Part shown: in pieces, positions 1-64,000 of the stretch
Position numbering within the stretch: position 1 is the first letter of the stretch
Layout: each line of letters opens with the position of its first letter
From: a virus
Lineage: Duplodnaviria; Caudoviricetes
Length of the DNA stretch: 64,000 nt
Reading direction: 5' to 3' (one strand)
Virus record (IMG/VR): IMGVR_UViG_3300021960_000017
The notes under the pieces: model-generated
Database searches by the model: none
Seen by the model: the letters and a program-made list of their open reading frames with translations, nothing else
What the model was told of the DNA's origin: nothing
Program-made: the position numbers and the translations under genes

Positions 1-912
1 GAAGTTGCAGAGCAAAGACTCTGGGACATTATGGTACACAACATACAGGGCATAGAAAACTTAGTTAAATACGTGGGGAGTTTACCTGATGACTTACGAA
101 TGGTCCGCATTGGAAGTAATATCCTTCCTGCTTATACTGAGCCTAACTGGAGTTACTATTGGAAAGAACCTAGCGTTCAAAGGTATTGTGAGCGAGTATT
201 TGCAAAAGTTGGTGATGTTGCAAGGGCTCTTGATGTACGCCTGTCTATGCATCCTGGTCAGTTCACTGTTCTGGCAAGCGATAATCCTGATATTGTAGAG
301 CGTAGTCTAGAAGAGTTTGAATACCATACTGATATGATCAGATGGATGGGATATGGCAAACAGTTTCAGGACTTTAAATGTAATGTACATATCAGTGGCA
401 AACAGGGCCCAGCAGGCATTAAAGCAATACTACCAAAACTTAGCCCAGAAGCAAGAAACACAATCACTATAGAAAACGATGAAATGTCCTGGGGACTGGA
501 TGCAAGTCTAGAACTGGAACAGGATGTTGCACTAGTGTGTGACATTCATCATCACTGGGTAGCAACAGGAGAATATATTAATGCTAATGATGACAGGATT
601 AAGCGCATTCGCGACAGTTGGCGTGGTGTGCGTCCTGTTATTCATTTCAGTGTATCACGAGAAGATGTATTGGTTGGCTTCCCTCAGAATGTGCTTCCTA
701 GAATGCACGATCTATTAGAAATCGGTCACAAAAAAGCAAAACTTAGAGCACACTCGGATTACTATTGGAATCACAAGGTTAACAAGTGGGCCTGGAGTTT
801 TAAAGACGACTTTGATATTATGTGCGAAGCAAAGTGTAAGCAGGTTGCTAGTATTGACTTTTACAATCAGATGACAGGAAGTAATGTCAGTCCTTACCTA
901 GCAGATAAATAA
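1..912 (+). CDS. uvsE: UV damage endonuclease (UvsE/UvdE), 5' end probably outside window
   Basis: RLSMHPGQFTVL, ENDE, DIHHH, RAHSD and MCEAKCK motifs; frame is open back to base 1. Confidence 0.9.
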   Translation, partial: EVAEQRLWDIMVHNIQGIENLVKYVGSLPDDLRMVRIGSNILPAYTEPNWSYYWKEPSVQRYCERVFAKVGDVARALDVRLSMHPGQFTVLASDNPDIVERSLEEFEYHTDMIRWMGYGKQFQDFKCNVHISGKQGPAGIKAILPKLSPEARNTITIENDEMSWGLDASLELEQDVALVCDIHHHWVATGEYINANDDRIKRIRDSWRGVRPVIHFSVSREDVLVGFPQNVLPRMHDLLEIGHKKAKLRAHSDYYWNHKVNKWAWSFKDDFDIMCEAKCKQVASIDFYNQMTGSNVSPYLADK

Positions 913-982
913 ATTTAGCAACGCCGGTATAATCCGACGTCAGACCAAATGGACGCTATGGTAACTTCCATTTATCAATGAT

Positions 983-1011
983 TTGACATTGAAACGCCCT
1001 CTGTATATAAT
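983..1011 (+). promoter_or_regulatory. sigma70-type promoter for the tctA operon
   Basis: TTGACA-17-TATAAT. Confidence 0.7.
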
Positions 1012-1047
1012 TTATATTATTAGCACCCAACTGTTATAGGTTTAATT

Positions 1048-2379
1048 ATGTTAGAACTATCATATGTTGTTCTTAGCGGTATTTTTGTGGGTTTGGTTGC
1101 AGGGCTATTGCCAGGTCTTGGCTCAACGGCAATATTACTATTGGCTCTGCCAGTTCTCTATACGCTTCCGCCAGAACTTTGTATAATCTACTATGCAGTA
1201 GCAATACAAAGTTCACAGTTTAGTGGAAGTGTGAGTGCAATTAATTTTGGAATGATGGGAGAACTTACTAGTTATCCTGCCCTTATGGAAAGGCAAAGCA
1301 TTCTTAAAAACAATCTACAAAAAACTGCATTACGGTTTACTGCACTGGGAAGTGCTATAGCCTGTATTATTCCTGCCTTAAGTTTGTACTGGTTACTGGA
1401 ATGGTTTAAAGACCAGCATACTATTATGCGTACAGACTTTATATTCGGTATAACACTTGTTATAATATTATTTTGTTTACTTTATAAAAGCAACAAGAAA
1501 ATAGTAAATGCTATATTAATTTTACTTGGTATTATTATATCTCAAGTAGGTTTAAGAAATCAAGGAGCGGCAGAAAGAGAATTCCTAACATTTGGACAAC
1601 CATGGTTATATGGTGGTATCCCAATGATAAGTGTACTTGCAGGACTAATTGCGGTGCCTTTAGTAATTAGGTATATCACCTGGAAAGAAAATAACGATGT
1701 AATTGGCATAAGCAAAGTAACAGAAACTGCTCCTAGATTTCCGTTTGCAAGTGTTTTACGCGGAGGTATCCTAGGATTGTTTACTGGTTTACTTCCTGCT
1801 ATAGGCACACAAATCGGTAGTAACCTAGCATGGTATGTAGAAAAAAAACTAAAGCCAAGCAATAGTAATCAACATGTCATGGCTAGATTAGTTGCTGCTG
1901 AAACTGCAAATAATGGTAGTCAGATCACTGTTTTGGTTCCTTTGCTTATAATAGGTATTGCTATTGTTCCAAGTGAAATGCTCTTGTTAAGCATACTGGA
2001 AACAAAATTTTGGATGCCTGGCCAGAACACATTTGATATATTAGGGTTGAACTTTTACCAACTAATAATACTTTCATTAATAACTGCAAGTATTGTCTCA
2101 TATCTTAGTTGTTATACTTTTCTATCCTTAATCTATCGTTTCTTAAAAAATAATCTTATATTATTAAACCGATTAACATTAATAATAATGACCGTGGCAG
2201 TCGTATATTCAGGAAGTCTTGTAGAAGCAAGAATGTTTTTTCTTGCTACATTTATGGCTTTTGCTGGATTGGCTATATGGTTAAAAAATGTAGACTTTAT
2301 TCCTTTTGTTGCTGGATATTTTATTGGAGATATCTTTATTGACAGTTGGGTAATATTAAGTTACATTTATAGTAATTAA
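1048..2379 (+). CDS. tctA: Tripartite tricarboxylate transporter large permease (TctA family), divergent
   Basis: Multi-TM; duplicated GLLPGLG / GLLPAIG motif, AAETANN, PFVAGYFIG. Confidence 0.8.
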   Translation: MLELSYVVLSGIFVGLVAGLLPGLGSTAILLLALPVLYTLPPELCIIYYAVAIQSSQFSGSVSAINFGMMGELTSYPALMERQSILKNNLQKTALRFTALGSAIACIIPALSLYWLLEWFKDQHTIMRTDFIFGITLVIILFCLLYKSNKKIVNAILILLGIIISQVGLRNQGAAEREFLTFGQPWLYGGIPMISVLAGLIAVPLVIRYITWKENNDVIGISKVTETAPRFPFASVLRGGILGLFTGLLPAIGTQIGSNLAWYVEKKLKPSNSNQHVMARLVAAETANNGSQITVLVPLLIIGIAIVPSEMLLLSILETKFWMPGQNTFDILGLNFYQLIILSLITASIVSYLSCYTFLSLIYRFLKNNLILLNRLTLIIMTVAVVYSGSLVEARMFFLATFMAFAGLAIWLKNVDFIPFVAGYFIGDIFIDSWVILSYIYSN

Positions 2380-2397
2380 ACATTTAAGGAGTAACAT

Positions 2398-3258
2398 ATG
2401 TTTAATAAAATTATGACTGGAGCTCTAGTCATTTTAGGCTTATCACTTGGAAACGCAAGTGCTAGCGAAACAATCAACTTCTTTGTTGGACATGGCAATG
2501 GTGGTTTGTCTAGTGCATTTCAAACCAAAGTAGCTACAGGTTTAAAAGACAAGGGTTGGAATATTAATTTTAAAATCATTGGTAACTGCGGGAAAGTAAA
2601 AGCGGACCTTGATAGTTCAAACGAGCCAATGATTGCTGGCTGGGGTGCTGATTGGAATGCAGACAGTAAAAATGTTTGCTATAACCCACCATCAGCTGAT
2701 GCTTTTGTTGATGTGTTTGTTATTAGTCCACGCCTATTATGTGGGCCATTAGGCGACGCAAACTTCAAACTCGAAAAAGGTAAGAAGTATGTAGTAGGTG
2801 TTAATGAAGGACAGAATCACCAAGTATTACTAAACGATTTAGGTGCGAAGTTAGGTATAACTTTTAAAGTAGTTGAATATAGGAATTCAGGATTTATTAA
2901 ACGTGCGATGCAGGCAAAAGAAATTGATGCATGGTATACTACAAAAGGTCTAGTTGAACATCAATCCGGACAACAGAAATGTTTGTATGGTACTCTAACT
3001 ACACCACTAGATGGTATTACTCCATTAAATACTGTACTTAATACAGACAATGTTTACTCAAGTTTCGTAGGATATCTTATCACTAATAATAAGTTTAGTG
3101 CAGATACCCGCAAGAAACTAGTAGCAGACATTAATGACATTATCAAAAGTGCTGAGTACAGAAGTGCACTAAAGTCCACTGGTAGTTATGTAACTGACGA
3201 TAACAGTGAAGCACAGGTAGACTATGTAAAGGCTACAGCCAAGGCTTTTGCAAAGTAA
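2398..3258 (+). CDS. Periplasmic substrate-binding protein, TctC/Bug-like (divergent)
   Basis: Signal peptide, early GxGNGGxS segment, position after tctA; strong SD AAGGAG. Confidence 0.55.
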   Translation: MFNKIMTGALVILGLSLGNASASETINFFVGHGNGGLSSAFQTKVATGLKDKGWNINFKIIGNCGKVKADLDSSNEPMIAGWGADWNADSKNVCYNPPSADAFVDVFVISPRLLCGPLGDANFKLEKGKKYVVGVNEGQNHQVLLNDLGAKLGITFKVVEYRNSGFIKRAMQAKEIDAWYTTKGLVEHQSGQQKCLYGTLTTPLDGITPLNTVLNTDNVYSSFVGYLITNNKFSADTRKKLVADINDIIKSAEYRSALKSTGSYVTDDNSEAQVDYVKATAKAFAK

Positions 3259-3260
3259 GC

Positions 3261-3923
3261 ATGAAGTTTTTAGATTACGGTGATCAAGGCCTACTGGTAG
3301 ACTTTGGAGACACAGTCTCCCAAGAGTTAAACCAGGAAATCCTTGATTACTGTAATTTACTCAGGGAAAAAAACTTTCCTGAGATAGCATATGTTATACC
3401 TACTTATAACAAACTTACAGTATATTTTAAATCACCACTAAGCGATCAAAATCCTGTTAGAAACTTTTTAAGTTCTAAAAATATAAGCCTAGTTAGCGGT
3501 AAATCTAAAACAATCGAAATACCTGCATGTTTTGAACCCGAGTTTGGGTTAGATATACAACGGATAGCAGATTACTGTAACGTTACTTCCCATAAATTGA
3601 TAGACCAATTTTGCAGCAAGCCATATTATGTATATGGTTATGGGTTTTTGCCAGGCATGCCAAAATATGGTGACACAGATTTTATAGCACCCAAAAGATT
3701 AGATAAGCCCAGGGAAAATGTGCCCAAAGGTAGTATAGGTAGTGTAGAAAAATATTGTAGTGTTTACACTGAACAGATTTCTGGGGGGTGGAATATTATT
3801 GGCAGAACACCTGTGAAATTTTTTAACAAAGATAGTGAAAGCCCTTGTTTGGTAAATCCTGGAGATTTAATACAATATTTTCCTGTAACTTCCAAAGAAT
3901 ATAAAAATTATGCCAACAATTAA
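3261..3923 (+). CDS. pxpB: 5-oxoprolinase subunit B / allophanate hydrolase subunit 1 (KipI-like)
   Basis: YGDQGLLVDFG, IPTY, YGFLPGMP, RENVPKGSIG, GGWNIIGRTP, PGDLIQ. Confidence 0.9.
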   Translation: MKFLDYGDQGLLVDFGDTVSQELNQEILDYCNLLREKNFPEIAYVIPTYNKLTVYFKSPLSDQNPVRNFLSSKNISLVSGKSKTIEIPACFEPEFGLDIQRIADYCNVTSHKLIDQFCSKPYYVYGYGFLPGMPKYGDTDFIAPKRLDKPRENVPKGSIGSVEKYCSVYTEQISGGWNIIGRTPVKFFNKDSESPCLVNPGDLIQYFPVTSKEYKNYANN

Positions 3924-4815
3924 ATTTTTAAATGCAGGACTACATTGTAGTTTTCAGGATACTGGCAGACTAGGATATCAACATCTAGGTATTAGTCCCA
4001 GCGGATGTATTGATAATAAGATTTATAATTTAGTTGATACTGCATTAGATAACGCAGGCTGTGTTTTAGAGTTCGCTGAGATAGGGCCCAGTATACAAAT
4101 AATATCAGGTACTGTTGTAGTCTGTTTAATTGGAGACTTTAACTTTAATATTATTAAGCAAGGTAAAAATTATACTGGCGATATTTTTAAAATTTACCAC
4201 CTATACCCAGGAGATATATTAGAAGTAGGCAAAACTAAGGATTTAGTTTATGGTTATATAGGTTTCAAAAATAGTCCTGGTCATACTCCTAGTTTTGGCA
4301 GTTATAGTATGAATAAGTATAATAAATTGGGATATAACAATGGAAACAATTTTAGTAAAGATGACATCTTATTTTTAAAACCAGCAAAAGATTTTGAAAT
4401 TCTTAATCATGAACAAGATATTAGCCTTAGTAGTACAGATATCTTTGTAACACCTGGACCACAATTTAATAAATTTACATTAACCCAAATAGATAAATTT
4501 TTTAGCAGTCAATATACAGTAACAAACAAACGTGACAGAATGGGCATGTGGTTAGATGGACCAAAACTAAAGTATCAGATAACCCAGGATTTAATGAGTG
4601 AAGGCATTGTTAGGGGAGCAATACAAATAACCCCAAGCGGTGATTGTGTTACTCTTTTAAGTCACCATGGTGTCACTGGAGGATATCCTAAAATTGCTAT
4701 TGTAAGTAACATTAGTTTTAGAAATTTAGCTCAATGTAAAGAAGGTACTGATATAAAATTTGTATTAATTGATGAAATAGAAAGTAGACGTTTATATGAA
4801 CTTACCAGTAGATGA
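3910..4815 (+). CDS. pxpC: 5-oxoprolinase subunit C / allophanate hydrolase subunit 2 (KipA-like)
   Basis: SFQDTGRLGYQHLGISPSG, TPGPQ, DRMG, GAIQI, TGGYPKIA. Confidence 0.9.
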   Translation: MPTIKFLNAGLHCSFQDTGRLGYQHLGISPSGCIDNKIYNLVDTALDNAGCVLEFAEIGPSIQIISGTVVVCLIGDFNFNIIKQGKNYTGDIFKIYHLYPGDILEVGKTKDLVYGYIGFKNSPGHTPSFGSYSMNKYNKLGYNNGNNFSKDDILFLKPAKDFEILNHEQDISLSSTDIFVTPGPQFNKFTLTQIDKFFSSQYTVTNKRDRMGMWLDGPKLKYQITQDLMSEGIVRGAIQITPSGDCVTLLSHHGVTGGYPKIAIVSNISFRNLAQCKEGTDIKFVLIDEIESRRLYELTSR

Positions 4816-6040
4816 TCTTTATAAAATACCAGCTTTTGTCAGAAAGTTTGGTGTTTATAAACATAAAGACAAGTATTATACTAATAAGTATAGAGCATTA
4901 AAAGCTGCTGGTACTGATTATGTCCAGTGGATATTTAACGATGATGTTTACGCAAAATACGATTTTACAAAAGAACCAAGTGAAGACATATATAGTCTAT
5001 ATGCTAAAAGAGCTTGGCAAATCAGAGAAAAATTTGATAAAGTTGTTATTTATTTTAGTGGCGGTATAGATAGCACCTGTGTTCTAAGAACATTTGTAGA
5101 CAATAATATTCCTATTGATGCAGTAGTAGTGTGTGGCGCATGGTCAGGCGGCAAACACTCCGATATCAATACAGCCGAACAAACTAAAGTTGCCATACCC
5201 TATTTAAAAATGATAGAGCGGGAACGCAATATAAAACTTAATGTTCACTTTTTAGATGTAGTAAATGCTCATAGACATTATAATGAAGATTGGATTTATT
5301 CTAATAGTTATAACCTTGTACCAGCATGCATAGCTTATAACTATTATGATCAGGATCCCTTTTTACAAAATATAATGATGCAAGGCAATGCATGTACAGT
5401 ACGTGGAGTAGATAAACCACGTATTATATGTGAAGATGGCAAATGGTATCTAGCGTTTTTAGATGTTACCCTTGGCGGCGTTACTTCATATAGTAACTAC
5501 GAGGAAAAGCCTATACACTTAACTGATGAATTTTTTTATTGGTCACCTGATTTAGTAGAGTTAGTAATTAAACAAGCCCACGTTATAGTTGGTGAATTTG
5601 AGAGAAGATTTAGTAAAGAGGAATGTGAAACTAAGTTTACTAAATTGTCTAAATTTGACAAAATTGGATACGGTAATTTAGTAGAACCTATTGTATATGG
5701 CAGGTATGTAAGGCAAGCAATAGGTGCAGATAGGCCCTATTTTAGTCTTACTCCGCCGTATAGTAGTGTATACAATCCAAAATCCTGGTGGTTTTTCAAT
5801 GCTAAAGATGAGTTTAAAAAAGATGTGAGTTTATTTGTTGAGGGTATCAGTAATCTAACTAATATAATTGACCCAATGCATTTTAATAAAGTTCCTAATG
5901 ATAAAAAATTTAATACATGGATAAAAAATGCACCAATAGATAAATTTATTATCCCAGAAATAGGAAGCAATAGCCCTCTTTTTGGAACTGTTGGCTGTTG
6001 GAGCCCCTGGTACCATATTAAAGATTATGAATCACAATAA
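4796..6040 (+). CDS. PP-loop adenine nucleotide alpha-hydrolase (asparagine synthase-like) protein
   Basis: YFSGGIDS PP-loop; overlaps the pxpC stop. Confidence 0.6.
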   Translation: MNLPVDDLYKIPAFVRKFGVYKHKDKYYTNKYRALKAAGTDYVQWIFNDDVYAKYDFTKEPSEDIYSLYAKRAWQIREKFDKVVIYFSGGIDSTCVLRTFVDNNIPIDAVVVCGAWSGGKHSDINTAEQTKVAIPYLKMIERERNIKLNVHFLDVVNAHRHYNEDWIYSNSYNLVPACIAYNYYDQDPFLQNIMMQGNACTVRGVDKPRIICEDGKWYLAFLDVTLGGVTSYSNYEEKPIHLTDEFFYWSPDLVELVIKQAHVIVGEFERRFSKEECETKFTKLSKFDKIGYGNLVEPIVYGRYVRQAIGADRPYFSLTPPYSSVYNPKSWWFFNAKDEFKKDVSLFVEGISNLTNIIDPMHFNKVPNDKKFNTWIKNAPIDKFIIPEIGSNSPLFGTVGCWSPWYHIKDYESQ

Positions 6041-7102
6041 ACTTATTTGAATTTTGTTGAAGTCGGAGTCGCTCCAACGATAAGGATATTCGCAAGTTTG
6101 ATCTGAAGTTTGTATTCTATATACATCTAGGTGACGAGTTAGTATATTCTGAACTGTCTCTGAGTCTTTTGTCTCAAAACTCTTATTAAGATCTACTTGG
6201 GCTACTAATGGGTGCCCAATAGTTAAACTTGGATCTTTTGGATCCCATCCATGTTTTTTTAACCATTCTTTAAACTGATCTATACGTTCGTGTCTAGATG
6301 GCAAATCCTTTATAGATTTACTCCAACTAATGTCAAAGTCTGCAGCGGCTTCTATTTGCGGCCTAAGTGCAGTAGTTATAAGATCATCTATGTCTGCGTC
6401 GTTTTCATCATTAAACACTTCCCAGTGTGTCTTACTAACTGACTTGTTTACCCCTATATATACTTCACCTAAGTCCCTGTGTAAGGCATCTACACCAAAT
6501 AAATCATAGTCTTTTTCTGGATCTAATTTAAATCTAGGTGTATTCAAAAAGCAAAAAAGTTGATTATACTGTGCCCATTCAGGGACAGATAACCTTTTCC
6601 TTTCTGATAATGCAAAACTTTCTAGTTCATGACACAATAAATTTAACCGTCTAATACAATGTTTAATTGCTGGACTTGCTACATTATAGTAACTACTAAT
6701 ACTTCCGCTATGTCCTTGCAAGTCTTCAAAATATCTGTGCAGCCAATTAGTCTTATCGTGTATTAATCTATATCCGGGTTTTCCTGGTCCTACTTCCCCT
6801 GATGTAACTACATTATCAGTTGTAAACTCATCATTAATAACGTATGGCGTTATTCCAGGCCATTCATAGCAGTTAATTTGTGAAATACAATCATTGATTT
6901 CTTTGCAAATATATTCTAGGTTACGTTCTGTAAATCCCATCCAGTGATAGTTCTTTTCCAAGTGATAACCATTTTTTAATGTTGTATTTAAATTTGTAAG
7001 CCACTTATGACTAAGCGAGTTGTCCACCACATTAATGTATACTGGGCATAACTCTCCAGTTTTACTTCTTAGTGTAACTATAATTTGATCTAGTGTCTTC
7101 AT
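6032..7102 (-). CDS. Hypothetical protein
   Basis: 356-aa ORF, no recognisable motif. Confidence 0.75.
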   Translation of the reverse strand: MKTLDQIIVTLRSKTGELCPVYINVVDNSLSHKWLTNLNTTLKNGYHLEKNYHWMGFTERNLEYICKEINDCISQINCYEWPGITPYVINDEFTTDNVVTSGEVGPGKPGYRLIHDKTNWLHRYFEDLQGHSGSISSYYNVASPAIKHCIRRLNLLCHELESFALSERKRLSVPEWAQYNQLFCFLNTPRFKLDPEKDYDLFGVDALHRDLGEVYIGVNKSVSKTHWEVFNDENDADIDDLITTALRPQIEAAADFDISWSKSIKDLPSRHERIDQFKEWLKKHGWDPKDPSLTIGHPLVAQVDLNKSFETKDSETVQNILTRHLDVYRIQTSDQTCEYPYRWSDSDFNKIQISLL

Positions 7103-7104
7103 TC

Positions 7105-7132
7105 AAAAAAAAGGGTGACATAAAGTCACCCC
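7105..7132 (-). terminator. Rho-independent terminator
   Basis: GGGTGAC-TTTAT-GTCACCC stem-loop followed by T8 on the minus strand. Confidence 0.8.
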
Positions 7133-7262
7133 TCCTAATTTGTACTGCTTCCAGTTTTTATGATATGGGATAATTTCGCCATATGACAGTGGTTTATCCG
7201 GCACTGCCTCCAAACGTTTCATCGTTTCTTACTGTCTCTGATCCTCTAGGAAGTATAATTAT

Positions 7263-7550
7263 TTACTTCTTGGATCCAGTCTGGTTAACAAAATCATAAA
7301 ACTTTTCTGCTGCTTCAAGAATCTTCTCTGCACCTGGAACTTCAGGGGCTTCAAACTTTGTTACAACTTCGCCGTCTTGCTTCTCTACTGAAAGTGACCA
7401 AGCACCAAATCTTGAATGGTAATCATTCCAAACATGGTCCTTTGCCATTTCAAGAATCTTTGTACGAATCTCGTAACCATTCTTGTTAAAATTAACTTGG
7501 GGCATAAAGGCTTTCGCAGCCTGTGTAAACTCTTCTGGTGTTTTAAACAT
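7263..7550 (-). CDS. Hypothetical protein (start MFKTPEEF)
   Basis: ORF track; SD-like ACGGAG before the ATG at 7550. Confidence 0.7.
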   Translation of the reverse strand: MFKTPEEFTQAAKAFMPQVNFNKNGYEIRTKILEMAKDHVWNDYHSRFGAWSLSVEKQDGEVVTKFEAPEVPGAEKILEAAEKFYDFVNQTGSKK

Positions 7551-7610
7551 TTTTTTTCTCCGTCTGTTAGTGTGTGTTATGTTGCATCGCAACATATTAT
7601 TTATCTACAA

Positions 7611-7686
7611 TGGTGGAGATGAGGAGGATCGAACTCCTGACCTTCGGAATGCAAATCCGACGCTCTCCCAGCTGAGCTACATCCCC
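7611..7686 (-). tRNA. tRNA-Ala(UGC)
   Basis: GGGGATG acceptor, TCGGA-TTTGCAT-TCCGA anticodon arm, GTTCGA T-loop, CCA end. Confidence 0.95.
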
Positions 7687-7750
7687 ATTGTCCTTGTATT
7701 ATATGACAGAATTATTTATAATGCAATAAATTTATTTTTCACATTTTTGG

Positions 7751-7778
7751 TTGACTACCCGTATATCTGTGTTAATAT
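7751..7778 (+). promoter_or_regulatory. Early sigma70-type promoter
   Basis: TTGACT-16-TAATAT with TGT just upstream of the -10. Confidence 0.6.
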
Positions 7779-7808
7779 CATCATAGTTAAACAAACAGGA
7801 GCAAGCAC

Positions 7809-8147
7809 ATGGTAGGCATTTACAAAATCCACCAAATCGTGTTAGATGATGATCTTGTAGACCTCATTAATAAGGAAGGCTGGAAGTGTCATGTTAAGGC
7901 TCTTGCTTATATAGAAGCAATGGATAAAGGCGACGCCAAACTAGGTGTAATGCACGATTGCTACTCACATGTTGGAGATATTATTGCTGATGATTTAGAA
8001 CATGTGTTTGAAGTAGGCAATATTGGTCCTGAGGATAGGATCCAACGGCATGGTCGTATGCGTAGTGTAAGTGTTGGTGATATTGTTGAAGATCCCAATG
8101 GTGTTAAGCACGTAGTTGCCAAGTTTGGCTTTGAGGAGTTAGCATGA
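7809..8147 (+). CDS. Hypothetical protein, YodL-like motif
   Basis: RSVSVGDIV resembles the YodL signature. Confidence 0.5.
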   Translation: MVGIYKIHQIVLDDDLVDLINKEGWKCHVKALAYIEAMDKGDAKLGVMHDCYSHVGDIIADDLEHVFEVGNIGPEDRIQRHGRMRSVSVGDIVEDPNGVKHVVAKFGFEELA

Positions 8148-8245
8148 ACCTACTAAATGCTATAGTGCTCTATGGTTTAGGTTTGCAAAACATTGCTATT
8201 AATTATTCGCCAATAATTCAAACGTGGACTTAGAAAGGATTCGAT

Positions 8246-8497
8246 ATGGCTAGAACAGCAGGAAAAGACAAGCGTATTATGGATCTTAAGGCAAAAGCAC
8301 CTAAAGTTCCGCCTAATACATGTCCTTATATTAACTTTGTGCAAGAAATCATCGAAGATCATTTTAAGTATGATGATAGTGTGGATGAACACCGCAAGGC
8401 TACCTTGCTTGAAACTCTAGAGTATATTAGGAAAGCAAACGAAACTCTCAGAGACTCTTCACTTTATTGGTATCAACAGTACAAAAAAGTTGCATAA
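8246..8497 (+). CDS. Hypothetical protein
   Basis: ORF with SD AAAGGA. Confidence 0.7.
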   Translation: MARTAGKDKRIMDLKAKAPKVPPNTCPYINFVQEIIEDHFKYDDSVDEHRKATLLETLEYIRKANETLRDSSLYWYQQYKKVA

Positions 8498-8510
8498 ATT
8501 TGAAAAATGG

Positions 8511-8538
8511 TTGACTCCAGGTGTTTTTGTGCTATTAT
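8511..8538 (+). promoter_or_regulatory. Early sigma70-type promoter
   Basis: TTGACT-16-TATTAT, extended -10 TGC. Confidence 0.65.
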
Positions 8539-8571
8539 GATAATATGAAAACAAACACAAGGACCAAGCAA

Positions 8572-8913
8572 ATGAACAAGATTTATGCAGTTATCGAGGA
8601 CTTAGACAACAAGCGCAACGAGCTAGGCTTTGAAACTCGCTGGAGCATGTTCAACGAAGAGATTGTTAACCTCACAGATAAGGTTGTTGATGAAGAGCGT
8701 GAAACATATCGCATTACATATCGTGCATATGATGTGAACATGCAAGAATGCGAGTTCAGCCACTTCACACACGAAAACACTGTAGAAGGTTTTTGGAGAG
8801 CAGCAGAGTCAGTTTTCCAATCAGCCAAACGCCACTGTGGTGACTGGCATGTGTTTGTAGAAGGCTTCGAGCTGGTAGAAGACGGCAGCTTTAGAATGAT
8901 TGCTGGGTCCTAA
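8572..8913 (+). CDS. Hypothetical early protein (start MNKIY)
   Basis: AAGGACCA leader before the ATG at 8572. Confidence 0.7.
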   Translation: MNKIYAVIEDLDNKRNELGFETRWSMFNEEIVNLTDKVVDEERETYRITYRAYDVNMQECEFSHFTHENTVEGFWRAAESVFQSAKRHCGDWHVFVEGFELVEDGSFRMIAGS

Positions 8914-8923
8914 GGAGGACAGT

Positions 8924-9094
8924 ATGGAAATTGAAGTAGGTAGAGTTTGGCTAGTAGTTGATCGCAAGGACGGCAGCAACTACTTTGCAGAAGACGATGG
9001 CTCTCTGTCAGGTATGCTCAGTGCTACTGCTAAGAAAGCCAAAGGTGATAAACAAACCTGGGTAGATGAAGATAACTTCTATATCATGATGTAA
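8924..9094 (+). CDS. Hypothetical protein (start MEIEVG)
   Basis: SD AAGGAGG before the ATG. Confidence 0.6.
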   Translation: MEIEVGRVWLVVDRKDGSNYFAEDDGSLSGMLSATAKKAKGDKQTWVDEDNFYIMM

Positions 9095-9104
9095 GGATTG
9101 CGCT

Positions 9105-9335
9105 ATGAAAGTAGGCGACAAAATAGAACTCAAAGGCCGTAGCAAACACGGTAAAAACCGTATTCAAGCGTTTGGCTCTGAGTTTACAGTAGGTGAGATA
9201 CGTTCACGTATTCACACTATTACCCATAGACATATGCCAGGTCCGTTTGCGCTGGTGTTTAACTCTAAGGCTGACAGTATGCGTTGGATCGCTGTTGAGG
9301 ATGATCCTGATTTCGAGTTAGTTTCGGACAATTAA
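9105..9335 (+). CDS. Hypothetical protein
   Basis: ORF with SD AAGGA. Confidence 0.65.
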   Translation: MKVGDKIELKGRSKHGKNRIQAFGSEFTVGEIRSRIHTITHRHMPGPFALVFNSKADSMRWIAVEDDPDFELVSDN

Positions 9336-9346
9336 ACTAAATAGGG

Positions 9347-9559
9347 TTGTTGTTGCTAGGAGGTTGCGCCCAAATGTCTGTAAATTCAGTCGACTATGTC
9401 TATCTGACAGGATCCCGAGAATTATTAAACGAAGTAAAATACAAACAAGATTTAAGTTATCCCTGGGCCAGCCAGGATGTTGAGCATAATCGGCAAATTG
9501 TTAAAGAATATTTAGAATTTAGATACAAAACAGCGCAAGAAAAAATAGACAACGATTGA
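9347..9559 (+). CDS. Hypothetical small protein, start uncertain
   Basis: Fills the gap between flanking genes. Confidence 0.4.
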   Translation: MLLLGGCAQMSVNSVDYVYLTGSRELLNEVKYKQDLSYPWASQDVEHNRQIVKEYLEFRYKTAQEKIDND

Positions 9560-9583
9560 CTTTACTCCTTAACGTGCTATTAT
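9556..9583 (+). promoter_or_regulatory. Early sigma70-type promoter
   Basis: TTGACT-16-TATTAT, extended -10 TGC. Confidence 0.65.
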
Positions 9584-9613
9584 AGGCATATGATGAACGT
9601 TGAGGAGCGGATT

Positions 9614-9751
9614 ATGTCTAAACTGTATCGTAAAGCACGTAACACTGTTGCTACAAACCTTTTTATCAAAAATAGCCCGTATAAGCCACGAGTTGTTCAA
9701 AACAAAAAAGCCTATTCACGTAAAAAAAAGCACCGGGGGGAGGGCGAATAA
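9614..9751 (+). CDS. Small basic protein, ArfA-like (not in ORF track)
   Basis: 45 aa MSKLYRKARNTVATNLFIKNSPYKPRVVQNKKAYSRKKKHRGEGE; SD GAGGAG; TAATG coupling to the next gene. Confidence 0.6.
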   Translation: MSKLYRKARNTVATNLFIKNSPYKPRVVQNKKAYSRKKKHRGEGE

Positions 9752-10176
9752 TGTCCAGCCTTAACAGACTACAGAAGTTTGTTCAGCGCAATGACATGTA
9801 TGAGCGTAGGTTTGAGGCTAGCCAAGAACTAGCACTAGAAGCATATGACATGCTCAATCAGTATGTGTTTGATAACGGATTAGACCCCTGTCCTATTACG
9901 GTGCGACGCACAAGAGGGTATTGGGGTCTATGCGACGGCCGCATTGTGGACGACGAATGCCGTGTAAAGGAAATTACCCTTACCAAACGGTATCCATTTA
10001 AAGCGATGTTCATTAACACTCTAGCACATGAAATGGTGCATCAGTTTCAGTGGGAAGTATTAAGCAACGAGCGCATGGAACAGGGCAAAGCACCTATTAT
10101 GAGCCATGGCCCTAGTTTTTATTGCTGGAAACCTGCCCTAAAAGAATACAATATTATATTGACTCGAGAGTACTAA
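9751..10176 (+). CDS. SprT-like metalloprotease domain protein
   Basis: TLAHEMVH and SHGPSF. Confidence 0.8.
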   Translation: MSSLNRLQKFVQRNDMYERRFEASQELALEAYDMLNQYVFDNGLDPCPITVRRTRGYWGLCDGRIVDDECRVKEITLTKRYPFKAMFINTLAHEMVHQFQWEVLSNERMEQGKAPIMSHGPSFYCWKPALKEYNIILTREY

Positions 10177-10197
10177 TACTAGTATTATTAACAATAC

Positions 10198-10272
10198 GGC
10201 CCCATCGTCTAGCGGTTAGGACGCTGGCCTTTCACGCCGGAAACACGGGTTCGATTCCCGTTGGGGTCACCA
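10198..10272 (+). tRNA. tRNA-Glu(UUC)
   Basis: CTGGC-CTTTCAC-GCCGG anticodon arm, GTTCGA, CCA. Confidence 0.95.
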
Positions 10273-10286
10273 ATTCAGGTATTGTT

Positions 10287-10541
10287 ATGAGCGAATTTAA
10301 ACTTGGTATATTTAGACTATTAAAACGCATCATAGGTGGCAGCAGTGTCCTCCTTGCAGTTGTTTATACCATAGGACATATTTTTATTGCCATGCTCTGC
10401 AACAATTTAATTACTGGAGCAGAGTTTACACTAGCAGCACTAGATGCGATTATAGAGCCCTGCATTAACGGTGTATGGTTTTATGTTCTCCATAAATTAT
10501 GGAGATCATTTTATAAAGATGCTACTGTATTCGAAAAATAA
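10287..10541 (+). CDS. DUF2061-like small membrane protein
   Basis: YTIGHIFIA...IIEPCINGVWFYVLHKLW pattern. Confidence 0.6.
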   Translation: MSEFKLGIFRLLKRIIGGSSVLLAVVYTIGHIFIAMLCNNLITGAEFTLAALDAIIEPCINGVWFYVLHKLWRSFYKDATVFEK

Positions 10542-10549
10542 ATATTTGC

Positions 10550-11104
10550 ATGATTGGCTTACGAACTCTAGTCCTCAGCGCAAACTATATGCCGGTGAGT
10601 ATATTTCCACTGCATACTGTACCTGTAGAAGATGCTATAACAAGAATTTTTAACGGCAACATGCATGCCGTGTTTAATTACGATCGCAAAATTGGACACC
10701 CATTGCTAGATATGTACTGGCCCAGTGTAGTTGCTCGTAACAAGAGCACCCGCATAAAAGAGAGTGTCAGGTTTGCTAGAGACACTGTGTATTACAGAGA
10801 CCATGGCATTTGTCAGTACTGTGAAACTCCACTTGATATAAAGGAAACTACATATGATCATGTTATTCCCCGCAGTCGTGGTGGCGAGCATGTCTGGGAG
10901 AATGTAGTTATGAGTTGCCGTAGTTGTAACACTGCAAAGGGAAATAAGATGCCCCGGGATACCTTTGTTCCACGGCAAAGACCGTTTAAGCCTACCTATT
11001 GGCAGTTGTTAAACAATCGTCGTAAATTTCCTATCATGCTTGATCACCCTAGTTGGGTGAATTTCTTTGGCGATTGGGAAGCAGAGATATTAATATCAAA
11101 ATGA
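10550..11104 (+). CDS. HNH endonuclease
   Basis: RDHGICQYC, DHVIPRSRGG, ENVVMSCRSCN. Confidence 0.9.
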   Translation: MIGLRTLVLSANYMPVSIFPLHTVPVEDAITRIFNGNMHAVFNYDRKIGHPLLDMYWPSVVARNKSTRIKESVRFARDTVYYRDHGICQYCETPLDIKETTYDHVIPRSRGGEHVWENVVMSCRSCNTAKGNKMPRDTFVPRQRPFKPTYWQLLNNRRKFPIMLDHPSWVNFFGDWEAEILISK

Positions 11105-12552
11105 AATTTGAATGTTTAGAAAACATCAATGATGAAACACGCGATGTTGTTATAGTCACAGTTCCATGGACTGACAGTAGTATTCCACTAATGGCACCAG
11201 CACAACTTAAACCTATTGTTGAAAGTGCTGGCATGAGTTGCTTGGCAACCGATATAAATGCTGAAGTGTTTAGATGGACACAGACACACGAGAACGTTAC
11301 TCCGTTATTGGATTTTTTCTTTAATGAAAAATTAAGTGATGTTGTTAAAGATGACTTGTTTAATTTATTTAAAAATATAGCAGAGCAAATACTCGCTTGG
11401 AAGCCCAAGATAGTTGGACTTAGTTTGTTCAGTTATGTTTGTCAAACAAGTGCAAAATGGATATCATGGTTTATAAAAAAAATAGATCCCAATGTAAAAA
11501 TTATTATTGGTGGCGCAGGATGTCTTCCAACTTTTACAGGCCCTAGTGAGTTTGCAAAAAACACAATCGCAGCAGGATTAGTTGACTACCATATCCGTGG
11601 TGATGGTGAGCATGCACTATATCAATTTCTAATAGATAACAAACAATACATTGGAATCAATAGCCTTGAATGGCGTGAATTGTCTATAGATGAGATGCGA
11701 CAATTGCCAATGCCAGATTATGATAATTATAAATTTGATGTGTATAATAAAAAAGCGTTACCGTTAGTTGGTAGTCGTGGCTGTGTACGAAAATGTACAT
11801 TCTGTGATTATATTGCTAATTGGAAAAAATTTAATTGGCGAATGGCTGATGATATTTTTGCTGAAATGCAGAGTCAATATAAAAAATATGGGATACGATA
11901 TTTTAAGTTTCAAGACAGTTTAACAAACGGAAATATGAAAGAGTTTACAAAACTAACCCAATTGCTTAGTGAATACAATAGGACAAATCCTAATGAAAGT
12001 TTTAGGTGGAGTGGGTACTATATTTTTAGAGAACACAATGCAAATACTGCAAACGAATGGAAATTGGTATATGAAAGTGGTGCTGAAAATTTAGCAGTTG
12101 GCATTGAAAATCTTAATCAACGTATACGCTTTAATATTGGTAAAAAATTTAGTAATGAAGCCATTGATGTACACTTATCCTATGCAAAGAAATATAACAT
12201 TACTTTGCAGTTATTAAACATTGTTGGTTATGTAGATGAAACTCAAGACGATATAGACTATATTAAACAATGGTTGGTTAACCATGTTGAATACAAAGAC
12301 ACCTTGTTTATACAATGGGGAGGCACTTTAGGCATCTTTCCTAATACCTGGTTAGAACGCAATTTTGATAATCTAGGTATAGAAAAAATAGACGAATCGC
12401 CACAAGGATGGATAAACAAAAGTATAGACAGTACACCAGCAAAAAGAGCACAATGGGCAAAAGATCTAAATGAATTAAGCACTAGTTTAGGGTATAAAGT
12501 TGCTGATAACCTTGACAATCATTATCTTTTAGAGTTATTGATAAATGACTAA
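11101..12552 (+). CDS. B12-binding radical SAM enzyme
   Basis: N-terminal VGLS...IIIGG cobalamin-binding domain; SRGCVRKCTFC CxxxCxxC. Confidence 0.85.
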   Translation: MKFECLENINDETRDVVIVTVPWTDSSIPLMAPAQLKPIVESAGMSCLATDINAEVFRWTQTHENVTPLLDFFFNEKLSDVVKDDLFNLFKNIAEQILAWKPKIVGLSLFSYVCQTSAKWISWFIKKIDPNVKIIIGGAGCLPTFTGPSEFAKNTIAAGLVDYHIRGDGEHALYQFLIDNKQYIGINSLEWRELSIDEMRQLPMPDYDNYKFDVYNKKALPLVGSRGCVRKCTFCDYIANWKKFNWRMADDIFAEMQSQYKKYGIRYFKFQDSLTNGNMKEFTKLTQLLSEYNRTNPNESFRWSGYYIFREHNANTANEWKLVYESGAENLAVGIENLNQRIRFNIGKKFSNEAIDVHLSYAKKYNITLQLLNIVGYVDETQDDIDYIKQWLVNHVEYKDTLFIQWGGTLGIFPNTWLERNFDNLGIEKIDESPQGWINKSIDSTPAKRAQWAKDLNELSTSLGYKVADNLDNHYLLELLIND

Positions 12553-12967
12553 TTTCAATGAATGTAAAGTTAAAATTATTTTCAAATATCACAGTTGTAA
12601 TAACAAACTTATGACTGTATTAGTCGATGATATACTTCTCAAACCATCTGATGATAATTATGCCATTTTTGAAAAAGAGATAAATTTGCCAACAGAACTA
12701 GTTATAAAAACTGCTGGCAAGAATCACAAATACGATACAAAAATTGATGCGGCAGGGAACATATACGAGGATCTGGCTGTACAAATAGAAAGTATATCGC
12801 TGGACTCGTTTGAATTATCTGATGTGTATCTTCATCAAAAAATAAAAATTTTAACCGAATCTGGAGATGAATATACTACAAGTTATTTTGGATTCAATGG
12901 CACTATAATGTTAAATTTTTCAGAAAGCAATGTCTTTTCACAAGTTTTAAAGGAAAACACACAATGA
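12545..12967 (+). CDS. Hypothetical protein
   Basis: Coupled ORF; FGFNG C-terminal motif resembles 53381..53839 (LSWNG). Confidence 0.7.
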   Translation: MTNFNECKVKIIFKYHSCNNKLMTVLVDDILLKPSDDNYAIFEKEINLPTELVIKTAGKNHKYDTKIDAAGNIYEDLAVQIESISLDSFELSDVYLHQKIKILTESGDEYTTSYFGFNGTIMLNFSESNVFSQVLKENTQ

Positions 12968-13755
12968 ATAAAAATATATTAATTAGTGGATGTTCGTTGG
13001 CAATGGGATATGGTCTTCCTGAAACTAGAAATAATCCAAAAAATTGGCCTAATCAAGTAGTAAATACAATTTACCCGGAAGCACACATAACCAATATTGC
13101 AGAGCCTGGGTACAACAACGACACAATATTTCTCAAAACATCAGAAGAACTTTTAAAAAACAAATATGATTGTGTTATTGTAGAATGGTCAGAAACTACA
13201 CGGTTAAATTTTAACATAGGATTAGAAATATATAATACATTATCTAGGGTTGCTAATGACCATGACTTTAATTTAGTAAATGGACAAACAATTAAAGCAG
13301 ACTGGTTGTATAAAAATATTAAACAAAATATAGTTAGAATTTCTAACGATCATTGGTTCATTTTGAACATGGTAAGATATTTAAATATCTTAATCAGATT
13401 ACAAAAGCCACATGGTGAAATATTTTTTGTAAACGGCGGCGGCCATTGGCCTGACAATTATTTTAATAGACAGAAGTCCTGGTTCGATGCTGATGATGCT
13501 TATACAAAAAAAGAAATCCTACAAATGGATTTCAGAGATGATGAAGATATAGCAAAACTTTATAACAAAATACATGATGATTATGAAAATGCTGGCGGAA
13601 TCCATGAAGATCTTTGGCTTAATTTATATTGGTCATTGCATAGATCAAAAATAGATACAATATCTGATACAGATCTGCATCCAGGATTATTATCGCAAGA
13701 TAAATTTGCCAAAGAGTTTATTTTAAAAATTCAAAATATTTACCAAAATATTTGA
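12964..13755 (+). CDS. SGNH/GDSL-hydrolase-like hypothetical protein
   Basis: ISGCSLAMG, PGYNND, DLHPG. Confidence 0.5.
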   Translation: MNKNILISGCSLAMGYGLPETRNNPKNWPNQVVNTIYPEAHITNIAEPGYNNDTIFLKTSEELLKNKYDCVIVEWSETTRLNFNIGLEIYNTLSRVANDHDFNLVNGQTIKADWLYKNIKQNIVRISNDHWFILNMVRYLNILIRLQKPHGEIFFVNGGGHWPDNYFNRQKSWFDADDAYTKKEILQMDFRDDEDIAKLYNKIHDDYENAGGIHEDLWLNLYWSLHRSKIDTISDTDLHPGLLSQDKFAKEFILKIQNIYQNI

Positions 13756-13780
13756 CAGGTAGTAAATAATATAGTATTAT
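13752..13780 (+). promoter_or_regulatory. sigma70-type promoter for tRNA-Thr
   Basis: TTGACA-17-TATTAT about 9 nt before the tRNA. Confidence 0.65.
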
Positions 13781-13789
13781 TATAACAAT

Positions 13790-13865
13790 GCTGGCGTAGC
13801 TCAGTTGGTAGAGCAGGGGTTTTGTAAACCTCAGGTCCGCGGTTCAAGTCCGTGTGCCAGCACCA
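13790..13865 (+). tRNA. tRNA-Thr(UGU)
   Basis: GGGGT-TTTGTAA-ACCTC anticodon arm, GTTCAA, CCA. Confidence 0.95.
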
Positions 13866-13891
13866 CTTTTTTAACTTAATAGGCTTGTACT

Positions 13892-14095
13892 ATGGAAGAT
13901 GTAGTAAAAGGTGAGTTAGGCGACCTTATGGACGATAACGATTGGGCTATTATCTTTGACAAAGAAGGTAATGTTAGAGGTCTTTTTATTCCTGACGGAA
14001 TGCCTAATGGTGCAGTAGTTCCTGAAAACATTCTTAAAATTTTAGAAGAGGTTGGGATAGGTGAAGATGACTTTGCAGACCCTGTTGTGCACTGA
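13892..14095 (+). CDS. Hypothetical acidic protein
   Basis: ORF track. Confidence 0.6.
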   Translation: MEDVVKGELGDLMDDNDWAIIFDKEGNVRGLFIPDGMPNGAVVPENILKILEEVGIGEDDFADPVVH

Positions 14096-14535
14096 TGCGT
14101 AAAATTGTTCTTGCTTTTTTAGCATTATTTTTTATTAGTACTACTCCTGGATACAGTTTTGAAGTTATGGGTAGTAAGCGTGTGCCAACTGTTGTTCCAA
14201 GAGATACCTACCTTAGAGATCCACAATATGTAAGTGCTCCAGTCGTTAGTGCAGATCGTGCTTATGAAGTAACTTACTTTGATCAAATGGGGCATATTTG
14301 TGCTCATGAGCAAGTTCCTATTAACCCTGTAGACTATAGAAACTTTTGGGACCAATTGTTTAATCCCAGAGGCCCTGTATATACCGAGCCACAGTACAAC
14401 TGTTATGATACAGCAGAAAGACAAGAGCAACGAGTCTTTGTAGGGTATATGGTTACATTTGAATATCTTGGCGAATACTATACTAAACTAGTAGACTATC
14501 GCCCAGGAAAATATATTAGAGTTTTAATAAAATAG
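14095..14535 (+). CDS. Hypothetical exported protein
   Basis: N-terminal signal peptide. Confidence 0.65.
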   Translation: MRKIVLAFLALFFISTTPGYSFEVMGSKRVPTVVPRDTYLRDPQYVSAPVVSADRAYEVTYFDQMGHICAHEQVPINPVDYRNFWDQLFNPRGPVYTEPQYNCYDTAERQEQRVFVGYMVTFEYLGEYYTKLVDYRPGKYIRVLIK

Positions 14536-14536
14536 G

Positions 14537-14564
14537 TTGACGCATTCATAAAATTTGCTATAAT
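14537..14564 (+). promoter_or_regulatory. Early sigma70-type promoter
   Basis: TTGACG-16-TATAAT, extended -10 TGC. Confidence 0.7.
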
Positions 14565-14597
14565 AGGTATATTGTTAAAAACAAACATGGAAGGACC

Positions 14598-14780
14598 ATG
14601 ACGATGTTAGCGAATGATTTGGATTATGCAGCGAATGAGGCAATTCATGGCTTGCAACTTAACTGGAATGATGCAGTAAAGTTTGTTTGCCGTAATGCAA
14701 AAGTTGACCAGCGTGAGGCATCAAAAGCCCTAGAGTCTATTTTAACTGGTTACAAGCGGAAAGAATACGCAATTGACTAG
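14598..14780 (+). CDS. Hypothetical protein
   Basis: ORF with SD AAGGA. Confidence 0.6.
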   Translation: MTMLANDLDYAANEAIHGLQLNWNDAVKFVCRNAKVDQREASKALESILTGYKRKEYAID

Positions 14781-15006
14781 TCTTGATAATGTTATCAATG
14801 CACGGGTTGACTTTTTAGCCCGTGCAGTAATAGCAAAAATCGAAAGAATTTTAGACAAGCATGGAGATCTAGATAGATACGATGTCTATTGTGAATGGTA
14901 TGAAGACGATGCTACAGAGGATGATATTGAAATATGGCTACGTGATCGCAGCGATGATAGCCGTATCGGTCCTCTTGATCTTGCGTCCATGATGAGTAAA
15001 CAATAA
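14773..15006 (+). CDS. Hypothetical protein
   Basis: ORF overlapping the previous stop. Confidence 0.5.
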   Translation: MTSLDNVINARVDFLARAVIAKIERILDKHGDLDRYDVYCEWYEDDATEDDIEIWLRDRSDDSRIGPLDLASMMSKQ

Positions 15007-15016
15007 GAGTTAAATT

Positions 15017-15108
15017 GGATGGTTACCCAAGAGGCTGAAGGGGCGGGATTGCTAATCCTGTAGGGCGGTTTTGCTGTCGCGAGAGTTCGAATCTCTCACC
15101 ATCCGCCA
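15017..15108 (+). tRNA. tRNA-Ser(GCU)
   Basis: CGGGA-TTGCTAA-TCCTG anticodon arm, long variable arm, CCA. Confidence 0.93.
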
Positions 15109-15116
15109 TATTTTGA

Positions 15117-15191
15117 GCGGGCATCGTATAATGGCCATTACGTGGCGTTGCCAACGCTAGGATAGGAGTTCGATTCTCCTTGCCCGCTCCA
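15117..15191 (+). tRNA. tRNA-Gly(GCC)
   Basis: TGGCG-TTGCCAA-CGCTA anticodon arm, GTTCGA, CCA. Confidence 0.93.
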
Positions 15192-15196
15192 AAAAA

Positions 15197-15238
15197 ATTG
15201 GTTAGACTGCTAAATAAAATATAGGAGGTCTAACCAAT
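15197..15238 (+). promoter_or_regulatory. Translation-blocking hairpin with a late-promoter motif in its loop
   Basis: ATTGGTTAGAC / GTCTAACCAAT perfect 11-bp stem covering the spacer and the AT of the ATG; TAAATA and AGGAG in the loop. Confidence 0.7.
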
Positions 15239-15668
15239 GCCAAAGAGTAATTGTTTAAATTGTAATAAGGAAATTCATTACAATCCCAGCCAAAGAAGGG
15301 GATTATATTGTTCTAATGTTTGTCAACAAGAGTATCGTATAAACGAAGCAGTTGCCACTGGAACTTATACTAAAGCAAACGGATATAGTTGGTTCAAGAA
15401 GAATACAAAATATGAATGTAGTTGTTGCGGCATAAGTGAATGGCAAGGTAAAGAACTTCGTTTACAGATAGATCATATTGACGGCAACAATAAGAACAAT
15501 GTAATAGAAAACTTTAGATACCTTTGTCCTAACTGTCATACACAGACAGAAACATGGGGTGTCAAAAGTGCTAGTGATGAAGGTAAACAAAGAATTAAAG
15601 AGGCAGCCAAACTAGGGAGAGCAATACAACTTGGTAGGGTGCCAGAAGGAACAAAATTGGGGGTGTAG
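15237..15668 (+). CDS. HNH homing endonuclease inside the tRNA cluster
   Basis: CLNC...YCSNVC zinc knuckle; CSCCG, LQIDHIDG, NFRYLCPNCH. Confidence 0.85.
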   Translation: MPKSNCLNCNKEIHYNPSQRRGLYCSNVCQQEYRINEAVATGTYTKANGYSWFKKNTKYECSCCGISEWQGKELRLQIDHIDGNNKNNVIENFRYLCPNCHTQTETWGVKSASDEGKQRIKEAAKLGRAIQLGRVPEGTKLGV

Positions 15669-15735
15669 CTCAGTTGGTCAGAGCGCGAGCCTGTCACGTT
15701 CGAGGTCGCGGGTTCGAGCCCCGTCACTCCCGCCA
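15659..15735 (+). tRNA. tRNA-Asp(GUC)
   Basis: CGAGC-CTGTCAC-GTTCG anticodon arm, GTTCGA, CCA; first 10 nt overlap the HNH ORF end. Confidence 0.95.
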
Positions 15736-15883
15736 GTTAGTTAAGGGATCACCGCCTAATAGGTGCACGACAGGCAACTGTTAGCCTGAGGATCAAAAAA
15801 AGTTGAAAATAATATTGACTTAACAAGTAAGTTAATATAGACTTTAAAATGTAGTAACAATCGATTACAAAAAGGAGATATCA

Positions 15884-16147
15884 ATGACGACTACAGTATC
15901 AACCAAGCAGGACCGCGTTCTTGCCGCTCTTCGTAACGGTGAAGAACTCACCGGCAAGCAAATTCGTGCTCGCTTTGGCGTTGGCAATCCACGTGCCACC
16001 GTTTCAGCACTTCGCATGAAGGGCTTTGCTATCTATGCTAACGAGCGTACCGATAGCAAGGGCCGTACCAAGAGCTTTTATCGCCTTGGCACACCAAGCC
16101 GCGCAGTAGTTGCTGCTGGTTATCGTGCACTTGCTGCTAGCAAGTGA
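15884..16147 (+). CDS. Helix-turn-helix DNA-binding protein
   Basis: VLAALRNGEELTGKQIRARFGVGNPRATVSALR; SD AAGGAG. Confidence 0.75.
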   Translation: MTTTVSTKQDRVLAALRNGEELTGKQIRARFGVGNPRATVSALRMKGFAIYANERTDSKGRTKSFYRLGTPSRAVVAAGYRALAASK

Positions 16148-16169
16148 TCACAAATAACTGTAACTTGTG

Positions 16170-16205
16170 GGAGAAGGGGGCTTTATGTCCCCTTCTCCTT
16201 TTTTT
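16170..16205 (+). terminator. Rho-independent terminator
   Basis: GGAGAAGGGG / CCCCTTCTCC stem followed by T7. Confidence 0.85.
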
Positions 16206-16224
16206 GTATGTATAAATAACACTG

Positions 16225-16455
16225 ATGCCCAAAACAGACTTTACAGAATATGCCGGTTTAGTTACCAAGGTTGTACCCGGCGGTAAATTTTTAGTGAATT
16301 TACAGATAGATGAAAAAACCGTACACCCAATAACCGCTCATCTTAGCGGAAAAATGCGTATGCATAAGATAAACGTATTGGAGGGAGATCAGGTTACTGT
16401 GGAGGTATCTCCATATGATGTTACACAGGGCAGGATCACTTACAGAAAAAAATGA
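16225..16455 (+). CDS. infA: Translation initiation factor IF-1
   Basis: AHLSGKMRMHKINVLEGDQVTVEVSPYDVTQGRITYR. Confidence 0.92.
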   Translation: MPKTDFTEYAGLVTKVVPGGKFLVNLQIDEKTVHPITAHLSGKMRMHKINVLEGDQVTVEVSPYDVTQGRITYRKK

Positions 16456-16637
16456 ATAAAGACACACAGTTTGTTTGTAAAAAAACTAATAGAATTTACG
16501 GATACGAAAATTGTACTAGCTTCGTAGATCCAGATTTTGTGCCCGGTTGCGGATGCGTAGGATACTGTATGGAAAGCAAAGAAGAACTACAAAAACGTGA
16601 GCAAAAAGTAGAACAAGCAATTAGGGCTTTAAGTTAA
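16452..16637 (+). CDS. Hypothetical small Cys-containing protein
   Basis: ATGA overlap with infA. Confidence 0.55.
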   Translation: MNKDTQFVCKKTNRIYGYENCTSFVDPDFVPGCGCVGYCMESKEELQKREQKVEQAIRALS

Positions 16638-16638
16638 T

Positions 16639-16959
16639 ATGAATACTATTAAACTTACGGATAGTGCCAAAGGATATCTAGTTCAGATAACAAAAAAAGA
16701 AAACAAACCCTATGTGTCACTAGCAATTAAGGGCGGCGGGTGCAGTGGATTTCAATATGTTTGGGGATTGTCAGCTGATTATCCTGACGTAACATGGAGC
16801 GATCCAATTGACGACTGCCTTGTTGTAGATCCTATGGCAGAGTTAATGCTGTTTGGGTGCACTATCGATTATGTAACTGAACTTGGTGGTAGTTTTCTAA
16901 AAGTAATAAATCCAAACGCAACTGCATCCTGCGGTTGTGGGGAAAGTTTTAGCGTATAA
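16639..16959 (+). CDS. iscA: HesB/IscA family Fe-S cluster assembly protein
   Basis: GGGCSGFQY and CGCGESF. Confidence 0.9.
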   Translation: MNTIKLTDSAKGYLVQITKKENKPYVSLAIKGGGCSGFQYVWGLSADYPDVTWSDPIDDCLVVDPMAELMLFGCTIDYVTELGGSFLKVINPNATASCGCGESFSV

Positions 16960-16986
16960 TTCTAATAAATACCATAAACACAAGGA

Positions 16987-19488
16987 ATGTTTATGGTAGC
17001 ACCAGTATGGGTAACTCCCCCAGGGACACTAGGCACTATTGTTGAAGAAGAGTTTTATCAGATTCAACTAGATGCTACAAATGCAGCAACATACGAGCAT
17101 TTGAGCGGTTTTTTACCAGACGGAATTCGCATTACAATCTATGGGCAATGCGAAGGTTTTCCAAAAAATATAGATTACATTCAGGGTGTGCCTAAATCAG
17201 TAACAACTGACACTGTAAATCAGTTCACTGTTAGAGCTACTAGTGAGGATGGTTTAGTGGCTGACCGTGTTTTTACTTTAACAGTAACTGGTCCAGACGC
17301 TCCCATTATTAATGCACTACCAGCCAGTAACCTAGGTAGTTATTTTGATGGTGACCAAATAAATGTTCAACTTACAGCAACAGACGCTGATACAGCAGAC
17401 ACCCAAACATGGAAACTAATATCAGGGGAATTACCTGACGGAGTTACACTTAGTACATCAGGACTTTTAAGTGGTTGGATCACTCCTATGCCAACAGAAA
17501 CTGGGGACAGTGGCTGGGACGAAAATAACTTTGACATTGGAAGTTTTGACTTTACTACAGTAAGCACCAATGTAACATACAAGTTTAAGGTGCAGGTTAG
17601 CGATAGCGGCGGTCTAACAAGTAGTAAAGAATACACATTATTTGTTGCCAGTAGAAACACACTAACTGCTGATAGCACGGTATTCACAGCAGACACTTAT
17701 GCACCTACAGCAAGTTCAACTAGTATTGAGAGTAAGATTACTGCTGATTTAAATGATAAAAGAACACCATATTTAAAAACACAACCAGCAGACTTTGGTG
17801 AAATTTTACATGACAATTATTACAGTTTCCAGTTTGTTGGTGTAGATTTTGATGCAGACATTTTAGAATATAGTATAACGACTGGTGCTGGATTAGGGTA
17901 CGACGCTGATGGAGTAGGATATGATGCAGCAGCATTAGATAGAGGTGATTTAGAATTGCCTCCTGGTATGACATTAGATCCTAACTCAGGCTGGCTTACA
18001 GGTTACATACCTTCGCAGGCAGCAACTAAAAAAGACTATAAATTTGGTATACAAGTCCGTAAAAAAAATTATCCAGAGTATATAAGTGACATAACATTTT
18101 TTACACTTACAATTATAGGAAATATAGCAGGAACAGTTACTTGGCCAGCAGCAGACCTAGGAACTATTGACACTGGAGCAATAAGCGAACTAGATGTTCG
18201 TGCAACTATTAGCAATAACAAGAGTGTAAAATACGTTCTTAAAACAACGTATTCCAATAATCTCCCACAAGGATTGAGATTGGAACAAAATGGACTAATT
18301 ACAGGCCGTGTAAGTTTTAACCATCTTATGTTTGATACTGGATCTACTAGTTTTGACAAAAACAGTACACAGGTATCTGAAACAACCTTCGAAAGAAAGC
18401 ATACATTTACTGTAAGAGTCTTTAGTGACGACCTAACAATAGATACTTTTCAAACATTTAATATTGTAATTAAACCAAGCAGTTTTAAACCTTATGAGGC
18501 ACTTTATGCTAAAGCACTAATAAGCAGTGGACAAAAAGACATTCATAGCATTCTTATTAACAACAGTGATGATATCGACCCTAACAGTGTTTACAGACTT
18601 GGCGATCTAAACTTTGGCATACAGCAAAATATTAGAGCACTTGTTACAAGCGGACTTAATCCTGCTCTGTTAACTGATTATGTTGAAGCCATGGCTTATA
18701 ATCATCACAATAATATTTTAAGATTTGGTGATATTAAAGTTGCTACAGCATATGAATCCGACGGAACTACAAAAAAGTATGAAGTTGTCTATGTTACACT
18801 AGTTGACAAGAGCCTGGGTATAGATCCTACAACTAAACTCCCCAGTGCACCCAAGCAACAAATCGATTTAGCAAAACAACAGAGTGTAACTGCTATGAGC
18901 GGATTTAATAGACGTCTTAGTGTAGACAGTTTGGGGCTAAGTGCTGACAGCGGCGGGTTTACTGGTGATGAACACAATTACAGATATGCCTATCCAAACA
19001 GTATAGAAAATATGCGATCACGCATTAAGGATGGCATAGGATATGCTGTACTAGAAAGATTAACTTTACCACAGTGGATGCAGGACAAACAAATAGACAC
19101 TGGCGGCAATATATTAGGTTATACACTTGCGGTGCCATTGGTATTTTGTAAACCTGGATCTGGCAAAAAAGTTGCATATCTTATTGGCCAACGAATTAGT
19201 AGTAGTAATATAGATCTAAAGAAAATAAGTTTTGAAGTTGATAGATTTATTCTTGATAATAATTTAAGTCAGTACTATAATAAGACTACAGGTGCATGGT
19301 CAAGTGCAGGACAAACTACATTTGATGTTGCTACAACTGAAATGACATTAGATGGAGATGGAACCAGGTTTTTTGCAAATGCAGACCAATATGCAGATCC
19401 AGACCAAAATGACCAATATATCAAGTTCCCCAAACGAGACATCTTCCGCTATGATCGTGCCAGTTCAGGATTTGAATACAATATTTAA
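16987..19488 (+). CDS. Virion structural protein with repeated putative Ig domains
   Basis: Repeats GELPDGVTLSTSGLLSG / LPPGMTLDPNSGWLTG / LPQGLRLEQNGLITG; late motif upstream. Confidence 0.7.
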   Translation: MFMVAPVWVTPPGTLGTIVEEEFYQIQLDATNAATYEHLSGFLPDGIRITIYGQCEGFPKNIDYIQGVPKSVTTDTVNQFTVRATSEDGLVADRVFTLTVTGPDAPIINALPASNLGSYFDGDQINVQLTATDADTADTQTWKLISGELPDGVTLSTSGLLSGWITPMPTETGDSGWDENNFDIGSFDFTTVSTNVTYKFKVQVSDSGGLTSSKEYTLFVASRNTLTADSTVFTADTYAPTASSTSIESKITADLNDKRTPYLKTQPADFGEILHDNYYSFQFVGVDFDADILEYSITTGAGLGYDADGVGYDAAALDRGDLELPPGMTLDPNSGWLTGYIPSQAATKKDYKFGIQVRKKNYPEYISDITFFTLTIIGNIAGTVTWPAADLGTIDTGAISELDVRATISNNKSVKYVLKTTYSNNLPQGLRLEQNGLITGRVSFNHLMFDTGSTSFDKNSTQVSETTFERKHTFTVRVFSDDLTIDTFQTFNIVIKPSSFKPYEALYAKALISSGQKDIHSILINNSDDIDPNSVYRLGDLNFGIQQNIRALVTSGLNPALLTDYVEAMAYNHHNNILRFGDIKVATAYESDGTTKKYEVVYVTLVDKSLGIDPTTKLPSAPKQQIDLAKQQSVTAMSGFNRRLSVDSLGLSADSGGFTGDEHNYRYAYPNSIENMRSRIKDGIGYAVLERLTLPQWMQDKQIDTGGNILGYTLAVPLVFCKPGSGKKVAYLIGQRISSSNIDLKKISFEVDRFILDNNLSQYYNKTTGAWSSAGQTTFDVATTEMTLDGDGTRFFANADQYADPDQNDQYIKFPKRDIFRYDRASSGFEYNI

Positions 19489-19525
19489 TTGATAAATAAT
19501 AATGTTCCCATGGAGTTAACATAGT

Positions 19526-20257
19526 ATGGCTAGTAATATCAATGCAAATAATATAGACGGTACTTATCCTATCGCGGGTCAGGACAACGATAGTCAAGGC
19601 TTCAGAGATAATTTTACTAATATCAAAACAAACTTCACAAATGCAAAATCTGAAATAGAAGACCTCCAAAGCAAAGTTGTTCTTAAAAGCGCACTTATAG
19701 GCACAAGTTTAAGCAATGCCGGCGGTGGCTCTATTATGAGCGATTTCCAACTCCAGGACATGAGCGAAACCCGTGTGGCAAAGGGAACAACTAGCGGCAC
19801 AGTAACTATTGAATATACTAGTGGTGGGTATCAGACAGTAACAACTAGCGGAAATATTAGTCTTGAGTTTACTAATTTCAGCGCAAGTGGAACACTTAGC
19901 AGAGTAAGAGTAGAAATTACAATTGCAAGTGCTAGCCACACAGTGACACTTCCAAGTGCAGTCACAATTGGCGCTAACACACTACAAGGTATTGTTCCAG
20001 CAACCAAAGTTATTACCTTTGATGCTGCTGGTACATACATTTTCGAATTTACGACAGATGACTCGGGTACAACTATTGCAGTAAATGATCTTACCCGTAA
20101 CCGCACCCAAATGGATGTACGCACACCAGCAAACACTGGACAGAGCGGCGATGTTGCAGGCATGGCAGTAGTTGATAGCAGTTACATTTATGTTTGCACA
20201 GGAACATATGATGGATCTACAGTTATCTGGAAGCGTGTAGGTATTAGTGCCTACTAA
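19526..20257 (+). CDS. Virion structural protein (tail/fibre-like)
   Basis: Thr/Ser/Gly-rich beta-type sequence; C-terminal YIYVC...WKRV; ATAAATA upstream. Confidence 0.6.
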   Translation: MASNINANNIDGTYPIAGQDNDSQGFRDNFTNIKTNFTNAKSEIEDLQSKVVLKSALIGTSLSNAGGGSIMSDFQLQDMSETRVAKGTTSGTVTIEYTSGGYQTVTTSGNISLEFTNFSASGTLSRVRVEITIASASHTVTLPSAVTIGANTLQGIVPATKVITFDAAGTYIFEFTTDDSGTTIAVNDLTRNRTQMDVRTPANTGQSGDVAGMAVVDSSYIYVCTGTYDGSTVIWKRVGISAY

Positions 20258-20277
20258 GTTATACTAAGGTATAAACA

Positions 20278-21045
20278 ATGCAAGACGCAGAATTTGTTGT
20301 TAGTGCAGCTCAAGGCTGTTTTGGCAATCATTTGAGATGGCTGTTGTTACTTGACCCAAAATTTAATTTTAAATTTACTGACTTTAATTTACAACCTAGT
20401 AAATTTTATACATATCAAGATATGTATTTCCACAAGTATGGTCATCTAAACTACAATGACTTTAAAAATTTAAATCCTGATTCGATAGACCAAAAGTTGT
20501 TAACGGATTATGTTAATGATTTTGATTTACCTACACTAGACTTTACTTCAACCGAATCAAAAATTAAATCTATTGAAAATTATGTATATCCTAAAAGTAG
20601 AACTTGGCACAATTGGTTATACTTTGAATTTAAATTTAGGGAGATTATACAATGTATAACTTTTGACCATTTTATTCCAGATTTTAAATCAAATATAAAA
20701 TATTTAAGCCTAGTTCCAGACAATGTACATAATGCTTTTAAATGGTATGTAAAGTGGAATAGTGGCTTAAATGCTATATCTAAAGATGAACTGTTATGGG
20801 ACATTAATAACTTTAAAAATAATACCGTCAAATCAATGTCTACTAACCCAAATGTATGTATGTTAAATTCTGATATTTTGTATAATCATACATTAGATAA
20901 GGATATATACAAAAAGGCAATTAATCATTTTGGACTATCAGACTGTTATAATCAAGCAAATTATGTCCATGGTCTTTGGTATGAGTTGCATAAAAACTCA
21001 GAAAGACAAATGATAAGTGACTTAAAAGAGTTGTTTGAATTATAA
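20278..21045 (+). CDS. Hypothetical AT-rich accessory protein
   Basis: 255-aa ORF. Confidence 0.7.
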   Translation: MQDAEFVVSAAQGCFGNHLRWLLLLDPKFNFKFTDFNLQPSKFYTYQDMYFHKYGHLNYNDFKNLNPDSIDQKLLTDYVNDFDLPTLDFTSTESKIKSIENYVYPKSRTWHNWLYFEFKFREIIQCITFDHFIPDFKSNIKYLSLVPDNVHNAFKWYVKWNSGLNAISKDELLWDINNFKNNTVKSMSTNPNVCMLNSDILYNHTLDKDIYKKAINHFGLSDCYNQANYVHGLWYELHKNSERQMISDLKELFEL

Positions 21046-21071
21046 ATAAGTACATAACAGGAAACAAAACA

Positions 21072-21407
21072 ATGAATAATGATGAATTTAGATCACTGCA
21101 AAATAAACTAGCAAGCATCCAAGCACTAGGCGACATGCGTTTGTCTACACAACCAATTGTGGAAGACAAAGAAAATGCAAAAAGCGAACTATTAGCAATT
21201 CTTCATCAACTTGAAGATTTAAGCCGTGAAGCTTCTGCTATTATGCAGTCTAATTTCCCAAATTCTTATCGCCAAGCTCAAGCATATGGCTCACTACTAT
21301 TTGGTAAGAGCAAGAATCCATACGATACAACATTTGAACAACTTATTCTAAACCTAGATCAAGAAGATACAGACTTTGCTGACGACGACTACAGAGAAGA
21401 AGACTGA
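21072..21407 (+). CDS. Hypothetical late protein
   Basis: TATAAATA and SD upstream. Confidence 0.7.
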   Translation: MNNDEFRSLQNKLASIQALGDMRLSTQPIVEDKENAKSELLAILHQLEDLSREASAIMQSNFPNSYRQAQAYGSLLFGKSKNPYDTTFEQLILNLDQEDTDFADDDYREED

Positions 21408-21422
21408 GACCTATTATATAAA

Positions 21423-21464
21423 TTGACTTAATGAACTCCTGTAGTATAATAAACTATAGGAGTT
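21423..21464 (+). promoter_or_regulatory. sigma70 promoter whose -10 lies in the loop of an SD-sequestering hairpin (mazG)
   Basis: TTGACT-16-TATAAT; AACTCCTGTAG / CTATAGGAGTT stem. Confidence 0.65.
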
Positions 21465-21469
21465 TTTTA

Positions 21470-21874
21470 ATGACGCAAATCGACTTGAACAAGTATGCAG
21501 TATTTGTGACTGCTGTTACCAGCAACGAAAGTAAAAACAGTGCCGCTCTCGAGGCTAGCATCCGTGAATTGTCCAAACATGTTATTGTACCGCGGTTGCT
21601 TACAGCAAGTATTGGTCTAGCAAGTGAGACCGGTGAATTTAGCGAAATTGTGAAAAAGTGTTTATTTCAAGGCAAACCTGTAAATGAGGAAACATTATTT
21701 CACATGAAGCGTGAGTTGGGTGATATTATCTGGTATTGGATTCAGGGATGCTATGCATTGAACCTAGATCCTAACGATGTAATTGCAGAGAATGTAAATA
21801 AACTGAAAGCCCGTTATCCAGGCGGAGAATTCGACGCTTATTACAGCGAAAACAGAAAAGATGGAGATCTATGA
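21470..21874 (+). CDS. mazG: MazG-like nucleotide pyrophosphohydrolase
   Basis: GLASETGEFSEIVKK, ELGDIIWY, NVNKLKARYP. Confidence 0.9.
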   Translation: MTQIDLNKYAVFVTAVTSNESKNSAALEASIRELSKHVIVPRLLTASIGLASETGEFSEIVKKCLFQGKPVNEETLFHMKRELGDIIWYWIQGCYALNLDPNDVIAENVNKLKARYPGGEFDAYYSENRKDGDL

Positions 21875-22299
21875 AAGTACTAATTTACGGATTACCCGGT
21901 GCTGGTAAAAGCACCCTTGCAGAACCTTTCGCTAAACTAATTGGTGGTGTTTGGATCAATGCAGATAAAGTTAGAGAACGATATAATGACTGGGACTTTA
22001 GCCCAGAGGGTAGAATTCGTCAAGCACAACGCATGCGTCATCTGGCAGATGGTGTAGTAATGGCTGGCAAAACTGCTGTTGCTGATTTTGTTTGCCCAAC
22101 AGAACGAGCTCGTAAAGAGTTCGGTGCAGACTTTACTGTATGGATGGATACTATAGAAGCTGGCAGATTTGAAGATACTAATGCAATGTTTGAAAAGCCA
22201 GCCAAAGTAGACTACCATGTTAAGGCTTGGTTCGATGACACCCCGCAACAACTAATAGATGTTGTTAAAGTATGGATGGAGAGAAACGATGAGCTTTGA
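21871..22299 (+). CDS. cysC: Adenylylsulfate kinase-like P-loop kinase
   Basis: GLPGAGKST, INADKVR, FSPEGRIRQ, ADFVCP. Confidence 0.75.
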   Translation: MKVLIYGLPGAGKSTLAEPFAKLIGGVWINADKVRERYNDWDFSPEGRIRQAQRMRHLADGVVMAGKTAVADFVCPTERARKEFGADFTVWMDTIEAGRFEDTNAMFEKPAKVDYHVKAWFDDTPQQLIDVVKVWMERNDEL

Positions 22300-22762
22300 C
22301 TTCCAAAAACCAACCGTCCAAATGCTGGGCCGCTGGCAACCCTGGCACGATGGACATACGGCTCTGTTTAAGAAAGCATTAGCTATAACAGGTCAAGTAT
22401 GTATCATGGTGCGAGATGTAGGTGGTATTGTTGGTTCTGATGCCGGTGCCGGGCGCACCGCAACCGTACAAAGTGATAATCCTTTTGATTTTAAAACTGT
22501 AGTTGAGAACATTAAAATTGGTTTAGGCAAACATGGTTTTGCCTATTATGAAGAATATACAGTTATGCTAGTGCCTAATATTGTTGATATTAGTTATGGT
22601 CGCGGAGTAGGTTATACATTTACTGAACATGATCTAGGCGCAGCCGTACACGATATTAGTGCAACAAAGATTCGTGCTCGGATGCGTGAAGAAGGTACTC
22701 TTGCTAAAGTAGAAACACTACAAGTTGATCATGTAGCTGTAGTTGGCGGTGCTAACGATTAG
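22289..22762 (+). CDS. HxGH nucleotidyltransferase (cytidylyltransferase/ATP-sulfurylase-like)
   Basis: GRWQPWHDGH, NPF, ISATKIR. Confidence 0.75.
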   Translation: MSFDFQKPTVQMLGRWQPWHDGHTALFKKALAITGQVCIMVRDVGGIVGSDAGAGRTATVQSDNPFDFKTVVENIKIGLGKHGFAYYEEYTVMLVPNIVDISYGRGVGYTFTEHDLGAAVHDISATKIRARMREEGTLAKVETLQVDHVAVVGGAND

Positions 22763-22770
22763 GAAATGTT

Positions 22771-23016
22771 ATGCATCCACTAGCACCAAACTTTTCAGAC
22801 ATGTCAGACGCTGATTTAAATGAAAATATTAAAAAACTTCAAACTAGGTTAAGTCATGCTTATAGAACTAGTTCTAGTGTGGTGCCTCAAATTCAAATGT
22901 TATTGCAAGATTACATTGAAGAACGTGGACGCAGAGATAAAGAATCATTAGATAAACTCATGCAAAAAAGCAAGGACTCAGGAAATGACTGGGACGACAT
23001 TATTGACATTGGATAA
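22771..23016 (+). CDS. Hypothetical protein
   Basis: ORF track. Confidence 0.7.
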   Translation: MHPLAPNFSDMSDADLNENIKKLQTRLSHAYRTSSSVVPQIQMLLQDYIEERGRRDKESLDKLMQKSKDSGNDWDDIIDIG

Positions 23017-23019
23017 GTC

Positions 23020-23646
23020 ATGATTACACTTAAACATAAATTTTTAGCTACTATAATTATTGATGGACAAATTCTTCCCAACAGTTGGGACCTAAACATA
23101 GACATGGTTCCTAATCCTAGTGAGTCTACTCACGATATTAGTGTAGTTACTGATCGTGTAAATGTTTGGATAGAAAGTATGCTAGACAACAGTATGCTTG
23201 TTGGGCCTGGCGATATGCATTTGTTAAAAGAAATGGAATGTCCATTTAGCATAGGTGTTCATCCATTGCCTGATGAACCCTACGATAGAATGATTGCAAT
23301 TTGCTTATACACCAAGTTAAGTGCTATAATGGAAAAAAAGATGTTTATTAATAGCATCTGGTTAGAAAGTTATCAAAGTGAAGGCATCAGCCACACTTAC
23401 ACTAGTGAAGAAGGCGACGGCGATTTACTCAAGGCTCTAGCAGAACCTGGCAATGAAGAGTTTGCAAGTTATTGGTACAGAAAAGATCCAGTATTCTTTA
23501 GAGTAGACGCAGATGGTATGGAACTAAAAGAACAAACCTGGGGAGAACTAGGGCTGGCATTGAAGTCTGAAGAAGATGGCAAAGTTATTCCAATGCGGTT
23601 CAAGCCAAGAATAATTCCTGGTGACAAGGGAGATGATATTGCTTAG
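23020..23646 (+). CDS. Hypothetical protein
   Basis: ORF track. Confidence 0.7.
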   Translation: MITLKHKFLATIIIDGQILPNSWDLNIDMVPNPSESTHDISVVTDRVNVWIESMLDNSMLVGPGDMHLLKEMECPFSIGVHPLPDEPYDRMIAICLYTKLSAIMEKKMFINSIWLESYQSEGISHTYTSEEGDGDLLKALAEPGNEEFASYWYRKDPVFFRVDADGMELKEQTWGELGLALKSEEDGKVIPMRFKPRIIPGDKGDDIA

Positions 23647-24151
23647 TCTAGACAGTTATGGCAGACAAGTTTATAAAGAGCAGGATGCTATAAATTTACT
23701 GTATAGAAATCCAAATGTGGACTTACAGAGTCTAAACATAAAAGATGTAGAACAATTTAATCGCGCAAGTGAAATACTGTACGCTGGTTATAGACTAGAG
23801 AAGACAGCAGATTTGGATTGTACACCTGTAGAATATCATAAACAAAACCAACAAAACTGGCATATGCCACAAGAATATAAAGATCTAGATATAGCAAAAT
23901 GGTGTTTAGATCGTTGTACACACGCAGAACAGTTGCAAAGAGTTGGAACTGAACTATTACTGTATCAAGAACGGGACTTATTTCCCCTATTACAATTCCT
24001 ACTTTATATGGTTGACACCATGCGAGCAAATAGTATAATATGGGGAGTAGGACGTGGTAGTAGTGTAGCAAGTTATGTATTGTATCTTATCGGAGTACAC
24101 AAAGTAGACAGTTTGTATTACGATTTAGATATCACAGAATTTTTACGATAA
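23633..24151 (+). CDS. DNA polymerase III alpha-like fragment (GRGS region)
   Basis: WGVGRGSSVASYVLYLIGVHKVDSLYYDLDITEFLR then stop; SD AAGGGAG. Confidence 0.8.
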   Translation: MILLSLDSYGRQVYKEQDAINLLYRNPNVDLQSLNIKDVEQFNRASEILYAGYRLEKTADLDCTPVEYHKQNQQNWHMPQEYKDLDIAKWCLDRCTHAEQLQRVGTELLLYQERDLFPLLQFLLYMVDTMRANSIIWGVGRGSSVASYVLYLIGVHKVDSLYYDLDITEFLR

Positions 24152-24179
24152 ATATATGCGTATATTATAGGAGTTAATT

Positions 24180-24644
24180 ATGGCAAAAAGAACATATCGA
24201 TCAGCAAACGGAAAAATAGTTGATTTTGGCGGCTTGTTAAGTCAAAACGAAACTGTTCCTGCCCTGGGCAATATGAATGTAAATGCAAGAGGAGACGAAA
24301 TTACTCCAGACGGCACAATTACAAGAACTCGCGAACAAGTTATGCGTGAGTATCATCAAATGAGCAATGCTCAAGTGCCACAGGATGATCGCATACCTGA
24401 AAGTGCTGATGATACCTGGAGTGACTGGGAACCACGAGTAGAACCAGAACTAGTCAAAACTAGCGAGCCTGCTGTAGAAGATGTAGCAGATGAGCCAGTT
24501 ACTGAAGCAGCACCAAAACCAGCGGCTGCTGAGCCTAGGCCAAGTGCTGGACTTGCTAGTGCAGTAGCAGCAGCGAGAACAGTTACACCAACTGTAACTA
24601 CAAAACCCGACGCAAAAACAACCGCAGGAGTAACCAGATTATAA
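24180..24644 (+). CDS. Hypothetical protein with Pro/Ala/Thr-rich tail
   Basis: Late motif and SD AGGAG. Confidence 0.75.
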   Translation: MAKRTYRSANGKIVDFGGLLSQNETVPALGNMNVNARGDEITPDGTITRTREQVMREYHQMSNAQVPQDDRIPESADDTWSDWEPRVEPELVKTSEPAVEDVADEPVTEAAPKPAAAEPRPSAGLASAVAAARTVTPTVTTKPDAKTTAGVTRL

Positions 24645-24645
24645 T

Positions 24646-25008
24646 ATGCCAATATCAATTACAAATGTAACAGGAACATTTAAGCCATTACATGCTGGCG
24701 TTCTTGTAAGACAGATGAAATTCGATCAAATTACCACCAGTGGTGGAATTATTATTCCTGGCGATGATGGAGAGCTTAGAGGCATTCATCCACGCTGGGC
24801 AGAAGTTATTGCTATTGGTCCAGAGCAGACTGATGTAGTAATTGGCCAATGGGTATTAGTAGCACATGGTCGCTGGAGTAGGGGATTTACTCTCAATGGC
24901 GAAACATGTAGAACTGTAGACCCCAAGGACATATTAGGCGTAAGCGACGAAAAGCCTGTGGAAGATTTTGCACCTCCAACTATGGGACATGCGAGAGATG
25001 AGCACTGA
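24646..25008 (+). CDS. groES: Co-chaperonin GroES family
   Basis: FKPLHAGVLV, TSGGIIIP, AEVIAIGP, DILGV. Confidence 0.85.
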   Translation: MPISITNVTGTFKPLHAGVLVRQMKFDQITTSGGIIIPGDDGELRGIHPRWAEVIAIGPEQTDVVIGQWVLVAHGRWSRGFTLNGETCRTVDPKDILGVSDEKPVEDFAPPTMGHARDEH

Positions 25009-25120
25009 AGAAATTCTTAAACACAATGTAAGAGAATTACAAGAGCAACTCCAAAAAGCATATATTAGAATTAAAGAACTAAACGAAGAATTAGAACTTG
25101 AGAGAAACAAAACTCGTTAA
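24998..25120 (+). CDS. Small coiled-coil protein (not in ORF track)
   Basis: 40 aa MSTEEILKHNVRELQEQLQKAYIRIKELNEELELERNKTR. Confidence 0.5.
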   Translation: MSTEEILKHNVRELQEQLQKAYIRIKELNEELELERNKTR

Positions 25121-25865
25121 TACCAGACATGGTAACATGTTTATTTACAGTAATGATCCAACTATCGGCAAGAGTTTGGAGCATTATGGCGAGTATTGCT
25201 ATCCTGAAATAGAATTGTTATTGCCATTTTTAAACTCTGAAAGTTTTGTAATAGACATTGGGGCTAATATCGGCACTCATACAGTTGCACTTGCACCACA
25301 TGTAAGCAGACTAGTAGCCTTTGAGCCTGATCCTGAAAATCTAGATTTATTACAAAAAAATTGTGCTATGCAAGATAGCAAGGTAGCCAAGCGAATTAGT
25401 GTTAATCCTTTTGCTCTTAGCAATGAACAATTAATGGTTTCTACACAATTTGATTATGGAAAGACTAAAATAGTTCCTGGTGGCGATATTGTTACGGTGC
25501 CATTGGACGATATCAAAGGCTTCCCTCGTATTGATTTGATTAAGATAGATGTTGAGGGTATGGAATACAATGTACTGCTTGGTGCTAAAAATACACTAAT
25601 GTATTTTAGGCCAATACTGTTTATTGAAATGCAAGATGCCAGTATGAACAGCCTTGTGTTTGACTTTTTGGACAGTTTAGGCTATAATATGTTTTGGGCT
25701 CCATGTGCTACATATAATCCAAATAATCACAAAGGTAACACTGAAGATATATTTGGCAAGCAGCATGGCGTCCTCAACTGGCTTTGTACACCATATCAGG
25801 TTAGTACCGGGCTAGTGCCAGTAACAGACAGAACAGACACTATAGAGAAAGCAGTGCTTAGATGA
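25098..25865 (+). CDS. FkbM family methyltransferase
   Basis: IDIGANIGTHT, AFEP, IKIDVEGME. Confidence 0.9.
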   Translation: MRETKLVNTRHGNMFIYSNDPTIGKSLEHYGEYCYPEIELLLPFLNSESFVIDIGANIGTHTVALAPHVSRLVAFEPDPENLDLLQKNCAMQDSKVAKRISVNPFALSNEQLMVSTQFDYGKTKIVPGGDIVTVPLDDIKGFPRIDLIKIDVEGMEYNVLLGAKNTLMYFRPILFIEMQDASMNSLVFDFLDSLGYNMFWAPCATYNPNNHKGNTEDIFGKQHGVLNWLCTPYQVSTGLVPVTDRTDTIEKAVLR

Positions 25866-26779
25866 AAGAACTTTGGACAGAGAAGTACAGGCCAGACAAT
25901 CTAGAAGGGTATGTGTTTAGAGATGATGCTCAAAAGCACCAGGTAGAAGGCTGGATCAAAGCAGGTGCTATTCCACACTTGCTGTTTAGCGGTGCACCTG
26001 GCGTGGGCAAGACTACGCTAGCAAAGATTCTTATCAAACAACTACAAGTAAACGATCTGGATGTGTTAGAGATTAATGCAAGCCGTGAGAATAGTGTTGA
26101 CGCTGTTAGGGAAAAGATTACCAACTTCGTAGCAACTATGCCCTTTGGTGACTTTAAAGTTGTGCTACTTGATGAAGCAGACTATATCAGTCCAAACGGA
26201 CAGGCAGCATTGCGTGGTGTTATGGAAACCTATTCAAGCACTGCAAGGTTTATCCTAACTTGTAACTATCCAAACAAAGTTATTCCTGCACTGCATAGCA
26301 GATGCCAGGGCTTTCACATTGAGAAGATTGATACAACAGAGTTTACTGCTCGCATTGCAACAGTGCTCGTAACAGAAGGCGTGGAAATTGATATTGATAC
26401 ACTGGACAGTTATGTAAAGGCTACCTATCCAGACTTGCGTAAGTGTATCAATCTTGTACAGATGAACACTGTAGACGGCAAACTAGTACGCCCGCAGGAA
26501 TCAGACAGTGCAATGGCTGACTATAGGCTGGCAGTTGTAGACCTGTTTAAGGAAGGTAAACTACTTGAGGCTCGCAAACTCCTATGTAGCCAGGTTCGTG
26601 CAGATGAAATGGATGAACTGTTCCGCTGGATGTATGACAATCTGGAACTGTGGAGTAGCACACAAGAAGGACAGGATCAGGCAGTGTTGATTATTGCAAA
26701 AGGGTTGCGTAACATTCCGCTTGTAGCAGATCAAGAGATTAACTTGGCTGCTACTCTTGTTGAACTATGTCAGATATAA
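25862..26779 (+). CDS. Sliding clamp loader subunit (RFC-small / T4 gp44-like AAA+)
   Basis: LWTEKYRP, GAPGVGKTT, EINAS, LDEAD, LHSRC. Confidence 0.92.
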   Translation: MKELWTEKYRPDNLEGYVFRDDAQKHQVEGWIKAGAIPHLLFSGAPGVGKTTLAKILIKQLQVNDLDVLEINASRENSVDAVREKITNFVATMPFGDFKVVLLDEADYISPNGQAALRGVMETYSSTARFILTCNYPNKVIPALHSRCQGFHIEKIDTTEFTARIATVLVTEGVEIDIDTLDSYVKATYPDLRKCINLVQMNTVDGKLVRPQESDSAMADYRLAVVDLFKEGKLLEARKLLCSQVRADEMDELFRWMYDNLELWSSTQEGQDQAVLIIAKGLRNIPLVADQEINLAATLVELCQI

Positions 26780-27735
26780 ATCTTTTTAATAGACTTAAAT
26801 TTGGTGATAGTTTTTGTGTATTGCCTTTCATTCATAAGCATGTGGATACAGGAGGTGAACGACGTTTATGTTGTAATTCTGAACAATCTGTAACACAAGA
26901 TAGAATAAACAAAGTACGTCAGTTGATGTTAGCAGGTAATCCAGTAAGTGAATGTGAAAATTGCGTAGATTGTGAATCCACAAATAAAATAAGTGAAAGA
27001 CAAAATCAGTCTAAAGATTGGTTAAAAAATACAGATATTAAAAACTGGATCCAAAATTGCACTGAGGTAAGTTACGATTTCAGATATAGTAATCTTTGCA
27101 ACCTAAGATGTCAAACATGCGGCCCCCGTGCTAGCAGTGCTTGGGCGGAATTTTTGCAAAAAAATGATGTGTATAAAAATTGGGAACCGGATAGTATTGA
27201 TATAAATCCAGATGCTAAACGCATCTATCTCGCCGGAGGTGAACCCTTTCTTATTAAGTCTTTTAGTAGAGCTCTAGATAGTGTTACTAATACCAATTGT
27301 GAAATAGTAGTAAACACAAATGCTACTATTTTAACAAATCATATGATTGAAGCATTATCTAGATTTACAAATGTTTGCTTTGTGTTAAGCATAGATGGCA
27401 TAGGGCCTGTAATAGAACAAATACGCACCGGCTGTAATTGGAAAACAATACAGGATAATATAGTTAAACTCAGGAATAGACTTAATCCTAGTTTTATGGT
27501 CAACACGGTTTTACAAAAAGATAACATAGACGATATACCTAATATTGCAAATTGGATTGACAGTCAAAATTTATCTAATTGGCACGTAACTGTTTTAACT
27601 AATCCTAAGCAGTATCATTATAGTCTTTATAAAGGTATACCAAATTGGGATGAATTATGGTCAAAACACTGTGTACAAGCTAATCAGCAAGCACAGTCTG
27701 CTCTTAAAACAGTCTATAAAAATTTGTACATATAG
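26767..27735 (+). CDS. Radical SAM protein with N-terminal twitch/SPASM-like domain
   Basis: CVLPF...LCC...CENC; CNLRCQTC; LAGGEP; TNAT; SIDG. Confidence 0.85.
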   Translation: MSDINLFNRLKFGDSFCVLPFIHKHVDTGGERRLCCNSEQSVTQDRINKVRQLMLAGNPVSECENCVDCESTNKISERQNQSKDWLKNTDIKNWIQNCTEVSYDFRYSNLCNLRCQTCGPRASSAWAEFLQKNDVYKNWEPDSIDINPDAKRIYLAGGEPFLIKSFSRALDSVTNTNCEIVVNTNATILTNHMIEALSRFTNVCFVLSIDGIGPVIEQIRTGCNWKTIQDNIVKLRNRLNPSFMVNTVLQKDNIDDIPNIANWIDSQNLSNWHVTVLTNPKQYHYSLYKGIPNWDELWSKHCVQANQQAQSALKTVYKNLYI

Positions 27736-28328
27736 CGGCCCATTATACTCTGGCGTAGGTTACAAGGTATAGGATCACATCTATGCCAAGCAAATGCATC
27801 CACACGCATTATCCAACTGAAGTTTGGACGAAACGGAAACCGTTTTATTTCGTTATTTTGTTCGTCTGTTATACTTGTTCCCCATTGTTCACCACCGTCA
27901 CAGAACATATATATCTGCCAGGCAGTATCTATCGTATGAGCATCATAGTGATTGTTAACACCATAACCTTTATAGTCTTCCCATAAACTAGCAGTGGTCC
28001 AGCGATCTCCCTTGTACTCAAGTCCTTCTAAACCATATACTGCCTGTTGTATGTCTGTATGCTCCATAAAGTTATGAAAGTAATCCATCCAAAACTCTAT
28101 GTCTCCGCTCTCAGGTATGTATATTGCTCTATTTTGATTAAAGCCTTCTGGGTTTTTGCGTGTCATTTGTGTAGCCATATCTGGCCAGTTTTGCATACAA
28201 AGCTCGTACAGTTCAGGATGCAGTGTGTCCTCAATAACTACATGCCAATAGGGTTCCCATTCCACAGTGGCTTGTTGTAGTTTTGCAACAGTATATTTTC
28301 TATATTTTTCCCAAGAAATGGTAGACAA
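27714..28328 (-). CDS. 2OG-Fe(II) oxygenase-like protein (probable TTG start)
   Basis: HYD facial-triad motif, later WH and RQS; SD AGGA before TTG. Confidence 0.6.
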   Translation of the reverse strand: MSTISWEKYRKYTVAKLQQATVEWEPYWHVVIEDTLHPELYELCMQNWPDMATQMTRKNPEGFNQNRAIYIPESGDIEFWMDYFHNFMEHTDIQQAVYGLEGLEYKGDRWTTASLWEDYKGYGVNNHYDAHTIDTAWQIYMFCDGGEQWGTSITDEQNNEIKRFPFRPNFSWIMRVDAFAWHRCDPIPCNLRQSIMGRYMYKFL

Positions 28329-28349
28329 ATTTATATCCTGTGTTATTAT
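28322..28349 (+). promoter_or_regulatory. Early sigma70-type promoter
   Basis: TAGACA-16-TATTAT, TGT upstream of the -10. Confidence 0.5.
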
Positions 28350-28384
28350 AAGTGAATTGTTAACAAGGACCAAAAGGATCGAAC

Positions 28385-29125
28385 ATGGCCCGTAATGATT
28401 ACAATAGTACTTATGATGTCCGCGACGTAATGGCAGCGAGTGTGATGGCATATCGCATCAATGGTGATGAATACTGTGCTTTTACAGTAGGTGATGACGT
28501 TTGGACTGGCAGGGAATCGACTGAATACCGTATTGTTAAACAGGCAAACAAGCATCTGATGCAGTATAGTATGACAGATATGCAAGTGCCGGTAACTATT
28601 AGTTATCCAGTGGGCAACTATTATTTTGATATTGAAGCTGATGAGGAAGACTATGCTGTAGCAGACGAAATGATCAGCTACTACAGTGGGCTTATGCTCA
28701 AGGCAATTAGCGGTAAAATTAACGAGTTTGAAGAGCGTGTACTGGGACTTATAAAGACCGGCACAGTTTCTGTTAAAGACTTTGGTATTATTGCAAGTCT
28801 TCCCAAGAGTTATTTCCGTAGTTTGGAACGGGATGAGGTAGAAGAAAAGCAACGCCAGTTAAGTGACACTAGCGAGTTTATAGGACAAATTGGTCACACT
28901 GTTGATTTGATTATTAGAGTATTGCGGTGTAATTATATACAGAAACTGAGCTGCTATGTTGTTAATGCAGTCCATAACGGCAACCTAGTTGTATTTTTTA
29001 CCAGTACTGGAGAGTTTGAAAACATAGATAGTGTTAGGGTTAGGGCTCGTATAAAGCGGCACCAAACCAGTTCATATCATGGTGGTAAAGAAACTGTTTT
29101 AAATTATGTCAAAAAGATGGCATAA
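28385..29125 (+). CDS. Hypothetical protein with possible C-terminal OB-fold
   Basis: FIGQIGHTV...VRVRARIK...ETVLNYVK. Confidence 0.7.
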   Translation: MARNDYNSTYDVRDVMAASVMAYRINGDEYCAFTVGDDVWTGRESTEYRIVKQANKHLMQYSMTDMQVPVTISYPVGNYYFDIEADEEDYAVADEMISYYSGLMLKAISGKINEFEERVLGLIKTGTVSVKDFGIIASLPKSYFRSLERDEVEEKQRQLSDTSEFIGQIGHTVDLIIRVLRCNYIQKLSCYVVNAVHNGNLVVFFTSTGEFENIDSVRVRARIKRHQTSSYHGGKETVLNYVKKMA

Positions 29126-29163
29126 AAGTTATTAATACCAATCTCGGTATTAACACAAGGGTA

Positions 29164-29227
29164 GCTATGCCCGCTGACGGCCAGCCCAGAGGGTCAAACA
29201 CTAAGAGGGTGTGAGGGCGAAAATAGC
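29164..29227 (+). ncRNA. Candidate structured RNA
   Basis: GC-rich intergenic island; nested stems GCTAT/ATAGC, GCCC/GGGC, GCTG/CAGC, ACAC/GTGT; terminator follows. Confidence 0.35.
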
Positions 29228-29242
29228 AATTACGATAAACGG

Positions 29243-29270
29243 AAAAAAGCTCGTTTAGGCGGGCTTTTTT
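29243..29270 (+). terminator. Rho-independent terminator (possibly bidirectional)
   Basis: AAAAAAGCTCG-TTTAGG-CGGGCTTTTTT. Confidence 0.75.
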
Positions 29271-29282
29271 CATCTTAAATGG

Positions 29283-29310
29283 TTGACGTTATCGTATTCT
29301 ATGCTAATAT
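29283..29310 (+). promoter_or_regulatory. Early sigma70-type promoter
   Basis: TTGACG-16-TAATAT, TGC upstream of the -10. Confidence 0.6.
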
Positions 29311-29342
29311 GATAATATAGAAACTAAACAAGGACCAGACAA

Positions 29343-29600
29343 ATGCTCGGAATGAAATTTACAAATTCTAAAGACCTAGACTTTGATGTCCTAATGCCAG
29401 GGATTGTTGATGCTTGGTTTTCCTCTAACACTCCAGATGACATTGTTAGGATTTTTGAAACTGCAAGTGGCGATTTCGACTTATGGATAGGCCGCCAACA
29501 GTTTGCCGCTTTCGAAACATTTGAAGACGCCAAGCGTCATGCAGAGTGTTTCGTTACCGTAGAAATTACAGCAGAAGATTTAGGAGTTAAATTGATATGA
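29343..29600 (+). CDS. Hypothetical early protein
   Basis: AAGGACCA leader. Confidence 0.65.
   Translation: MLGMKFTNSKDLDFDVLMPGIVDAWFSSNTPDDIVRIFETASGDFDLWIGRQQFAAFETFEDAKRHAECFVTVEITAEDLGVKLI
29553..29587 (+). repeat. 35-bp direct repeat, left copy
   Basis: GTTACCGTAGAAATTACAGCAGAAGATTTAGGAGT, identical to 31076..31110. Confidence 0.95.
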
Positions 29601-30175
29601 ACGAAATTCAAAAAGTAGCAGATTACATTAATACTCATATGGACTTTCCTAGATTTGCAAGATTATGTGTTGCTTTAGGAAGTCAAGTAAATGATGCCCA
29701 ATTACGTTTTATAAAAGCATTGGTTTTTGAACGTAGTATGGAACAATATTCTAAAGGTAAAATTAAGTTTGTAGGTGAAGAAGGGTGTGACCTTATTATA
29801 CCAGAGTTAAATGTAAGAGTAGAACAAAAGTATACTGAAGACGCTTTGTTTACGCCTAAAAAAAAGACTCTCAGAGAAAACACTAAGAGTATTAAACTTA
29901 TGAACAGTATGGGGACCAATACCCATAATAAGTTGCCGGAAACCTATGCTGATTATTTAATTTTTATTGGGAACCAGGCAGCAATGTTATTCTCTAAACA
30001 AGATTTAGAGCAACATTTACAGGTTGGAGGAGATGGCATAAGTGCTAATATCCCGACACGCAAAGGAATCCTACTTGCATCGCCTATAGACATGGATGCT
30101 AACAATCAGACTCAAATAGATTTTATTTCAGGATTTATGAAGTATATTGACAGTTACATACAATCTGTTAAATAA
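29597..30175 (+). CDS. Putative PD-(D/E)xK nuclease (possible type II restriction endonuclease)
   Basis: GCDL...VEQK motif; directly upstream of a DNA methyltransferase. Confidence 0.5.
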   Translation: MNEIQKVADYINTHMDFPRFARLCVALGSQVNDAQLRFIKALVFERSMEQYSKGKIKFVGEEGCDLIIPELNVRVEQKYTEDALFTPKKKTLRENTKSIKLMNSMGTNTHNKLPETYADYLIFIGNQAAMLFSKQDLEQHLQVGGDGISANIPTRKGILLASPIDMDANNQTQIDFISGFMKYIDSYIQSVK

Positions 30176-30182
30176 TATAGAT

Positions 30183-31049
30183 ATGTATAAAGTAGAAAAC
30201 AAAGATTGCATTCAAGGCCTTAAAGATCTTGGAGATGGATCAATTGATTTAATATTCACTGATCCTCCATATGGAATTGACGGTGATAAATTAGATGCAC
30301 ACTACAACCGAGACGAAAGCAATGTAGTTCCTGGTTATGTTGAAGTGGCTCTCGAAACTTATGGAGAATTTAGTAAAAACTGGATTACAGAATGTGCTCG
30401 TGTTTTAAGGCCAGGCGGCAGTATGTACATAGTCAGTGGATATACTAATTTACATCATGTGCTAAATGCACTACATAGTACAGATTTACAAGAAGTTAAT
30501 CATATAATTGCAAAATATACATTTGCTGTTAGTACTACAAAAAAATGGGTTAGTAGTCATTATCATGTATTATTTTGGGCAAAGCCTGATAAGGGAAAAC
30601 AAAAGAGAACATTTAACACGAACGTTTTCTATACAGACCAAAAAGACAGTTATCATGATAGACTTACAGTCCAGGACTTGCCACGAGATTATAAACCTGG
30701 CCAGATAAAAAACAAAAACCAATTAAGTGAAGAGTTTATCAAGAAATTTATTTTATACAGTTCTAACAGAGGCGACACTGTACTAGATCCTTTTTGTGGA
30801 GGATTTACTACAGCACGTACAGCATTAAGGTATGGACGCAAATTTGTAGGTTTTGAATTAAATAGCAATGCGTATAATGCATTTTTACCTACCCTAGATA
30901 ATGTAATATCTATGGAAGATCCTATACCTGAACAACCAAATCCAGAAGAACTAGCAAGAAGAGAAAAGATGCGAGAAGGTTGGCGGGCTGATAGACGTAA
31001 GCGTAAGGAAAACCCTGTATATGATCCTGGAGGCGTTTTTAAAACTTAA
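30183..31049 (+). CDS. Site-specific N6-adenine/N4-cytosine DNA methyltransferase (beta class)
   Basis: FTDPPY before LDPFCGGFTT; RVLRPGG. Confidence 0.92.
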   Translation: MYKVENKDCIQGLKDLGDGSIDLIFTDPPYGIDGDKLDAHYNRDESNVVPGYVEVALETYGEFSKNWITECARVLRPGGSMYIVSGYTNLHHVLNALHSTDLQEVNHIIAKYTFAVSTTKKWVSSHYHVLFWAKPDKGKQKRTFNTNVFYTDQKDSYHDRLTVQDLPRDYKPGQIKNKNQLSEEFIKKFILYSSNRGDTVLDPFCGGFTTARTALRYGRKFVGFELNSNAYNAFLPTLDNVISMEDPIPEQPNPEELARREKMREGWRADRRKRKENPVYDPGGVFKT

Positions 31050-31075
31050 AATTGGTTGACAATACACATAAACAT

Positions 31076-31110
31076 GTTACCGTAGAAATTACAGCAGAAG
31101 ATTTAGGAGT
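31076..31110 (+). repeat. 35-bp direct repeat, right copy
   Basis: Identical to 29553..29587. Confidence 0.95.
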
Positions 31111-31146
31111 AAGCCCAATTTAGTAGCACCTTAGATAAATAGATGC

Positions 31147-31668
31147 ATGAAACACATGCATCATATTATCCCAAAACACGCAGGTGGCACTGACGATTCT
31201 AGTAATTTAATAGAACTTACTATAGAAGAACATTCAGAAGCACATCGTAACTTGTATGAACAGTATGGCAGACAAGAAGATTATCTTGCCTGGAAAGGAC
31301 TTGCTGGATTAATAGGCAAGGAAGAAATGTTAAAAGCAAAACTTTCGTTAAACTCGTCTCGTCCTGGAAAATTAAATACCTTTTATGGCATGAAACACAC
31401 AGAAGAAACCAAACGCAAAATATCAGAGAAGAAAAAAGGCGTTAGTATTAAAATGCCTCCAAAGTCTAAAGCACACAAGAAGAAACTTTCTGAGGCCAGA
31501 CGTGCAATGGCTAAACGCTATGTTTTTGAGCATAAGGATGGCAGCACATTTACGGGCACGACTCGTGAACTTTCTGAGATCACCGGCTCAAATCCAGCAG
31601 AACCATGGAAGTTAGTTGTTGGGCAATATAAGACACACAAGGGCTGGAAACTGATTGACTCATTGTAG
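31147..31668 (+). CDS. HNH/NUMOD3 homing endonuclease-like protein
   Basis: HHIIPKHAGG...NLIELTIEEHSEAH; FYGMKHTEETKRKISE. Confidence 0.85.
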   Translation: MKHMHHIIPKHAGGTDDSSNLIELTIEEHSEAHRNLYEQYGRQEDYLAWKGLAGLIGKEEMLKAKLSLNSSRPGKLNTFYGMKHTEETKRKISEKKKGVSIKMPPKSKAHKKKLSEARRAMAKRYVFEHKDGSTFTGTTRELSEITGSNPAEPWKLVVGQYKTHKGWKLIDSL

Positions 31669-31682
31669 ATTCATGCTATTAT
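31655..31682 (+). promoter_or_regulatory. Early sigma70-type promoter
   Basis: TTGACT-16-TATTAT, TGC upstream of the -10. Confidence 0.6.
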
Positions 31683-31687
31683 AAAGT

Positions 31688-32272
31688 ATGATAGAAAATA
31701 AGACAAAAATAATACTAACCGATTGTGATGGCGTACTTTTGAACTGGGAGTACGCCTTTAATATTTGGATGGAAGGTCATGGATATTCCATGGTCGAGAA
31801 CGGAAAGTTCATTTATAACATAGCAAAACGCTATGGCATAGAGCCTGAAGAAGGTGTTAAATGCATCCGCTTTTTTAATGAAAGTGCTACTATAGGCTTT
31901 CTACCAGCATTACGAGACGCAGAACATTATGTGCGTTTACTAGGTAACCTGGGATATAGATTCCATGTTATTACAAGTTTAAGCAAAGATCCCAACGCAC
32001 AGAGATTGCGTACACGCAACCTAGAAAAACTGTTTGGTAATGTGTTTGATAAGTTCATATACCTTGATACTGGTGAAGACAAAGATACTGTCCTAGCAGA
32101 GTATAAGGATAGTGGATTGTTATGGGTAGAAGACAAACCTGCAAATGCTGAAGTTGGTCTCGAAATGGGATTGCGGAGTGTGGTCATGGAACACGCCTTC
32201 AATTTACATTATGAAGGCGTGGCTCCGTTTGTTAAGAATTGGGCTGATGTATATAAACTAATTACTAATTAG
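31688..32272 (+). CDS. HAD-superfamily (5'(3')-nucleotidase-like) protein
   Basis: TDCDGVLLNW, VITS, WVEDK. Confidence 0.8.
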   Translation: MIENKTKIILTDCDGVLLNWEYAFNIWMEGHGYSMVENGKFIYNIAKRYGIEPEEGVKCIRFFNESATIGFLPALRDAEHYVRLLGNLGYRFHVITSLSKDPNAQRLRTRNLEKLFGNVFDKFIYLDTGEDKDTVLAEYKDSGLLWVEDKPANAEVGLEMGLRSVVMEHAFNLHYEGVAPFVKNWADVYKLITN

Positions 32273-32883
32273 GGATTATCACCAAATGTACTGTAACTAA
32301 TCTGTTCGTTAGGTACATGACTACGGAATTTTTCGGCTTCTGTAAATGCTATTTCATATTCAGCAAAACTACAAGTGATCTGCTGAGAAACTACTCCGCC
32401 TTCAATTGTGACACCAACATTATTACCATTAGTTTCATTTTCAGCAGTACTTGTATACTTGAAATTAAAAACAGTATTAAAATTTGTAATATCAGTAAAA
32501 TCTGTTATAGTTCCAGCTGGAGTTAAGTTTGGGCCATCAGTTGAACCCTCAGGTATGGGAGTGTTATATGCTGCACTAATAAAAGTATTGCTACTTGGAT
32601 TCTTATAAAGATATCCAATACGATGCAAACATAGGTTACGATCATCATCAGCATCTACATAGTTGTCGTTTAACAATTCTACTTTGATTGTATGCCAAGC
32701 ATCTGCTGCTGGAGTAACACTACTTGTTACATCATATACAAATAAATGTGGGGTAGTGTGATCATTGCTAGTAATTTCTACATTATCAGCAATTACAGCA
32801 CCGTTAAATGAAAATCTTGCAAGTGCATTTTCAGAACCATTTGAATCCTGGTGTAATTGGAAAGCAATTTTATAGTCTGCCAT
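32269..32883 (-). CDS. Hypothetical protein with CBM60-like carbohydrate-binding motif
   Basis: LLNDNYVDADDDRNL resembles the ND...DRNL Ca-binding CBM signature. Confidence 0.45.
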   Translation of the reverse strand: MADYKIAFQLHQDSNGSENALARFSFNGAVIADNVEITSNDHTTPHLFVYDVTSSVTPAADAWHTIKVELLNDNYVDADDDRNLCLHRIGYLYKNPSSNTFISAAYNTPIPEGSTDGPNLTPAGTITDFTDITNFNTVFNFKYTSTAENETNGNNVGVTIEGGVVSQQITCSFAEYEIAFTEAEKFRSHVPNEQISYSTFGDNP

Positions 32884-32915
32884 GTTATGACTCCATTTTT
32901 AAACTAGTTTATATG

Positions 32916-33632
32916 TTATTTATCGCCATATATAGACAATACTTCACTTACAACTGGGTGTCTTTCTATATCAGTGTAGTTAAATTTAACAAACTGAATA
33001 TATTGACTATTGGAATAGTTGTTAAACAAATTGCCAAAGTCTATAAGTCCATTCTGTGCTTCTCGGCGATCAGTTTGCTGAATATCACCAGTAACAGCCA
33101 TACGACTGCCTTCACCAATACGAGTTAACAGCATTTTCATCTGATTGGGCGTAGCATTCTGCATTTCATCAGCAATAATAAAAGCATTCTTAAATGTGCG
33201 ACCACGCATAAAGGCTAAGGGTGAAATTTCGATAACCATTTCTTCAATCATATGTTTGATTTCTTTAGGAGAAAAATACTCCTGTATAACGTCAAATATA
33301 GGACGAGTCCAGGGTTCCATTTTACTGTTTAAGTCTCCAGGTAGAAAGCCATGTTTTTCATCATCAACACCCACTGCTGGGCGTGTGATAACAATTTTGT
33401 CTATTGTGCGTTCTTTCAATTCTTTTATAGCAGTCAGTACTGCAAGCATTGTTTTACCAGTACCGGCAGGGCCCACTCCGAAGACTATTACATTATTTGG
33501 ATCTAATAGTTTGGATATGTAGGTTTCCTGATTAAGGCTTCTAGGTACCAGCAGCACTTTACCCTTGCGCTGGATATATTCGTCGATATTAATAATGTTA
33601 GTGTTTGGCTTTTGTCTGGTCTTGCGACTCAT
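32916..33632 (-). CDS. phoH: PhoH-like ATPase
   Basis: GPAGTGKT, ITRP, GFLPGD, FMRGRT, DEMQN, GDIQQTD, RHPVV. Confidence 0.95.
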   Translation of the reverse strand: MSRKTRQKPNTNIINIDEYIQRKGKVLLVPRSLNQETYISKLLDPNNVIVFGVGPAGTGKTMLAVLTAIKELKERTIDKIVITRPAVGVDDEKHGFLPGDLNSKMEPWTRPIFDVIQEYFSPKEIKHMIEEMVIEISPLAFMRGRTFKNAFIIADEMQNATPNQMKMLLTRIGEGSRMAVTGDIQQTDRREAQNGLIDFGNLFNNYSNSQYIQFVKFNYTDIERHPVVSEVLSIYGDK

Positions 33633-33705
33633 TAAGTTGTCCTCCGTTTGGAAATTGAGGACAAATGATCTCTGTAATGTAACAATAATAACGATCTGAG
33701 AGCAT
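33598..33705 (-). CDS. Putative leader peptide (uORF) overlapping the phoH start
   Basis: 35 aa MLSDRYYCYITEIICPQFPNGGQLNESQDQTKAKH; SD AAGGAGG; TAAATA upstream. Confidence 0.35.
   Translation of the reverse strand: MLSDRYYCYITEIICPQFPNGGQLNESQDQTKAKH
33637..33664 (-). promoter_or_regulatory. Hairpin sequestering the phoH SD
   Basis: TTGTCCTC / GAGGACAA 8-bp stem; GAGGA of the SD is in the 3' arm. Confidence 0.55.
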
Positions 33706-33757
33706 ATGCCCTCCTTTCGCCAAATATTTAACGCTGTAGATTAGGAATTATATGGTG

Positions 33758-34534
33758 TTATTTGAGTTTCTTGTTGGCAAATGTATACAAATAACTGTCC
33801 ACAAAATCCTGATGGGCTATTTCCTTAGGGTGTGTAGTGTAAAATGGATAGCCAGTGTCATGTGCCCATTTAAAAAATCCTGGAAAATGATAAAAGTTAT
33901 CATGATCTAGACTATCATATAAGTTTTGAATACTGGCGTCCCAGGCAACATTTTTGTTGAAGATACATTCATCTACATAGGTAAAAATATACTTCTTATT
34001 TTTTTGTTTTAGCCAGTTCTGTAGGTAAATCATTTCTTTGAGTGTAGAATAGACTTCCCAGTATTCGTTATCTCCAACATGTTTAAAATACATTTCACTA
34101 AAGTCTGCAAGTCCAGTACTCTGTGCTATTAACTGGCTCTTTTTATAATGATTAAAAATATTTTCCTTAAAGTTTTGAAATGCTTCTAGGATTACATTCT
34201 GGTCTCGCTCATGCGTCCATGGACTAATACTGTACCAGGGACTGTCTTTTTCTAGCGTATCATAGTTAAATCGAAACTCAAATCTAGTAGGAAAACTCCA
34301 CATAACTGCTACTACACTGTCAATGTTGCGTTTGTCCAGCTCACTGACTGTGTTAATAATATTTCTAGCAATAGCCGGATTACTCCATCCGCCTTGCGCT
34401 ACACAAATAAATTTCATTTTTAATTTGGCAGCTAAATACCCAGCCCAGGTTAACTCACTAGGAGACTGCGGCGTGCAATCCATAAGTTCATTGCCGTAGG
34501 TAAAACTATCCCCACCTGCTACAAAAATTGTCAT
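33758..34534 (-). CDS. SGNH/GDSL-hydrolase-like hypothetical protein
   Basis: GGDSFTYG, GGWSNPAI, THP. Confidence 0.55.
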   Translation of the reverse strand: MTIFVAGGDSFTYGNELMDCTPQSPSELTWAGYLAAKLKMKFICVAQGGWSNPAIARNIINTVSELDKRNIDSVVAVMWSFPTRFEFRFNYDTLEKDSPWYSISPWTHERDQNVILEAFQNFKENIFNHYKKSQLIAQSTGLADFSEMYFKHVGDNEYWEVYSTLKEMIYLQNWLKQKNKKYIFTYVDECIFNKNVAWDASIQNLYDSLDHDNFYHFPGFFKWAHDTGYPFYTTHPKEIAHQDFVDSYLYTFANKKLK

Positions 34535-34585
34535 TGATTCTTCAGTTATTATATGCTATTATTATAAATATTTAGTGGAGTTGCC

Positions 34586-35263
34586 ATGAACCTAAAAATT
34601 CTTAATGAAGTAGAACATATGTTACAGACTAGCCCACAGGCTGTTCGTAATCATCAAAAACTTAAACAATTAGTGCGTGGTATATTTGATGTAGAGTTAG
34701 AAAGCTCTATGTTTACCACTGTATATGATCTAACAGAAGAAATTGATAGACTTGTATTACACAAGTACTTTGGTGAAGTATGGCAGCCTGAAACTAAAAA
34801 GTTTAAGTATAGTGGCTTAAAAGTTGTAGAGGAAGTAAACAGTTTAAATCCTCGTGCGGTACTGGATATTGGTTGTGGTTATAACGAGTTTAAAACACAG
34901 ATTCCTAATTTGATAGGTATTGATCCCTATAATACAGCAGCAGATCTACAAGTTGATCTATTAAGTTTTAAAACCGATACGAAGTTCGATGTAGTAATAG
35001 CACTAGGTAGTATTAACTTTGGCAGCACAGACAAAGTGTTTGCTGAGTTAGAAAAAGCAGTAAGTCTATGTGCGCCAGGCGCTGTAATGTTCTTTAGAGT
35101 GAATCCAGGCCATCAGCACGACAAGCCTGAAGCCAAGTGGATTACATTTTATCCCTGGAACTCTAACTTTATTGTTAACTGTGCAGATCATTTCAATGTA
35201 GATGTGCTAGACCTTCGTAACGATTCAAATAATAGAATGTATTTTGTTTGGCGTACAAGGTAA
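34586..35263 (+). CDS. Class I SAM-dependent methyltransferase
   Basis: VLDIGCG, GIDP, FDVVIALGS. Confidence 0.8.
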   Translation: MNLKILNEVEHMLQTSPQAVRNHQKLKQLVRGIFDVELESSMFTTVYDLTEEIDRLVLHKYFGEVWQPETKKFKYSGLKVVEEVNSLNPRAVLDIGCGYNEFKTQIPNLIGIDPYNTAADLQVDLLSFKTDTKFDVVIALGSINFGSTDKVFAELEKAVSLCAPGAVMFFRVNPGHQHDKPEAKWITFYPWNSNFIVNCADHFNVDVLDLRNDSNNRMYFVWRTR

Positions 35264-35269
35264 TATTGA

Positions 35270-36124
35270 ATGGTATTTAAAAGAAAGTCACAAAATTTAA
35301 AATTATTAGTTGATCCTGTGCCGTTGCTAGAATTTAAAAAAAATCTAGTTACTAACTATTGCGGCTCTGACACATCTACTACATGTTTGGAACCGGATTG
35401 GTGGAAAACATGTCCTGTACAAGATTTTAATTATCAATTTAATAGTTGGGGATTTAGAGGACCTGAATATGACCAATATTTAGGAAAGCCAGTGAACATA
35501 TGCTTGGGGGATAGTGCTACCGTAAACATTGGTGGCCCAGTAGAACATAGCTGGCCTAGTCTACTACAGAAGCATTACGATATTCCATGTTTGAATTTTG
35601 GGATGGAGGCAGCAGGTAATGATGCAATAAAACTGGTTTATGATAGAGCTTGCCAGATATTTGATGTTAAAAAAACTTTTGTTGTTTATTCCTTCTTTCA
35701 TAGAAGACTAGAAAATAATATTTTTATTAGTGAACCACATAACCATGTAGATAACATAGCCCATTTTAAAAAACATTTTATTAAGGACGCCTATTATAAT
35801 TTTTTACCTTATTGGTTTTATAATGAAGAAGAATTAAATTATATTGGTAACTTATCACAGTCTTATTTAAGTATAGAAGAACAATATTGGGAGGACAGTA
35901 TTCCTAGAAGTTTTTGTCTAAAGAAACAGTATAATATTTTAAAAGGAAATGACTGGCCTTCTTATGAAGATTTTATTTTAGGAGCCACCCCACATCCTGA
36001 TATTTACACTACAGAATGTAGGTTGTTAACTTATTATTTAAGGAACAGGGACGGCGTCCATCTTAGTCTGTATGCAAACCATAAATTGGCAGACAACTTA
36101 TACGAGCAAAGTAAATTATGCTAA
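35270..36124 (+). CDS. SGNH-like hypothetical protein (paralog 1)
   Basis: NSWGFRGPE, CLGDS, AGNDAI, RDGVHLS. Confidence 0.6.
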   Translation: MVFKRKSQNLKLLVDPVPLLEFKKNLVTNYCGSDTSTTCLEPDWWKTCPVQDFNYQFNSWGFRGPEYDQYLGKPVNICLGDSATVNIGGPVEHSWPSLLQKHYDIPCLNFGMEAAGNDAIKLVYDRACQIFDVKKTFVVYSFFHRRLENNIFISEPHNHVDNIAHFKKHFIKDAYYNFLPYWFYNEEELNYIGNLSQSYLSIEEQYWEDSIPRSFCLKKQYNILKGNDWPSYEDFILGATPHPDIYTTECRLLTYYLRNRDGVHLSLYANHKLADNLYEQSKLC

Positions 36125-36960
36125 TCAATGATTTAGAATGTTTTGAAAGAGCATCACACTATATAAAAAAATATAGTCTATCAGACACCATCGATGGATG
36201 TATGGATAAGTATTGGTTTAAGAACTATCCTGTCCAAAACTATGATTACTATTATAACAGTTGGGGTTTTAGGGGACCAGAATATATTCAACATATAGGA
36301 AAACCAGTCAACTTATGTTTAGGAGACAGTTTTACAGTTAATATAGGCGGCCCTATAGAGCATAGTTGGCCCAGTTTGTTACAAGAAAAATATGACATAC
36401 CTTGTTTAAACTTAGGCATGGATGGCGCTGGAAATGACGCTATAAGATTAGTTTATAATAGAGCATGTAAGATATTCGATGTAAAGGAAACATTTGTAGT
36501 TTATAGTTTTTTTCACAGACGTTTAAAAAAATGTTTTTGGCAGCCATATGAATATAAGTTTTCAAGCCAACCTCATGATCATGAAGAAAATATTAAACAC
36601 TTTGAAACAAATTTTATTGATGAAGCACATTTTAATTTTGTACCTCCTTGGGGTTGGACAGAGGAAGAGTTACAGTATATTGAAAAACTATCTGAATGGT
36701 ACATTGAAGACCTTGTTAAAGACACTTACTGGAACAATGATCTGCCTAGAAAATATTGTTCAAAAGAGCATTATGATAATCTAAAAGGTGAAAATTGGCC
36801 GTCATATGAGAAATTTATTTTAGGTGCAGACCCACATCCAGATATATATGTTGAACCCTATAGAGTAAGATATCTAGAGCATTGTAATAGAGATGGATAT
36901 CATTTAAGTTTAGCGGCGAATCAAAAATTAGCCGACAACTTATACAACCAAACTAAATAA
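36118..36960 (+). CDS. SGNH-like hypothetical protein (paralog 2, tandem duplicate)
   Basis: NSWGFRGPE, CLGDS, AGNDAI, RDGYHLS; alignable by eye to 35270..36124. Confidence 0.6.
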   Translation: MLINDLECFERASHYIKKYSLSDTIDGCMDKYWFKNYPVQNYDYYYNSWGFRGPEYIQHIGKPVNLCLGDSFTVNIGGPIEHSWPSLLQEKYDIPCLNLGMDGAGNDAIRLVYNRACKIFDVKETFVVYSFFHRRLKKCFWQPYEYKFSSQPHDHEENIKHFETNFIDEAHFNFVPPWGWTEEELQYIEKLSEWYIEDLVKDTYWNNDLPRKYCSKEHYDNLKGENWPSYEKFILGADPHPDIYVEPYRVRYLEHCNRDGYHLSLAANQKLADNLYNQTK

Positions 36961-37016
36961 AGACGGTAACGCTGACTGTGGTCAAGTTCACCGACTATCT
37001 CAAAAAGGAAAAAATC

Positions 37017-37544
37017 ATGTTACCCCGAAGACATTTCTTCACGGGGGTGCCTGGTAGTCGCTGGAGTGGCGTTAGCCAAGAAATAGAGTCCAACGACCTC
37101 TACGACACATCAGACCGCACACCCGAACGCACTTATTCACATAGCGAATATTCAGGACATGTTGGAGCATACTTTGGCACTGGCATGGAATTTCCTGCAG
37201 ACCTCTCTCCGGAAAACTTGGACGCACCCTACACTGGCACTGGCTGTAGGTTGCATAAAAGTCATGAGTGGGCGTATAAACTCAACAAGATAGTAAAAAT
37301 GTATCCTGACTCCTGGATTACACTTGTATACAGACCAAACGAAGCAAGTTTTGATTGGTGGAAACAAGCAGGAGGATGGAATATTACATACCCCAATTAT
37401 GATTTTTATGTGGATGATGCAGGCATGCGTAGACACATAGCAATTATGAATGATTGTATTGCAAAGTTTGCGGGCAAGCACCATTTAAAATGGAAGCAAA
37501 TATTAAAACACAAGGATGTTTATGTAGCAACATGGAAACCCTAG
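37017..37544 (+). CDS. Sulfotransferase-like hypothetical protein
   Basis: N-terminal FFTGVPGSRWS resembles the PAPS-binding loop; HKSH; LVYR. Confidence 0.45.
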   Translation: MLPRRHFFTGVPGSRWSGVSQEIESNDLYDTSDRTPERTYSHSEYSGHVGAYFGTGMEFPADLSPENLDAPYTGTGCRLHKSHEWAYKLNKIVKMYPDSWITLVYRPNEASFDWWKQAGGWNITYPNYDFYVDDAGMRRHIAIMNDCIAKFAGKHHLKWKQILKHKDVYVATWKP

Positions 37545-38956
37545 TAGCACTCATAGCCGGAACCCTATACGGACTTGTAATTGGTATTATACCCAGTGCA
37601 GGTGCCACTACGGGTTTGGTTGCACTATTTGGGGTAATACATTACTTTGTTAGTGAGCCCTATTTGGGTGTAGTGTTTCTAATGGCAGTTGTTGCTGCAA
37701 GTACAACAGGTGATAGTTTTACAGGTATACTGCTGGGCATACCAGGTGCTAATAGTGCTGCTGCAACAATGGTAGATGGGTTTCCACTAGCACAACAGGG
37801 CAGAGCAAGTTATGCTATTAGTGCCGCAGTCACTACAAGCACTGTAAATGGTTTACTCTGGGGATGTTTGGTGTTCCTATTACTCCCCTGGTATAGCAAC
37901 TTACTAATGATATTAGGCATACCTGAATTGTGGGCATTTGTAGTTCTTGCACTTGCCACAGTAGGGTTTGTTAGTAATAGTTTTTGGATAAGAAGTTTAG
38001 TAGCAATAGGTGCTGGTATATTTTTAGGGCTAGTAGGTGTAGATCCAGAAACAAACGCTCCTCGTTTTACTCTGGGTTGGTTTTATCTACAGGATGGACT
38101 ACAGTTAATGCCGGTAGTTGCTGGACTTTTTGCTATACCAGAATTAGTAGCAGGACTACAGCGTACAAGTACGGCTAGAATTGTTCACAGTGAAATTTGG
38201 TTAGGAATGCGAGTAACCTGGGAAAACCGTTGGTTAGCCTTGCGTGGCGGCTTTATTGGTGCCTTTATTGGACTACTACCAGGACTAGGCGGCGCAATGG
38301 CGGACTGGATGGCATATGGTAGCGCAGTTGCAGCAAACCCTAAAGAACATTTTGGCCATGGAAATATCAAAGGTGTTATAGGACCAGAAGGTGCTAACAA
38401 TGCACAAAAAGCCACAAGTATGATACCTACAGTGTTATTTGGTATTCCTGGCGCACCATTTGCTGCGGTACTGATGTCATTGTTTATGTACTTAAACTTT
38501 GAACTAGGCACACCCGACATTGCTCAGGATATAGAATTTTTTACTAGTATGAGTTTTGGTTTCCTAGCAGCAACAGTACTAGTAGCAGTACTGTGTATAA
38601 TACTAATGAAACCAATTACAAGAATCTGCACAGTGCCCTACAAGTATTATTTTCCAGTGCTGCTACTGGTAATAGTTTGGGCAAGTATGCAGTATACAGG
38701 CGGATGGGAAGATTTTGCAATATTAGCAGCATTTAGTGTATTAGGTATATTATGTAAACATTATAAGTTTAGTAGGCCTGCACTTTTACTGGCTTTTATA
38801 CTTGCAGACAAGATTGAGAGTTTTACCCTACAACTCACAAGTCTTTACACGGTAGGGGATTTAATTACAAGGCCCGTGTTCCTAGTTATTATGCTGGCAA
38901 CCCTGGGCATCTTTGCATACAGTTTGAAGAGAAAAGGATCAATCAATTATGCGTAA
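37532..38956 (+). CDS. tctA: Tripartite tricarboxylate transporter permease (TctA family)
   Basis: GIPG...AATMVDGFPLAQQG, GLLPGLGG, GPEGANNA, FGIPG. Confidence 0.92.
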   Translation: METLVALIAGTLYGLVIGIIPSAGATTGLVALFGVIHYFVSEPYLGVVFLMAVVAASTTGDSFTGILLGIPGANSAAATMVDGFPLAQQGRASYAISAAVTTSTVNGLLWGCLVFLLLPWYSNLLMILGIPELWAFVVLALATVGFVSNSFWIRSLVAIGAGIFLGLVGVDPETNAPRFTLGWFYLQDGLQLMPVVAGLFAIPELVAGLQRTSTARIVHSEIWLGMRVTWENRWLALRGGFIGAFIGLLPGLGGAMADWMAYGSAVAANPKEHFGHGNIKGVIGPEGANNAQKATSMIPTVLFGIPGAPFAAVLMSLFMYLNFELGTPDIAQDIEFFTSMSFGFLAATVLVAVLCIILMKPITRICTVPYKYYFPVLLLVIVWASMQYTGGWEDFAILAAFSVLGILCKHYKFSRPALLLAFILADKIESFTLQLTSLYTVGDLITRPVFLVIMLATLGIFAYSLKRKGSINYA

Positions 38957-39992
38957 ATTATTATTAACACTAGCACTAGTGTTTGGTGTCTCACCAGCAC
39001 TAGCAGATTATACACTCGTTGTACCACAAAAGCCAGGTGGCGGTACAAGTGTCTGGGCACAAATTGTTGCCACAGAATGGGAAAAGCATCTAGGCGAAAA
39101 GATTGTTATTAAGCACATTCCAGGTGCTAGAGACATTCCAGGCTTTAATGAGTTCCATAACGAACTACAAAAAGACCCAAAGACTATTATGGTATCACAT
39201 GGGGGTAATGGCGTAAGTTTTCTACAGGAAAAAGTAGACTACAATTATGCTGAGTATGACAGCGTAGGTTTAATGAACTTGGATATTATTTCCGGTATTC
39301 GTAAAGACTACAAGGCTGGCGAAAAGATTAAGTTTGCGGCTGGATCAGGTATGGTACCAGAAGGACTTGCTATTGCACAGTTACTTTGTGGCAACTTGGA
39401 TAGTTTAGACGCATACACAGCCTGCTTTAACGAAAAAGTTACCTGGGTTCCAGGTATGAGTGGCGGAGAGCGTAGACTAGCATTCAAGCGTGGAGAACTA
39501 AACGGCACAAGAGAAAATCCAGCAGCATACAAGAAGCATGTAGAGTCCAACGCAGATGCACAACTTTGGTTTACACATGGCATTCTACAAAAAGATGGGT
39601 CACATGCTGATGACCCTAACTATCCAGGATACCAGTTTGAGATCTTATTTGAAAAGCAATGGGGAGAAAAGCCCAACAATGTGCTTTATCCTGCTTACAA
39701 ACTAGTTAAAAGTTTCCGTGATGGTTTACAAAAAGCATTTTGGGTTAGTAAAGACAATCCCAATTTGGACCATTTGCGTAAGACACTTACAGCAATGACT
39801 CGTGATCCTGCAAGTGCTGCCGCTATCCAAAAGAATGTTGGCAATTATGAATGGCTAGTTGGTGATGCTGGTAACAAACAGCGTGACACTCTAATGACAT
39901 TTATTACAGCAGATGCACTAAAAACACTAGTAGATTTTAACACCAGTGCTTTTGGTTTAGAAAGTGTTTACAAGCCAGAACTAGTTCAGTAA
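38949..39992 (+). CDS. TctC/Bug-like periplasmic binding protein
   Basis: Signal peptide; VVPQKPGGGT (PxxxGG motif), IPGA; follows tctA. Confidence 0.75.
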   Translation: MRKLLLTLALVFGVSPALADYTLVVPQKPGGGTSVWAQIVATEWEKHLGEKIVIKHIPGARDIPGFNEFHNELQKDPKTIMVSHGGNGVSFLQEKVDYNYAEYDSVGLMNLDIISGIRKDYKAGEKIKFAAGSGMVPEGLAIAQLLCGNLDSLDAYTACFNEKVTWVPGMSGGERRLAFKRGELNGTRENPAAYKKHVESNADAQLWFTHGILQKDGSHADDPNYPGYQFEILFEKQWGEKPNNVLYPAYKLVKSFRDGLQKAFWVSKDNPNLDHLRKTLTAMTRDPASAAAIQKNVGNYEWLVGDAGNKQRDTLMTFITADALKTLVDFNTSAFGLESVYKPELVQ

Positions 39993-40210
39993 TGGTAGTA
40001 TATATCAAGTATGCCAGTGCAGTGACCATCCTTTGTGCGATGGTCCTGCATGTTTCTGGTATTACACCCTGGAACAGCGTCCTACAAATGATAGGCGCAA
40101 GTGGTTGGATATATGTAGGCTGGCGCTGGAACGAAAAAGCAATTATTCTTAACTTCCTGCCACAGTTCTTCATTATAATTCCTATGCTGGTATACCTTTA
40201 CTGGGCATAA
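39992..40210 (+). CDS. Small membrane protein
   Basis: About three hydrophobic segments in 72 aa; TAATG coupling. Confidence 0.7.
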   Translation: MVVYIKYASAVTILCAMVLHVSGITPWNSVLQMIGASGWIYVGWRWNEKAIILNFLPQFFIIIPMLVYLYWA

Positions 40211-40237
40211 ATACACTTATAAGGCAGGTACATTACT

Positions 40238-40765
40238 ATGGACATTAAACAAGTTGTAGAAAACACCAAGAAAATATATATGAGTGAAAGTAGTCTTGAA
40301 TTGCTCATGGACTTTGAGCGTGTTCTTGACGAAGTAGACCTGTATGCGTTTAAAAACTGGAAGCGTGGAGAACTTGTTGAAGGGCCAATCAAAACTAAAC
40401 ACTGGGTAGAATGTACCTTTATGTACCCACAAAAGTTTATGCCTGATCCAGATGGTGGCAAGCGTTTATTGGGCTATCATGCTATTGTAGAGTACAGGAA
40501 AGATAAACTTACAACACCAGTAAAAGTTGAAGATTATAGTGATTTTAGACCTGGAACTAAAAAACCAAAACTAAAGGAAGATCCTGTTTGGTTAGTTAAG
40601 ATCCGTATGCCAGCAGAACTAGTAAAAGACGCACAAGAGGGCTTTGTAGAACTAGAGGGCAAAGAAATAGACTTGAGCGAACTAGACCAAGCATATGATG
40701 AGGGTGTTCAGGACAGTGGTGATATTATGAATCAACAACAAGTTACACCTGGAGTACCACAATGA
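40238..40765 (+). CDS. Hypothetical late protein
   Basis: ATAAATA upstream; coherent 175-aa ORF. Confidence 0.75.
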   Translation: MDIKQVVENTKKIYMSESSLELLMDFERVLDEVDLYAFKNWKRGELVEGPIKTKHWVECTFMYPQKFMPDPDGGKRLLGYHAIVEYRKDKLTTPVKVEDYSDFRPGTKKPKLKEDPVWLVKIRMPAELVKDAQEGFVELEGKEIDLSELDQAYDEGVQDSGDIMNQQQVTPGVPQ

Positions 40766-41310
40766 CCCAGATCACTGAAGGTTTAGAGCGTGATGATCTA
40801 GTAGACAGAGTGCAACCTAAAGTGCACTTTGACGAATTTGCTCCTAAAATGGGCAGTGATGATCAGGTTATTGTAAGCAGTTTTATGGTATTGGGCCAGG
40901 ATGCTGCATATGATTTAGAAAACTTTTTAGAAAAAGGTTATCCATGGATATTGGACGCCGAGACCAGTGCTGGCGAAAAAGAACCAGGTTACTATATTGT
41001 GTTTGTAGAAGCAGAGCGTAGAACCGGGTTTCCAGAAAAGTTCATGAGTTTAATAGGCGATTTACAAAACATTACTGGCATTAAACCTAGTGATTGGATT
41101 ATGAAATACTATCAGGGCACAAGACGTGATCCCAAGTATAAACTTACAAGCCAGAATATTATTACACACGTACCGCTAAGTCCGAGAAAATATAGACAAA
41201 ACAAAGAATCAGAAAACATGCTAGAGAGCATGCTAAACATAGCAAGAGTTCCACGAAAACAAGGTGATACACATGAATTTAGACAATCTCAGAAAACAGC
41301 TAGAAATTGA
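40762..41310 (+). CDS. Hypothetical protein
   Basis: ATGA-coupled ORF. Confidence 0.75.
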   Translation: MTQITEGLERDDLVDRVQPKVHFDEFAPKMGSDDQVIVSSFMVLGQDAAYDLENFLEKGYPWILDAETSAGEKEPGYYIVFVEAERRTGFPEKFMSLIGDLQNITGIKPSDWIMKYYQGTRRDPKYKLTSQNIITHVPLSPRKYRQNKESENMLESMLNIARVPRKQGDTHEFRQSQKTARN

Positions 41311-41713
41311 TGAAGGAGTAGTATACAAAGTATATTTAGACCACCTAGGGTATCCAACATTTGGCATAGGACATTTGATTAGGGAATCAGATCCAGAACA
41401 TGGCGAACCAGTAGATACTCCAGTAAGTGAAGACAGAGTTGTAGAGGCATTTGAACAGGATGTGCAATCAGTATTATCAGACTGTAATAAACTTTACGGA
41501 GACTTTGAAGACTTACCAGAGGAAGCCCAGGAAATAATTGCTAATATGATGTTTAACCTTGGATATCCAAGATTGTCCAAGTTTAAAGGAATGAAACAAG
41601 GAGTTGATACTAGAGACTGGAATAAGGCAGCAGATGAAATGATAGACAGTAACTGGTATCGTCAAGTGGGCGCAAGGGCCCAAAGACTCGTAGATAGAAT
41701 GAGAGCCATTTAA
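41273..41713 (+). CDS. Endolysin, T4-lysozyme-like (GH24)
   Basis: IDEG...YLDHLGYPTFGIGHL (E-D-T triad), MMFNLG, SNWYRQVGARA. Confidence 0.92.
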   Translation: MNLDNLRKQLEIDEGVVYKVYLDHLGYPTFGIGHLIRESDPEHGEPVDTPVSEDRVVEAFEQDVQSVLSDCNKLYGDFEDLPEEAQEIIANMMFNLGYPRLSKFKGMKQGVDTRDWNKAADEMIDSNWYRQVGARAQRLVDRMRAI

Positions 41714-41724
41714 GGAGCATAAAC

Positions 41725-41967
41725 ATGGCCACATGGAGAAAAGGACACGGCGTTGACCCTGTCGGAAACATTACTGAAGCAGACATTGATACATGGTATG
41801 CTAGTAAAGATCGCACTATAGTAGCAGGGCATGACGATGCTGACAGTTATGTTAGAAAAGTAATTGTTGCTGGCATTGGTGTAGGCCACACAGTAAAAAA
41901 CAAAGTTAAAGCAGGTAAGTTTTGGCTACAAATTTCAGGACCAACTATTAACAAAATTTGGCAGTGA
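41725..41967 (+). CDS. Hypothetical protein
   Basis: SD AAGGAG. Confidence 0.7.
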   Translation: MATWRKGHGVDPVGNITEADIDTWYASKDRTIVAGHDDADSYVRKVIVAGIGVGHTVKNKVKAGKFWLQISGPTINKIWQ

Positions 41968-41971
41968 GACA

Positions 41972-42583
41972 ATGCGAATTAAAGAAATTTTAGAAGCAGT
42001 AGCCCAGGGCACAATTCCCCCTCAAGCTCAAAGAAAAGTACCACAAGGCACTGGCGCAATGCCAGACGAGTTTGGCGCAAGAACTATGGGTCAGGGCACA
42101 GAAGTTAGTGCTAGTGGTAGACAAACTACCTATAACAAGGATGGTTCCAGTGTTAACACTAGTGCACAAGGTCAGTTTACTAGAGATAAACTTGGTCGTG
42201 TTACTCAGGTTCAAACTCCTCGTATAGCTGGTCTTCAACAAACAAACAAGTACGATCCGGGATCAATTGGCAATAAGCCTACTAGTCAGTCAACTAATTT
42301 TAATTATAAGTTGGGTAAAGCTGAAATAGACGCTACTATGCCTGGACCTGCTAGCCAGGCTGATATCAATAAAGCTACTGATATAAAAGTTAAGTATGGT
42401 AATGCTGGAATGCAAGCAACTAGAGGGCCTGATGGTAAACTTACTACTAGTACAAGTTATGATTTTGGGCCCAATAAAGTCTCTGCAAAAGACGATGGCA
42501 GTATTGACGTTCTTAATAAAAAAACAGGCCAAACTTATAAGACATCAACTGCCGCAATGGCGGCCGGTAAAGACGGAATTTAG
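41972..42583 (+). CDS. Hypothetical protein with MRIKEILE leader (possible internal virion protein)
   Basis: Gly/Thr/Gln-rich; leader shared with genes at 58.8-63.8 kb. Confidence 0.65.
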   Translation: MRIKEILEAVAQGTIPPQAQRKVPQGTGAMPDEFGARTMGQGTEVSASGRQTTYNKDGSSVNTSAQGQFTRDKLGRVTQVQTPRIAGLQQTNKYDPGSIGNKPTSQSTNFNYKLGKAEIDATMPGPASQADINKATDIKVKYGNAGMQATRGPDGKLTTSTSYDFGPNKVSAKDDGSIDVLNKKTGQTYKTSTAAMAAGKDGI

Positions 42584-42585
42584 GC

Positions 42586-43047
42586 ATGGGATTTAAATTA
42601 GCAGCAATTATGTTCGTTCTTATGCTCGCAATGGGTGGCGGTGCGTATTGGTATTATAATGATACACAAGAGCGCATGGCTATCCTTGCTGCTAACGAAG
42701 CAAAGGCTACTATGGCTGCCCAAACAGCAGAAGCAGCCACAAAAGCCTTGCAGGAAAGTTATCAGCGTATGAGTCAAGAACTTGACCGTATAAACACACA
42801 GTTTGCAGCAGCAAGAGCAAACAATCAAGTACTCTCAGATAAACTTGCTAGACATGATCTAGCAGTGCTTGGGGAGAAAAAACCCGATACAGTTCAACGC
42901 ATGATTAACAATGCAAGTGCAAAAGTATTAAGATGCTTTGAAATAGAAAGTGGTTCAAAATTAACGGAGGCAGAAACAAATGCTACGTCAGGTAAAGCGT
43001 TCAATAGTGAGTGTCCTTGGCTGTGGCCTGGTACTCCTAGCCCTTAG
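42586..43047 (+). CDS. Putative inner-membrane spanin (i-spanin)
   Basis: N-terminal TM helix then coiled coil; near endolysin; overlapped by a lipoprotein gene. Confidence 0.6.
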   Translation: MGFKLAAIMFVLMLAMGGGAYWYYNDTQERMAILAANEAKATMAAQTAEAATKALQESYQRMSQELDRINTQFAAARANNQVLSDKLARHDLAVLGEKKPDTVQRMINNASAKVLRCFEIESGSKLTEAETNATSGKAFNSECPWLWPGTPSP

Positions 43048-43459
43048 TGGATGTGGAAGTAAGCCCAAGGTCCTAGAGGTTAGTGCCAAGCCAGTCGAAA
43101 TTCCAAAATTAGTTCTGCCCAAAGCAGATGTTCTAAATTTACAAAGCAAACAAGTAACATGGCATGTAGTTACACTTGAAAACTATCAACAAGTATTTGA
43201 TATGATCCAAAAGTCTGGCAGACCCATGACGCTGTTTGCAATTACAGATAAAGGTTATAGCAACCTTGGCGAAAATTTAAGTGCTATTAGAGCATTTATC
43301 GAGCAGCAAAAGGCAATTATTGTTGCTTATGAAAATTATTACCAACAGAGTGATAAAGCTATCAAAGACGCCAATAAAGAAATAGAACAAACTAACGAAA
43401 ACATTAAGAAAAACAGAGAAGCATCCGAAGGCTTCGACTGGAAAGGATTATTGAAATGA
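42980..43459 (+). CDS. Putative outer-membrane lipoprotein spanin (o-spanin)
   Basis: Lipobox LSGC; start overlaps the i-spanin 3' end. Confidence 0.6.
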   Translation: MLRQVKRSIVSVLGCGLVLLALSGCGSKPKVLEVSAKPVEIPKLVLPKADVLNLQSKQVTWHVVTLENYQQVFDMIQKSGRPMTLFAITDKGYSNLGENLSAIRAFIEQQKAIIVAYENYYQQSDKAIKDANKEIEQTNENIKKNREASEGFDWKGLLK

Positions 43460-43920
43460 AGAAATACCTAGTAGCCGGAATTGCAGTAGTAGCACTTTTA
43501 GCAGCAGGTGGCGTTGGTTACGCAACAGTTAGCAACGATTGTGGTTATGACGAAAAAGGTCAATTCCACAAGGGAGGCAAAGTGTATGCATACGGTACAA
43601 TGGCTGATGCAAAGAAGTGTGCTGAAAAAGGTATACTTCCTGAAGTAATAGCCAAGCGTTTAGGCGCATGGGGCAATGCAAAAACAAAAGCAGAAGCTCA
43701 AGCAATTAAAGATTTAAATGCAAAAGTAATTGCAGATAAGAAAGCAGCAGAAGAAGCAGCAAGAGCCAAAGCAGAAGCTGAAGCAGCAGCAAAAAAGGCA
43801 GCTGAAGAAGAAGCAGCCCGTCAAGCGGCTGAGGCAGAAGCAGCTAAAAAAGCAGCAGCATTACTACTACTTCAAGAAGCAGCCAAAGCAAAGGCAGCAG
43901 CACCAGCAGAGGTAAAATAG
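43456..43920 (+). CDS. Membrane-anchored/exported protein with Ala-Glu-Lys-rich helical tail
   Basis: Hydrophobic N-terminus; TolA-like low-complexity tail. Confidence 0.65.
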   Translation: MKKYLVAGIAVVALLAAGGVGYATVSNDCGYDEKGQFHKGGKVYAYGTMADAKKCAEKGILPEVIAKRLGAWGNAKTKAEAQAIKDLNAKVIADKKAAEEAARAKAEAEAAAKKAAEEEAARQAAEAEAAKKAAALLLLQEAAKAKAAAPAEVK

Positions 43921-43924
43921 ACTA

Positions 43925-44113
43925 ATGACAGGATATTTTTGTAATAATTGTGGACGCCCAAGTCATTGTAGTGCCCCTTTATATGAAGATTATCGTAATT
44001 GGAAAATGGAGTACATGGGACAACTAAGAGTATGTGATAATTGTAGTTGTCCAGCATGTACACAAAAACTGGATGATCTAGAACTTCCTCATCCAGGAGA
44101 TATAGGTTGTTAA
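43925..44113 (+). CDS. Small Cys-rich protein
   Basis: CNNCGRPSHC ... CDNCSCPAC. Confidence 0.6.
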   Translation: MTGYFCNNCGRPSHCSAPLYEDYRNWKMEYMGQLRVCDNCSCPACTQKLDDLELPHPGDIGC

Positions 44114-44244
44114 CACAGGAAACAAAACCTGTGTGTCAGAATTGCGGTCACCCCTGTCATTGTGATACACTAGTTTGTGTTGAGTGTCATTGTATAGCAT
44201 GTTTGCACAATGACGAGGAGACAAATCATGTTAGACATGATTGA
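44107..44244 (+). CDS. Small Cys/His-rich protein (not in ORF track; TTG start)
   Basis: 45 aa including CQNCGHPCHCDTLVCVECHCIACLH; SD GGAG. Confidence 0.5.
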   Translation: MLTQETKPVCQNCGHPCHCDTLVCVECHCIACLHNDEETNHVRHD

Positions 44245-44527
44245 GCGTATGGCGAGCGATCGCCTCTGGATTTATACAAGTATTGCGGGTAGTATTGCAG
44301 GTGCTGCCTGTTTAGCCTATTTAAGCACTACACGCATAGGCTTGTGGGGATATGCACAGTTTGATAAACTTGTGGATTATCTTGTTGCTCGTTGGGGACT
44401 TACATGGCTAGAACAGCCCGACGATGCTTGGCGTAAACGCTATCCAAAAATTACTGCTAAGATTGATGAACTTGAAGCTCGTCTTGCTAGCCTCGAAAGA
44501 CCCCCAAAAACAACTAAGAAAAAATAA
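44228..44527 (+). CDS. Hypothetical membrane-anchored protein
   Basis: SD GAGGAG; TM segment IYTSIAGSIAGAACLAYL. Confidence 0.65.
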   Translation: MLDMIERMASDRLWIYTSIAGSIAGAACLAYLSTTRIGLWGYAQFDKLVDYLVARWGLTWLEQPDDAWRKRYPKITAKIDELEARLASLERPPKTTKKK

Positions 44528-44563
44528 CATAACTTTAACAAAAGTGTAACAGGAATGTAACAT
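44524..44563 (+). promoter_or_regulatory. Pho-box-like array (four half-sites, 11-bp period) upstream of pstS
   Basis: TAACA at 44525, 44536, 44547 and 44558. Confidence 0.65.
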
Positions 44564-44607
44564 ACTCGTGTTTAAATAGTGGTATCATACACACAGGGAG
44601 ACACAGT

Positions 44608-45618
44608 ATGAAAAACATTTTAATAACCTTAGCAGCCCTTGTATTGGCTGCAACAACAACACAAGCAGTTGCAAGAGATCAAATCAAGACCGTAGGCTCA
44701 TCTACGGTTTTTCCTTTTGCAACTGTAGCTGCTGAAACATTTGCCAAAAACGGCAACAAAGCACCTATTATTGAATCAACTGGCACAGGTGGTGGCATGA
44801 AGCTATTTTGTGCTGGCATAGGCGTACAGCACCCAGACTTGACAAACGCAAGTCGTGCAATTAAAAAGAACGAAGTTGAAACTTGTAAAAAAAATGGCGT
44901 TACTCCATTAGAAGTTAAGATAGGTTTTGATGGCATTGCAATTGCAAACTCTAAAGAAGGTGCAAAAGTTTCATTGACCCTTAAAGATGTATTCCTAGCA
45001 CTAGCAAAGAATGTGCCAGATGGTAAGGGCGGAATGATACCAAATCCATACAAAACATGGAAAGACGTGCGTAGCGATCTCCCCAACCAGCAGATCGAAG
45101 TTTTAGGGCCACCACCAACATCAGGTACAAGAGATGCATTTGTAGAAATTGCAATGGAAGGTGGAGCAAAGCAAATTCCAGAATTAGCAGAACTTCGCAA
45201 GTCCAAGAAAAAAGTATTTCAAGCAATAGCACACACACTTCGTGAAGATGGTGCTTTTATTGAAGCAGGCGAAAACGATAACCTGATTGTCCAAAAACTA
45301 GTGGCTAACCCAAAAGCATTTGGTGTTTTTGGTTTTAGTTTCTTAGACGCTAACGGTGACAAGATTCAAGGTGCAACTGTAGAAGGTGCACAACCAACAT
45401 TTGAAAACATTGCAAGTGGCAAATACAAAGTAAGCCGTTCACTTTACTTTTATGTAAAGAAAGAACACTTAGCCAGCATTCCAAACCTAAAAGAATATGT
45501 ACAATGGTTTGTAAGCGAAAGAACTATTGGTGAAGAAGGTACAGCGGTCGATAAGGGACTTATTCCTTTACCAGCAGCAGATCTTAAAAAACTTCAACAA
45601 ACAGTTGACGCAATGTAA
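44608..45618 (+). CDS. pstS: Phosphate ABC transporter substrate-binding protein
   Basis: Signal peptide; VGSSTVFP, ESTGTGGG, ASR, GPPPTSGTRDAF, SRSLYFYVK. Confidence 0.95.
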   Translation: MKNILITLAALVLAATTTQAVARDQIKTVGSSTVFPFATVAAETFAKNGNKAPIIESTGTGGGMKLFCAGIGVQHPDLTNASRAIKKNEVETCKKNGVTPLEVKIGFDGIAIANSKEGAKVSLTLKDVFLALAKNVPDGKGGMIPNPYKTWKDVRSDLPNQQIEVLGPPPTSGTRDAFVEIAMEGGAKQIPELAELRKSKKKVFQAIAHTLREDGAFIEAGENDNLIVQKLVANPKAFGVFGFSFLDANGDKIQGATVEGAQPTFENIASGKYKVSRSLYFYVKKEHLASIPNLKEYVQWFVSERTIGEEGTAVDKGLIPLPAADLKKLQQTVDAM

Positions 45619-45644
45619 AACTTGTGTTACATTGATACATAAGG

Positions 45645-45669
45645 ATAGGGAGGAACCATTCCTCCCTAT
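45645..45669 (+). terminator. Stem-loop after pstS (terminator or stabiliser)
   Basis: ATAGGGAGGA-ACCAT-TCCTCCCTAT, weak U tail. Confidence 0.55.
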
Positions 45670-45687
45670 TTCCTTAAGGAATATTCG

Positions 45688-45990
45688 ATGAGCACAGACA
45701 AAGTCAAAACCAGATACATCACCGCATTTTACACAGTATTTTTAGCAAAACTAAAGCGCATTGAAGAACGCATAGAAGCAGGCACTGCAGACGACGAAGA
45801 CCTTAAAGATCATCAAAGTCTAACCAAGACACTAGCAAAAATTGAAGCACAGGAAAACGGCGTAGAGGCAGGTGACAAAGATGATAAAACACTTGCTCGT
45901 GAACTACTAAAACAGGCAGAAAAACTCACTGCACAAGCATATAGATTAGATCCGTCCTTAGACCCGGCAAATAAACTTAAGGTAGCTTAG
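45688..45990 (+). CDS. Hypothetical protein
   Basis: SD AAGGA. Confidence 0.7.
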   Translation: MSTDKVKTRYITAFYTVFLAKLKRIEERIEAGTADDEDLKDHQSLTKTLAKIEAQENGVEAGDKDDKTLARELLKQAEKLTAQAYRLDPSLDPANKLKVA

Positions 45991-46552
45991 ATTTAATTAA
46001 GTCAACAACTCTTTGGCTTTGAACAATCTCATAGTGGTTACGATCTATTTCAACATGATCCATATCACTACGAGATTTCATACTTGCATGTGTGCAAATA
46101 CCATCGTTTCTACCCGTTAACCAACTAACATCTCCAGCAGTTGATACTACCTGTGTCCAGGGAACATCAATTTTAATAGTCCTGCTGTCTCTTATAAAAC
46201 TACTCTGAGGTGTAATGTCTCTAAAAAGTTGAACGCCGGGATTCATAAATCTACCCCAGGTTGCTATTTCACTACCATTATATGGTGTACTTAAAGTTAT
46301 GCCTCCTATAACTTTATGTCTGTATTCTCTTAAAAGGTATAGGCTATAAATACCGCCCAAACTATGTCCCACAAAGAAGAAGTCTTCTTCGTATTCTCGC
46401 AACTCATCTATAAATCTCTCTATATTTCGGTGTGCACTGCATTCATTACTGTCGTATATGCAGTAATGTATTTTATCAAACTGTAAGCTCTGCTGTATAA
46501 ATGCAAAACTACGCTCGCTTGCATTTGCTCCGTGTGTGTATATGATTCTCAT
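45977..46552 (-). CDS. Alpha/beta hydrolase
   Basis: YTHG, GHSLGG, LSTPYNGS, NDG, NH triad pattern. Confidence 0.85.
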   Translation of the reverse strand: MRIIYTHGANASERSFAFIQQSLQFDKIHYCIYDSNECSAHRNIERFIDELREYEEDFFFVGHSLGGIYSLYLLREYRHKVIGGITLSTPYNGSEIATWGRFMNPGVQLFRDITPQSSFIRDSRTIKIDVPWTQVVSTAGDVSWLTGRNDGICTHASMKSRSDMDHVEIDRNHYEIVQSQRVVDLIKSKLP

Positions 46553-46555
46553 CAA

Positions 46556-46569
46556 ATATTTATAAATAT
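46556..46569. promoter_or_regulatory. Palindromic back-to-back late promoters
   Basis: ATATTTATAAATAT gives TATAAATA on both strands between divergent genes. Confidence 0.6.
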
Positions 46570-46595
46570 GCAAAGTAAAGTTGAGGAGTGCTGAT

Positions 46596-46931
46596 ATGTC
46601 AGACGAAGAAAGAGCCCCAATACGTCAAAAGATAGAACTAGAAGTTGAACTAGACACTAGTGAAAAGGTTGTCCTACCAAACAAATATCAGAATGTTATT
46701 GATCTTGCTAAAGCAGTTGATGCATGGAGAATTTTCCCAAGATTGTTCCTAACAGTTTATATTATTCTACTGTACAAGACCGTTATTTGGTTCATGGCAT
46801 TGCAAGATCCAAATGTAAACCAAGCAGGGTTAATCTCTGTTGTAGTTGGAGCAGGCGCAGCATGGTTTGGTTTGTATACTGGCAGCAGCAAAAAGTTTGA
46901 CGGTGCACCACCAGCAGCACCCAAAAAATAA
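46596..46931 (+). CDS. Small two-TM membrane protein (holin candidate)
   Basis: AVDAWRIFPRLF plus two TM helices; late motif; SD GAGGAG. Confidence 0.5.
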   Translation: MSDEERAPIRQKIELEVELDTSEKVVLPNKYQNVIDLAKAVDAWRIFPRLFLTVYIILLYKTVIWFMALQDPNVNQAGLISVVVGAGAAWFGLYTGSSKKFDGAPPAAPKK

Positions 46932-46937
46932 TAACTA

Positions 46938-46965
46938 TTGACAACTAGATTTCTGCATGTATAAT
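46938..46965 (+). promoter_or_regulatory. sigma70-type promoter for dnaJ-clpA
   Basis: TTGACA-16-TATAAT. Confidence 0.65.
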
Positions 46966-46972
46966 TATATGT

Positions 46973-47830
46973 ATGAACTACTATGATCTCCTTGGTGTAG
47001 AGAAATCTGCATCCGCTGACCAGATTAAAAGTGCTTTTAGGACCAAAGCCAGAAGCACTCATCCTGATGCGGGCGGAGATCCTGAGGATTTTAAGCGTCT
47101 AAATGAAGCATACGAAACACTTAAAGATCCAGGCAAACGTGCTGAATATGACCACGCTAGTAGTGGTGCTGGGCGTATACATGTAAACATTAACGGCAGT
47201 CATCATGACATTTTTAGTAATATTTTTAGAGACATGCACAATGTTTTTGGACAGGAACAGGGACCTTTTGCTGGAACAAGAACATACAGGCGCCAACAAC
47301 GCAATAAAGATTTAAGTATAGAGTACACTTGCAAATTAGAAGACACACTTGCAGAGCAGGTAAAGCAAGTTAGTGTAAAACAAATAAGCGGCGATCGTAG
47401 ATTAGTAGAAATAAAAATACCAATTGGTGTAAAAAATGGTCAGACAATAAGGTATCATAAACTTGGTGACAATACATTTAAGGAGTTGACGCCAGGCGAT
47501 TTACATGTTAAAATTAATATTATTCCAACAAGATTTGAAATTGAAGGGAATAATTTACACTTAAATCATACTATAGACTGTTTTGAAGCAATACTGGGCA
47601 CAACTATACAGGTTAGGACACTGGAAGGCAAAACTCTAAATACAAACATTCCGCCTGGCATACAGCATGGTATGAGCATGGGATTAAAAGGTCATGGGTT
47701 GTATGAGTTTAACAACCCTGGTAACAGAGGCGCATTGCTGGTAAAAGTAAACATCAAAATACCTGAGAACCTAACTCAAGAACAATTAAATATGATTAGA
47801 GCCATTAAGGAAGTTACAGTTGAAACATAG
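46973..47830 (+). CDS. dnaJ: DnaJ/CbpA-like co-chaperone (no Zn finger)
   Basis: J-domain with HPD; C-terminal DnaJ domain (PGDLHV, GALLVKV). Confidence 0.9.
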   Translation: MNYYDLLGVEKSASADQIKSAFRTKARSTHPDAGGDPEDFKRLNEAYETLKDPGKRAEYDHASSGAGRIHVNINGSHHDIFSNIFRDMHNVFGQEQGPFAGTRTYRRQQRNKDLSIEYTCKLEDTLAEQVKQVSVKQISGDRRLVEIKIPIGVKNGQTIRYHKLGDNTFKELTPGDLHVKINIIPTRFEIEGNNLHLNHTIDCFEAILGTTIQVRTLEGKTLNTNIPPGIQHGMSMGLKGHGLYEFNNPGNRGALLVKVNIKIPENLTQEQLNMIRAIKEVTVET

Positions 47831-50087
47831 TCCTCAAATTGACAAAATTGTAGAAATTACAATGAAGGAAGCAAAAAAACGCAATCACAAATATGTGACT
47901 AGCGAACACTTGCTTTATGTACTACTGGGCAACGAACATATATCCGGAATTCTTATAAAATTTGGTGTCCAATTGGACTTGTTTATTGCAGAAGTTCAGG
48001 AATATCTGGACAATAAACTAAAGCCAGAAGAGCAACCTGTAAACGAACCTAAAAAAACACATACTATTGACAGAGTATTCAACCGTGCGTATTCACAAGT
48101 ATTGTTTAGTGGACGCAATGAACTATTAGTAATGGATGTATTAATTAGTTTACTTGCTGAAGCAAACACTATGAGCAGTTATTTTCTACTCAAATACAAT
48201 GTTAACAAAGAAGAACTAATAGAATTTATTACTGTAAATTTTGCCAAAGACTTGTATAATGATCAGGCAAGCAAGTATTATGAAAAGTTATTAGAAGAAT
48301 ATACAACTGACTTTACTAAACTAGCAAAAGATGGTAGTATAGATCCTGCTATTGGTAGAGATTCAATAATAGATGACATTTGCCAGACTATGGCTAGACG
48401 CAACAAAAGTAATGTATTAATGGTTGGAGATCCTGGTGTAGGTAAAACTGCTATAGCAGAAGGTTTGGCAATTAAAATAGTAGAAGATGATGTTCCTGTA
48501 TACCTCAAGGATCATAAAGTTTACAACTTGGATATTGGCGTGTTACTTGCTGGTACTCAGTATAGGGGTCAGTTCGAAGAGCGTGTAAAAGAAGTAATGG
48601 AAGCGTTAATGAACGAGGGTAAATGTATCTTGTTTATTGACGAAGCACATACAATGAAGGGTGCTGGTGCTGGATCCAGCGGCGGTACTGACTTTGCAAA
48701 CATGCTCAAACCATATTTGGGCCGTGGTAAACTTAAAGTTATTGCAAGCACTACCTGGGAAGAATACACAGAGTCATTTGAAAAAGACCGTGCTCTAATG
48801 CGACGCTTCTATCGTGTTACTGTAGATGAGCCAACACCTGCACTAGCAAAGCAAATACTTAATGGTACAGTAAAGTACTATGAAGATTTCCATAATATGG
48901 ATATTTCACCTGACAGTATTGACAGTGCTGTAGATTTAAGTGTCAGATTTATGACTGACAAGCGTTTACCTGACAAGGCATTTGATCTAATTGACAGTGC
49001 CTGTGCAAGACAGAGACTACTGGGTGTAGAACAACCTACAATTACCAAGGAACTTATTGAACTAGAGTGCAGTAAAATTACTGGTATCCCATTGGATCAA
49101 TTAAGCGATACAGTGACTAAAAGCGTAAACCTCATAAAGGTTGAGGAAAAGATCAAGAGCAAAGTTTATGGTCAGGACGAAACTGTAGAAAAGGTAATGG
49201 AAAAAGTTTATGTTAGTAAAGCAGGGCTTGCTCCTAATGATAAACCAATTGGCGTATTCCTTTTCCTAGGCCCAACTGGCACTGGTAAAACAGAACTTGC
49301 TAAACAACTTAGCCAAAGACTTACAATGCAACTGTTACGCTATGACATGAGTGAATATCAGGAACGTCACAGCGTTGCCAGATTTATAGGCGCACCTCCT
49401 GGCTATGTTGGATATGATGATAGCAGTTTAGGCGGCGGGTTATTAATTAGAGATATAGAGCGCAATCCTAACAGCGTTGTCCTGTTTGACGAAATAGAAA
49501 AAGCACACCCTGATGTAACAAATGTTCTCTTACAACTTATGGATGAAGGGTTTATTACTGCTACAAACGGCAAGCGTGTAGACTGTCGTAACACAATTGT
49601 TATTATGACTAGTAACCTGGGTGCACAGGAAATGGAACGCGAGCCCATTGGTTTTGGTAGAACTTCTCGTTCAGGCGAAGATGACAAAGCAATGCAAGAG
49701 TTTTTTAGACCAGAGTTTAGAAACCGCATTGATGCTGTTTGCAAGTTTAACAAACTTGATGCACTTACAAAACGCAAGATTGTTATAAAGTTCGTACAGG
49801 ACTTTACCGACCAATTACAGGAAAAAGGCATCAGTTTACATATAGACGAACCAAGTGTAGATTATATCCTAGATAGAGGATTCGATGAAAAGATGGGTGC
49901 AAGACCTGTTGCTAGAACTGTAGACAAATTACTAAGAGTTCCAGTTAGTAAGGAGTTAGTGGTTGACAACTCGCTAAAAGGCTGTAAAATAAAGGTTAGA
50001 GTTAATAAACATGGTTTACTCCTTAAATTTGTAAGGCAAAATGATGACGAATCTAAGTCAGTTAGAGAAATTAACGTCAAAGTATAA
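47820..50087 (+). CDS. clpA: ClpA-type Clp ATPase with two AAA+ modules
   Basis: Clp-N (EHLL), GDPGVGKT, FIDEAH, RLPDKA, GPTGTGKT, PPGYVG, FDEIEKAH, IGF loop, RPEFRNRID. Confidence 0.92.
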   Translation: MKHSPQIDKIVEITMKEAKKRNHKYVTSEHLLYVLLGNEHISGILIKFGVQLDLFIAEVQEYLDNKLKPEEQPVNEPKKTHTIDRVFNRAYSQVLFSGRNELLVMDVLISLLAEANTMSSYFLLKYNVNKEELIEFITVNFAKDLYNDQASKYYEKLLEEYTTDFTKLAKDGSIDPAIGRDSIIDDICQTMARRNKSNVLMVGDPGVGKTAIAEGLAIKIVEDDVPVYLKDHKVYNLDIGVLLAGTQYRGQFEERVKEVMEALMNEGKCILFIDEAHTMKGAGAGSSGGTDFANMLKPYLGRGKLKVIASTTWEEYTESFEKDRALMRRFYRVTVDEPTPALAKQILNGTVKYYEDFHNMDISPDSIDSAVDLSVRFMTDKRLPDKAFDLIDSACARQRLLGVEQPTITKELIELECSKITGIPLDQLSDTVTKSVNLIKVEEKIKSKVYGQDETVEKVMEKVYVSKAGLAPNDKPIGVFLFLGPTGTGKTELAKQLSQRLTMQLLRYDMSEYQERHSVARFIGAPPGYVGYDDSSLGGGLLIRDIERNPNSVVLFDEIEKAHPDVTNVLLQLMDEGFITATNGKRVDCRNTIVIMTSNLGAQEMEREPIGFGRTSRSGEDDKAMQEFFRPEFRNRIDAVCKFNKLDALTKRKIVIKFVQDFTDQLQEKGISLHIDEPSVDYILDRGFDEKMGARPVARTVDKLLRVPVSKELVVDNSLKGCKIKVRVNKHGLLLKFVRQNDDESKSVREINVKV

Positions 50088-50682
50088 TCTACGCCTAATT
50101 AAAAGCGATAGAAAATTCTATAAAAAATATTGTTACAAATTAGCCTATTATGTGTATAGTGCAAAGTATCCAAACATGGATTACTTTGACAAAATACTGG
50201 ACAAACGAGTATATGCATTCCGTAACAACATGCACATTAGACGAGAGCAGGGCAAGATCAATGTGTATGCTACTAACATTGAAGATTTACAACAGTACAT
50301 TAACGAATTTTCCGAAATGGATTATGTAGAATTAGCATACTTCCCTGAAGATGTTCCAGTAAATGTTAAACTACGAAAAACCCAACCAGAGTATCCGTAT
50401 GAAGTAAAGTTACGCCGGCATGTTAAAAAAGAAACATTACAAACATTCTGGCAAACACATTGTGATAAAATGTGGATCAATAAAGACAGTAAGTATGAAT
50501 TGGATTTAGCGCCAGAACTTAAACAGTTTATCCTATGGATACCAAAAGTAACCCGTACTAAAACTTGGCTAAGTACAACCTGGCGATTTAATGATGAGGA
50601 TGTAAAAAACTTATTTGTGTTCACATTTGGCGAGCATGTACAGCAAGAAACCCTATACAAAAAGGAAAGCACAGATGAATAA
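50041..50682 (+). CDS. Hypothetical protein
   Basis: ORF overlapping the clpA end. Confidence 0.65.
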   Translation: MMTNLSQLEKLTSKYNLRLIKSDRKFYKKYCYKLAYYVYSAKYPNMDYFDKILDKRVYAFRNNMHIRREQGKINVYATNIEDLQQYINEFSEMDYVELAYFPEDVPVNVKLRKTQPEYPYEVKLRRHVKKETLQTFWQTHCDKMWINKDSKYELDLAPELKQFILWIPKVTRTKTWLSTTWRFNDEDVKNLFVFTFGEHVQQETLYKKESTDE

Positions 50683-50944
50683 AAATCTATTGAATACCCT
50701 TGTAGAGCGTAAACTTGTTACTACAGAGACTGTAGTTAAGGCACGAGTACCAACTCGTGGTTTCCATACTGGTGTGTTTATGAGTGTAAAAAACATTCAC
50801 TGGGATCCACGAATGAGTGCAGATAACATAATTGATATTGAAGGTATGGAACCAGAACGGTTTGCTAAAAGTTATGACATTAAGCCTGATGGTACTGCAA
50901 AAGTATACAAAAAACGCGGCAGAAAGCCTAAACTTAACGCATAA
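50675..50944 (+). CDS. Hypothetical protein (start MNKNLL)
   Basis: SD AAGGA; ends with a KKRGRKPK basic hook. Confidence 0.7.
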   Translation: MNKNLLNTLVERKLVTTETVVKARVPTRGFHTGVFMSVKNIHWDPRMSADNIIDIEGMEPERFAKSYDIKPDGTAKVYKKRGRKPKLNA

Positions 50945-50963
50945 ATACTCCTATAAGGAGTAT
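50941..50963 (+). promoter_or_regulatory. Late-promoter motif overlapping an SD-sequestering hairpin
   Basis: ATAAATA overlaps the 5' arm of ATACTCCT / AGGAGTAT. Confidence 0.55.
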
Positions 50964-50967
50964 ACCT

Positions 50968-51132
50968 ATGGCCAAACTCAATGAAGAAATGGTTGTTATC
51001 AAGATTAGTAAACTCTGTAGAGACAATGAAGAAATTGTAACTATGCTTGATGATGATATGACAGCCAGTTTAGAAGCAGTAATTCAAGAACTAGCAGGTC
51101 CTGATAAACTTGTAGAAGTGATTAAAGAATAA
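50968..51132 (+). CDS. Small hypothetical protein (not in ORF track)
   Basis: 54 aa MAKLNEEMVVIKISKL...LVEVIKE; SD AAGGAG; TAATG coupling. Confidence 0.7.
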   Translation: MAKLNEEMVVIKISKLCRDNEEIVTMLDDDMTASLEAVIQELAGPDKLVEVIKE

Positions 51133-51506
51133 TGACAGCAACAACCACAGTAACACTATTACCAACAACAACATTTGGCACTGCTACAGGAAATTATGAT
51201 GGTAGCAGCAGTTCCTTTAACAGCGACAAAGTTAAGGGAGATGGTTACTATGGTTTCGCAGACGGTGTTCATACTATCCAGACACGAGTAACAGGATTGA
51301 TTGGAACAGTAAAAATTCAGGCAACACTCGCAACAGACCCCGCTAGCACAGACTGGGTAGACATTAGTAGTGTAGTTACAAGTGATGGAAGTACAACAGT
51401 AACCAACAGTTACTTTACTAACTTTACTGGCAACTATACCTGGATCAGAATTGCTGTAAGTTCATTTACAGCAGGAACTATAAACAACATTTACCTAGCA
51501 CACTAG
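51132..51506 (+). CDS. Probable virion structural protein
   Basis: Thr/Gly-rich beta-type sequence in a late operon. Confidence 0.6.
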   Translation: MTATTTVTLLPTTTFGTATGNYDGSSSSFNSDKVKGDGYYGFADGVHTIQTRVTGLIGTVKIQATLATDPASTDWVDISSVVTSDGSTTVTNSYFTNFTGNYTWIRIAVSSFTAGTINNIYLAH

Positions 51507-51514
51507 GGCATAAC

Positions 51515-52729
51515 ATGATAACATGGTTATTTGATAACCGTAATCAGTATGGCTATTTGCCAAATCTTGTAAAAGATAATACACTTCAGCCAGGTACTGA
51601 TGCCTGGTATGATCTGTGTATTAAAGAGCCCTACAGTTACGAGTTTAGATTTTTAAAATACTGCATACTAGATAGAGTACCATTTAAATGTGCTCTTGTT
51701 AACAGTGAAATCTGGGAAGGGCCTGCTTACTATCCCGTAAATCTAAACTTTTTTGATCCTGAAATAGATTACTTTAGCCTAATGGATCCACAAAGCCTTG
51801 CAAAATTACAGCAGGGCAGATTTAAGTTTTTGTTTTATTACAGTGAAGGTGATGACATTCACGCTAGTGGTATAGAGTATGCCATAAAAACAATGATGAC
51901 CCGGCATTCAGTAAGTTTAGAAAATGTTGTTTTTATTACTGCAAATGCTAGGATAGGTGGGAAATATCCTTATTTTTATTTCCCGGACGACGAACTTTAT
52001 TATAGATACCTGCACATTAGAAATAAGGATTGGGTACAACAAGTACAACTAGAAACTAAACCCTACAAATTTACATACCTAAACCGTGCAGATAAAGTAT
52101 GGCGCAGAGTATTAGCAAGTAGGTTGCAAGCATTGGGTTGCTTAAAGGATGCACAATTTAGTTATACTGGATATCAGTATGAAACAAGTAGCGTAGAAGA
52201 AGACTCGCCAGAAAATTGGAGTCGTAATTTAAACAGTGAAATATTTAATAGTGTGTATTCTGCATTTGGATTAAGAATACCCTATACATGTGATGACTTG
52301 AGTTTAACAGAACACAATGATCACAAAATTATACATAAACCTCATTTTACTGACAGTTACTGGCAGCTAGTGGCAGAAACACACTTTCATCAAGATACAG
52401 TGTTCTTGACAGAAAAGACATTTAAGTGTATATTAAACTTACAACCTTTCGTAATAGCTGGCAATCCACGGAGTATGCTGCTATTAAGAAAACTTGGTTA
52501 TCAGACATTTGACAGTATAGTGAATGAAAGTTACGATAAAATGGAGGATCCCTTTAGGCGTATGGATGAAATTATAAACATCGTTTACAGTTTAAATGAT
52601 AGATCTCACGAAGACCATGTAAAAATTTTAACGGTTGCTAGACCAATTATTGAGCATAACCAAAGACATTTTCTTGCCCCCAAAGTAGGCAGAATTCAAG
52701 GCTTACTTAAAAGATTGGATTATACATGA
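51515..52729 (+). CDS. Glycosyltransferase-like accessory protein
   Basis: WQLVAETH...FLTEKTFK...QPFVIAG...GYQTF pattern. Confidence 0.45.
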   Translation: MITWLFDNRNQYGYLPNLVKDNTLQPGTDAWYDLCIKEPYSYEFRFLKYCILDRVPFKCALVNSEIWEGPAYYPVNLNFFDPEIDYFSLMDPQSLAKLQQGRFKFLFYYSEGDDIHASGIEYAIKTMMTRHSVSLENVVFITANARIGGKYPYFYFPDDELYYRYLHIRNKDWVQQVQLETKPYKFTYLNRADKVWRRVLASRLQALGCLKDAQFSYTGYQYETSSVEEDSPENWSRNLNSEIFNSVYSAFGLRIPYTCDDLSLTEHNDHKIIHKPHFTDSYWQLVAETHFHQDTVFLTEKTFKCILNLQPFVIAGNPRSMLLLRKLGYQTFDSIVNESYDKMEDPFRRMDEIINIVYSLNDRSHEDHVKILTVARPIIEHNQRHFLAPKVGRIQGLLKRLDYT

Positions 52730-53394
52730 TACATTTTTTTACGCCTTGCTATGGGGGACAAATTAGCGAAGTCACATTCCAAGGATATATCCAATGGACC
52801 GTGATGGCTGTACAACACGACATACCATCTAAAATAGATACACTTAGTAACGAAAGTAATGTAAATCGTGCCCGCAATAGTTGTGTCGCTAAATTTTTAG
52901 CAGGCAGTGGTAGTCATCTTATGTTCGTTGATGCTGACATAAAATGGCGACCTGAACAAGTTGTTAAACTTGCAAGTGCAGACAAAGACATAATTGGGGG
53001 TCTATATCCTCAAAAAATAATTCCTCCTCGTTTAGTGGTTAATACAATACCCGATGCAGAGCGTGAAGGTGACCTACTAGAAGTAGGCACTATTGGCACA
53101 GGTTTTATGCTTATTAAGCGCACAGTATTTGAGCAAATGATAGAAAATGGTGCACCAAAATATACAGATAACATAGGGCTTGGCAGTGAGTTTAGCGATT
53201 ATCAGTATGATTTCTTTAACTGCACTATAGATCCTAAAGGTAGATACTTAACAGAAGACTGGAGTTTTTGTTATAATTGGCGCAGCATGGGCGGCAAGAT
53301 CTGGGCAGATACTAGTATAGAACTAGGACATGTAGGGTACCATAGGTTTATGCCAGATATGGAAGCATTTAGGAAAGAATATGGAATCAGTTGA
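52726..53394 (+). CDS. GT-A fold glycosyltransferase-like protein
   Basis: TPCY, RARN, LMFVDADI (DxD), GTGFMLIKR, TEDWSFC. Confidence 0.75.
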   Translation: MIHFFTPCYGGQISEVTFQGYIQWTVMAVQHDIPSKIDTLSNESNVNRARNSCVAKFLAGSGSHLMFVDADIKWRPEQVVKLASADKDIIGGLYPQKIIPPRLVVNTIPDAEREGDLLEVGTIGTGFMLIKRTVFEQMIENGAPKYTDNIGLGSEFSDYQYDFFNCTIDPKGRYLTEDWSFCYNWRSMGGKIWADTSIELGHVGYHRFMPDMEAFRKEYGIS

Positions 53395-53839
53395 AGTTAA
53401 ACTTGAATTAACTGGTGTAGGTTTTGATAATCGCTGGCCCAGATGCAGAGTTCTAGTAAATGAAACATTATACTTTGATGATGTTGTGCAAGGTACAAAA
53501 GAAATAGTATTCAATGCCGATCTTGAAGATGACACTCAGAATAAACTAATAGTAGATTATTATAATAGAGATTTCAGAAAAGATGTTATTTTAGGTCCAG
53601 ATGGCCTGCCTGAAAAGGCTACTTCTGTTACAGTACAAAATTTATCCATGGATGGTATTGAACTTGAACACCTCCCATATATGCACTCATATCAAGAAAT
53701 ATACGAGCCCTGGTATTTAGATCAGGATAGAGAAGAGTTTCCTAATCCTCGTAGAGAAGATATGCAACTTAGTTGGAATGGACGTTGGACACTTGATTTT
53801 ACAACACCATTTTACATCTGGTTATTAGAAAATTTGTAA
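53381..53839 (+). CDS. Hypothetical protein
   Basis: ORF; resembles 12545..12967 in C-terminal NG-hydrophobic motif. Confidence 0.7.
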   Translation: MESVEVKLELTGVGFDNRWPRCRVLVNETLYFDDVVQGTKEIVFNADLEDDTQNKLIVDYYNRDFRKDVILGPDGLPEKATSVTVQNLSMDGIELEHLPYMHSYQEIYEPWYLDQDREEFPNPRREDMQLSWNGRWTLDFTTPFYIWLLENL

Positions 53840-53854
53840 CAAATAAATACATGT

Positions 53855-56809
53855 ATGAAAATAAATGAAGCAGTTCAGCAGGTTGTAGCCATATATCCTG
53901 GCAGATTTCACCCTTTCCATAAGGGTCACGCCAGCGTCTACAACTATCTTCGCAACAAGTTCGACACTGTTTTCATTGCTACAAGTGATAAAGTAGACCC
54001 GCCACGCAGTCCTTTTAGTTTTGCTGAAAAGCGAGAAATGATGATTGCTGCTGGTATTCCGCCCAGTGCTATTGTCCAAACTAAAAATCCTTATCAAGCA
54101 CAAGAAATACTACAAGCATACGACCCAGCAACAACCGCAGTTGTGTTTGCTGTTAGCGAAAAGGATATGGCTGAAGATCCTAGATTTAGTTTTGCTAATA
54201 AGAAAGACGGGTCCCCAAGTTATTTCCAGCCTATGGCGCCAAACGCAAAACAAATGCAGTCCTTTGACAAGCATGGTTATATTACTACAGTGCCTACACT
54301 AGATTTTACTGTAGCAGGCGAACCCATGCGTAGTGCTACAGAGCTACGCCGCAACTTTGCAAATGCTGATCCCGAAACTCAAAAGACAATGGTCAATGAT
54401 TTGTATGGTGCGTATAATGATAGAGTTTACCAAATACTAAGCAGCAAACTTGCAGAAAGTTTAATGTTAGAAGACTATGCTAAACTAACCAATATTATAA
54501 ATCGTATCTGGCAACTAGACCTAGAACGTCCACTAAACGAAGAAGTTAAACGCAAAGTTCTAGCAAACATAAAGTTGGCTACAGAAGCCTGGAGCGAAAA
54601 GTACAAGCGTAGCATAAACTGCAACAATCCAAAAGGATTTAGCCAACGAGCTCATTGTCAGGGTCGCAAAAAGAACGAAGACATAAATGAAGCATTTGAT
54701 AGTCCTTATCCACTGGAATGGCAAGTCGAAGCACCCAATGAGTATAGTGCTTGGGCAAAAATTCCTTTTCAAGGTGGCGATTTTAGCTGGTTAAATGTGG
54801 ACTTTGATCAACCAACACAGGGCAATTTTGCTATTGAATTTACACTAGGCGGCAGAACCAAAGCATCAGGGAAAGGAGATGAGTTTAGGATTTTCGCTAC
54901 TGTTATAGAAGCAATTAAGCAGTGGTGGAAAAAAATAGATCAACGATTTGTTGATAGCATATACTTTAGTGCATCAAAAGATCCTAACGACAGCGAACGC
55001 AGACATGTATTATATTCAAGATTTGCTAAACAACTTGCTAGCCAGATTGGTTATACACTTGACGTAACAGATAAAGGCAGATCAGTATCATTTCTTTTAA
55101 CCGCACCAAAGAGAACGTATCAAGTTAAAGAAGAGAGCGGACCTGAGGTCACAATGTGGACTAACCCAGACTGGTTTGGTGCAGATGTAGACACTGACTA
55201 TTGGAATAAACAGCCTGTTAAAGTAATAGACATAGACAAGCTCGTCCCTTATGAACCAGAAGATAAGATGCAGGATCCCAAGTCTGCTGCTAATATGCAG
55301 GCTATTGCTAAAAGGATTCAAGCAGGCGAAAAGATAGATCCTATTGTTATCAGCAAACATGAAGGCAAATGGTTGATACTAGATGGGCATCATAGATACT
55401 TTGCTAGTAAATTAGCTGGTGCTAAAAAAGTAAGAGTGGTAGTAGTAGATCCTAAATATATCACATGGCGTGATGATGTGCCAGATGAGGATTATTATAA
55501 CGAAGTATTAGAGAACCAATACAGCGACCTGGAACTAGCAATCATGGAAGGCGGCCACAGTCTAGAAGAAGGTGTTGGGCGTGATGTTGCTAACTGGGCA
55601 AAGAGACAGTATAGAAAAGTAGTACCCTTTACACAAGCAGATACAAAAGACATGATTGACAACATTGCTAAAGAAAAGGGTATAGATCCTCGTGTTATGC
55701 AAGCAATGGCAGACAAAGAATCTTCTTATAATACTGGCGCAATTGGCGACAAGGGCAAGTCACATGGGTTATTCCAGTTACAAAATATTGCAGTAAAAGA
55801 CATCAATGACTGGTATAAAACAGATTATACTGACAGTGATAGAATGGATCCTGAGACCAATGCTCGTATGGCTGCTATGTATTTACAATTAGCAAAAGAC
55901 AAATACGGTGCTAAAAATGATGCGGAAGCTATCGCTATGTTTAATGGCGGACCCAAGGCCTTAACTAACCGAAATGCAATAAATTATGCCAGAGATGTTG
56001 TAAGCAGAATGAAACGCAACCAACAACGAGTGGTTAGAGAAGCAGGCGTAGGCAAGATTACCAAACAAAATGCAACCAAAGACGCTCCTATTGGCAGCGA
56101 GTTTGCTAATGTTAAAAAGTTAGGTTTGGGTAGCGGCAAGCCACCTGAACTACACAAAAAGGCTCGTAAGAACAGCGACCCAAATACATTATTCAATATT
56201 GGATTGGCGGAAGGCAAAGAAGGCAGTTACCTACTACAACTAGAGCGTGACGATGATCTGCTAGTATTACACATTACACATAGCAGAACAGGCAAGCGCA
56301 CCGAAGTGCGTGGCAAACCAGATTACGAGGGTGATGGATACGATCCCAATGATCAACTGCACCAATTGCTTGACAAGATTGGTAAGGCAGCAAGCATTAG
56401 CGACTTAATGAATGGCGAACTAGTAAGCATCAACCCTGTTCATCCACAGGGCCCAAGTGCTAAAGCACATGCTGAAAAAGCATTTGTAAGTGAGGACTTT
56501 GCTCAAGACCTAGAAGCAGAATTTCCTGGATTAGACTTAGATTTGTATACGACACGATCAGGTTACATATTGAGCAAGATTGTTCTTCCAGTAGGTGAAC
56601 GCAACGAAGGCACTGGCAGCAAAGTAATGCAACGAATTGTTGACATGGCTGATCAGGAAGGAAAACTTATTGCACTAACACCTGATACTGCATTTGGTGG
56701 CACAAAGAGTAGACTAATAAAGTTCTACAAGCGTTTTGGTTTTGTGCCCAACAAGGGACGCAACAAGACTTTTGATTTTAGAGAAATAATGGTTCGCTAT
56801 CCAAATTAA
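53855..56809 (+). CDS. Modular protein: HxGH nucleotidyltransferase + ParB/Srx-like + lytic transglycosylase (SLT) + GNAT
   Basis: YPGRFHPFHKGH; ILDGHHRY; AMADKESS...GLFQL...AMFNGG; GTGSKVM...RLIKFYKRFGF. Confidence 0.8.
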   Translation: MKINEAVQQVVAIYPGRFHPFHKGHASVYNYLRNKFDTVFIATSDKVDPPRSPFSFAEKREMMIAAGIPPSAIVQTKNPYQAQEILQAYDPATTAVVFAVSEKDMAEDPRFSFANKKDGSPSYFQPMAPNAKQMQSFDKHGYITTVPTLDFTVAGEPMRSATELRRNFANADPETQKTMVNDLYGAYNDRVYQILSSKLAESLMLEDYAKLTNIINRIWQLDLERPLNEEVKRKVLANIKLATEAWSEKYKRSINCNNPKGFSQRAHCQGRKKNEDINEAFDSPYPLEWQVEAPNEYSAWAKIPFQGGDFSWLNVDFDQPTQGNFAIEFTLGGRTKASGKGDEFRIFATVIEAIKQWWKKIDQRFVDSIYFSASKDPNDSERRHVLYSRFAKQLASQIGYTLDVTDKGRSVSFLLTAPKRTYQVKEESGPEVTMWTNPDWFGADVDTDYWNKQPVKVIDIDKLVPYEPEDKMQDPKSAANMQAIAKRIQAGEKIDPIVISKHEGKWLILDGHHRYFASKLAGAKKVRVVVVDPKYITWRDDVPDEDYYNEVLENQYSDLELAIMEGGHSLEEGVGRDVANWAKRQYRKVVPFTQADTKDMIDNIAKEKGIDPRVMQAMADKESSYNTGAIGDKGKSHGLFQLQNIAVKDINDWYKTDYTDSDRMDPETNARMAAMYLQLAKDKYGAKNDAEAIAMFNGGPKALTNRNAINYARDVVSRMKRNQQRVVREAGVGKITKQNATKDAPIGSEFANVKKLGLGSGKPPELHKKARKNSDPNTLFNIGLAEGKEGSYLLQLERDDDLLVLHITHSRTGKRTEVRGKPDYEGDGYDPNDQLHQLLDKIGKAASISDLMNGELVSINPVHPQGPSAKAHAEKAFVSEDFAQDLEAEFPGLDLDLYTTRSGYILSKIVLPVGERNEGTGSKVMQRIVDMADQEGKLIALTPDTAFGGTKSRLIKFYKRFGFVPNKGRNKTFDFREIMVRYPN

Positions 56810-56824
56810 AAAAAGAGACCATCA

Positions 56825-57823
56825 ATGAAAAAAACATTGTTAATTACATTTGGTTGTAGTTGGGTCTACGGCGTTGGCGTTAATTATGAAGAAGGCATGT
56901 CCCGGGAAGATTATCAGCTGAATGCGTGGAATCCTGAACTATGTGATGAATACAGTTTTAGAGGTTTAATTAAAAAAAATTTAAATATTGATACTAAGAA
57001 TTTTTCCTTAGGTGGCAGTAGCAATCAAATGCAATTTAGAGAGGCAAAACAATATTTTTTCTCTCAACAATTTATAGACCACAAAGATAGTTACGATAAC
57101 ATTATTGTTTTATGGGGTATTACCTCAACTGCCAGAAATGAGTTTTATTCTGTAGAGGACAAAACATTCCTAAACGTCCTTTACAATACATTTTTTGATA
57201 AATTTGACCCACTTGCTAAAAGCATAACGAAAAAAAATTATGACCTTATAAAACGTCCTAACTGGCCTTCGTGGGAAGATTATAATAATCTTAACCTAGA
57301 CAATATTGATTTAGAAACTTTAAAACAAATTGTTATATCTGAAAAATTACATTTACGAGATATGCAAAAATCTACTACTTTTAGACATCTGTTGGAACAC
57401 ATATTAGGAAAATTTTCCTGGGACGTGGATGCAGCAATATATGAACTTTCGCTAGAGATTAAACTTTTTAATAGTTTTTTCGAAAGTAGTAACATAAAAT
57501 TTTTATGGTATGATTTGTTTAATCACCATGATTATAAAAAAAGTTTTAAAAAATTTGTTGATCCAAGGGCAGAGTGGTTCGAACTAAAAAATTTTTTACA
57601 GTATGATAACAAATCAAGAGACATATTATCCTTAATATTAAAAAATAATAATAGTTTTGTAAAGGACATAGCATATCATTTATCTGAGTGGAAAGATGAC
57701 AATAAAAAAATAAATATGGGTGTAAAGAAAAAGTTATTAAATCCAATTAGTTTTCATCCTACTAAATTGGGGCACGTAGAGATAGCAAAAGTCTTACAAC
57801 CAGAAATAGAAAGGTTTGTTTGA
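56825..57823 (+). CDS. SGNH-like hypothetical protein
   Basis: FGCSWVYG, GGSSN, SFHPTKLGH; internal WPSWEDY module. Confidence 0.55.
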   Translation: MKKTLLITFGCSWVYGVGVNYEEGMSREDYQLNAWNPELCDEYSFRGLIKKNLNIDTKNFSLGGSSNQMQFREAKQYFFSQQFIDHKDSYDNIIVLWGITSTARNEFYSVEDKTFLNVLYNTFFDKFDPLAKSITKKNYDLIKRPNWPSWEDYNNLNLDNIDLETLKQIVISEKLHLRDMQKSTTFRHLLEHILGKFSWDVDAAIYELSLEIKLFNSFFESSNIKFLWYDLFNHHDYKKSFKKFVDPRAEWFELKNFLQYDNKSRDILSLILKNNNSFVKDIAYHLSEWKDDNKKINMGVKKKLLNPISFHPTKLGHVEIAKVLQPEIERFV

Positions 57824-58308
57824 TGTCCAAAGAAAAAGATGTAATAATACACTTTGTACGATTCTGCAAAGACCAACTAAAATTGCCTACAGTGCCCAAA
57901 ATTATTATTAAAGACAAAATTGACGACACAACATTTGGCCAATACAATACGCTAAAGAAAGACATTAGTATACGCACTGGCGACAGACATATTATGGATG
58001 TCTTGAGAACCCTAGCACACGAGCTAGTGCACCATGGCCAGAGACTAATTACACCAGACCTAGATGGAAGCGATGGAAGCGCACATGAAAATCAAGCCAA
58101 TGCTATCGCTGGAGTATTACTTCGTAAATATGGTGAGGACAATCCCAAACTCTACGAACATCTAGAAGAAAGAGCAAGCATAGGAGTACCATTAAGTAGT
58201 GGACTTACGGTAACTATTGCGCCACACAGAGCTCTGAAAGTTAAAAAATCCACACCGGGGAGGCATAGCTATGGAAACCCTAAACCTAAAAGAAAAAATT
58301 CTAAATGA
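57820..58308 (+). CDS. HExxH metallopeptidase-like protein
   Basis: TLAHELVHH ... HENQANA. Confidence 0.7.
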   Translation: MMSKEKDVIIHFVRFCKDQLKLPTVPKIIIKDKIDDTTFGQYNTLKKDISIRTGDRHIMDVLRTLAHELVHHGQRLITPDLDGSDGSAHENQANAIAGVLLRKYGEDNPKLYEHLEERASIGVPLSSGLTVTIAPHRALKVKKSTPGRHSYGNPKPKRKNSK

Positions 58309-58594
58309 GGAGAAACTATATGAAAACAAACTACAACAGTGTCTTGAAGAACTTGAACAACTCATTGAAGATTTTAAAGGTCGTGCCAAACCAGGTAGTA
58401 GACCAGGCAGTCTAAAGCGTAAAGCAAGTCAGTATCTGGGCAAAGGAGTAGGCAATAAATTAAGTAAAAGTGAACTAAGACGACTAAGAGCAAAGGCAAA
58501 CAAGATGCGTACCAGTGGTAATAAAGCTGAACGCAAGCGTGGCATACAGCTAGGTCGTCAAGTAAGTTTTGCTTTCAATATGCGGAAAGAATAA
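58271..58594 (+). CDS. Basic hypothetical protein
   Basis: Acidic N-terminus, very Lys/Arg-rich C-terminus. Confidence 0.65.
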   Translation: METLNLKEKILNEEKLYENKLQQCLEELEQLIEDFKGRAKPGSRPGSLKRKASQYLGKGVGNKLSKSELRRLRAKANKMRTSGNKAERKRGIQLGRQVSFAFNMRKE

Positions 58595-58857
58595 TGAAAC
58601 TAGAGTGTGAGATATTAACAGAAGACTATAGTAACACCCCTGCTTACAGGGTATTTGTTAATGGCGAGCTAATGACTGAACGTGATTATGTTGTACCACC
58701 AGGCGAAGTAGGACATTACAATTTTATGTGTTACTTAACTTTGCCCGGTGGTGAAAATAAACTTGAAATTCAAGGAATAGGTCATAAGTTTAATATAGGC
58801 ACGATGTGGTTAGATGACAAACAAATAGCTCACAACCAAGGAGTATTTCAGATATGA
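58594..58857 (+). CDS. Hypothetical protein
   Basis: TAATG coupling. Confidence 0.65.
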   Translation: MKLECEILTEDYSNTPAYRVFVNGELMTERDYVVPPGEVGHYNFMCYLTLPGGENKLEIQGIGHKFNIGTMWLDDKQIAHNQGVFQI

Positions 58858-59060
58858 GAATAGACGAATTATTAGAAACAGCAAGCGCAGGTGCTACAAG
58901 CAGCGGCAATATTGCCACTGTGGCAAACCCTACAGTTGCTAGAGGCAAAGGCAAACCAAAAATGCAAAAACCTACTGATAATGCTCTGGATATGGATGCT
59001 AATTTGTTTAGTGGCGGTGCTATTAAGAGAAACACTTCAAAGCCATTAGGTGCTTTGTAG
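58854..59060 (+). CDS. Putative internal virion protein
   Basis: MRIDELLE leader. Confidence 0.6.
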   Translation: MRIDELLETASAGATSSGNIATVANPTVARGKGKPKMQKPTDNALDMDANLFSGGAIKRNTSKPLGAL

Positions 59061-59095
59061 CATAAATACATATATAATCTTTTAAAGGTACAACT

Positions 59096-60190
59096 ATGAG
59101 ATTCCGCGATTTTAAACCAGTTGTTAAAGAGAGCAAAACTCCAGAGCAAATTAAACTTGACTACTGTAGAGGGCTTATTACAAAAGAAGACGCGGTTTCT
59201 AGTCTTAAAAAGTTAGCGGAAGAAACTGACGCTGAAAAAGAATTTAATGCAGCATTTGATAAAGAATACAAAAAAGCATTTGGCGACAAAAAGCCAGCAC
59301 AATCTAAAAGAGAGCCTGAAAAATTTGGTGGTCTCGGAAGCCAGCAAGCATACGACGAATATAAACAAGATTTAGAAAAAAGACAAGCATCTATGCTTAT
59401 GCGCCGTGCCAAACCAGGCGACGCAATGGATCCTTGGGATCCAGATGATGGTAATGTATATAAAGACGAAACAACATGGCATTTAGATCCGAATTTTTCA
59501 GGATCACCAGGCGACTTTGAGCAACCTTGGATGAAAGTAAACACAAAATATACAGTAGGCCCAGATGGTCGTATAGATTTTGGGCAGCGTAAACCCTACA
59601 AAGACGACAGACCTCCTCAATACCAAGAATTATCAGATAAAGAATGGGCTGCATTTAAAAAATCTCAACTAAGAGTAGATTATCCAAATACTCCTAATGA
59701 CAAATTGCCATGGTACTTAAGAAAGGACGATCCAGATTTTGTACCATATATGAGCGGCAAAAAACCATCAGGTGGTGATGCAGATCCAGCTGGTATGACT
59801 GGTGCTACTGCCGCTGGTACTCCATCAAGGGGTGGTGATGCAGATCCAGGCGGTATGACTGGTGCTGATGCTGCTGGTACTCCAGCAAAACCATCAGGCA
59901 AAGGACCTAACTTACAAACTAATTTAGGTAGAAGTAGAACTGACAAATCAAATCAGTCTGACGATACTGGGCCAGATGATAAAGAAGCAGCCCGTATTGC
60001 AAAAAGATCAGAAAAAAGACAAGCAGCGAAACAAGATAGTTTAGACGACTTGAGTTTTGGCAACGCATTTAAAAGAGCCCGTAAAGCACATGGCGGCGCC
60101 GGCGGCATATTTACTTGGCGTGGTAGAAGATACCAAACAAATATAAAAGGCGAACGATATGTTAAGAATCCAACGCCGGTACAAATATAA
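59096..60190 (+). CDS. Putative internal virion protein with 20-aa tandem repeat
   Basis: MRFRDF leader; late motif upstream; C-terminal SFGNAFKRARK...FTWRGRRYQT. Confidence 0.65.
   Translation: MRFRDFKPVVKESKTPEQIKLDYCRGLITKEDAVSSLKKLAEETDAEKEFNAAFDKEYKKAFGDKKPAQSKREPEKFGGLGSQQAYDEYKQDLEKRQASMLMRRAKPGDAMDPWDPDDGNVYKDETTWHLDPNFSGSPGDFEQPWMKVNTKYTVGPDGRIDFGQRKPYKDDRPPQYQELSDKEWAAFKKSQLRVDYPNTPNDKLPWYLRKDDPDFVPYMSGKKPSGGDADPAGMTGATAAGTPSRGGDADPGGMTGADAAGTPAKPSGKGPNLQTNLGRSRTDKSNQSDDTGPDDKEAARIAKRSEKRQAAKQDSLDDLSFGNAFKRARKAHGGAGGIFTWRGRRYQTNIKGERYVKNPTPVQI
59771..59890 (+). repeat. Two in-frame 60-bp tandem repeat units
   Basis: GGDADPAGMTGATAAGTPSR / GGDADPGGMTGADAAGTPAK. Confidence 0.9.
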
Positions 60191-60202
60191 CTAGGAAAAA
60201 AC

Positions 60203-60748
60203 ATGAAAGACATACTTAACAAACTTGATAAAATCTTAAATGAAGGCATGCTAGGCGACATGGCACATGCCTGTGAAGCAGATCATGAAGTTCAGATGGC
60301 TCGTGCAGATCTTTTCAAGATTGCAAAGTATGCTATTAAACTACATGACATGATGAAAAATGTTAGCGAAATGGAAGGCATCCAGGGCTGGCAGCAAGCA
60401 AAGATTACAAAGGCTGCTGATTATTTAAGCAGCGTTTATCACAATTTAGACTATGAAATGAGTCCACTTAACCAAGCTCCAGAAGGTTCAGACACTGATG
60501 AAGTTATGGCACAGATGGCTTATGATCTTGCCGCTGATGATGAAATTGAAGAAGATAAAGTTCCATTGCCACCAAAGCGTCCAGAACCAAAGGCAGCGTC
60601 ATACACTGATGCACAGAGAAAATCAATGGACGATGCAGTAGACGTAATTACAAAGTCAGCAGAAGAAGAAGATGCAAAAAAGCGTAGAAACGAATCTACA
60701 GACTTAGGTAGAGCAACTAGAAAATTCAGCGATTGGGGAAAAAGATGA
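60203..60748 (+). CDS. Putative head-associated protein
   Basis: DHEVQMARADL...WQQAKITKAADYLSSVYH core; Glu-delimited segments. Confidence 0.65.
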   Translation: MKDILNKLDKILNEGMLGDMAHACEADHEVQMARADLFKIAKYAIKLHDMMKNVSEMEGIQGWQQAKITKAADYLSSVYHNLDYEMSPLNQAPEGSDTDEVMAQMAYDLAADDEIEEDKVPLPPKRPEPKAASYTDAQRKSMDDAVDVITKSAEEEDAKKRRNESTDLGRATRKFSDWGKR

Positions 60749-61263
60749 ACGACTTTACAAGCCTAGTTAAAAAACTAAACGAGATTAGTGACAGAGCAGA
60801 AGTTACTACAATTAATGAAAGTGTAGAACAGCCTGTAGCACGAACATCTAGTGATGTGAAGTCAACAGCAAAAATCCTACGCAAGTTTAGTGAAATTGAA
60901 TCTGAAATCGTTGCTGAAGAAGCTCAAGCAAAAGAAGATGTTACTAGCGATATCAGCAATCGTTTTAGAGAGTTTATGAAAAGCGAAGTTGGTCAGGGTA
61001 ATGACCTTGAATCAGTAAACACTGCTGTTCACGAAGCCCACACAACTGCAACTATTTTATCAGGAAGCATAGGTGTACTAGCTGACAGTTTAAAGCGTCA
61101 ACTAGAAGCTACAAAAGAAGGTGGCGTATTACAACGCATGGTAGAACGTGAAGGTGGCGATACAACTCACATTGCAAAGGCATACGAAGCTCTTAAATTA
61201 GCCGCAGAGGCTCTTGACGCAGCACATATGTATGCAGTAAAATTAGACGACCAAAAGAAGTAG
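60745..61263 (+). CDS. Putative head-associated/scaffold-like protein
   Basis: Helical, Glu-rich; KKLNE leader. Confidence 0.6.
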   Translation: MNDFTSLVKKLNEISDRAEVTTINESVEQPVARTSSDVKSTAKILRKFSEIESEIVAEEAQAKEDVTSDISNRFREFMKSEVGQGNDLESVNTAVHEAHTTATILSGSIGVLADSLKRQLEATKEGGVLQRMVEREGGDTTHIAKAYEALKLAAEALDAAHMYAVKLDDQKK

Positions 61264-61273
61264 AGAAAAAATT

Positions 61274-61927
61274 ATGAGAGCATTTGAGTTTACCAACGAA
61301 CAAACAAAAGTTGCCCCGTTAACCAGAGTTGCACCACTCACTAGAGTTGCTCCTGGTACCCGTGTTACAGGAAGTGAACCTAGTAGATGGGCAAAAAGTA
61401 TGGGTAGCGATGCTGCTGCTAATGAAAAGAAACGAGCAGAAATATTAGCTCGTATGGAACGAGAACGCCCTGATTTCGAAAGAGCTGTACAAGGTCTGTC
61501 TGATACAGAATTAGCTGCTGCCAGAGAAAAGTATGCACAAAGTTTAGGACTAAGAAATGCACAGGCTATGATAAACCTAGCAACAGGTTATGAAGCAGGC
61601 ACAGGACAAATTAATCCAGATTACGACAAAGAACTACAAGCAAACAAAGCAGCCAATACTCAGGATATGACACAATATGGTGCTGCCAGAAGAGGTAACG
61701 CAAGTGTGCAATCTCCTTTTATAAGTTCACAACCTAAAAAGGCTGAGCCTGCACCTACACCAGCAGCACCTACACCTGCTCCGAAAGCAGATGCAGATGA
61801 TAACCAAGGCCAATCTCAGGTTGATGCTGTTGCTAAACAAGGACGTTCACAAGTTAATGCTGTTGCCAAATCAGGCATGGATGCTGTAAATGCATTAATG
61901 AGGAACGCTGGTTTAAGAGTAAGATAA
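61274..61927 (+). CDS. Putative internal virion protein
   Basis: MRAFEF leader; VAPLTR x2 / VAPGTR micro-repeat. Confidence 0.6.
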   Translation: MRAFEFTNEQTKVAPLTRVAPLTRVAPGTRVTGSEPSRWAKSMGSDAAANEKKRAEILARMERERPDFERAVQGLSDTELAAAREKYAQSLGLRNAQAMINLATGYEAGTGQINPDYDKELQANKAANTQDMTQYGAARRGNASVQSPFISSQPKKAEPAPTPAAPTPAPKADADDNQGQSQVDAVAKQGRSQVNAVAKSGMDAVNALMRNAGLRVR

Positions 61928-62118
61928 TGCGAGCAAAAGAGTTTCAACCTAAAGCATTGACTGAAGCAGAATTTGACGAAGCAGCAGGTGAAAAGGATGC
62001 TTGCTATCGTAAAGTTAAAGCTCGTTACAAAGTATGGCCCAGTGCATATGCTAGTGGTGCTCTAGTAAAGTGTCGCAAAGTGGGTGCTGCCAACTGGGGA
62101 AACAAGAGTAAAAAGTAA
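61927..62118 (+). CDS. Small basic Cys-containing protein
   Basis: MRAKEF leader; DACYRKVKARYKVWPSAYASGALVKCRK. Confidence 0.7.
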   Translation: MRAKEFQPKALTEAEFDEAAGEKDACYRKVKARYKVWPSAYASGALVKCRKVGAANWGNKSKK

Positions 62119-62372
62119 TGCTTATTACAGAAGTAGTACAAGAGGATCTACGAAAATGGTTCAAAGAGAAATGGGTTCGCTTTGGTCCTGACGGTAAGAT
62201 ACGTGGAGATTGTGCTAGAGGTAGTGAAAGCGAAGGTAAGCCTAAATGTTTGCCACAAAAGAAAGCACACGCATTAGGTAAAAAAGGGCGCAAGACGGCA
62301 GCAAGTCGTAAACGCAGGGAAGATCCCGATAAAAACAGACGCGGCAAAGCAAAAAACGTCGCTACAAAGTAG
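62118..62372 (+). CDS. Small basic Cys-containing protein
   Basis: MLITE leader; LRKWFKEKWV...KPKCLP. Confidence 0.7.
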   Translation: MLITEVVQEDLRKWFKEKWVRFGPDGKIRGDCARGSESEGKPKCLPQKKAHALGKKGRKTAASRKRREDPDKNRRGKAKNVATK

Positions 62373-62381
62373 AAATAAACT

Positions 62382-63287
62382 ATGCTATTTTTAAATTACG
62401 CTGAGTTTTATTTAACCAACGTATGTAATTTGTCATGTCCAGGCTGTAACAGGTTTAACAGTTTTAATTTTAAAGGGCATCAACGTTGGTCAGATTTAAA
62501 AGACACTTATACTAAATGGGCTAAAGTTTTACACCTAGGCAATTTTGGGATTTTGGGCGGAGAACCATTACTAAATCCTAATTTTATGGATTGGTTAATT
62601 GGAACAACTGACTTATGGCCCAAATCAACATGTAGGTTAACTACAAATGGTTTTAGACTTAATAAAGTCAAAGGCTTGTACGATGTATTAAAAAGTCGTC
62701 CTAAAATTCAAATGTCAGTTGGTATTCATAATAAAATGCACAAGCGGGAAATAATGAATATTTTAGAAGAATTCCTTGCTGGGCCGCTTAAAATAGAACA
62801 CGATAATTCTAATAAATATCAGCAAAAGTTGTATATCACCGATTCTAATGATGTAAAAGTTAGAGTAGAATATAATTGGTGGTTTCATCAGGGAGCAATC
62901 ATTCCTAACGATCAAGGAAAGTTAACTTTGCATAACAGTGATCCAGATAAAGCGCATAGTATTTGCCACAGTTCAGAATGTCATCATTTTGCATATGGCA
63001 AATTATACAAATGCGGCGCCAGTGCGCTGTTTTCAGAGTTTGACGAACAGATAGGTTTAGAACTAGATTCTAAAGATAGAGAATTAATTAATAATGTAAA
63101 TTCATTATCAGTGGATGACGATTTAGAAACACAAAAACTGTTTATAGAAAATATAAAAAACCCTATACCACAATGTAAATTTTGTCCTGAAGTTTATATT
63201 GGAGATCAAATTTTTGCCTTAAAGAAAAAGGATATATTGGCCCAGCAACGAGAGAGTACAAATGAGATTTTCCGAGTTAACACATAA
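62382..63287 (+). CDS. Radical SAM protein
   Basis: CNLSCPGC, LGGEPLL, TTNG, C-terminal CHS..C..C / CKFC. Confidence 0.88.
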   Translation: MLFLNYAEFYLTNVCNLSCPGCNRFNSFNFKGHQRWSDLKDTYTKWAKVLHLGNFGILGGEPLLNPNFMDWLIGTTDLWPKSTCRLTTNGFRLNKVKGLYDVLKSRPKIQMSVGIHNKMHKREIMNILEEFLAGPLKIEHDNSNKYQQKLYITDSNDVKVRVEYNWWFHQGAIIPNDQGKLTLHNSDPDKAHSICHSSECHHFAYGKLYKCGASALFSEFDEQIGLELDSKDRELINNVNSLSVDDDLETQKLFIENIKNPIPQCKFCPEVYIGDQIFALKKKDILAQQRESTNEIFRVNT

Positions 63288-63819
63288 ACCTACACCAGTA
63301 GAATTAGCAATTAAAGAACATATTGCAAGAGGCGTTCCTTTTAGCGAATGCATGTTTCGTCCAGGTAGTAAAGCGTTTACAGAGTTCTATAACACCCTAA
63401 GAGAAATGCGTGATACTCTAGAGTTAGATTGGCAGGATCAGGAACTACTTGATACAGATATTGGCGAATGTGTTGTTATTGAAGGTGAACGTGTTCCTCT
63501 TGATGTTCCTATTGAAGAAGAAGTTGAACTTGATGAAGCAGAATATCAGGGCAAGCAAGTTAAACTTAATTCTCCAAAGCGTGGCGGAAGCAAAAAGTTC
63601 TATGTATATGTAAAGAACCCAAAGACTGATCGTGTTAAAAAAATTAGTTGGGGTGACACAACGGGCCTAAGTGTAAAGGCCAAAAACCGCGGCGCAGTTC
63701 GTAGTTTTGTTGCACGACATAAATGTATGCAAGCCAATGACAAACTTACTGCAAGATACTGGAGTTGCCGCACACCACGCTATAAAGCACTTGGTGTTAA
63801 AGGCGGAGCTTGGTGGTGA
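63262..63819 (+). CDS. Putative internal virion protein with basic C-terminal domain
   Basis: MRFSEL leader; KKFYVYVKNP...ARHKC...ARYWSC. Confidence 0.7.
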   Translation: MRFSELTHKPTPVELAIKEHIARGVPFSECMFRPGSKAFTEFYNTLREMRDTLELDWQDQELLDTDIGECVVIEGERVPLDVPIEEEVELDEAEYQGKQVKLNSPKRGGSKKFYVYVKNPKTDRVKKISWGDTTGLSVKAKNRGAVRSFVARHKCMQANDKLTARYWSCRTPRYKALGVKGGAWW

Positions 63820-64000
63820 GCCCTTATACAGAGTCCCGCAAAGACAATGTAATTACAAGAAAATTTTCTCCTAACGTTGACAGTGACGAACTTGTCTGGC
63901 ACAGAGACAGGCGTGACCGTAGCATTACTATAGTTGAAGGTACTGACTGGAAACTACAAATGGATAATGAACTTCCAGTAACATTAAAGCCTGGTGATAG
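63816..64000 (+). CDS. Small cupin-like protein, truncated by the window end
   Basis: GTG start overlapping a stop; ELVWHRD...WKLQMDNELPVTLKPG. Confidence 0.6.
   Translation, partial: MSPYTESRKDNVITRKFSPNVDSDELVWHRDRRDRSITIVEGTDWKLQMDNELPVTLKPGD

Follow-up and report, generated by a model that had tools for sequence, protein, structure and literature searches.

A five-gene phage cassette joining a TctA-family permease, a secreted TctC-type binding protein, a PxpB/PxpC-like pair and a phage-specific PP-loop enzyme

Nutrient-uptake genes known from phages mostly encode single receptors such as PstS, which in cyanophages is a phosphate-binding protein that works with the host Pst permease. Organic acids are bound by receptors of both the TTT (TctC) and TRAP (DctP) classes, and in the characterised TTT systems the TctB subunit is thought to be necessary. 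Genes of the PxpB/PxpC family, which encode subunits of the prokaryotic 5-oxoprolinase PxpABC, lie side by side and overlapping, in an operon with an importer, in B. subtilis (ycsF/kipI/kipA/ycsG) and C. glutamicum (pxpTABC), and the pairing of a transporter such as PxpT with pxp genes is a known logic of 5-oxoproline use (PMC13274462). PxpBC-type pairs may also act without PxpA, by binding other proteins, as do KipI/KipA and the MSMEG_0435-0436 pair (PDB 3mml and 9yx5), the latter being a non-enzymatic pair that clamps BCCP at its biotin and reduces the activity of acyl-CoA carboxylase (PMC13012033). The phage locus described here resembles each of these systems in part.

The cassette lies within what we call the window, namely the whole 64-kb stretch of DNA that was analysed, whose phage setting is marked by a tRNA cluster and PHROG hits. 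Its features are as follows:

983–1011, + strand: predicted sigma-70-type (early-type) promoter, TTGACA-17-TATAAT, matching the consensus at 12/12 positions
1048–2379, + strand: TctA-family permease, 443 aa (P0003; Pfam PF01970, 1.6e-52)
2398–3258, + strand: secreted, divergent TctC/Bug-type substrate-binding protein, 286 aa (P0002; profile and model matches)
3261–3923, + strand: PxpB/KipI-like protein (CT_C_D), 220 aa (P0004; Pfam PF02682, 8e-47)
3910–4815, + strand: PxpC/KipA-like protein (CT_A_B), 301 aa (P0005; Pfam PF02626, 1.8e-45), overlapping pxpB by 14 nt
4796–6040, + strand: phage-specific PP-loop (SGGIDS) enzyme, 414 aa (P0001; motif and fold), overlapping pxpC by 20 nt

The gaps between successive genes are thus +18, +2, −14 and −20 nt, and the promoter is the sole perfect sigma-70 match between positions 700 and 7800. 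ORF calling, Pfam, profile searches, structure models and a promoter scan together confirm the arrangement given in a preliminary description of this DNA (five tightly packed genes behind one sigma-70 promoter), and the identities assigned there (tctA, binding protein, pxpB, pxpC and PP-loop enzyme) hold on Pfam, profile and structure matches. Within the cassette, a strong ribosome-binding site (AAGGAG) precedes only the binding-protein gene. The promoter region is partly similar upstream of tctA in one related viral locus (L006), and the promoter is absent from another (L001), where tctA overlaps uvdE.

The first two genes are closest to the TctABC transporters and the Bug-family receptors (BugD, BugE, Bug27, TphC, MatC and AdpC), with which they share a full-length TctA-family permease and a secreted, two-lobed receptor of TctC fold. 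The permease, the large subunit of a TTT transporter, matches PF01970 from profile position 3 to 416 of 423 and has many hydrophobic segments; it is 57–64% identical to its L001 and L006 orthologues. Unlike its counterparts, it is short (443 aa), only 23–24% identical to the TctA of Pelagibacter, the presumed host, and unaccompanied by TctB. As the preliminary description had it, no TctB-like small multi-TM ORF is found in positions 1–8200, apart from a shadow ORF inside uvdE, and the gaps of the cassette are too small to hold one. TctB is present in Pelagibacter genomes, three of which each carry complete TctCBA as well as PxpA.

The 286-aa binding protein, searched as a single sequence, has no match in Pfam, being too diverged for the TctC family. 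Combined into a profile, 68 homologues give a full-length match to a TTT substrate-binding protein of solved structure (25hk_A, E 5e-11), and the top 16 Foldseek PDB matches of the structure model (pLDDT 93.8) are all TTT binding proteins, with TM scores of about 0.6–0.68; by profile and model alike, the protein is predicted to be a TctC/Bug-type periplasmic receptor. It carries a Sec-type signal peptide ending ASA, followed by SE, and its C115 and C195 are invariant. Comparison of its profile by hhalign with a 300-aa gene of locus L015 and with a DctP-type gene revealed no relation to either. The two genes also differ from the TctABC systems in residing on phage DNA and in being linked to a gene for an enzyme.

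That enzyme has a PP-loop fold core (residues 82–219) matching MnmA, LarE and NadE, with SGGIDS at residues 88–93, in which S88, G89, G90 and S93 are invariant among 45 homologues and D92 nearly so; it thus has the SGGxDS motif in a Rossmann-like alpha/beta domain that marks the PP-loop superfamily, along with motifs of its own family such as G204-x-D206-K207-P208. Pfam holds no family for it, and PHROGs gave only marginal QueC-like and NAD-synthetase matches (E about 0.009), with no family for the other four cassette proteins. Relatives are encoded in 257 viral stretches; 86 of the 100 nearest Atlas clusters lack a common Pfam family, the three shown are 100% viral, and the family has been seen only in viral or metagenomic sequence. 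Compared over the whole chain, the model (pLDDT 92) comes closest in structure to asparagine synthetase B (1ct9; Z 11.6, 294 aligned residues, rmsd 5.8 Å, 7% identity), followed by beta-lactam synthetase and carbapenam synthetase (1jgt and 1q15; Z 10.4 and 9.1), while the best Foldseek matches of the core are the tRNA thiolase MnmA and LarE. The SGGxDS loop is shared with the AsnB class, and the overall domain arrangement, with 284–294 residues aligned, may be shared as well; the PP-loop fold, with these three synthetases as top matches, points to carboxylate adenylation. The enzyme differs from that class in its identity of about 7–12%, in giving no Pfam Asn_synthase match and in lacking an N-terminal Ntn glutaminase domain, the stretch ahead of the PP-loop being only about 75 residues long and without an N-terminal Cys; an hhalign comparison with a phage AsnB aligned the PP-loop only. 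So distant a match to AsnB leaves room for a nucleic-acid or protein substrate. The enzyme has neither a TM segment nor a signal peptide.

To see which of these genes belong together, we turn to other viral loci. The order uvdE-tctA-binding protein-pxpB-pxpC-PP-loop is found in the window and in L001–L003 and L006–L010, which make up three diverged metagenomic lineages with 29–70% protein identity, so that the five genes are co-conserved as a set. Elsewhere smaller sets adjoin: tctA, binding protein and PP-loop gene without Pxp genes in L019–L021, binding protein and PP-loop gene without Pxp genes in L022 (where a fragment of tctA lies at the end of the contig), and tctA, PP-loop gene and tctC in L013. 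Across 78 uncultured viral contigs from IMG/VR, a binding-protein gene lies within 300 nt of 57 of the 99 PP-loop genes that have adequate flanks, and within 3 kb of 77. The partner is either a TTT TctC or a TRAP DctP protein (PF03480, 2.3e-44), and along the PP-loop tree its type has switched 8 or more times, which links the enzyme to "a carboxylate receptor" and to no single protein. From gene neighbourhoods, then, the conserved unit is the binding protein plus the PP-loop enzyme, joined in some loci by TctA. Since the PP-loop gene pairs with binding-protein genes on many contigs, we discarded the idea that it encodes a tRNA enzyme whose position close to the tRNA cluster is accidental.

The pairs often occur in multi-copy islands, one of which (L055) packs 3 PP-loop, 3 TctC and 2 DctP genes into about 12 kb; such islands would be unusual for a simple nutrient gene. 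Radical SAM/SPASM genes recur near the pairs. Both observations, along with the rapid diversification of the islands and the MnmA and LarE matches of the enzyme core, would suit a role at the phage–host interface, or in nucleic-acid or protein modification, rather than in nutrition. In that case the secreted protein might serve in the periplasm as a sensor, a decoy or an exclusion factor, and the enzyme might act on tRNA, DNA precursors, a peptide or some component of the envelope to modify it. We consider such a role improbable. Two unrelated families of carboxylate receptor are interchangeable beside the enzyme and are accompanied in several lineages by a gene for a permease, for which transport is the simplest explanation, and whole-chain structural comparison places the enzyme nearer to the AsnB class than to tRNA enzymes.

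PxpB and PxpC stand apart from this core. Among the surveyed loci they are confined to the window's clade, and the PP-loop family occurs without them at every surveyed locus outside it. Their Pfam domains are present and their scores fall below the NCBIfam equivalog level (PxpB, 108.5 bits against TIGR00370, cut-off 145.55; PxpC, 113.4 bits against NF045499, cut-off 500). In a gene tree with long branches and compositional bias, PxpC groups with Pelagibacteraceae PxpC at 100/99 support, and the nearest cellular relatives of the phage pair are SAR11 PxpBC located beside pxpA. The pair thus appears to be a lineage-specific insertion of SAR11-like origin, gained later than the core. From lineage to lineage PxpB and PxpC are only 29–46% identical, against 57–70% for their neighbours (58–66% for the PP-loop enzyme). 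Among 113 cellular PxpC proteins, 51 columns reach a conservation of 90% or more (conserved columns, as opposed to established catalytic residues); the window's PxpC keeps 37 of them, and two Arg and one Pro conserved at that level are missing from each of the three phage PxpC copies. Because the pair evolves fast and is altered at conserved positions, a canonical 5-oxoprolinase role is uncertain. A tblastn search of the 64-kb window with one SAR11 PxpA, a weak test, found no PxpA, in agreement with the preliminary description; its proposal that the phage could borrow PxpA from the host is feasible, since pxpA adjoins pxpBC in three Pelagibacter genomes. The cassette departs from the PxpABC systems in lacking a detectable PxpA, in its sub-cut-off scores, in the loss of two conserved PxpC arginines and in a transporter that is TTT-type, not NRAMP-like.

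Solved structures raise a further interpretation of the pair. PxpC has its best PDB match, and closest solved relative, in MSMEG_0435 (9yx5_V, 1.3e-25), ahead of YbgK (9.5e-20), and PxpB matches PH0987 (7.7e-38), KipI (2zp2, 1.1e-24) and YbgJ (5e-20). PxpB-PxpC might then be a protein-binding regulator, acting on a kinase as KipI/KipA do or on BCCP as MSMEG_0435-0436 does, that re-tunes host carbon or lipid metabolism while the transporter and PP-loop enzyme serve a separate function from the same operon. The window's lack of a detectable PxpA is compatible with this, fast evolution and substituted conserved positions, the two arginines included, would suit a changing protein interface, and a non-enzymatic role is documented for one PxpBC-type pair (PMC13012033). 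We nevertheless think it unlikely, if worth keeping in view: in all three lineages the pair follows the binding-protein gene and precedes the enzyme gene with frames overlapping or abutting, which suggests one pathway, and its nearest natural relatives are the SAR11 pairs adjoining pxpA.

Far less probable is the proposal, also made in the preliminary description, that the PP-loop enzyme replaces PxpA in a new three-part ATP-dependent enzyme with PxpB-PxpC. The pxpC and PP-loop genes do overlap (by 20 nt in the window and 4 nt in L006), and PxpA was not found in the window. However, the PP-loop family is paired with TctC- or DctP-type proteins in dozens of PxpBC-free viral contigs, and between the Pxp-bearing lineages its sequence is conserved while PxpBC drift. 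A predicted complex of PxpB, PxpC and the PP-loop enzyme scored 0.00, which gives no verdict and is evidence for neither side.

We favour, at about an even chance, the view that the locus is an early accessory cassette of a large marine phage, with a core for carboxylate uptake and conversion and a host-derived PxpBC add-on. The host is probably SAR11, as judged from the one PxpC tree with its long branches and compositional bias. Transcribed early, as we infer from the promoter type, the cassette would supply a secreted TctC-type protein that captures an organic acid in the periplasm and a phage TctA permease that brings it in, with or without host TctB. The cytoplasmic PP-loop enzyme would then adenylate the carboxyl group (ATP to AMP + PPi) and transfer it to ammonia or an amine, thereby trapping or converting the imported compound. 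In the window's clade only, a Pelagibacteraceae-type host PxpB-PxpC pair would have been inserted between the binding-protein and enzyme genes, most likely acting with host PxpA to add a reaction on a 5-oxoproline-like lactam or carboxylate, its specificity having probably drifted. In favour of this account, Pelagibacter genomes can supply PxpA, TctB and TctCBA, and the binding protein is predicted to be secreted and the enzyme cytoplasmic; the missing TctB, the divergence of TctA from that of the host, the distant AsnB match, the fast evolution of PxpBC, with its lost conserved PxpC residues and sub-cut-off scores, and the multi-copy islands count against it. "Import and convert", as first suggested for the operon, accordingly stands as the best general reading of a carboxylate module, with the correction that the PP-loop enzyme, a phage-only family present on dozens of PxpBC-free contigs, is no accessory of PxpBC.

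Like phage PstS, the cassette would have the phage supply a periplasmic receptor for a host-type uptake system; it differs in receptor class (TTT/TRAP) and substrate class, and in that receptors of this type are paired with a dedicated cytoplasmic enzyme, often in several copies. Receptor, permease and a phage-only ATP-dependent enzyme travel together here, and many uncultured aquatic phages carry receptor and enzyme as a pair. Should such pairs serve to bring in and transform particular dissolved organic acids, viruses would have a new route by which to redirect the flow of carbon and nitrogen in abundant plankton, SAR11 among them, and a large family of "dark matter" enzymes of viruses would gain a function. 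The phage PxpBC, as a natural case of the pair kept without PxpA, could also help to settle what PxpB and PxpC do alone. A bolder possibility, which we regard as speculative and doubtful, is a diversifying system of large aquatic phages in which each secreted TctC/DctP-type receptor is matched to its own phage-specific PP-loop ligase, so that specific dissolved organic acids taken up via host or phage permeases are adenylated and amidated into compounds that the infected cell needs; in the phage described here it would also include a re-purposed, PxpA-independent PxpBC performing lactam or carboxylate chemistry not known from cells.

A literature search returned no published description of the cassette; on auxiliary genes of phages for TctA, TctC, PP-loop or allophanate-hydrolase proteins, it turned up one tctA domain, mentioned in passing for SUP05 viral contigs, and nothing more. 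Neither PxpC nor the PP-loop protein gave a match when IMG/VR was searched for close patterns. In 50,697 GenBank phage records, blastn with positions 983–6040 found nothing, as did tblastn with the PP-loop protein, the binding protein and a typical IMG/VR member of the PP-loop family; PxpC yielded six matches only, at 24–30% identity, in records that resemble host contigs filed as phage.

ORF calling across the cassette (983-6040) gives five genes behind a promoter-like element and downstream of a UvdE endonuclease gene:

31-912, UvdE endonuclease, upstream neighbour of the cassette
983-1011, promoter-like TTGACA-17-TATAAT (12/12 consensus match, the sole perfect one in 7 kb)
1048-2379, + strand, gene 1, TctA-family permease (ORF calling; PF01970)
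2398-3258, + strand, gene 2, tripartite tricarboxylate transporter (TTT)-type substrate-binding protein (ORF calling; profile and model matches)
3261-3923, + strand, gene 3, PxpB-like (ORF calling; PF02682)
3910-4815, + strand, gene 4, PxpC-like (ORF calling; PF02626)
4796-6040, + strand, gene 5, PP-loop (SGGIDS) enzyme (ORF calling; motif and model)

This agrees with the preliminary description, which had one sigma70 promoter ahead of five abutting or overlapping genes: successive ORFs are spaced by +18, +2, -14, and -20 nt. If the phage is T4-like, the promoter-like element may act as an early promoter. Among the five genes, a strong AAGGAG ribosome-binding site is confined to gene 2, and the others look translationally coupled. 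A convergent ORF (356 aa, family unknown) overlaps the cassette at its 3' end. Six tRNA genes, PHROG matches, and one-strand gene packing fit a large-phage origin of the window, whose sequence occurs in metagenome runs of marine, estuary, and aquatic origin drawn from several studies. The tRNA genes (Ala, Glu, Thr, Ser, Gly, Asp) are clustered at 7611-15735, just downstream of the cassette. UvdE is a conserved upstream cassette neighbour in the window and in the metagenomic contigs L001, L006, and L008; its nearest GenBank phage relatives (~50% identity) are from jumbo phages of Erwinia and Dickeya.

The first two genes encode transporter parts. Gene 1 encodes a TctA-family permease of full length (PF01970, 1.6e-52) with just 23-24% identity to Pelagibacter TctA, and thus is not a recent copy from the host. 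Gene 2 has no Pfam match by sequence alone; its product carries a Sec signal peptide, and its family (86 representative clusters) has two invariant cysteines, which fits a periplasmic disulfide. A profile of 68 family members aligns end to end with the solved TTT substrate-binding protein 25hk_A (E 5e-11), and the top 16 PDB matches of the gene 2 model (pLDDT 93.8) are BugE, TctC, TphC, Bug27, BugD, and MatC. No TctB-like ORF was found within the cassette, in keeping with the preliminary description. A second, different TTT pair at 37454-39992 follows a methyltransferase and two DUF6473 paralogues; no PP-loop gene adjoins it. Its TctA is 500 aa long (PF01970, 1.1e-93), and the next gene encodes a TctC-like protein of 347 aa that matches a viral TctC profile at 1.5e-10 and nothing in Pfam.

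Pfam assigns no family to the gene 5 product, in which the SGGIDS motif residues S88, G89, G90, and S93 are invariant across 45 homologues. In its model (pLDDT 92), the PP-loop core spans residues 82-219, and the best whole-chain structural matches, all of them distant, are asparagine synthetase B (Z 11.6 over 294 aligned residues) and the beta-lactam and carbapenam synthetases; unlike asparagine synthetase B, the protein has no glutaminase domain. The family looks phage-specific: it was not found in 201 Pelagibacterales genomes, and among its 100 nearest Atlas clusters 86 have no common Pfam family, the three shown being 100% viral. It had zero matches in 50,697 GenBank phage records and is thus known solely from uncultured sequence. 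On L011, L012, and L023, the homologue is divided into overlapping ORFs of 87 aa (2101-2364) and 337 aa (2330-3343), an arrangement seen on at least two independent contigs that may reflect a frameshift, programmed or otherwise, or a genuine split.

In IMG/VR, 257 viral stretches recovered by pattern search encode relatives of the PP-loop protein. The protein's more distant relatives directly adjoin transporter parts without Pxp genes, so that the conserved unit of the preliminary description does not hold. The orders include TctA-SBP-PPloop (SBP, binding protein; L019-L021), SBP-PPloop plus a contig-terminal tctA fragment (L022), TctA-PPloop-TctC (L013), and PPloop-PPloop-TctA-SBP (L024); the L019-L022 homologue (hhalign 98% probability) has SGGLDS or SGGKDS. 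In the 78 loci kept for a survey of this pairing, a binding-protein gene lies within 300 nt of 57 of the 99 PP-loop genes flanked by 1.5 kb or more on each side, within 1.5 kb of 70, and within 3 kb of 77. The partner receptor is of either the TctC type or the TRAP DctP type (for example, PF03480 2.3e-44; the DctP cluster comprises 46 genes in 37 loci), and the adjacent type switches at least 8 times across the PP-loop tree. TctC- and DctP-type receptors both bind organic acids. Given this, and the permease that joins them in several lineages, the PP-loop enzyme is most simply read as taking for its substrate a carboxylate imported from outside.

We prefer, at about an even chance of being right, a reading in which a periplasmic carboxylate would be captured by the binding protein, imported through TctA, and adenylated by the PP-loop enzyme, which would then amidate or otherwise ligate it; PxpBC would be a host-derived add-on acting with host PxpA on a 5-oxoproline-like compound. 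The idea that the PP-loop enzyme takes PxpA's place, one option of the preliminary description, is weakened because the family occurs without PxpBC at all loci surveyed beyond the window's clade, and we consider it very improbable. Many contigs carry islands with several receptor/PP-loop pairs, as in L055, with three PP-loop, three TctC, and two DctP genes within ~12 kb. Such multi-copy islands, together with radical SAM genes nearby, suggest instead that the pairs have a non-nutritional role, either at the cell envelope or in modifying nucleic acids or peptides, which we think rather improbable.

Two or three PP-loop genes are interleaved with binding-protein genes of the TctC and DctP types in L029, L041, L049, L055, L093, and L097, and L099/L100 have three tandem PP-loop genes with no binding-protein gene in reach. 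The window encodes a B12-binding radical SAM protein at 11053-12552 (PF04055 2.2e-08, PF02310 8.7e-07), and radical SAM/SPASM genes recur close to PP-loop genes in L007, L017, L087, L091, and L093.

Among all phage loci surveyed, Pxp genes are confined to the window's clade. There, the cassette is co-conserved: the order uvdE-tctA-SBP-pxpB-pxpC-PPloop recurs in two other lineages of metagenomic contigs (L001-L003 and L006-L010). The window and L006 share 66% protein identity in UvdE, 58% in the PP-loop enzyme, 57% in TctA, and 41% in the binding protein, vs 31% in PxpB and 29% in PxpC, which indicates that the last two diverge far faster than their neighbours. Both genes 3 (PF02682, 8e-47) and 4 (PF02626, 1.8e-45) fall under NCBIfam equivalog cut-offs. 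The best 80 cellular matches of the phage PxpC (30-36% identity) are mostly from Pelagibacteraceae, which supply almost all of the top 50, and a maximum-likelihood tree unites the three phage and twelve Pelagibacteraceae copies in one clade (100/99), subject to the long branches (3-10x longer in the phage copies) and shared AT-rich composition. Of 51 columns conserved at 90% or more in 113 cellular PxpC, the window keeps 37, L001 43, and L006 34, and two arginines and one proline among them are substituted in every copy. The pair is thus intact and coupled yet altered, which fits either changed specificity or a binding role.

Solved relatives of the phage PxpBC include, on one side, the 5-oxoprolinase subunits YbgJ/YbgK and, on the other, MSMEG_0435-0436, a pair that needs no PxpA to bind BCCP biotin and reduce carboxylase activity (PMC13012033). 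A regulator of this or the KipI/KipA kind is an unlikely role for the phage pair. No PxpA was found in the 64-kb window. The preliminary description's suggestion that host PxpA is borrowed is feasible in principle, and so would be the borrowing of TctB: in each of three Pelagibacter genomes, a PxpA gene adjoins pxpBC and one or two complete TctCBA operons are present.

We found no paper on phage PxpBC-like genes, on TTT/TRAP receptors paired with PP-loop enzymes, or on the whole cassette, the sole related mention being a tctA domain in SUP05 viral contigs. As a phage auxiliary uptake and metabolism module, the cassette and its relatives add the TctC/DctP receptor interchange next to PP-loop enzymes, the phage-encoded TctA, and the fast-evolving PxpBC insertion, apparently SAR11-derived. 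Elsewhere in the window, 47820-50087 encodes an ATP-dependent protease (phrog_4871, 3.4e-237) that contains two ATPase regions, and 53855-56809 encodes a multi-domain protein of 984 aa whose PHROG matches are cytidylyltransferase-like, ParB-like, and transglycosylase-like, with a further C-terminal match to the giant PHROG family phrog_10691.

Follow-up and report, generated by a model that had tools for sequence, protein, structure and literature searches.

According to previous studies, bacterial restriction-modification (R-M) genes may enter genomes by insertion with long target duplication, for which the criteria are restriction (R) and modification (M) genes inside the insert, an insert of <20 kb, a duplication of >30 bp, and one copy of the duplicated sequence in the comparison genome (Furuta et al. 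2010, PMC2853133). In T4-type phages, PeSL shuffling acts in hyperplastic regions, and PeSL mini-circles occur in RB49/phi1 (PMC2839356). Type II R-M systems encoded by viruses were proposed to be functioning in host-DNA recycling or in excluding co-infecting viruses without the methylation (PMC7253447).

Here, we describe a putative R-M pair enclosed by a direct repeat in an uncultured, large, T4-like estuarine phage (IMGVR_UViG_3300021960_000017), of which a 64-kb stretch of DNA, hereafter the window, was analysed. The features of the locus are as follows.

29240-29342, plus strand: PeSL-like unit 5' of g85 made up of a terminator-like hairpin, an early promoter (promoter-like TTGACG-N16-TAATAT at 29283-29310) and a conserved leader
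29343-29600, plus strand: g85, 85 aa, from the ORF list; the G-V-K-L-I* at its end and the ATGA shared with ORF192 are both assigned to the native type
29553-29587, plus strand: left 35-bp repeat copy, bounded by the proposed crossover at GTTA and by the divergence of the haplotype tails
29597-30175, plus strand: ORF192, putative restriction endonuclease (REase), PD-(D/E)xK, Type II restriction-endonuclease fold, from motif, AF2 model and structure matches
30147-30176, plus strand: promoter-like site in the 3' end of ORF192, just 5' of the methyltransferase start, TTGACA-N18-AATAAT, 11/12, a consensus match only
30183-31049, plus strand: beta-class N6-adenine DNA methyltransferase (MTase), DPPY near the N-terminus and FCGG near the C-terminus
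31052-31079, plus strand: putative truncated early promoter of the NT5C type, cut at the start of the -10 box, with -35 TTGACA (31056-31061) and spacer
31076-31110, plus strand: right 35-bp repeat copy, whose first 4 nt, GTTA, are common to the promoter and form the candidate microhomology at the joint
31076-31123, plus strand: displaced non-coding g85 3' fragment, codons 71-85 ending in S-P-I*, the same sequence as at the end of g85 in the H2 allele (below)
31135-31162, plus strand: ATAAATA, late-promoter-like, and 3' of it an 8-bp hairpin (fold -13.7 kcal/mol, z -5.4) enclosing the start codon of the HNH gene
31147-31668, plus strand: free-standing, homing-endonuclease-like HNH-NUMOD3 gene (PF01844, PF07460, PHROG 655)
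31655-31682, plus strand: predicted working NT5C promoter, TTGACT-N16-TATTAT, with its -35 in the 3' coding end of the HNH gene
31688-32272, plus strand: NT5C-like 5'-nucleotidase gene (PF06941, 1e-5), conserved right border of the variable slot, syntenic in L127/L128

The exact 35-bp direct repeat that a sequence-only reading had reported around a nuclease ORF and an MTase gene was confirmed; its start-to-start spacing is 1523, and the insert bounded by it measures 1,488 bp and carries ORF192 and the MTase gene. These two are the only copies in the 64-kb window, in which the chance of a 35-mer match is ~1e-12 by arithmetic estimate. As that reading also held, the left copy lies in the 3' coding end of the upstream gene, where it makes up codons 71-82 of g85, and the right copy precedes an HNH-NUMOD3 gene. 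The TGA of g85 overlaps the ATG of ORF192 (ATGA coupling). No match to g85 was found in Pfam or PHROG, neither g85 nor the exact repeat has a match in IMG/VR, and a metagenome scan with g85 returned one further contig only, of the L009 strain. The g85 tail occurs as alleles P0052 (KLI), P0053 (KVI), and P0050 (SPI), while the element upstream of g85 is, according to the alignment, also kept at 8480-8590 of the window and in L009.

ORF192 contains a D65...E76-x-K78 motif, the three residues of which are invariant in 33 homologues, and its AF2 model (pLDDT 93.4) places them on strands 2 and 3. The closest solved folds (VIA-align) are NaeI (Z 9.8 over 139 residues) and ThaI (Z 9.1 over 166 residues), Type IIP REases of the EcoRV/PvuII branch, which resemble ORF192 in the D...(D/E)xK on strands 2 and 3, in size, and in being dimers, as is predicted for ORF192; unlike this likeness in structure, the sequence identity is only 9-16%, and the Topo-like DNA-binding domain of NaeI is absent from ORF192. 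The methyl-dependent enzymes DpnI and NhoI are also among the structural matches. REases occupied the top Foldseek rows with weak E-values, and because no row against the PDB reached E <= 1e-3, the fold call rests on the VIA-align Z-scores together with the motif. The homodimer prediction scored 0.87 (best control 0.15, contact agreement at least 96%, pLDDT at least 88); when the tool was calibrated, 20 of 30 solved homodimers and 1 of 23 monomers attained its mark. From the motif, the model, and the NaeI and ThaI matches, we are confident in predicting that ORF192 is a PD-(D/E)xK nuclease with a restriction-enzyme fold, in agreement with the earlier call of a PD-(D/E)xK-like ORF.

Among Pfam, PHROG, and PADLOC models, including those of REases, none matched ORF192, and no PDB sequence did. 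The family comprises 305 representative clusters in metagenomes, its sampled members are all named 'hypothetical', and one homologue (42% identical) is located on a giant-virus contig; a pattern scan of 185,579 bacterial and archaeal species genomes, limited to what the pattern can recognize, detected no relative.

The MTase gene starts 7 nt downstream of ORF192. Its product matches PF01555 (2.7e-31, residues 21-232) and PADLOC MTase_II (9.5e-75), the motif order (DPPY near residue 28, DPFCGG near residue 200) is that of the beta class, and its solved relatives are CcrM (the best, 6pbd, 4.4e-22), MboIIA, and RsrI; the assignment to beta-class DNA methyltransferases was upheld, with a CcrM-like N6-adenine enzyme as the more precise identity. 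In related phages, the orthologous R and M genes lie -23 to +7 nt apart in six different contexts, with MTases that are 70-94% identical, and further linked pairs are present at other IMG/VR loci; directly adjoining genes were counted at no fewer than eight loci in six contexts, frequently with an overlap. Since the same pair is tightly linked in at least six different contexts, ORF192 and the MTase likely constitute a putative Type II (IIP-like) R-M unit, for which both the PD-(D/E)xK core and an adjacent, co-inherited MTase gene are present.

The two genes might instead not be cognate, the MTase being a self-protective anti-restriction orphan and ORF192 an unrelated nuclease that serves in host-DNA degradation or repair, or else a methyl-dependent enzyme. 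Consistent with this, a close homologue of the nuclease (L005) lacks an MTase gene within 5 kb, the two genes of L121/L122 are 1.85 kb apart, the distant family members L126 (giant-virus contig) and L130 are without a linked MTase, DpnI and NhoI appear among the structural matches, and no REase library model recognizes ORF192. However, the immediate adjacency and frequent overlap of the orthologous genes across those loci, the orthodox Type IIP enzymes NaeI and ThaI as best structural matches, and the predicted symmetric dimer argue against it, and we regard this alternative as unlikely, although it retains some weight.

We infer that the R-M unit would work as an orthodox homodimeric PD-(D/E)xK endonuclease with an N6-adenine methylase. 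As the phage DNA would arrive methylated, the nuclease could cut unmethylated DNA of the host or of a competitor phage from early infection; the genes would be transcribed from the early promoter of g85, and ORF192 would be translationally coupled to g85. Depletion of motifs in the genome had been proposed as a check, and AGCT (85 versus 226 expected), ACGT, TGCA, GCGC, CGCG, and GTAC, as well as GANTC (96 versus 217), are under-represented in the window, but for none of them can this R-M pair be singled out over host systems as the cause.

Between g85 and the NT5C gene there appears to be a variable slot, occupied alternatively by a 67-aa ORF, the HNH gene, or the two-gene R-M unit. In haplotype H1 (L127/L128, a more distant relative), g85 ends with K-V-I* and overlaps through ATGA with the 67-aa ORF, which is followed by an intact NT5C promoter, with neither R-M nor HNH gene. 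In H2 (L011/L012, from two runs), a single repeat copy connects g85 directly with the HNH gene (29552 joined to 31076), and the match to the window is 100% from 31076 onward. H3 is the arrangement of the window, where the R-M unit and the HNH gene occur together. H2 and H3 are 100% identical from 31076 to ~31775, while their outer flanks differ by 1-3.5%.

The HNH gene is marginally matched by both PF01844 (21.7 bits, cut-off 21.4) and PF07460 (22.3 bits, cut-off 20.4), and by PHROG 655, homing endonuclease (3.6e-19), so that both HNH and NUMOD parts are represented. At its fixed site, its presence among close relatives is sporadic, since it is found in H2 and H3 and missing from H1 and L009/L010, and it is 100% identical between strains despite their differing flanks. 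A DNA search of INPHARED with the 4-kb region yielded a single match, 123 nt within the HNH gene, in Klebsiella T4-like phages.

Support for H2 comes from Logan k=31 contigs of one study, and because the H2 junction has no 31-mer that is absent from H3, the argument for this allele rests on depth. In runs X5/X6, the ORF192 region has a depth of zero between flanks of 4.4-6.4x, and the empty form (4.4-4.9x) exists beside cassette fragments (2.3-3.1x), whose identity is 100% also across the junction of cassette and repeat; uncovered cassette parts were counted only together with bridging contigs. The expected single-repeat, empty-site allele was thus found in H2, and the cassette is polymorphic in nature. 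The sequence-only reading was to be given up if the ORF was not a nuclease or if no empty site existed; with a nuclease fold predicted for ORF192 and with single-repeat, cassette-less alleles, neither is the case.

The right repeat copy does follow a TTGACA, as had been noted; this element, at 31056-31061, is positioned 14 nt 5' of the copy. Its description as an orphan did not hold. In an alignment it falls in register with the promoter that is intact in L127, the final 9 nt before the joint being identical. The window sequence after the MTase gene matches the H1 promoter up to GTTA, and the end of the HNH gene and the NT5C leader match it from the -10 box on; in the alignment, the -10 of the predicted working NT5C promoter is a conserved box common to H1. 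Judged by this third allele, the left g85 tail (K-L-I*, ATGA coupling) is assigned to the native type, and the TTGACA to a truncated NT5C promoter. The right copy is assigned as a displaced g85 tail belonging with the HNH gene. A separate candidate, GGTTGACAATA-N3-ATAAA as a general end of mobile cassettes, was rejected: its 93 matches in IMG/VR are about the number estimated by chance, 0 of the 93 are followed by a duplicated upstream segment, and L127 identifies the sequence as the NT5C promoter.

The repeat is best read as the scar either of an illegitimate crossover between a g85-RM-NT5C and a g85-HNH-NT5C haplotype, or of HNH homing between the same two haplotypes that was resolved by microhomology, rather than as the mark of the R-M pair having inserted itself like a transposon, and we consider the crossover explanation as a whole to be rather probable. 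Most likely, two phages infected the same cell, and a single illegitimate crossover between their genomes would have given rise to H3. The inferred parent H0 (g85-RM-promoter-NT5C) would have given everything up to the GTTA at the start of the -10 box of the NT5C promoter, and the observed parent H2 all that follows, beginning with the GTTA at codon 71 of g85, so that a 4-nt microhomology would join the truncated promoter to the displaced g85 tail. The 35-bp repeat would then be the g85 stretch from the joint to the divergence of the two parental tails, and if its copies recombined, the cassette would be lost and H2 restored. The event may plausibly have been triggered when the HNH enzyme broke an HNH-less allele and the break was repaired from H2, one side being sealed by microhomology instead of within g85. 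Such a break is not required, since the L009/L010 lineage has an analogous joint with no HNH gene nearby. H0 was not found, as all contigs encoding the exact MTase are H3, which counts against this explanation. As for the direction of events, which is presumed here, H2 might equally well have been derived from H3 by deletion.

A less probable alternative is that the R-M pair with one repeat copy forms an excisable mini-circle resembling those of RB49/phi1, which re-enters by homologous recombination at the repeat, H2 being the excised state. The coexistence of filled and empty forms in X5/X6 is compatible with it, T4-type phages form such circles between short repeats (PMC2839356), and the crossover explanation could accommodate it as a later step. 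However, it leaves the origin of the duplication unexplained, and no amplification was detected, the cassette depth being equal to the flank depth in X1, which leaves the earlier suggestion of an amplifiable unit unsupported; the circle junction has no unique 31-mer in these runs of k=31 contigs.

It is improbable that the R-M pair moved alone into an H2-type genome, with the repeat as a true target duplication that was produced, for example, by filling in staggered breaks. The formal description of Furuta et al. 2010 (PMC2853133) does apply to the locus, with R and M inside, an insert of 1,488 bp, a duplication longer than 30 bp, and a one-copy allele, and the pair is clearly mobile among phages. 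However, the left end of the cassette recreates the native g85 tail and ATGA coupling of H1, and the right end shows in-register homology to the promoter that H1 has for NT5C; a de novo arrival from elsewhere would not carry such ends. Because the cassette ends match the native ends of H1, the R-M pair was probably already resident in the slot in one parent. Moreover, a target-derived duplication is target DNA copied at R-M insertion with no other mobile element, whereas here the right copy is contiguous with the HNH gene. Owing to the third allele, unequal crossover between haplotypes explains the duplication better than R-M insertion does; of the 'recent insertion' first proposed, the cassette-less allele stands, and the repeat as R-M target duplication probably does not. 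Finally, an assembly artefact behind the repeat or the cassette placement can practically be dismissed, because, although a 35-nt repeat is only 4 nt longer than k=31 and confuses such assembly graphs, the k=31 contigs of X1 and X4 end exactly at the repeat as a true 35-nt repeat predicts, both copies are present in an independent k=141 contig (L001, 142 kb, 99.98% identical), and the full arrangement recurs in k=141 contigs from independent samples (99.97-100% identity); the two-repeat arrangement is not an artefact.

Returning to the crossover explanation, the locus is an unusually clean record of how a hyperplastic region is rebuilt, comprising three alleles plus a comparable joint from a sister lineage; cassettes that alternate in one slot, a promoter as the place of crossover, a 4-nt microhomology, and a duplicated gene tail can be read from it. 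It also cautions that an R-M unit flanked by long direct repeats need not itself have moved. To our knowledge, little work has been done on complete R-M pairs carried by marine T4-like phages that are strictly lytic, and a conserved pair based on an unnamed PD-(D/E)xK family offers a testable case of viral restriction against host or rival DNA. More speculatively, and with considerable doubt, two selfish elements may compete for the slot: HNH homing would overwrite the R-M pair to give H2, the window would be a rare microhomology-sealed escape that keeps both, and the R-M pair would be a weapon against other phages or host DNA that is policed by the HNH gene. The nuclease on which the R-M pair is founded belongs to an uncharacterised family that occurs in at least one giant virus besides marine T4-like phages.

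Compared with the Type II R-M systems of chloroviruses and marseilleviruses (CviAI/M.CviAI; melbournevirus mel_015/mel_016), the locus is similar in having adjacent REase and N6-adenine MTase genes in a lytic virus, but the carrier here is a bacteriophage, and the putative nuclease belongs to an unnamed family without Pfam, PHROG, or PADLOC match. R-M insertions with long target duplication (Nobusato/Furuta/Kobayashi; PMC2853133) likewise contain R and M alone inside a direct repeat of >30 bp, which reaches into the 3' end of the preceding gene, with an existing single-copy allele; at the present locus, in contrast, the right copy came with the HNH gene, and both ends of the cassette belong natively to the slot. 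The HNH-NUMOD3 gene resembles the free-standing homing endonucleases of T4-type phages (mob/seg, I-HmuI-like HNH, with flank co-conversion), because it lies between conserved genes, varies in presence among close relatives, keeps 100% identity in strains whose flanks have diverged, supplies a replacement -35 for the downstream gene, and has its start codon in a hairpin behind a late-promoter-like box; unlike them, the event here would have been sealed by a 4-nt microhomology, leaving a duplicated gene tail. The shuffling of T4-type hyperplastic regions by PeSL (Arbiol et al. 2010, PMC2839356) is comparable in its small early genes, its cassettes of terminator and sigma-70-like promoter (PeSL-like elements at 8480-8590 and 29240-29346), its alternative occupants of one slot, and its crossovers inside promoters, whereas the repeat here is g85 coding sequence and only one side of the joint falls in a promoter.

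The stretch comes from a large uncultured T4-like myovirus. No close relative of it was found in the phage collection or IMG/VR; a 228-kb contig encodes the same protein as the window. Neighbouring genes encode Cpn10, an RFC-like clamp loader, radical-SAM enzymes, PhoH, a ClpB-like protein and TctA, and relatives with the same cassette encode regA, the gp62 clamp-loader subunit and rIIB. The stretch was found in runs from estuarine and marine metagenomes.

As the sequence-only reading had noticed, an exact 35-nt direct repeat, present in only two copies in the window, brackets a nuclease gene and a methyltransferase gene, and its left copy is indeed the 3' coding end of the upstream gene. The locus is arranged as follows:

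29343-29600, g85 (85 aa), its stop overlapping the ORF192 start
29553-29587, left repeat copy, codons 71-82 of g85
29597-30175, ORF192, the nuclease gene, between the repeat copies
30183-31049, methyltransferase gene (288 aa), between the repeat copies
31056, TTGACA, 5' of the right repeat copy
31076-31110, right repeat copy, after TTGACA and before the HNH-NUMOD3 gene
31147-31668, HNH-NUMOD3 gene, 3' of the right repeat copy

This layout is real and not an assembly artefact, because it recurs in independent assemblies at 99.97-100% identity, including a 142-kb k=141 contig, and because the k=31 contigs of two runs end exactly at the repeat. In metagenome run X1, the 35-nt repeat unitig (31076-31110) has a k-mer depth of 19.9 against about 30 predicted from two copies at 15x, which may be an oddity of depth values in unitigs this short.

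ORF192 has no sequence match in Pfam, PHROG, PADLOC or PDB. The PD-(D/E)xK-like character proposed for it is supported by D65, E76 and K78, which are invariant across 33 aligned homologues, and by the restriction-enzyme fold of its confident AlphaFold model (pLDDT 93.4). With this model, the best Foldseek rows were almost all Type II restriction enzymes, with weak E-values, and a Foldseek-independent structure search placed NaeI first (Z 9.8, 139 residues, rmsd 3.2) and ThaI second (Z 9.1, 166 residues), followed by NhoI, DpnI, SwaI, SfiI, PvuII and EcoRV. A homodimer is predicted with a score of 0.87 versus 0.15 for the best control (contact agreement of 96% or more, pLDDT of 88 or more); when the tool was calibrated, 20 of 30 solved homodimers and one of 23 monomers scored at or above the mark. 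The wider family comprises 305 representative clusters, and every sampled member is named hypothetical. One homologue (L126:2932-3537, 42% identical) is on a contig from a giant virus (GVMAG), where SAP, SWIB and RING-finger genes surround it and a methyltransferase homologue is absent within 3 kb.

The neighbouring gene is a beta-class DNA methyltransferase, as had been read from the sequence: it belongs to PF01555, has its motifs in the beta-class order (DPPY towards the N-terminus, FCGG towards the C-terminus), matches PADLOC MTase_II strongly, and has CcrM as its best solved relative. A near-consensus sigma-70-like TTGACA-N18-AATAAT (30147-30176) lies within the ORF192 3' end just 5' of the methyltransferase start, and this putative promoter could give the gene independent expression.

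Orthologous nuclease-methyltransferase pairs were seen in six distinct contexts, the spacing of the two genes ranging from -23 to +7 nt: the window; between regA and hsp20 (L013, cassette 80% identical in nucleotides to that of the window); near UvdE (L019); 5' of a 5'-3' exonuclease gene (L021); 5' of rIIB (L024); and between ClpX and an Rv2179c-like exonuclease (L026). More adjacent pairs are present in IMG/VR loci. As exceptions, L005 has the nuclease gene with the methyltransferase absent within 5 kb, L121/L122 carry the methyltransferase 1.85 kb upstream, and one distant family member lacks a linked methyltransferase. Weighing this linkage with the exceptions, we therefore consider it likely that ORF192 and the methyltransferase form a putative cognate Type II R-M pair. 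In three phage lineages (L005:5001-5588; L121:254-3582; L026), the nuclease gene keeps its position 5' of an Rv2179c-like exonuclease gene; the methyltransferase gene adjoins it in L026, lies 1.85 kb upstream of it in L121 and is missing within 5 kb in L005.

AGCT is strongly under-represented in window 1-64000 (85 observed vs 226 expected), as are ACGT, TGCA, GCGC, CGCG and GTAC, and GANTC falls below half of its base-composition expectation. The under-represented motifs seen in this check are not assignable to this R-M pair.

The cassette had been read as a recent insertion or an excisable or amplifiable unit. Single-repeat alleles of the slot between g85 and NT5C (the downstream 5'-nucleotidase-like gene) do exist without the cassette, and they are of two kinds. 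In H2 (HNH gene only; L011, L012), a left flank with 98.8-99% identity to the window up to 29587 is joined by one repeat copy to the sequence from 31076 on, where identity to the window is 100%; g85 has the tail S-P-I*, with the HNH start 23 nt after it. Between 31076 and about 31775, H2 matches the window allele, H3, at 100% identity, and further out the two differ by 1-3.5%. When contigs of four runs were aligned, a 1523-nt skip was found in X5 (depth 4.9) and X6 (depth 4.4), where depth over the ORF192 region is zero. A few methyltransferase fragments at 2.3-3.1x, the cassette-to-repeat junction among them, occur beside the skip in these runs, so the two forms probably coexist there. The case for H2 depends on this difference in depth, seen in k=31 contigs from a single study, because the H2 junction shares every 31-mer with H3. 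The other allele, H1 (L127, L128), comes from a more distant strain (g85 about 94% identical) and has a single repeat copy and neither R-M nor HNH genes; g85 ends K-V-I* with an ATGA overlap with a 67-aa ORF, followed by an intact promoter and NT5C.

Comparison with H1 locates the joint. The left g85 tail of the window, K-L-I* with the ATGA overlap, is native because it is of the H1 type. After the methyltransferase stop, the sequence is in register with the H1 NT5C promoter: GGTTGACAAT is followed by a spacer that is as long as in H1 and agrees with it in the final nine bases. TTGACA, which had been called orphan, thus belongs to the NT5C promoter. The match ends at GTTA, the first bases of the -10 box, where the window resumes at g85 codon 71; the remaining promoter half (-10 box and leader) lies just 5' of NT5C at about 31672, and a new -35 for NT5C comes from the HNH coding end (TTGACT-N16-TATTAT). 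Relative to a g85-RM-promoter-NT5C genome, this split-promoter alignment points to 31080 to about 31675 as the foreign segment (g85 tail S-P-I*, 23-nt spacer and HNH gene), an arrangement that is exactly the H2 configuration.

H3 would have resulted from a single illegitimate crossover at GTTA between H2 and the presumed R-M-bearing parent, H0. Alternatively, HNH-initiated repair copied from H2 would give the same product if closed by microhomology instead of in g85, where closing would have removed the cassette. Under the crossover, the repeat would be 35 nt long because the two parental g85 tails part 35 nt beyond the joint. Later recombination between the copies would restore H2, so that change would be possible in both directions. 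The repeat is most likely a recombination scar in which the neighbouring HNH gene takes part. Amplification is without support, as the cassette in X1 has the same depth as its flanks.

A sister lineage (L009, L010, L027) carries a 1.3-kb unit between 47-nt direct repeats, with one mismatch, of the g84 3' end (L009:1470-1516 and 2778-2824). Besides a terminator and a promoter, the unit contains a 360-aa gene that matched nothing in Pfam or PADLOC, and its right repeat copy is also preceded by a truncated GGTTGACAAT promoter half. Since no HNH gene was found near this locus, the HNH enzyme would, by analogy, not be required for such joints.

At 31135-31162 of the window, a late-promoter-like ATAAATA is followed directly by an 8-bp hairpin (-13.7 kcal/mol, z -5.4) whose 5' arm contains the HNH start codon (31147), and a second in-frame ATG is present at 31156; hairpin and box resemble the late-only translational control of T4 I-TevI. 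A composite element at 8480-8590 and 29240-29346, also present in L009, consists of a terminator, a AATGGTTGAC promoter and a conserved leader ending AAGGACCAGACAAATG, and resembles a PeSL regulatory cassette; its 29302-29346 part recurs on contigs that represent a different locus of this phage.

The locus holds a likely phage R-M pair founded on an unnamed nuclease family. Formally it belongs with R-M 'insertion with long target duplication', as delimited in PMC2853133, but the implied feature of that class, a duplication made by the R-M insertion itself, fails here. It fits the promoter-framed modular shuffling of T4-type hyperplastic regions (PMC2839356), as well as free-standing homing endonuclease genes. 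The nearest functional analogues of the putative pair are the R-M systems of chloroviruses and marseilleviruses, which are proposed to act against host DNA or co-infecting viruses (PMC7253447).

What the first reader, a model, noticed from the sequence alone, without database searches (positions are those of the whole stretch)
53855..56809. 984-aa multi-enzyme ORF that looks like a protease-processed virion polyprotein
Seen: nucleotidyltransferase, ParB/Srx-like, lytic transglycosylase and GNAT domains plus small modules (e.g. KYKRSINCNNPKGFSQRAHC). They are separated by Glu-ended linkers: KLAE, LMLE, PLNE, LATE, DINE, VKEE, VLE, SLEE, VVRE, GLAE, FVSE. It has a MKINE leader and a late motif upstream. 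Established: T4-type prohead protease cuts after (L/I)-x-E and processes internal proteins such as Alt. Inference: a packaged polyprotein cut into separate enzymes and ejected at infection, for wall penetration, host-protein nucleotidylation or acetylation, or counter-defence.
Basis: partly seen in the sequence, partly recalled or inferred. Interest (0 to 1): 0.8.

Follow-up and report, generated by a model that had tools for sequence, protein, structure and literature searches.

The report
Phage cargo polyprotein with protease joints
A 984-residue gene of an uncultured marine T4-like phage strings about ten small enzymes and peptides together, and each joint carries the T4 head protease's cutting motif, so it is probably a polyprotein that is loaded into the phage head, cut up there, and injected into the host with the DNA.

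Summary
The ORF (53855-56809, +) is real. It encodes an HxGH nucleotidyltransferase, a ParB/Srx-like domain, an SLT lytic transglycosylase, two GNAT-fold modules and several small modules.

The number of [LI]-x-E motifs in this protein alone is at chance (7 seen, 6.9 expected). Their placement is not random.

- In 86 non-redundant homologs the modules are shuffled in order and copy number. Homology breakpoints fall at [LIVFM]-x-E: 33% of such sites are junctions, against 5.5% for [LIVFM]-x-D and 9% for all positions. A second set of 48 ORFs repeated this.
- The junction logo is I/V/L - x - E | A/S/G.
- Inside modules [LI]-x-E is halved (obs/exp 0.50). Control motifs and other ORFs of the window are not depleted.
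- 78% of family members start with a short leader ending in the motif (here MKINE). T4 Alt is processed at ITE-6.
- Related contigs encode a gp21-type protease, and the scaffold gene beside it is enriched in the motif.
- Homologs carry Acb1, a CCA-adding/poly(A) polymerase, kinase, NT5C and SOD modules.

Packaging, cleavage and ejection are inferred, not shown. The gp21 gene of this phage's own genome could not be checked. I rate it a new variant of known kinds (T4 internal proteins and polyvalent proteins). First-stage notes of this scan describe similar mosaics on other DNA.

The parts
53842..53849 (+). AATAAATA, T4-late-promoter-like motif (7 of 8), ending 5 nt before the ATG; no Shine-Dalgarno
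   Evidence: not enriched window-wide; function not tested
53855..56809 (+). 984-aa polyprotein ORF (P0001)
53855..53869 (+). Leader M-K-I-N-E (aa 1-5), predicted propeptide ending in I-x-E
   Evidence: 67 of 86 relatives have [LIVFM]xE in the first 16 aa against 23% background, mostly M[KR][ILF]xE. T4 Alt is processed at ITE-6 (PMC5694885)
53870..54457 (+). Module A (aa 6-201): HxGH nucleotidyltransferase, NMNAT/PPAT-like; ends K-L-A-E201
   Evidence: Pfam PF01467. The FHKGH and RSATELR motifs are visible in the sequence. PDB NMNAT 2qjt at 4e-4. Conserved K[IL]xE at the end with divergent followers
54458..54586 (+). Small helical spacer modules (aa 202-229, ending L-N-E229; aa 230-244, ending A-T-E244)
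   Evidence: AF2 helices; breakpoints
54587..54691 (+). Module C (aa 245-279): basic two-Cys module (WSEKYKRSINC...AHC), ends I-N-E279
   Evidence: About 70% identical to small ORFs or segments of T4-like cyanophages. S-SM2_108 carries it behind the leader MKTLKQFLKE, between gp16 and gp17
54692..55132 (+). Module D (aa 280-426): DUF6934-like GNAT-fold domain, begins AFDSPYP, ends V-K-E426
   Evidence: phrog_6387; Atlas; AF2 plus Foldseek GNAT matches at 1e-4. Always preceded by [ILVFY]-[NT]-E in 25 different contexts
55133..55513 (+). Module E (aa 427-553): ParB/Srx-like domain (DGHHR), ends V-L-E553; missing exactly between the Glu sites in the 96%-identical variant P0002
55514..55570 (+). 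Short spacer peptide (aa 554-572, ...LAIMEGGHSLEE), an independent mini-module in relatives
   Evidence: E|IYTPLAIAIMEGG... follows module G in many homologs and is followed there by other modules
55571..56041 (+). Module F (aa 573-729): SLT family lytic transglycosylase (ES...GLFQ...NGG motifs), ends V-R-E729
   Evidence: Pfam PF01464 at 1.7e-13
56042..56212 (+). Module G (aa 730-786): conserved but predicted-disordered 57-aa peptide (AGVGKITKQN...NSDPNTLFNIGLAE); candidate head-targeting element
   Evidence: AF2 pLDDT below 50. Single copy in 62 of 86 relatives. 547 clusters in a library of 1.84 billion proteins; 89 of 140 are N-terminal, right after the leader; ends [LMI]xE
56213..56494 (+). 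Module H (aa 787-880): folded alpha/beta domain of unknown function (...YLLQLERD...), ends V-S-E880
   Evidence: AF2 pLDDT about 80; no fold or family match
56495..56806 (+). Module I (aa 881-984): mini-GNAT acetyltransferase-like domain
   Evidence: phrog_10691 at 8e-30. tblastn to 'DarB-like' and 'PLxRFG' giant virion proteins. Foldseek Naa50 at 8e-4; AcrVA5 with TM 0.67 normalised by target
57823..58308 (+). Neighbouring ORF: HExxH zincin-like module (P0386); fused in frame to the polyprotein in P0002 and placed after module G in other relatives
58854..63819 (+). Downstream cluster of small ORFs with leaders ending in [ILV]xE; some carry modules that are fused into polyproteins elsewhere

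Best explanation
The gene encodes a modular cargo polyprotein of a marine T4-like jumbo phage.

Proposed mechanism:
1. The 984-aa precursor is made late in infection.
2. It is built into the prohead core. The targeting element is unknown. Candidates are the MKINE leader and the disordered module G.
3. During head maturation the phage's gp21-type serine protease cuts after [I/L/V]-x-Glu at the exposed joints: E5, E201, E229, probably E244, E279, E426, E553, probably E572, E729, E786 and E880.
4. This releases about ten pieces: an NMNAT/PPAT-like adenylyltransferase, a basic Cys module, a DUF6934 GNAT-fold domain, a ParB/Srx-like domain, an SLT lytic transglycosylase, a 57-aa disordered peptide, an unknown alpha/beta domain, a mini-GNAT, and spacer peptides.
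5. The pieces stay in the head and enter the host with the DNA. There they would act on the cell wall, on nucleotide cofactors, on DNA and on host proteins, probably as take-over and counter-defence effectors.

Because every module ends in the same protease joint, modules can be added, lost, duplicated or swapped without affecting delivery.

Shown here: the ORF, the domain identities, the shuffling, and the junction-specific enrichment and interior depletion of the motif. Inferred: late expression, packaging, cleavage by gp21, ejection, and the function of each module.
For: 1. Shuffling. There are 748 homologs with different module orders and partners. The variant P0002, about 96% identical, lacks the ParB module exactly between two Glu sites. 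It also has the downstream zincin ORF fused in frame through ...QLSE|SS....

2. Junction motif.
- [LIVFM]xE sites are homology breakpoints in 32.9% of cases, against 5.5% with Asp at P1, 1.5-14% with the other P1 residues, and 9% for all positions.
- With Glu at P1, P3 = I, L or V gives 34-37%, against 0-26% for the other P3 residues.
- 68% of 597 junctions have the motif within 5 residues, against 18% for random positions. Control motifs reach at most 18%.
- The result was repeated on 48 ORFs found independently through module G: 34.5% for Glu against 4.3% for Asp.
- The junction logo is P3 I/V/L, P1 E, P1' A/S/G. This matches what is published for gp21: cleavage after Glu in a short motif, ITE-6 and LTE-619 in Alt, LIE-9 in gp21, and Asp at P1 blocking processing (PMC5694885, PMC9026906).

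3. Avoidance. Inside modules [LI]xE is at 0.50 of expectation (z = -7.8). [LI]xD is at 1.19, [LI]xQ at 1.51 and [LI]xK at 1.35. In 64 other ORFs of the same window [LI]xE is at 1.16.

4. Leaders. 67 of 86 relatives start with a short leader ending in the motif, whatever the first module is.

5. Protease.
- Peptidase_S77 (gp21) was found in 3 of 12 fragmentary related contigs. Each of the three also encodes a bead-like polyprotein.
- The gp22-like scaffold gene beside it has 16 and 20 [LI]xE sites, against 6.4 and 8.6 expected.
- One of these contigs, G006, has a clamp loader 67% identical to the window's. The nearest cultured phage is at 56%.

6. Links to virions.
- The cyanophage S-SM2 protein that carries module C has the leader MKTLKQFLKE, close to the T4 capsid-targeting sequence MKTYQEFIAE. 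It lies between gp16 and gp17.
- Module D in cultured T4-like vibriophages follows MIIFE| (next to the alt gene) or ...NLTE|.
- Module I resembles segments of 'DarB-like' giant virion proteins.

7. Structure. E426, E729 and E786 lie in low-confidence or disordered stretches. E229 and E880 lie between helices.
Against: - There is no proteomic or expression evidence for this protein or for any close relative. No cultured phage carries modules G or H.
- The gp21 gene of this phage's own genome could not be checked. No whole genome is held, and the contig is not in the searchable collections.
- The motif count in this single protein is at chance.
- Six [LIVFM]xE sites lie inside folded modules: E58, E102, E107, E352, E915 and E977. 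E201 and E279 sit in predicted, low-confidence helices.
- The 5-aa leader is shorter than the 10-aa T4 capsid-targeting sequence.
- The late-promoter match is imperfect, and the motif is not enriched in the window.
- An HExxH peptidase-like module is encoded two genes downstream and is fused into relatives. It offers another candidate protease.
- Homologs are related to one another, so the z-scores overstate independence.
Confidence: 0.65

Rival explanations
1. It is an uncleaved polyvalent protein. The whole 110-kDa multidomain protein works, or is packaged, intact, as N4 vRNAP and many Iyer-type polyvalent proteins are. The Glu-ended joints are then only conserved linker or helix-cap sequences that tolerate recombination.
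For: - Multi-effector architecture and mosaicism match polyvalent proteins.
- Some joints are predicted to be helical.
- The motif count in this protein alone is at chance.
Against: - A passive linker does not explain the strict Glu-not-Asp rule at P1, the I/L/V rule at P3 or the small P1' residue.
- It does not explain the two-fold avoidance of the motif inside modules.
- It does not explain the short N-terminal leaders that end in the same motif.
Confidence: 0.13
2. It is a polyprotein cut by a protease other than the prohead protease. Candidates are the HExxH zincin-like module (encoded at 57823-58308 and fused into relatives) or a host Glu-specific protease. Cutting might happen in the cytoplasm or after injection, as Iyer et al. 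proposed for the MPTase domains of polyvalent proteins.
For: - The zincin-like module is adjacent, is fused in frame in P0002, and commonly follows module G in relatives.
- Iyer et al. propose autoprocessing of this kind (PMC5512222).
Against: - The junction logo equals the known gp21 specificity.
- The gp22-like scaffold in related phages is enriched in the same motif.
- Many family members lack any peptidase module.
- From general knowledge, zincins usually select on P1' hydrophobic residues rather than on P1 Glu.
Confidence: 0.12
3. It is a cytoplasmic multifunctional enzyme that is never packaged. It would act inside the infected cell, with the modular joints a by-product of cassette recombination.
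For: - The gene lies far from the structural genes in related contigs.
- Its neighbours include metabolic and chaperone genes.
- Acb1 is not known to me to be packaged in T4 (general knowledge).
Against: - An SLT domain has no cytoplasmic substrate.
- The leaders and the motif statistics point to a head-protease substrate.
- Relatives of modules C, D and I occur in virion-linked contexts.
Confidence: 0.06

Closest known systems
T4 internal (ejection) proteins IPI-III and Alt, processed by the prohead protease gp21 (PMC9026906, PMC5694885)
   Same: - Short N-terminal propeptide ending in [I/L]-x-E: the 10-aa capsid-targeting sequence of the internal proteins, and ITE-6 in Alt.
- Cleavage after Glu; Alt is also cut at an internal, C-terminal site (LTE-619).
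- The cargo is an enzyme or anti-defence protein injected with the DNA.
- The cargo sets are hypervariable among T4-like phages.
   Different: - Here about ten unrelated cargoes are concatenated in one ORF, each joint carrying a site. In T4 each cargo has its own gene and leader.
- The leader is only 5 aa.
- A conserved disordered module (G) may take over targeting.
- No experimental evidence exists.
Polyvalent proteins of phages and conjugative elements (Iyer, Burroughs, Anantharaman, Aravind 2017, PMC5512222), such as P1 DarB/DdrB and N4 vRNAP
   Same: - Two to fifteen unrelated effector domains in one polypeptide, with extreme mosaicism.
- Predicted capsid packaging.
- ParB-like, lytic transglycosylase and zincin peptidase domains.
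- The C-terminal GNAT-like module matches 'DarB-like' giants.
   Different: - That paper proposes autoprocessing by an in-built MPTase domain, or no processing. [quoted passage not shown]
- Here there is a uniform trans-protease motif at every joint, in T4-like phages.
- No Pfam LPD or MPTase family was detected in this protein.
Ejection proteins of phiKZ, 201phi2-1 and SPN3US, processed at (A/S/G)-x-E by gp175/gp245 (PMC5694885, PMC7411985)
   Same: - A gp21-related protease cutting after Glu in a 3-residue motif.
- Many head-internal proteins are processed, sometimes at several sites.
   Different: - P3 is small (A/S/G) there and I/L/V here; [AG]xE shows no depletion here.
- Those substrates lose long propeptides rather than being split into many enzymes.
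Polyproteins of RNA viruses cut by a viral protease at uniform junction motifs (general knowledge)
   Same: The logic is the same: one ORF, a uniform short cleavage motif at each joint, and release of separate functional proteins.
   Different: - This is a dsDNA tailed phage.
- The products are accessory cargo, not the replication or structural core.
- The module set is combinatorially variable.
- There is no homology.
T7 gp16 internal core protein with a lytic transglycosylase domain (general knowledge)
   Same: An SLT-type domain carried inside the head and ejected to help cross the peptidoglycan.
   Different: - A podovirus core protein that is not cut into modules.
- No sequence relationship was tested here.
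AcrVA5 mini-GNAT anti-CRISPR (PDB 6iuf) and Acb1 anti-CBASS (PF23474)
   Same: - Module I is a mini-GNAT of about 100 aa, the size and fold of AcrVA5 (TM 0.67 normalised by target).
- The homolog P0007 carries an Acb1 module at 7e-18, flanked by VRE| and VAE|.
   Different: - The similarity to AcrVA5 is structural only (E about 1.6e-3, 17% identity), and the target is unknown.
- Acb1 is in a relative, not in this protein.

Membership tests
Substrates of the T4-type prohead protease gp21 (head-internal / ejection proteins) | Cleavage motif [I/L]-x-E at the processed boundaries | tested here: met
   Motif present at 8-10 module joints of P0001. Family-wide, junctions are enriched, the signal is specific for Glu at P1 and I/L/V at P3, and the motif is depleted inside modules
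Substrates of the T4-type prohead protease gp21 (head-internal / ejection proteins) | Short N-terminal propeptide ending in the motif | tested here: met
   MKINE|A; 67 of 86 relatives have such a leader against 23% background. T4 Alt is processed at ITE-6
Substrates of the T4-type prohead protease gp21 (head-internal / ejection proteins) | 10-residue T4-like capsid-targeting sequence (MKTYQEFIAE type) | tested here: not met
   The leader is only 5 aa. A T4-like 10-mer, MKTLKQFLKE, occurs on the cyanophage protein that carries module C
Substrates of the T4-type prohead protease gp21 (head-internal / ejection proteins) | The same phage encodes a Peptidase_S77 (gp21) protease | tested here: inconclusive
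   The phage's own genome is not searchable. PF03420 was found in 3 of 12 fragmentary related contigs that also carry polyproteins. G006 is related through a clamp loader at 67% identity
Substrates of the T4-type prohead protease gp21 (head-internal / ejection proteins) | Present in virions with processed termini | not testable with these tools
   Needs virion mass spectrometry
Polyvalent proteins (Iyer et al. 2017) | Several unrelated effector domains in one phage polypeptide, with variable architectures among relatives | tested here: met
Polyvalent proteins (Iyer et al. 2017) | Signature domains (MPTase zincin, DdrB-like ParB, LPD families) | tested here: inconclusive
   ParB_N is below the Pfam cut-off and no LPD or MPTase Pfam hit was found. 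An HExxH module is in a neighbouring ORF and is fused into relatives
SLT lytic transglycosylase (PF01464) | Profile match above the cut-off, plus the catalytic Glu-Ser and GLxQ / NGG motifs | tested here: met
   50.6 bits against 21.3. KESS, GLFQLQ and FNGGP are visible in the translation
HxGH nucleotidyltransferase (PF01467) | Profile match above the cut-off, plus the HxGH and SxxxxR motifs | tested here: met
   33.5 bits against 21. FHKGH at 20-24 and RSATELR at 159-165. Nearest solved structures are NMNAT and PPAT
GNAT acetyltransferases | GNAT fold with the acetyl-CoA motif A | tested here: inconclusive
   Module I: Pfam 16 bits, below 27; a motif-A-like stretch (NEGTGSKV); Foldseek Naa50 at 8e-4 and AcrVA5. 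Module D: Foldseek GNATs at 1e-4. Activity is untested

The most novel reading that the evidence does not exclude
Abundant marine T4-like phages use a true polyprotein strategy. The prohead-protease motif acts as a universal joint. Any enzyme can be plugged into a single head-targeted precursor: Acb1 anti-CBASS, CCA-adding enzyme, NMNAT-like, mini-GNATs, kinases, SOD, lytic transglycosylase. The precursor may be targeted by the disordered module G. The enzymes would be delivered pre-made with the DNA. This would give a rapidly reshuffled, pre-packaged counter-defence arsenal and a new portable capsid-targeting element.
Probability: 0.45. Interest if true: 0.88.

Novelty: new variant of a known kind. 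Interest (0 to 1): 0.78.

Why it matters
If correct, this extends two known ideas: T4 internal proteins and polyvalent proteins. It adds a mechanism not described for tailed phages, as far as seven full-text searches could tell: multi-enzyme polyproteins whose every joint is a prohead-protease site.

- It would explain how large marine phages deliver many effectors at the moment of DNA entry, before any phage gene is expressed. In relatives the cargo includes known counter-defence enzymes such as Acb1.
- It gives a simple rule, [I/L/V]-x-E|[A/S/G] at module borders together with avoidance of the motif inside modules. The rule can be used to annotate hundreds of unannotated mosaic ORFs and to delimit new small domains.
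- It offers a natural design for loading several cargo proteins into T4-type heads from one construct.
- Module G, which is conserved, disordered, single-copy and mostly N-terminal, is a concrete candidate for a new capsid-targeting element.

Tried and rejected
- Counting motifs in the single protein gave a chance-level result, so it is not evidence.
- Nucleotide search against cultured phages found no match. tblastn of modules G and H against cultured phages found none.
- The phage's own genome is not held. The exact contig is absent from IMG/VR and from the JGI metagenome contigs.
- I tried to find the phage's own gp21 through the longest-contig column of a homolog search.
- PF03420 and PF07068 were not found in the closest IMG/VR relative, G001. 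This is uninformative because the record is a 57%-complete fragment.
- A full-length fragment alignment (A2) was misaligned by MAFFT and was dropped. Two regional alignments were used instead.
- Atlas and Foldseek gave no usable match for module H or for modules B and C.
- Exact TATAAATA is not enriched in the window. The sigma-70 and terminator scans were at background.
- The cyanophage virion 'citidylyltransferase' T4-GC190 (PMC3037559) is only a parallel. tblastn did not link it to module A.
- I considered and rejected DNA-level linker homology as the sole cause of the motif. P4, P2 and P1' vary while P3 and P1 are constrained.
- No complex prediction was run.
Full report
**Observation.** The window has one long frame at 53855-56809 on the + strand, encoding 984 aa (P0001).
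- Pfam finds CTP_transf_like (residues 13-100; 33.5 bits, cut-off 21) and SLT (600-713; 50.6 bits, cut-off 21.3).
- Two further matches are below cut-off: ParB_N (465-531) and Acetyltransf_7 (915-964).
- PHROGs supports the ParB-like and cytidyltransferase assignments. It also matches residues 274-421 to phrog_6387, and the C-terminus (877-983) to a 3,925-position giant-protein profile, phrog_10691, at 8e-30.
- The HxGH and SxxxxR motifs of the nucleotidyltransferase, the ES / GLFQ / NGG motifs of the transglycosylase and DGHHR of the ParB-like domain can be read directly in the translation.
- The upstream 'late motif' is AATAAATA, ending 5 nt before the ATG, with no Shine-Dalgarno. Exact TATAAATA is not enriched in the window.

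**Is the motif more than chance?** In this protein alone it is not. [LI]xE occurs 7 times against 6.9 expected from shuffling, and [LIV]xE 14 times against 10.7. The signal lies in where the sites sit.

**Homologs and shuffling.** A search of 5.8 billion proteins gave 748 relatives, almost all from marine metagenomes, several on contigs of 200-300 kb.
- BLAST of P0001 against the best 119 shows that it is a string of modules. In relatives the modules recur in different orders, copy numbers and company.
- The modules are: A 6-201; small spacers 202-244; C 245-279; D 280-426; E 427-553; a spacer 554-572; F 573-729; G 730-786; H 787-880; I 881-984.
- At every border, and in many unrelated neighbour contexts, the last residues before the next module read hydrophobic-x-Glu. 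Examples:
  - ...NKIKE| at the end of module A;
  - ...SNESVNE| before AFDNPYP (module D) or GYKLQLERD (module H);
  - ...LFNLGLAE| followed by at least six different modules;
  - ...AFNE| followed by A or S.
- P0002 is about 96% identical to P0001. It lacks the ParB module exactly between two Glu sites. It also has the downstream zincin ORF fused in frame through ...QLSE|SS....

**Statistics.**
- Set: 86 non-redundant relatives, with breakpoints taken from all-against-all BLAST.
- [LIVFM]xE sites are junctions in 32.9% of cases. With Asp at P1 the figure is 5.5%, with the other residues 1.5-14%, and for all positions 9%.
- With Glu at P1, P3 = I, L or V gives 34-37%, against 0-26% for other P3 residues.
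- 68% of 597 junctions have the motif within 5 residues, against 18% for random positions. Control motifs are at or below chance.
- The junction logo is P3 I/V/L (83%), P1 E, P1' A/S/G (58%).
- A second sample gave the same picture: 34.5% for Glu against 4.3% for Asp. It comprised 48 non-redundant ORFs from IMG/VR loci retrieved only through module G.
- Inside modules [LI]xE is at half its expected frequency (118 against 238, z = -7.8). [LI]xD, [LI]xQ, [LI]xK, [AG]xE and [DN]xE are at 1.1-1.5 of expectation.
- In 64 other ORFs of the same window [LI]xE is at 1.16.
- Enrichment at joints together with avoidance inside modules is what selection by a protease of this specificity would produce.
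- The sequences are related to one another, so the z-scores overstate independence. The effect sizes and the Glu-against-Asp contrast do not depend on that.

**Leaders.** 67 of 86 relatives have the motif within the first 16 residues, against a 23% background. Most have M-[KR]-[ILF]-x-E at residue 5, whatever module comes first. Published work shows the following (PMC5694885, PMC9026906):
- T4 Alt loses six N-terminal residues at ITE-6 and 63 C-terminal residues at LTE-619.
- The T4 internal proteins carry a 10-residue capsid-targeting sequence that is removed after Glu.
- Asp at that position blocks processing.

**The protease.**
- No whole genome is held for this window, and its contig could not be fetched.
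- Among 12 long but fragmentary IMG/VR contigs that carry module G, three hold a Peptidase_S77 (gp21) gene above the Pfam cut-off. In the two loci examined (L083, L085) it lies next to a gp22-like coiled-coil scaffold gene.
- The same three contigs encode bead-like polyproteins of 686 to 1,188 aa. Their leaders include MKFKDIKVKE|.
- The scaffold proteins carry 16 and 20 [LI]xE sites against 6.4 and 8.6 expected. This fits a conserved T4-like specificity.
- One of these contigs, G006, has a clamp loader 67% identical to the window's. The nearest cultured phages, the PA5oct group, are at 56%.
- Earlier notes of this scan call the genome a marine T4-like phage with a capsid gene about 150 kb upstream of the window. 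I could not verify that directly.

**What the modules are.**
- Module A is nearest to NMN and phosphopantetheine adenylyltransferases. A small-molecule adenylyltransferase is therefore more likely than a protein nucleotidylating enzyme.
- Module D is DUF6934-like with a GNAT fold.
- Module E is ParB/Srx-like; the nearest solved structure is SbnI.
- Module F is an SLT lytic transglycosylase.
- Module G is highly conserved but predicted to be disordered (pLDDT below 50). It occurs once per protein in 62 of 86 relatives. It is found in 547 clusters of the 1.84-billion-protein library. In 89 of 140 clusters it sits at the N-terminus right after the leader, and it ends in [LMI]xE. It is a candidate targeting element; this is inference.
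- Module H is a confident alpha/beta fold with no match.
- Module I is a mini-GNAT of about 100 residues. Its best size-matched structural neighbour is the anti-CRISPR acetyltransferase AcrVA5, a weak match by fold only. It resembles parts of 'DarB-like' and 'PLxRFG' giant virion proteins.
- Relatives plug in other cargo: Acb1 anti-CBASS (7e-18, flanked by VRE| and VAE|), a poly(A)/CCA polymerase head domain (9e-34), NT5C, Zeta-toxin-like kinases, Cu/Zn SOD (8e-44), further GNATs and M78-like peptidases.

**Links to cultured T4-like phages.**
- Module C occurs in cyanophage S-SM2 behind the leader MKTLKQFLKE, between the terminase genes gp16 and gp17.
- In other cyanophages module C is part of 700-aa bead-like proteins.
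- Module D occurs in Vibrio schizo-T4 phages. In 6E35.1a it follows MIIFE|AF... next to alt. In ValKK3 it follows ...NLTE|AFD..., between two genes annotated as prohead protease inhibitors.
- These phages are tractable test systems.

**Structure and the joints.** In the two AlphaFold models, E426, E729 and E786 lie in low-confidence or disordered stretches. E229 and E880 lie between helices. E201 and E279 lie in low-confidence helical segments. This is compatible with accessible joints but is not decisive.

**Context.**
- Two genes downstream lies an HExxH zincin-like module (57823-58308). It is fused to polyproteins in relatives.
- Between it and the polyprotein sits an SGNH-like hydrolase gene without a leader.
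- Further downstream (58854-63819) several small ORFs begin with leaders ending in [ILV]xE.
- The locus therefore looks like an internal-protein cassette region.

**Comparison with what is known.**
- The system works like T4 internal proteins and Alt (leader, Glu-specific head protease, injected cargo). Here many cargoes are concatenated in one ORF.
- It fits the description of polyvalent proteins (PMC5512222). That paper invokes in-built MPTase autoprocessing, or no processing. [quoted passage not shown]
- phiKZ and SPN3US substrates use A/S/G-x-E and lose propeptides; they are not cut into many enzymes.
- None of the seven full-text searches turned up a description of prohead-protease-delimited polyproteins in tailed phages.
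- First-stage notes of this scan report similar Glu-delimited mosaics and leader arrays on other genomes. These are unverified and are not independent evidence.

**Verdict.** Packaging, cleavage and ejection are still inferred. My confidence in the head-protease polyprotein model is about 0.65. The rivals are an uncleaved polyvalent protein (0.13), another protease (0.12) and an unpackaged enzyme (0.06). Novelty: a new variant of known kinds. Interest: 0.78.

Noticed in passing
window 57823-58308 (+): A 161-aa ORF with an HExxH zincin motif (LAHELVHHGQ) and a basic tail. It is fused in frame to the polyprotein in the 96%-identical variant P0002, and it follows module G in other relatives.
   Followed up: partly
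window 56825-57823 (+): A 332-aa SGNH/GDSL-like hydrolase (FGCSW start) without a leader, inserted between the polyprotein and the zincin ORF. It must be absent from the variant that encodes P0002, where the flanking genes are fused.
   Followed up: no
window 58854-63819 (+): A run of small ORFs whose N-termini end in [ILV]xE (for example MRFRDFKPVVKE, MLITE, MRFSE, MRAKEFQPKALTE). Some carry small basic Cys modules (weak DUF5872 match) that are fused into bead-like proteins in cyanophages. It looks like an internal-protein cassette locus.
   Followed up: partly
window 56042-56212 (module G); L003-L082: A 57-aa peptide that is highly conserved yet predicted to be disordered. It occurs once per protein, mostly at the N-terminus after an MK[IL]xE leader, in 547 protein clusters. 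It also occurs as stand-alone proteins of 60-140 aa.
   Followed up: partly
L083:477-3249 and L085:247-2719: A T4-like head-core gene order in related contigs: acidic protein, gp21-type protease, gp22-like scaffold. The scaffold is 2.3-2.5-fold enriched in [LI]xE.
   Followed up: partly
P0007 (homolog, 1574 aa); L044:5980-9531: Relatives carry an Acb1 anti-CBASS module (7e-18) and a poly(A)/CCA-adding polymerase head domain (9e-34) as beads flanked by [ILV]xE. P0007 and others also hold a YHATYR/VYHYTT segment that another note of this scan read as ART-like; I did not test that.
   Followed up: partly
L086:2318-2746 (Synechococcus phage S-SM2, SSM2_108): A small cyanophage protein between gp16 and gp17. 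Its leader MKTLKQFLKE closely resembles the T4 capsid-targeting sequence MKTYQEFIAE, and it carries the same two-Cys module as residues 245-279 here.
   Followed up: partly
window 47820-50087 and 25862-26779: The ClpA-like ATPase and the clamp loader have their nearest cultured relatives in the PA5oct group of Pseudomonas jumbo phages (39% and 56% identity). This places the phage among large, distant T4-type myoviruses rather than classical cyanophages or pelagimyophages.
   Followed up: partly
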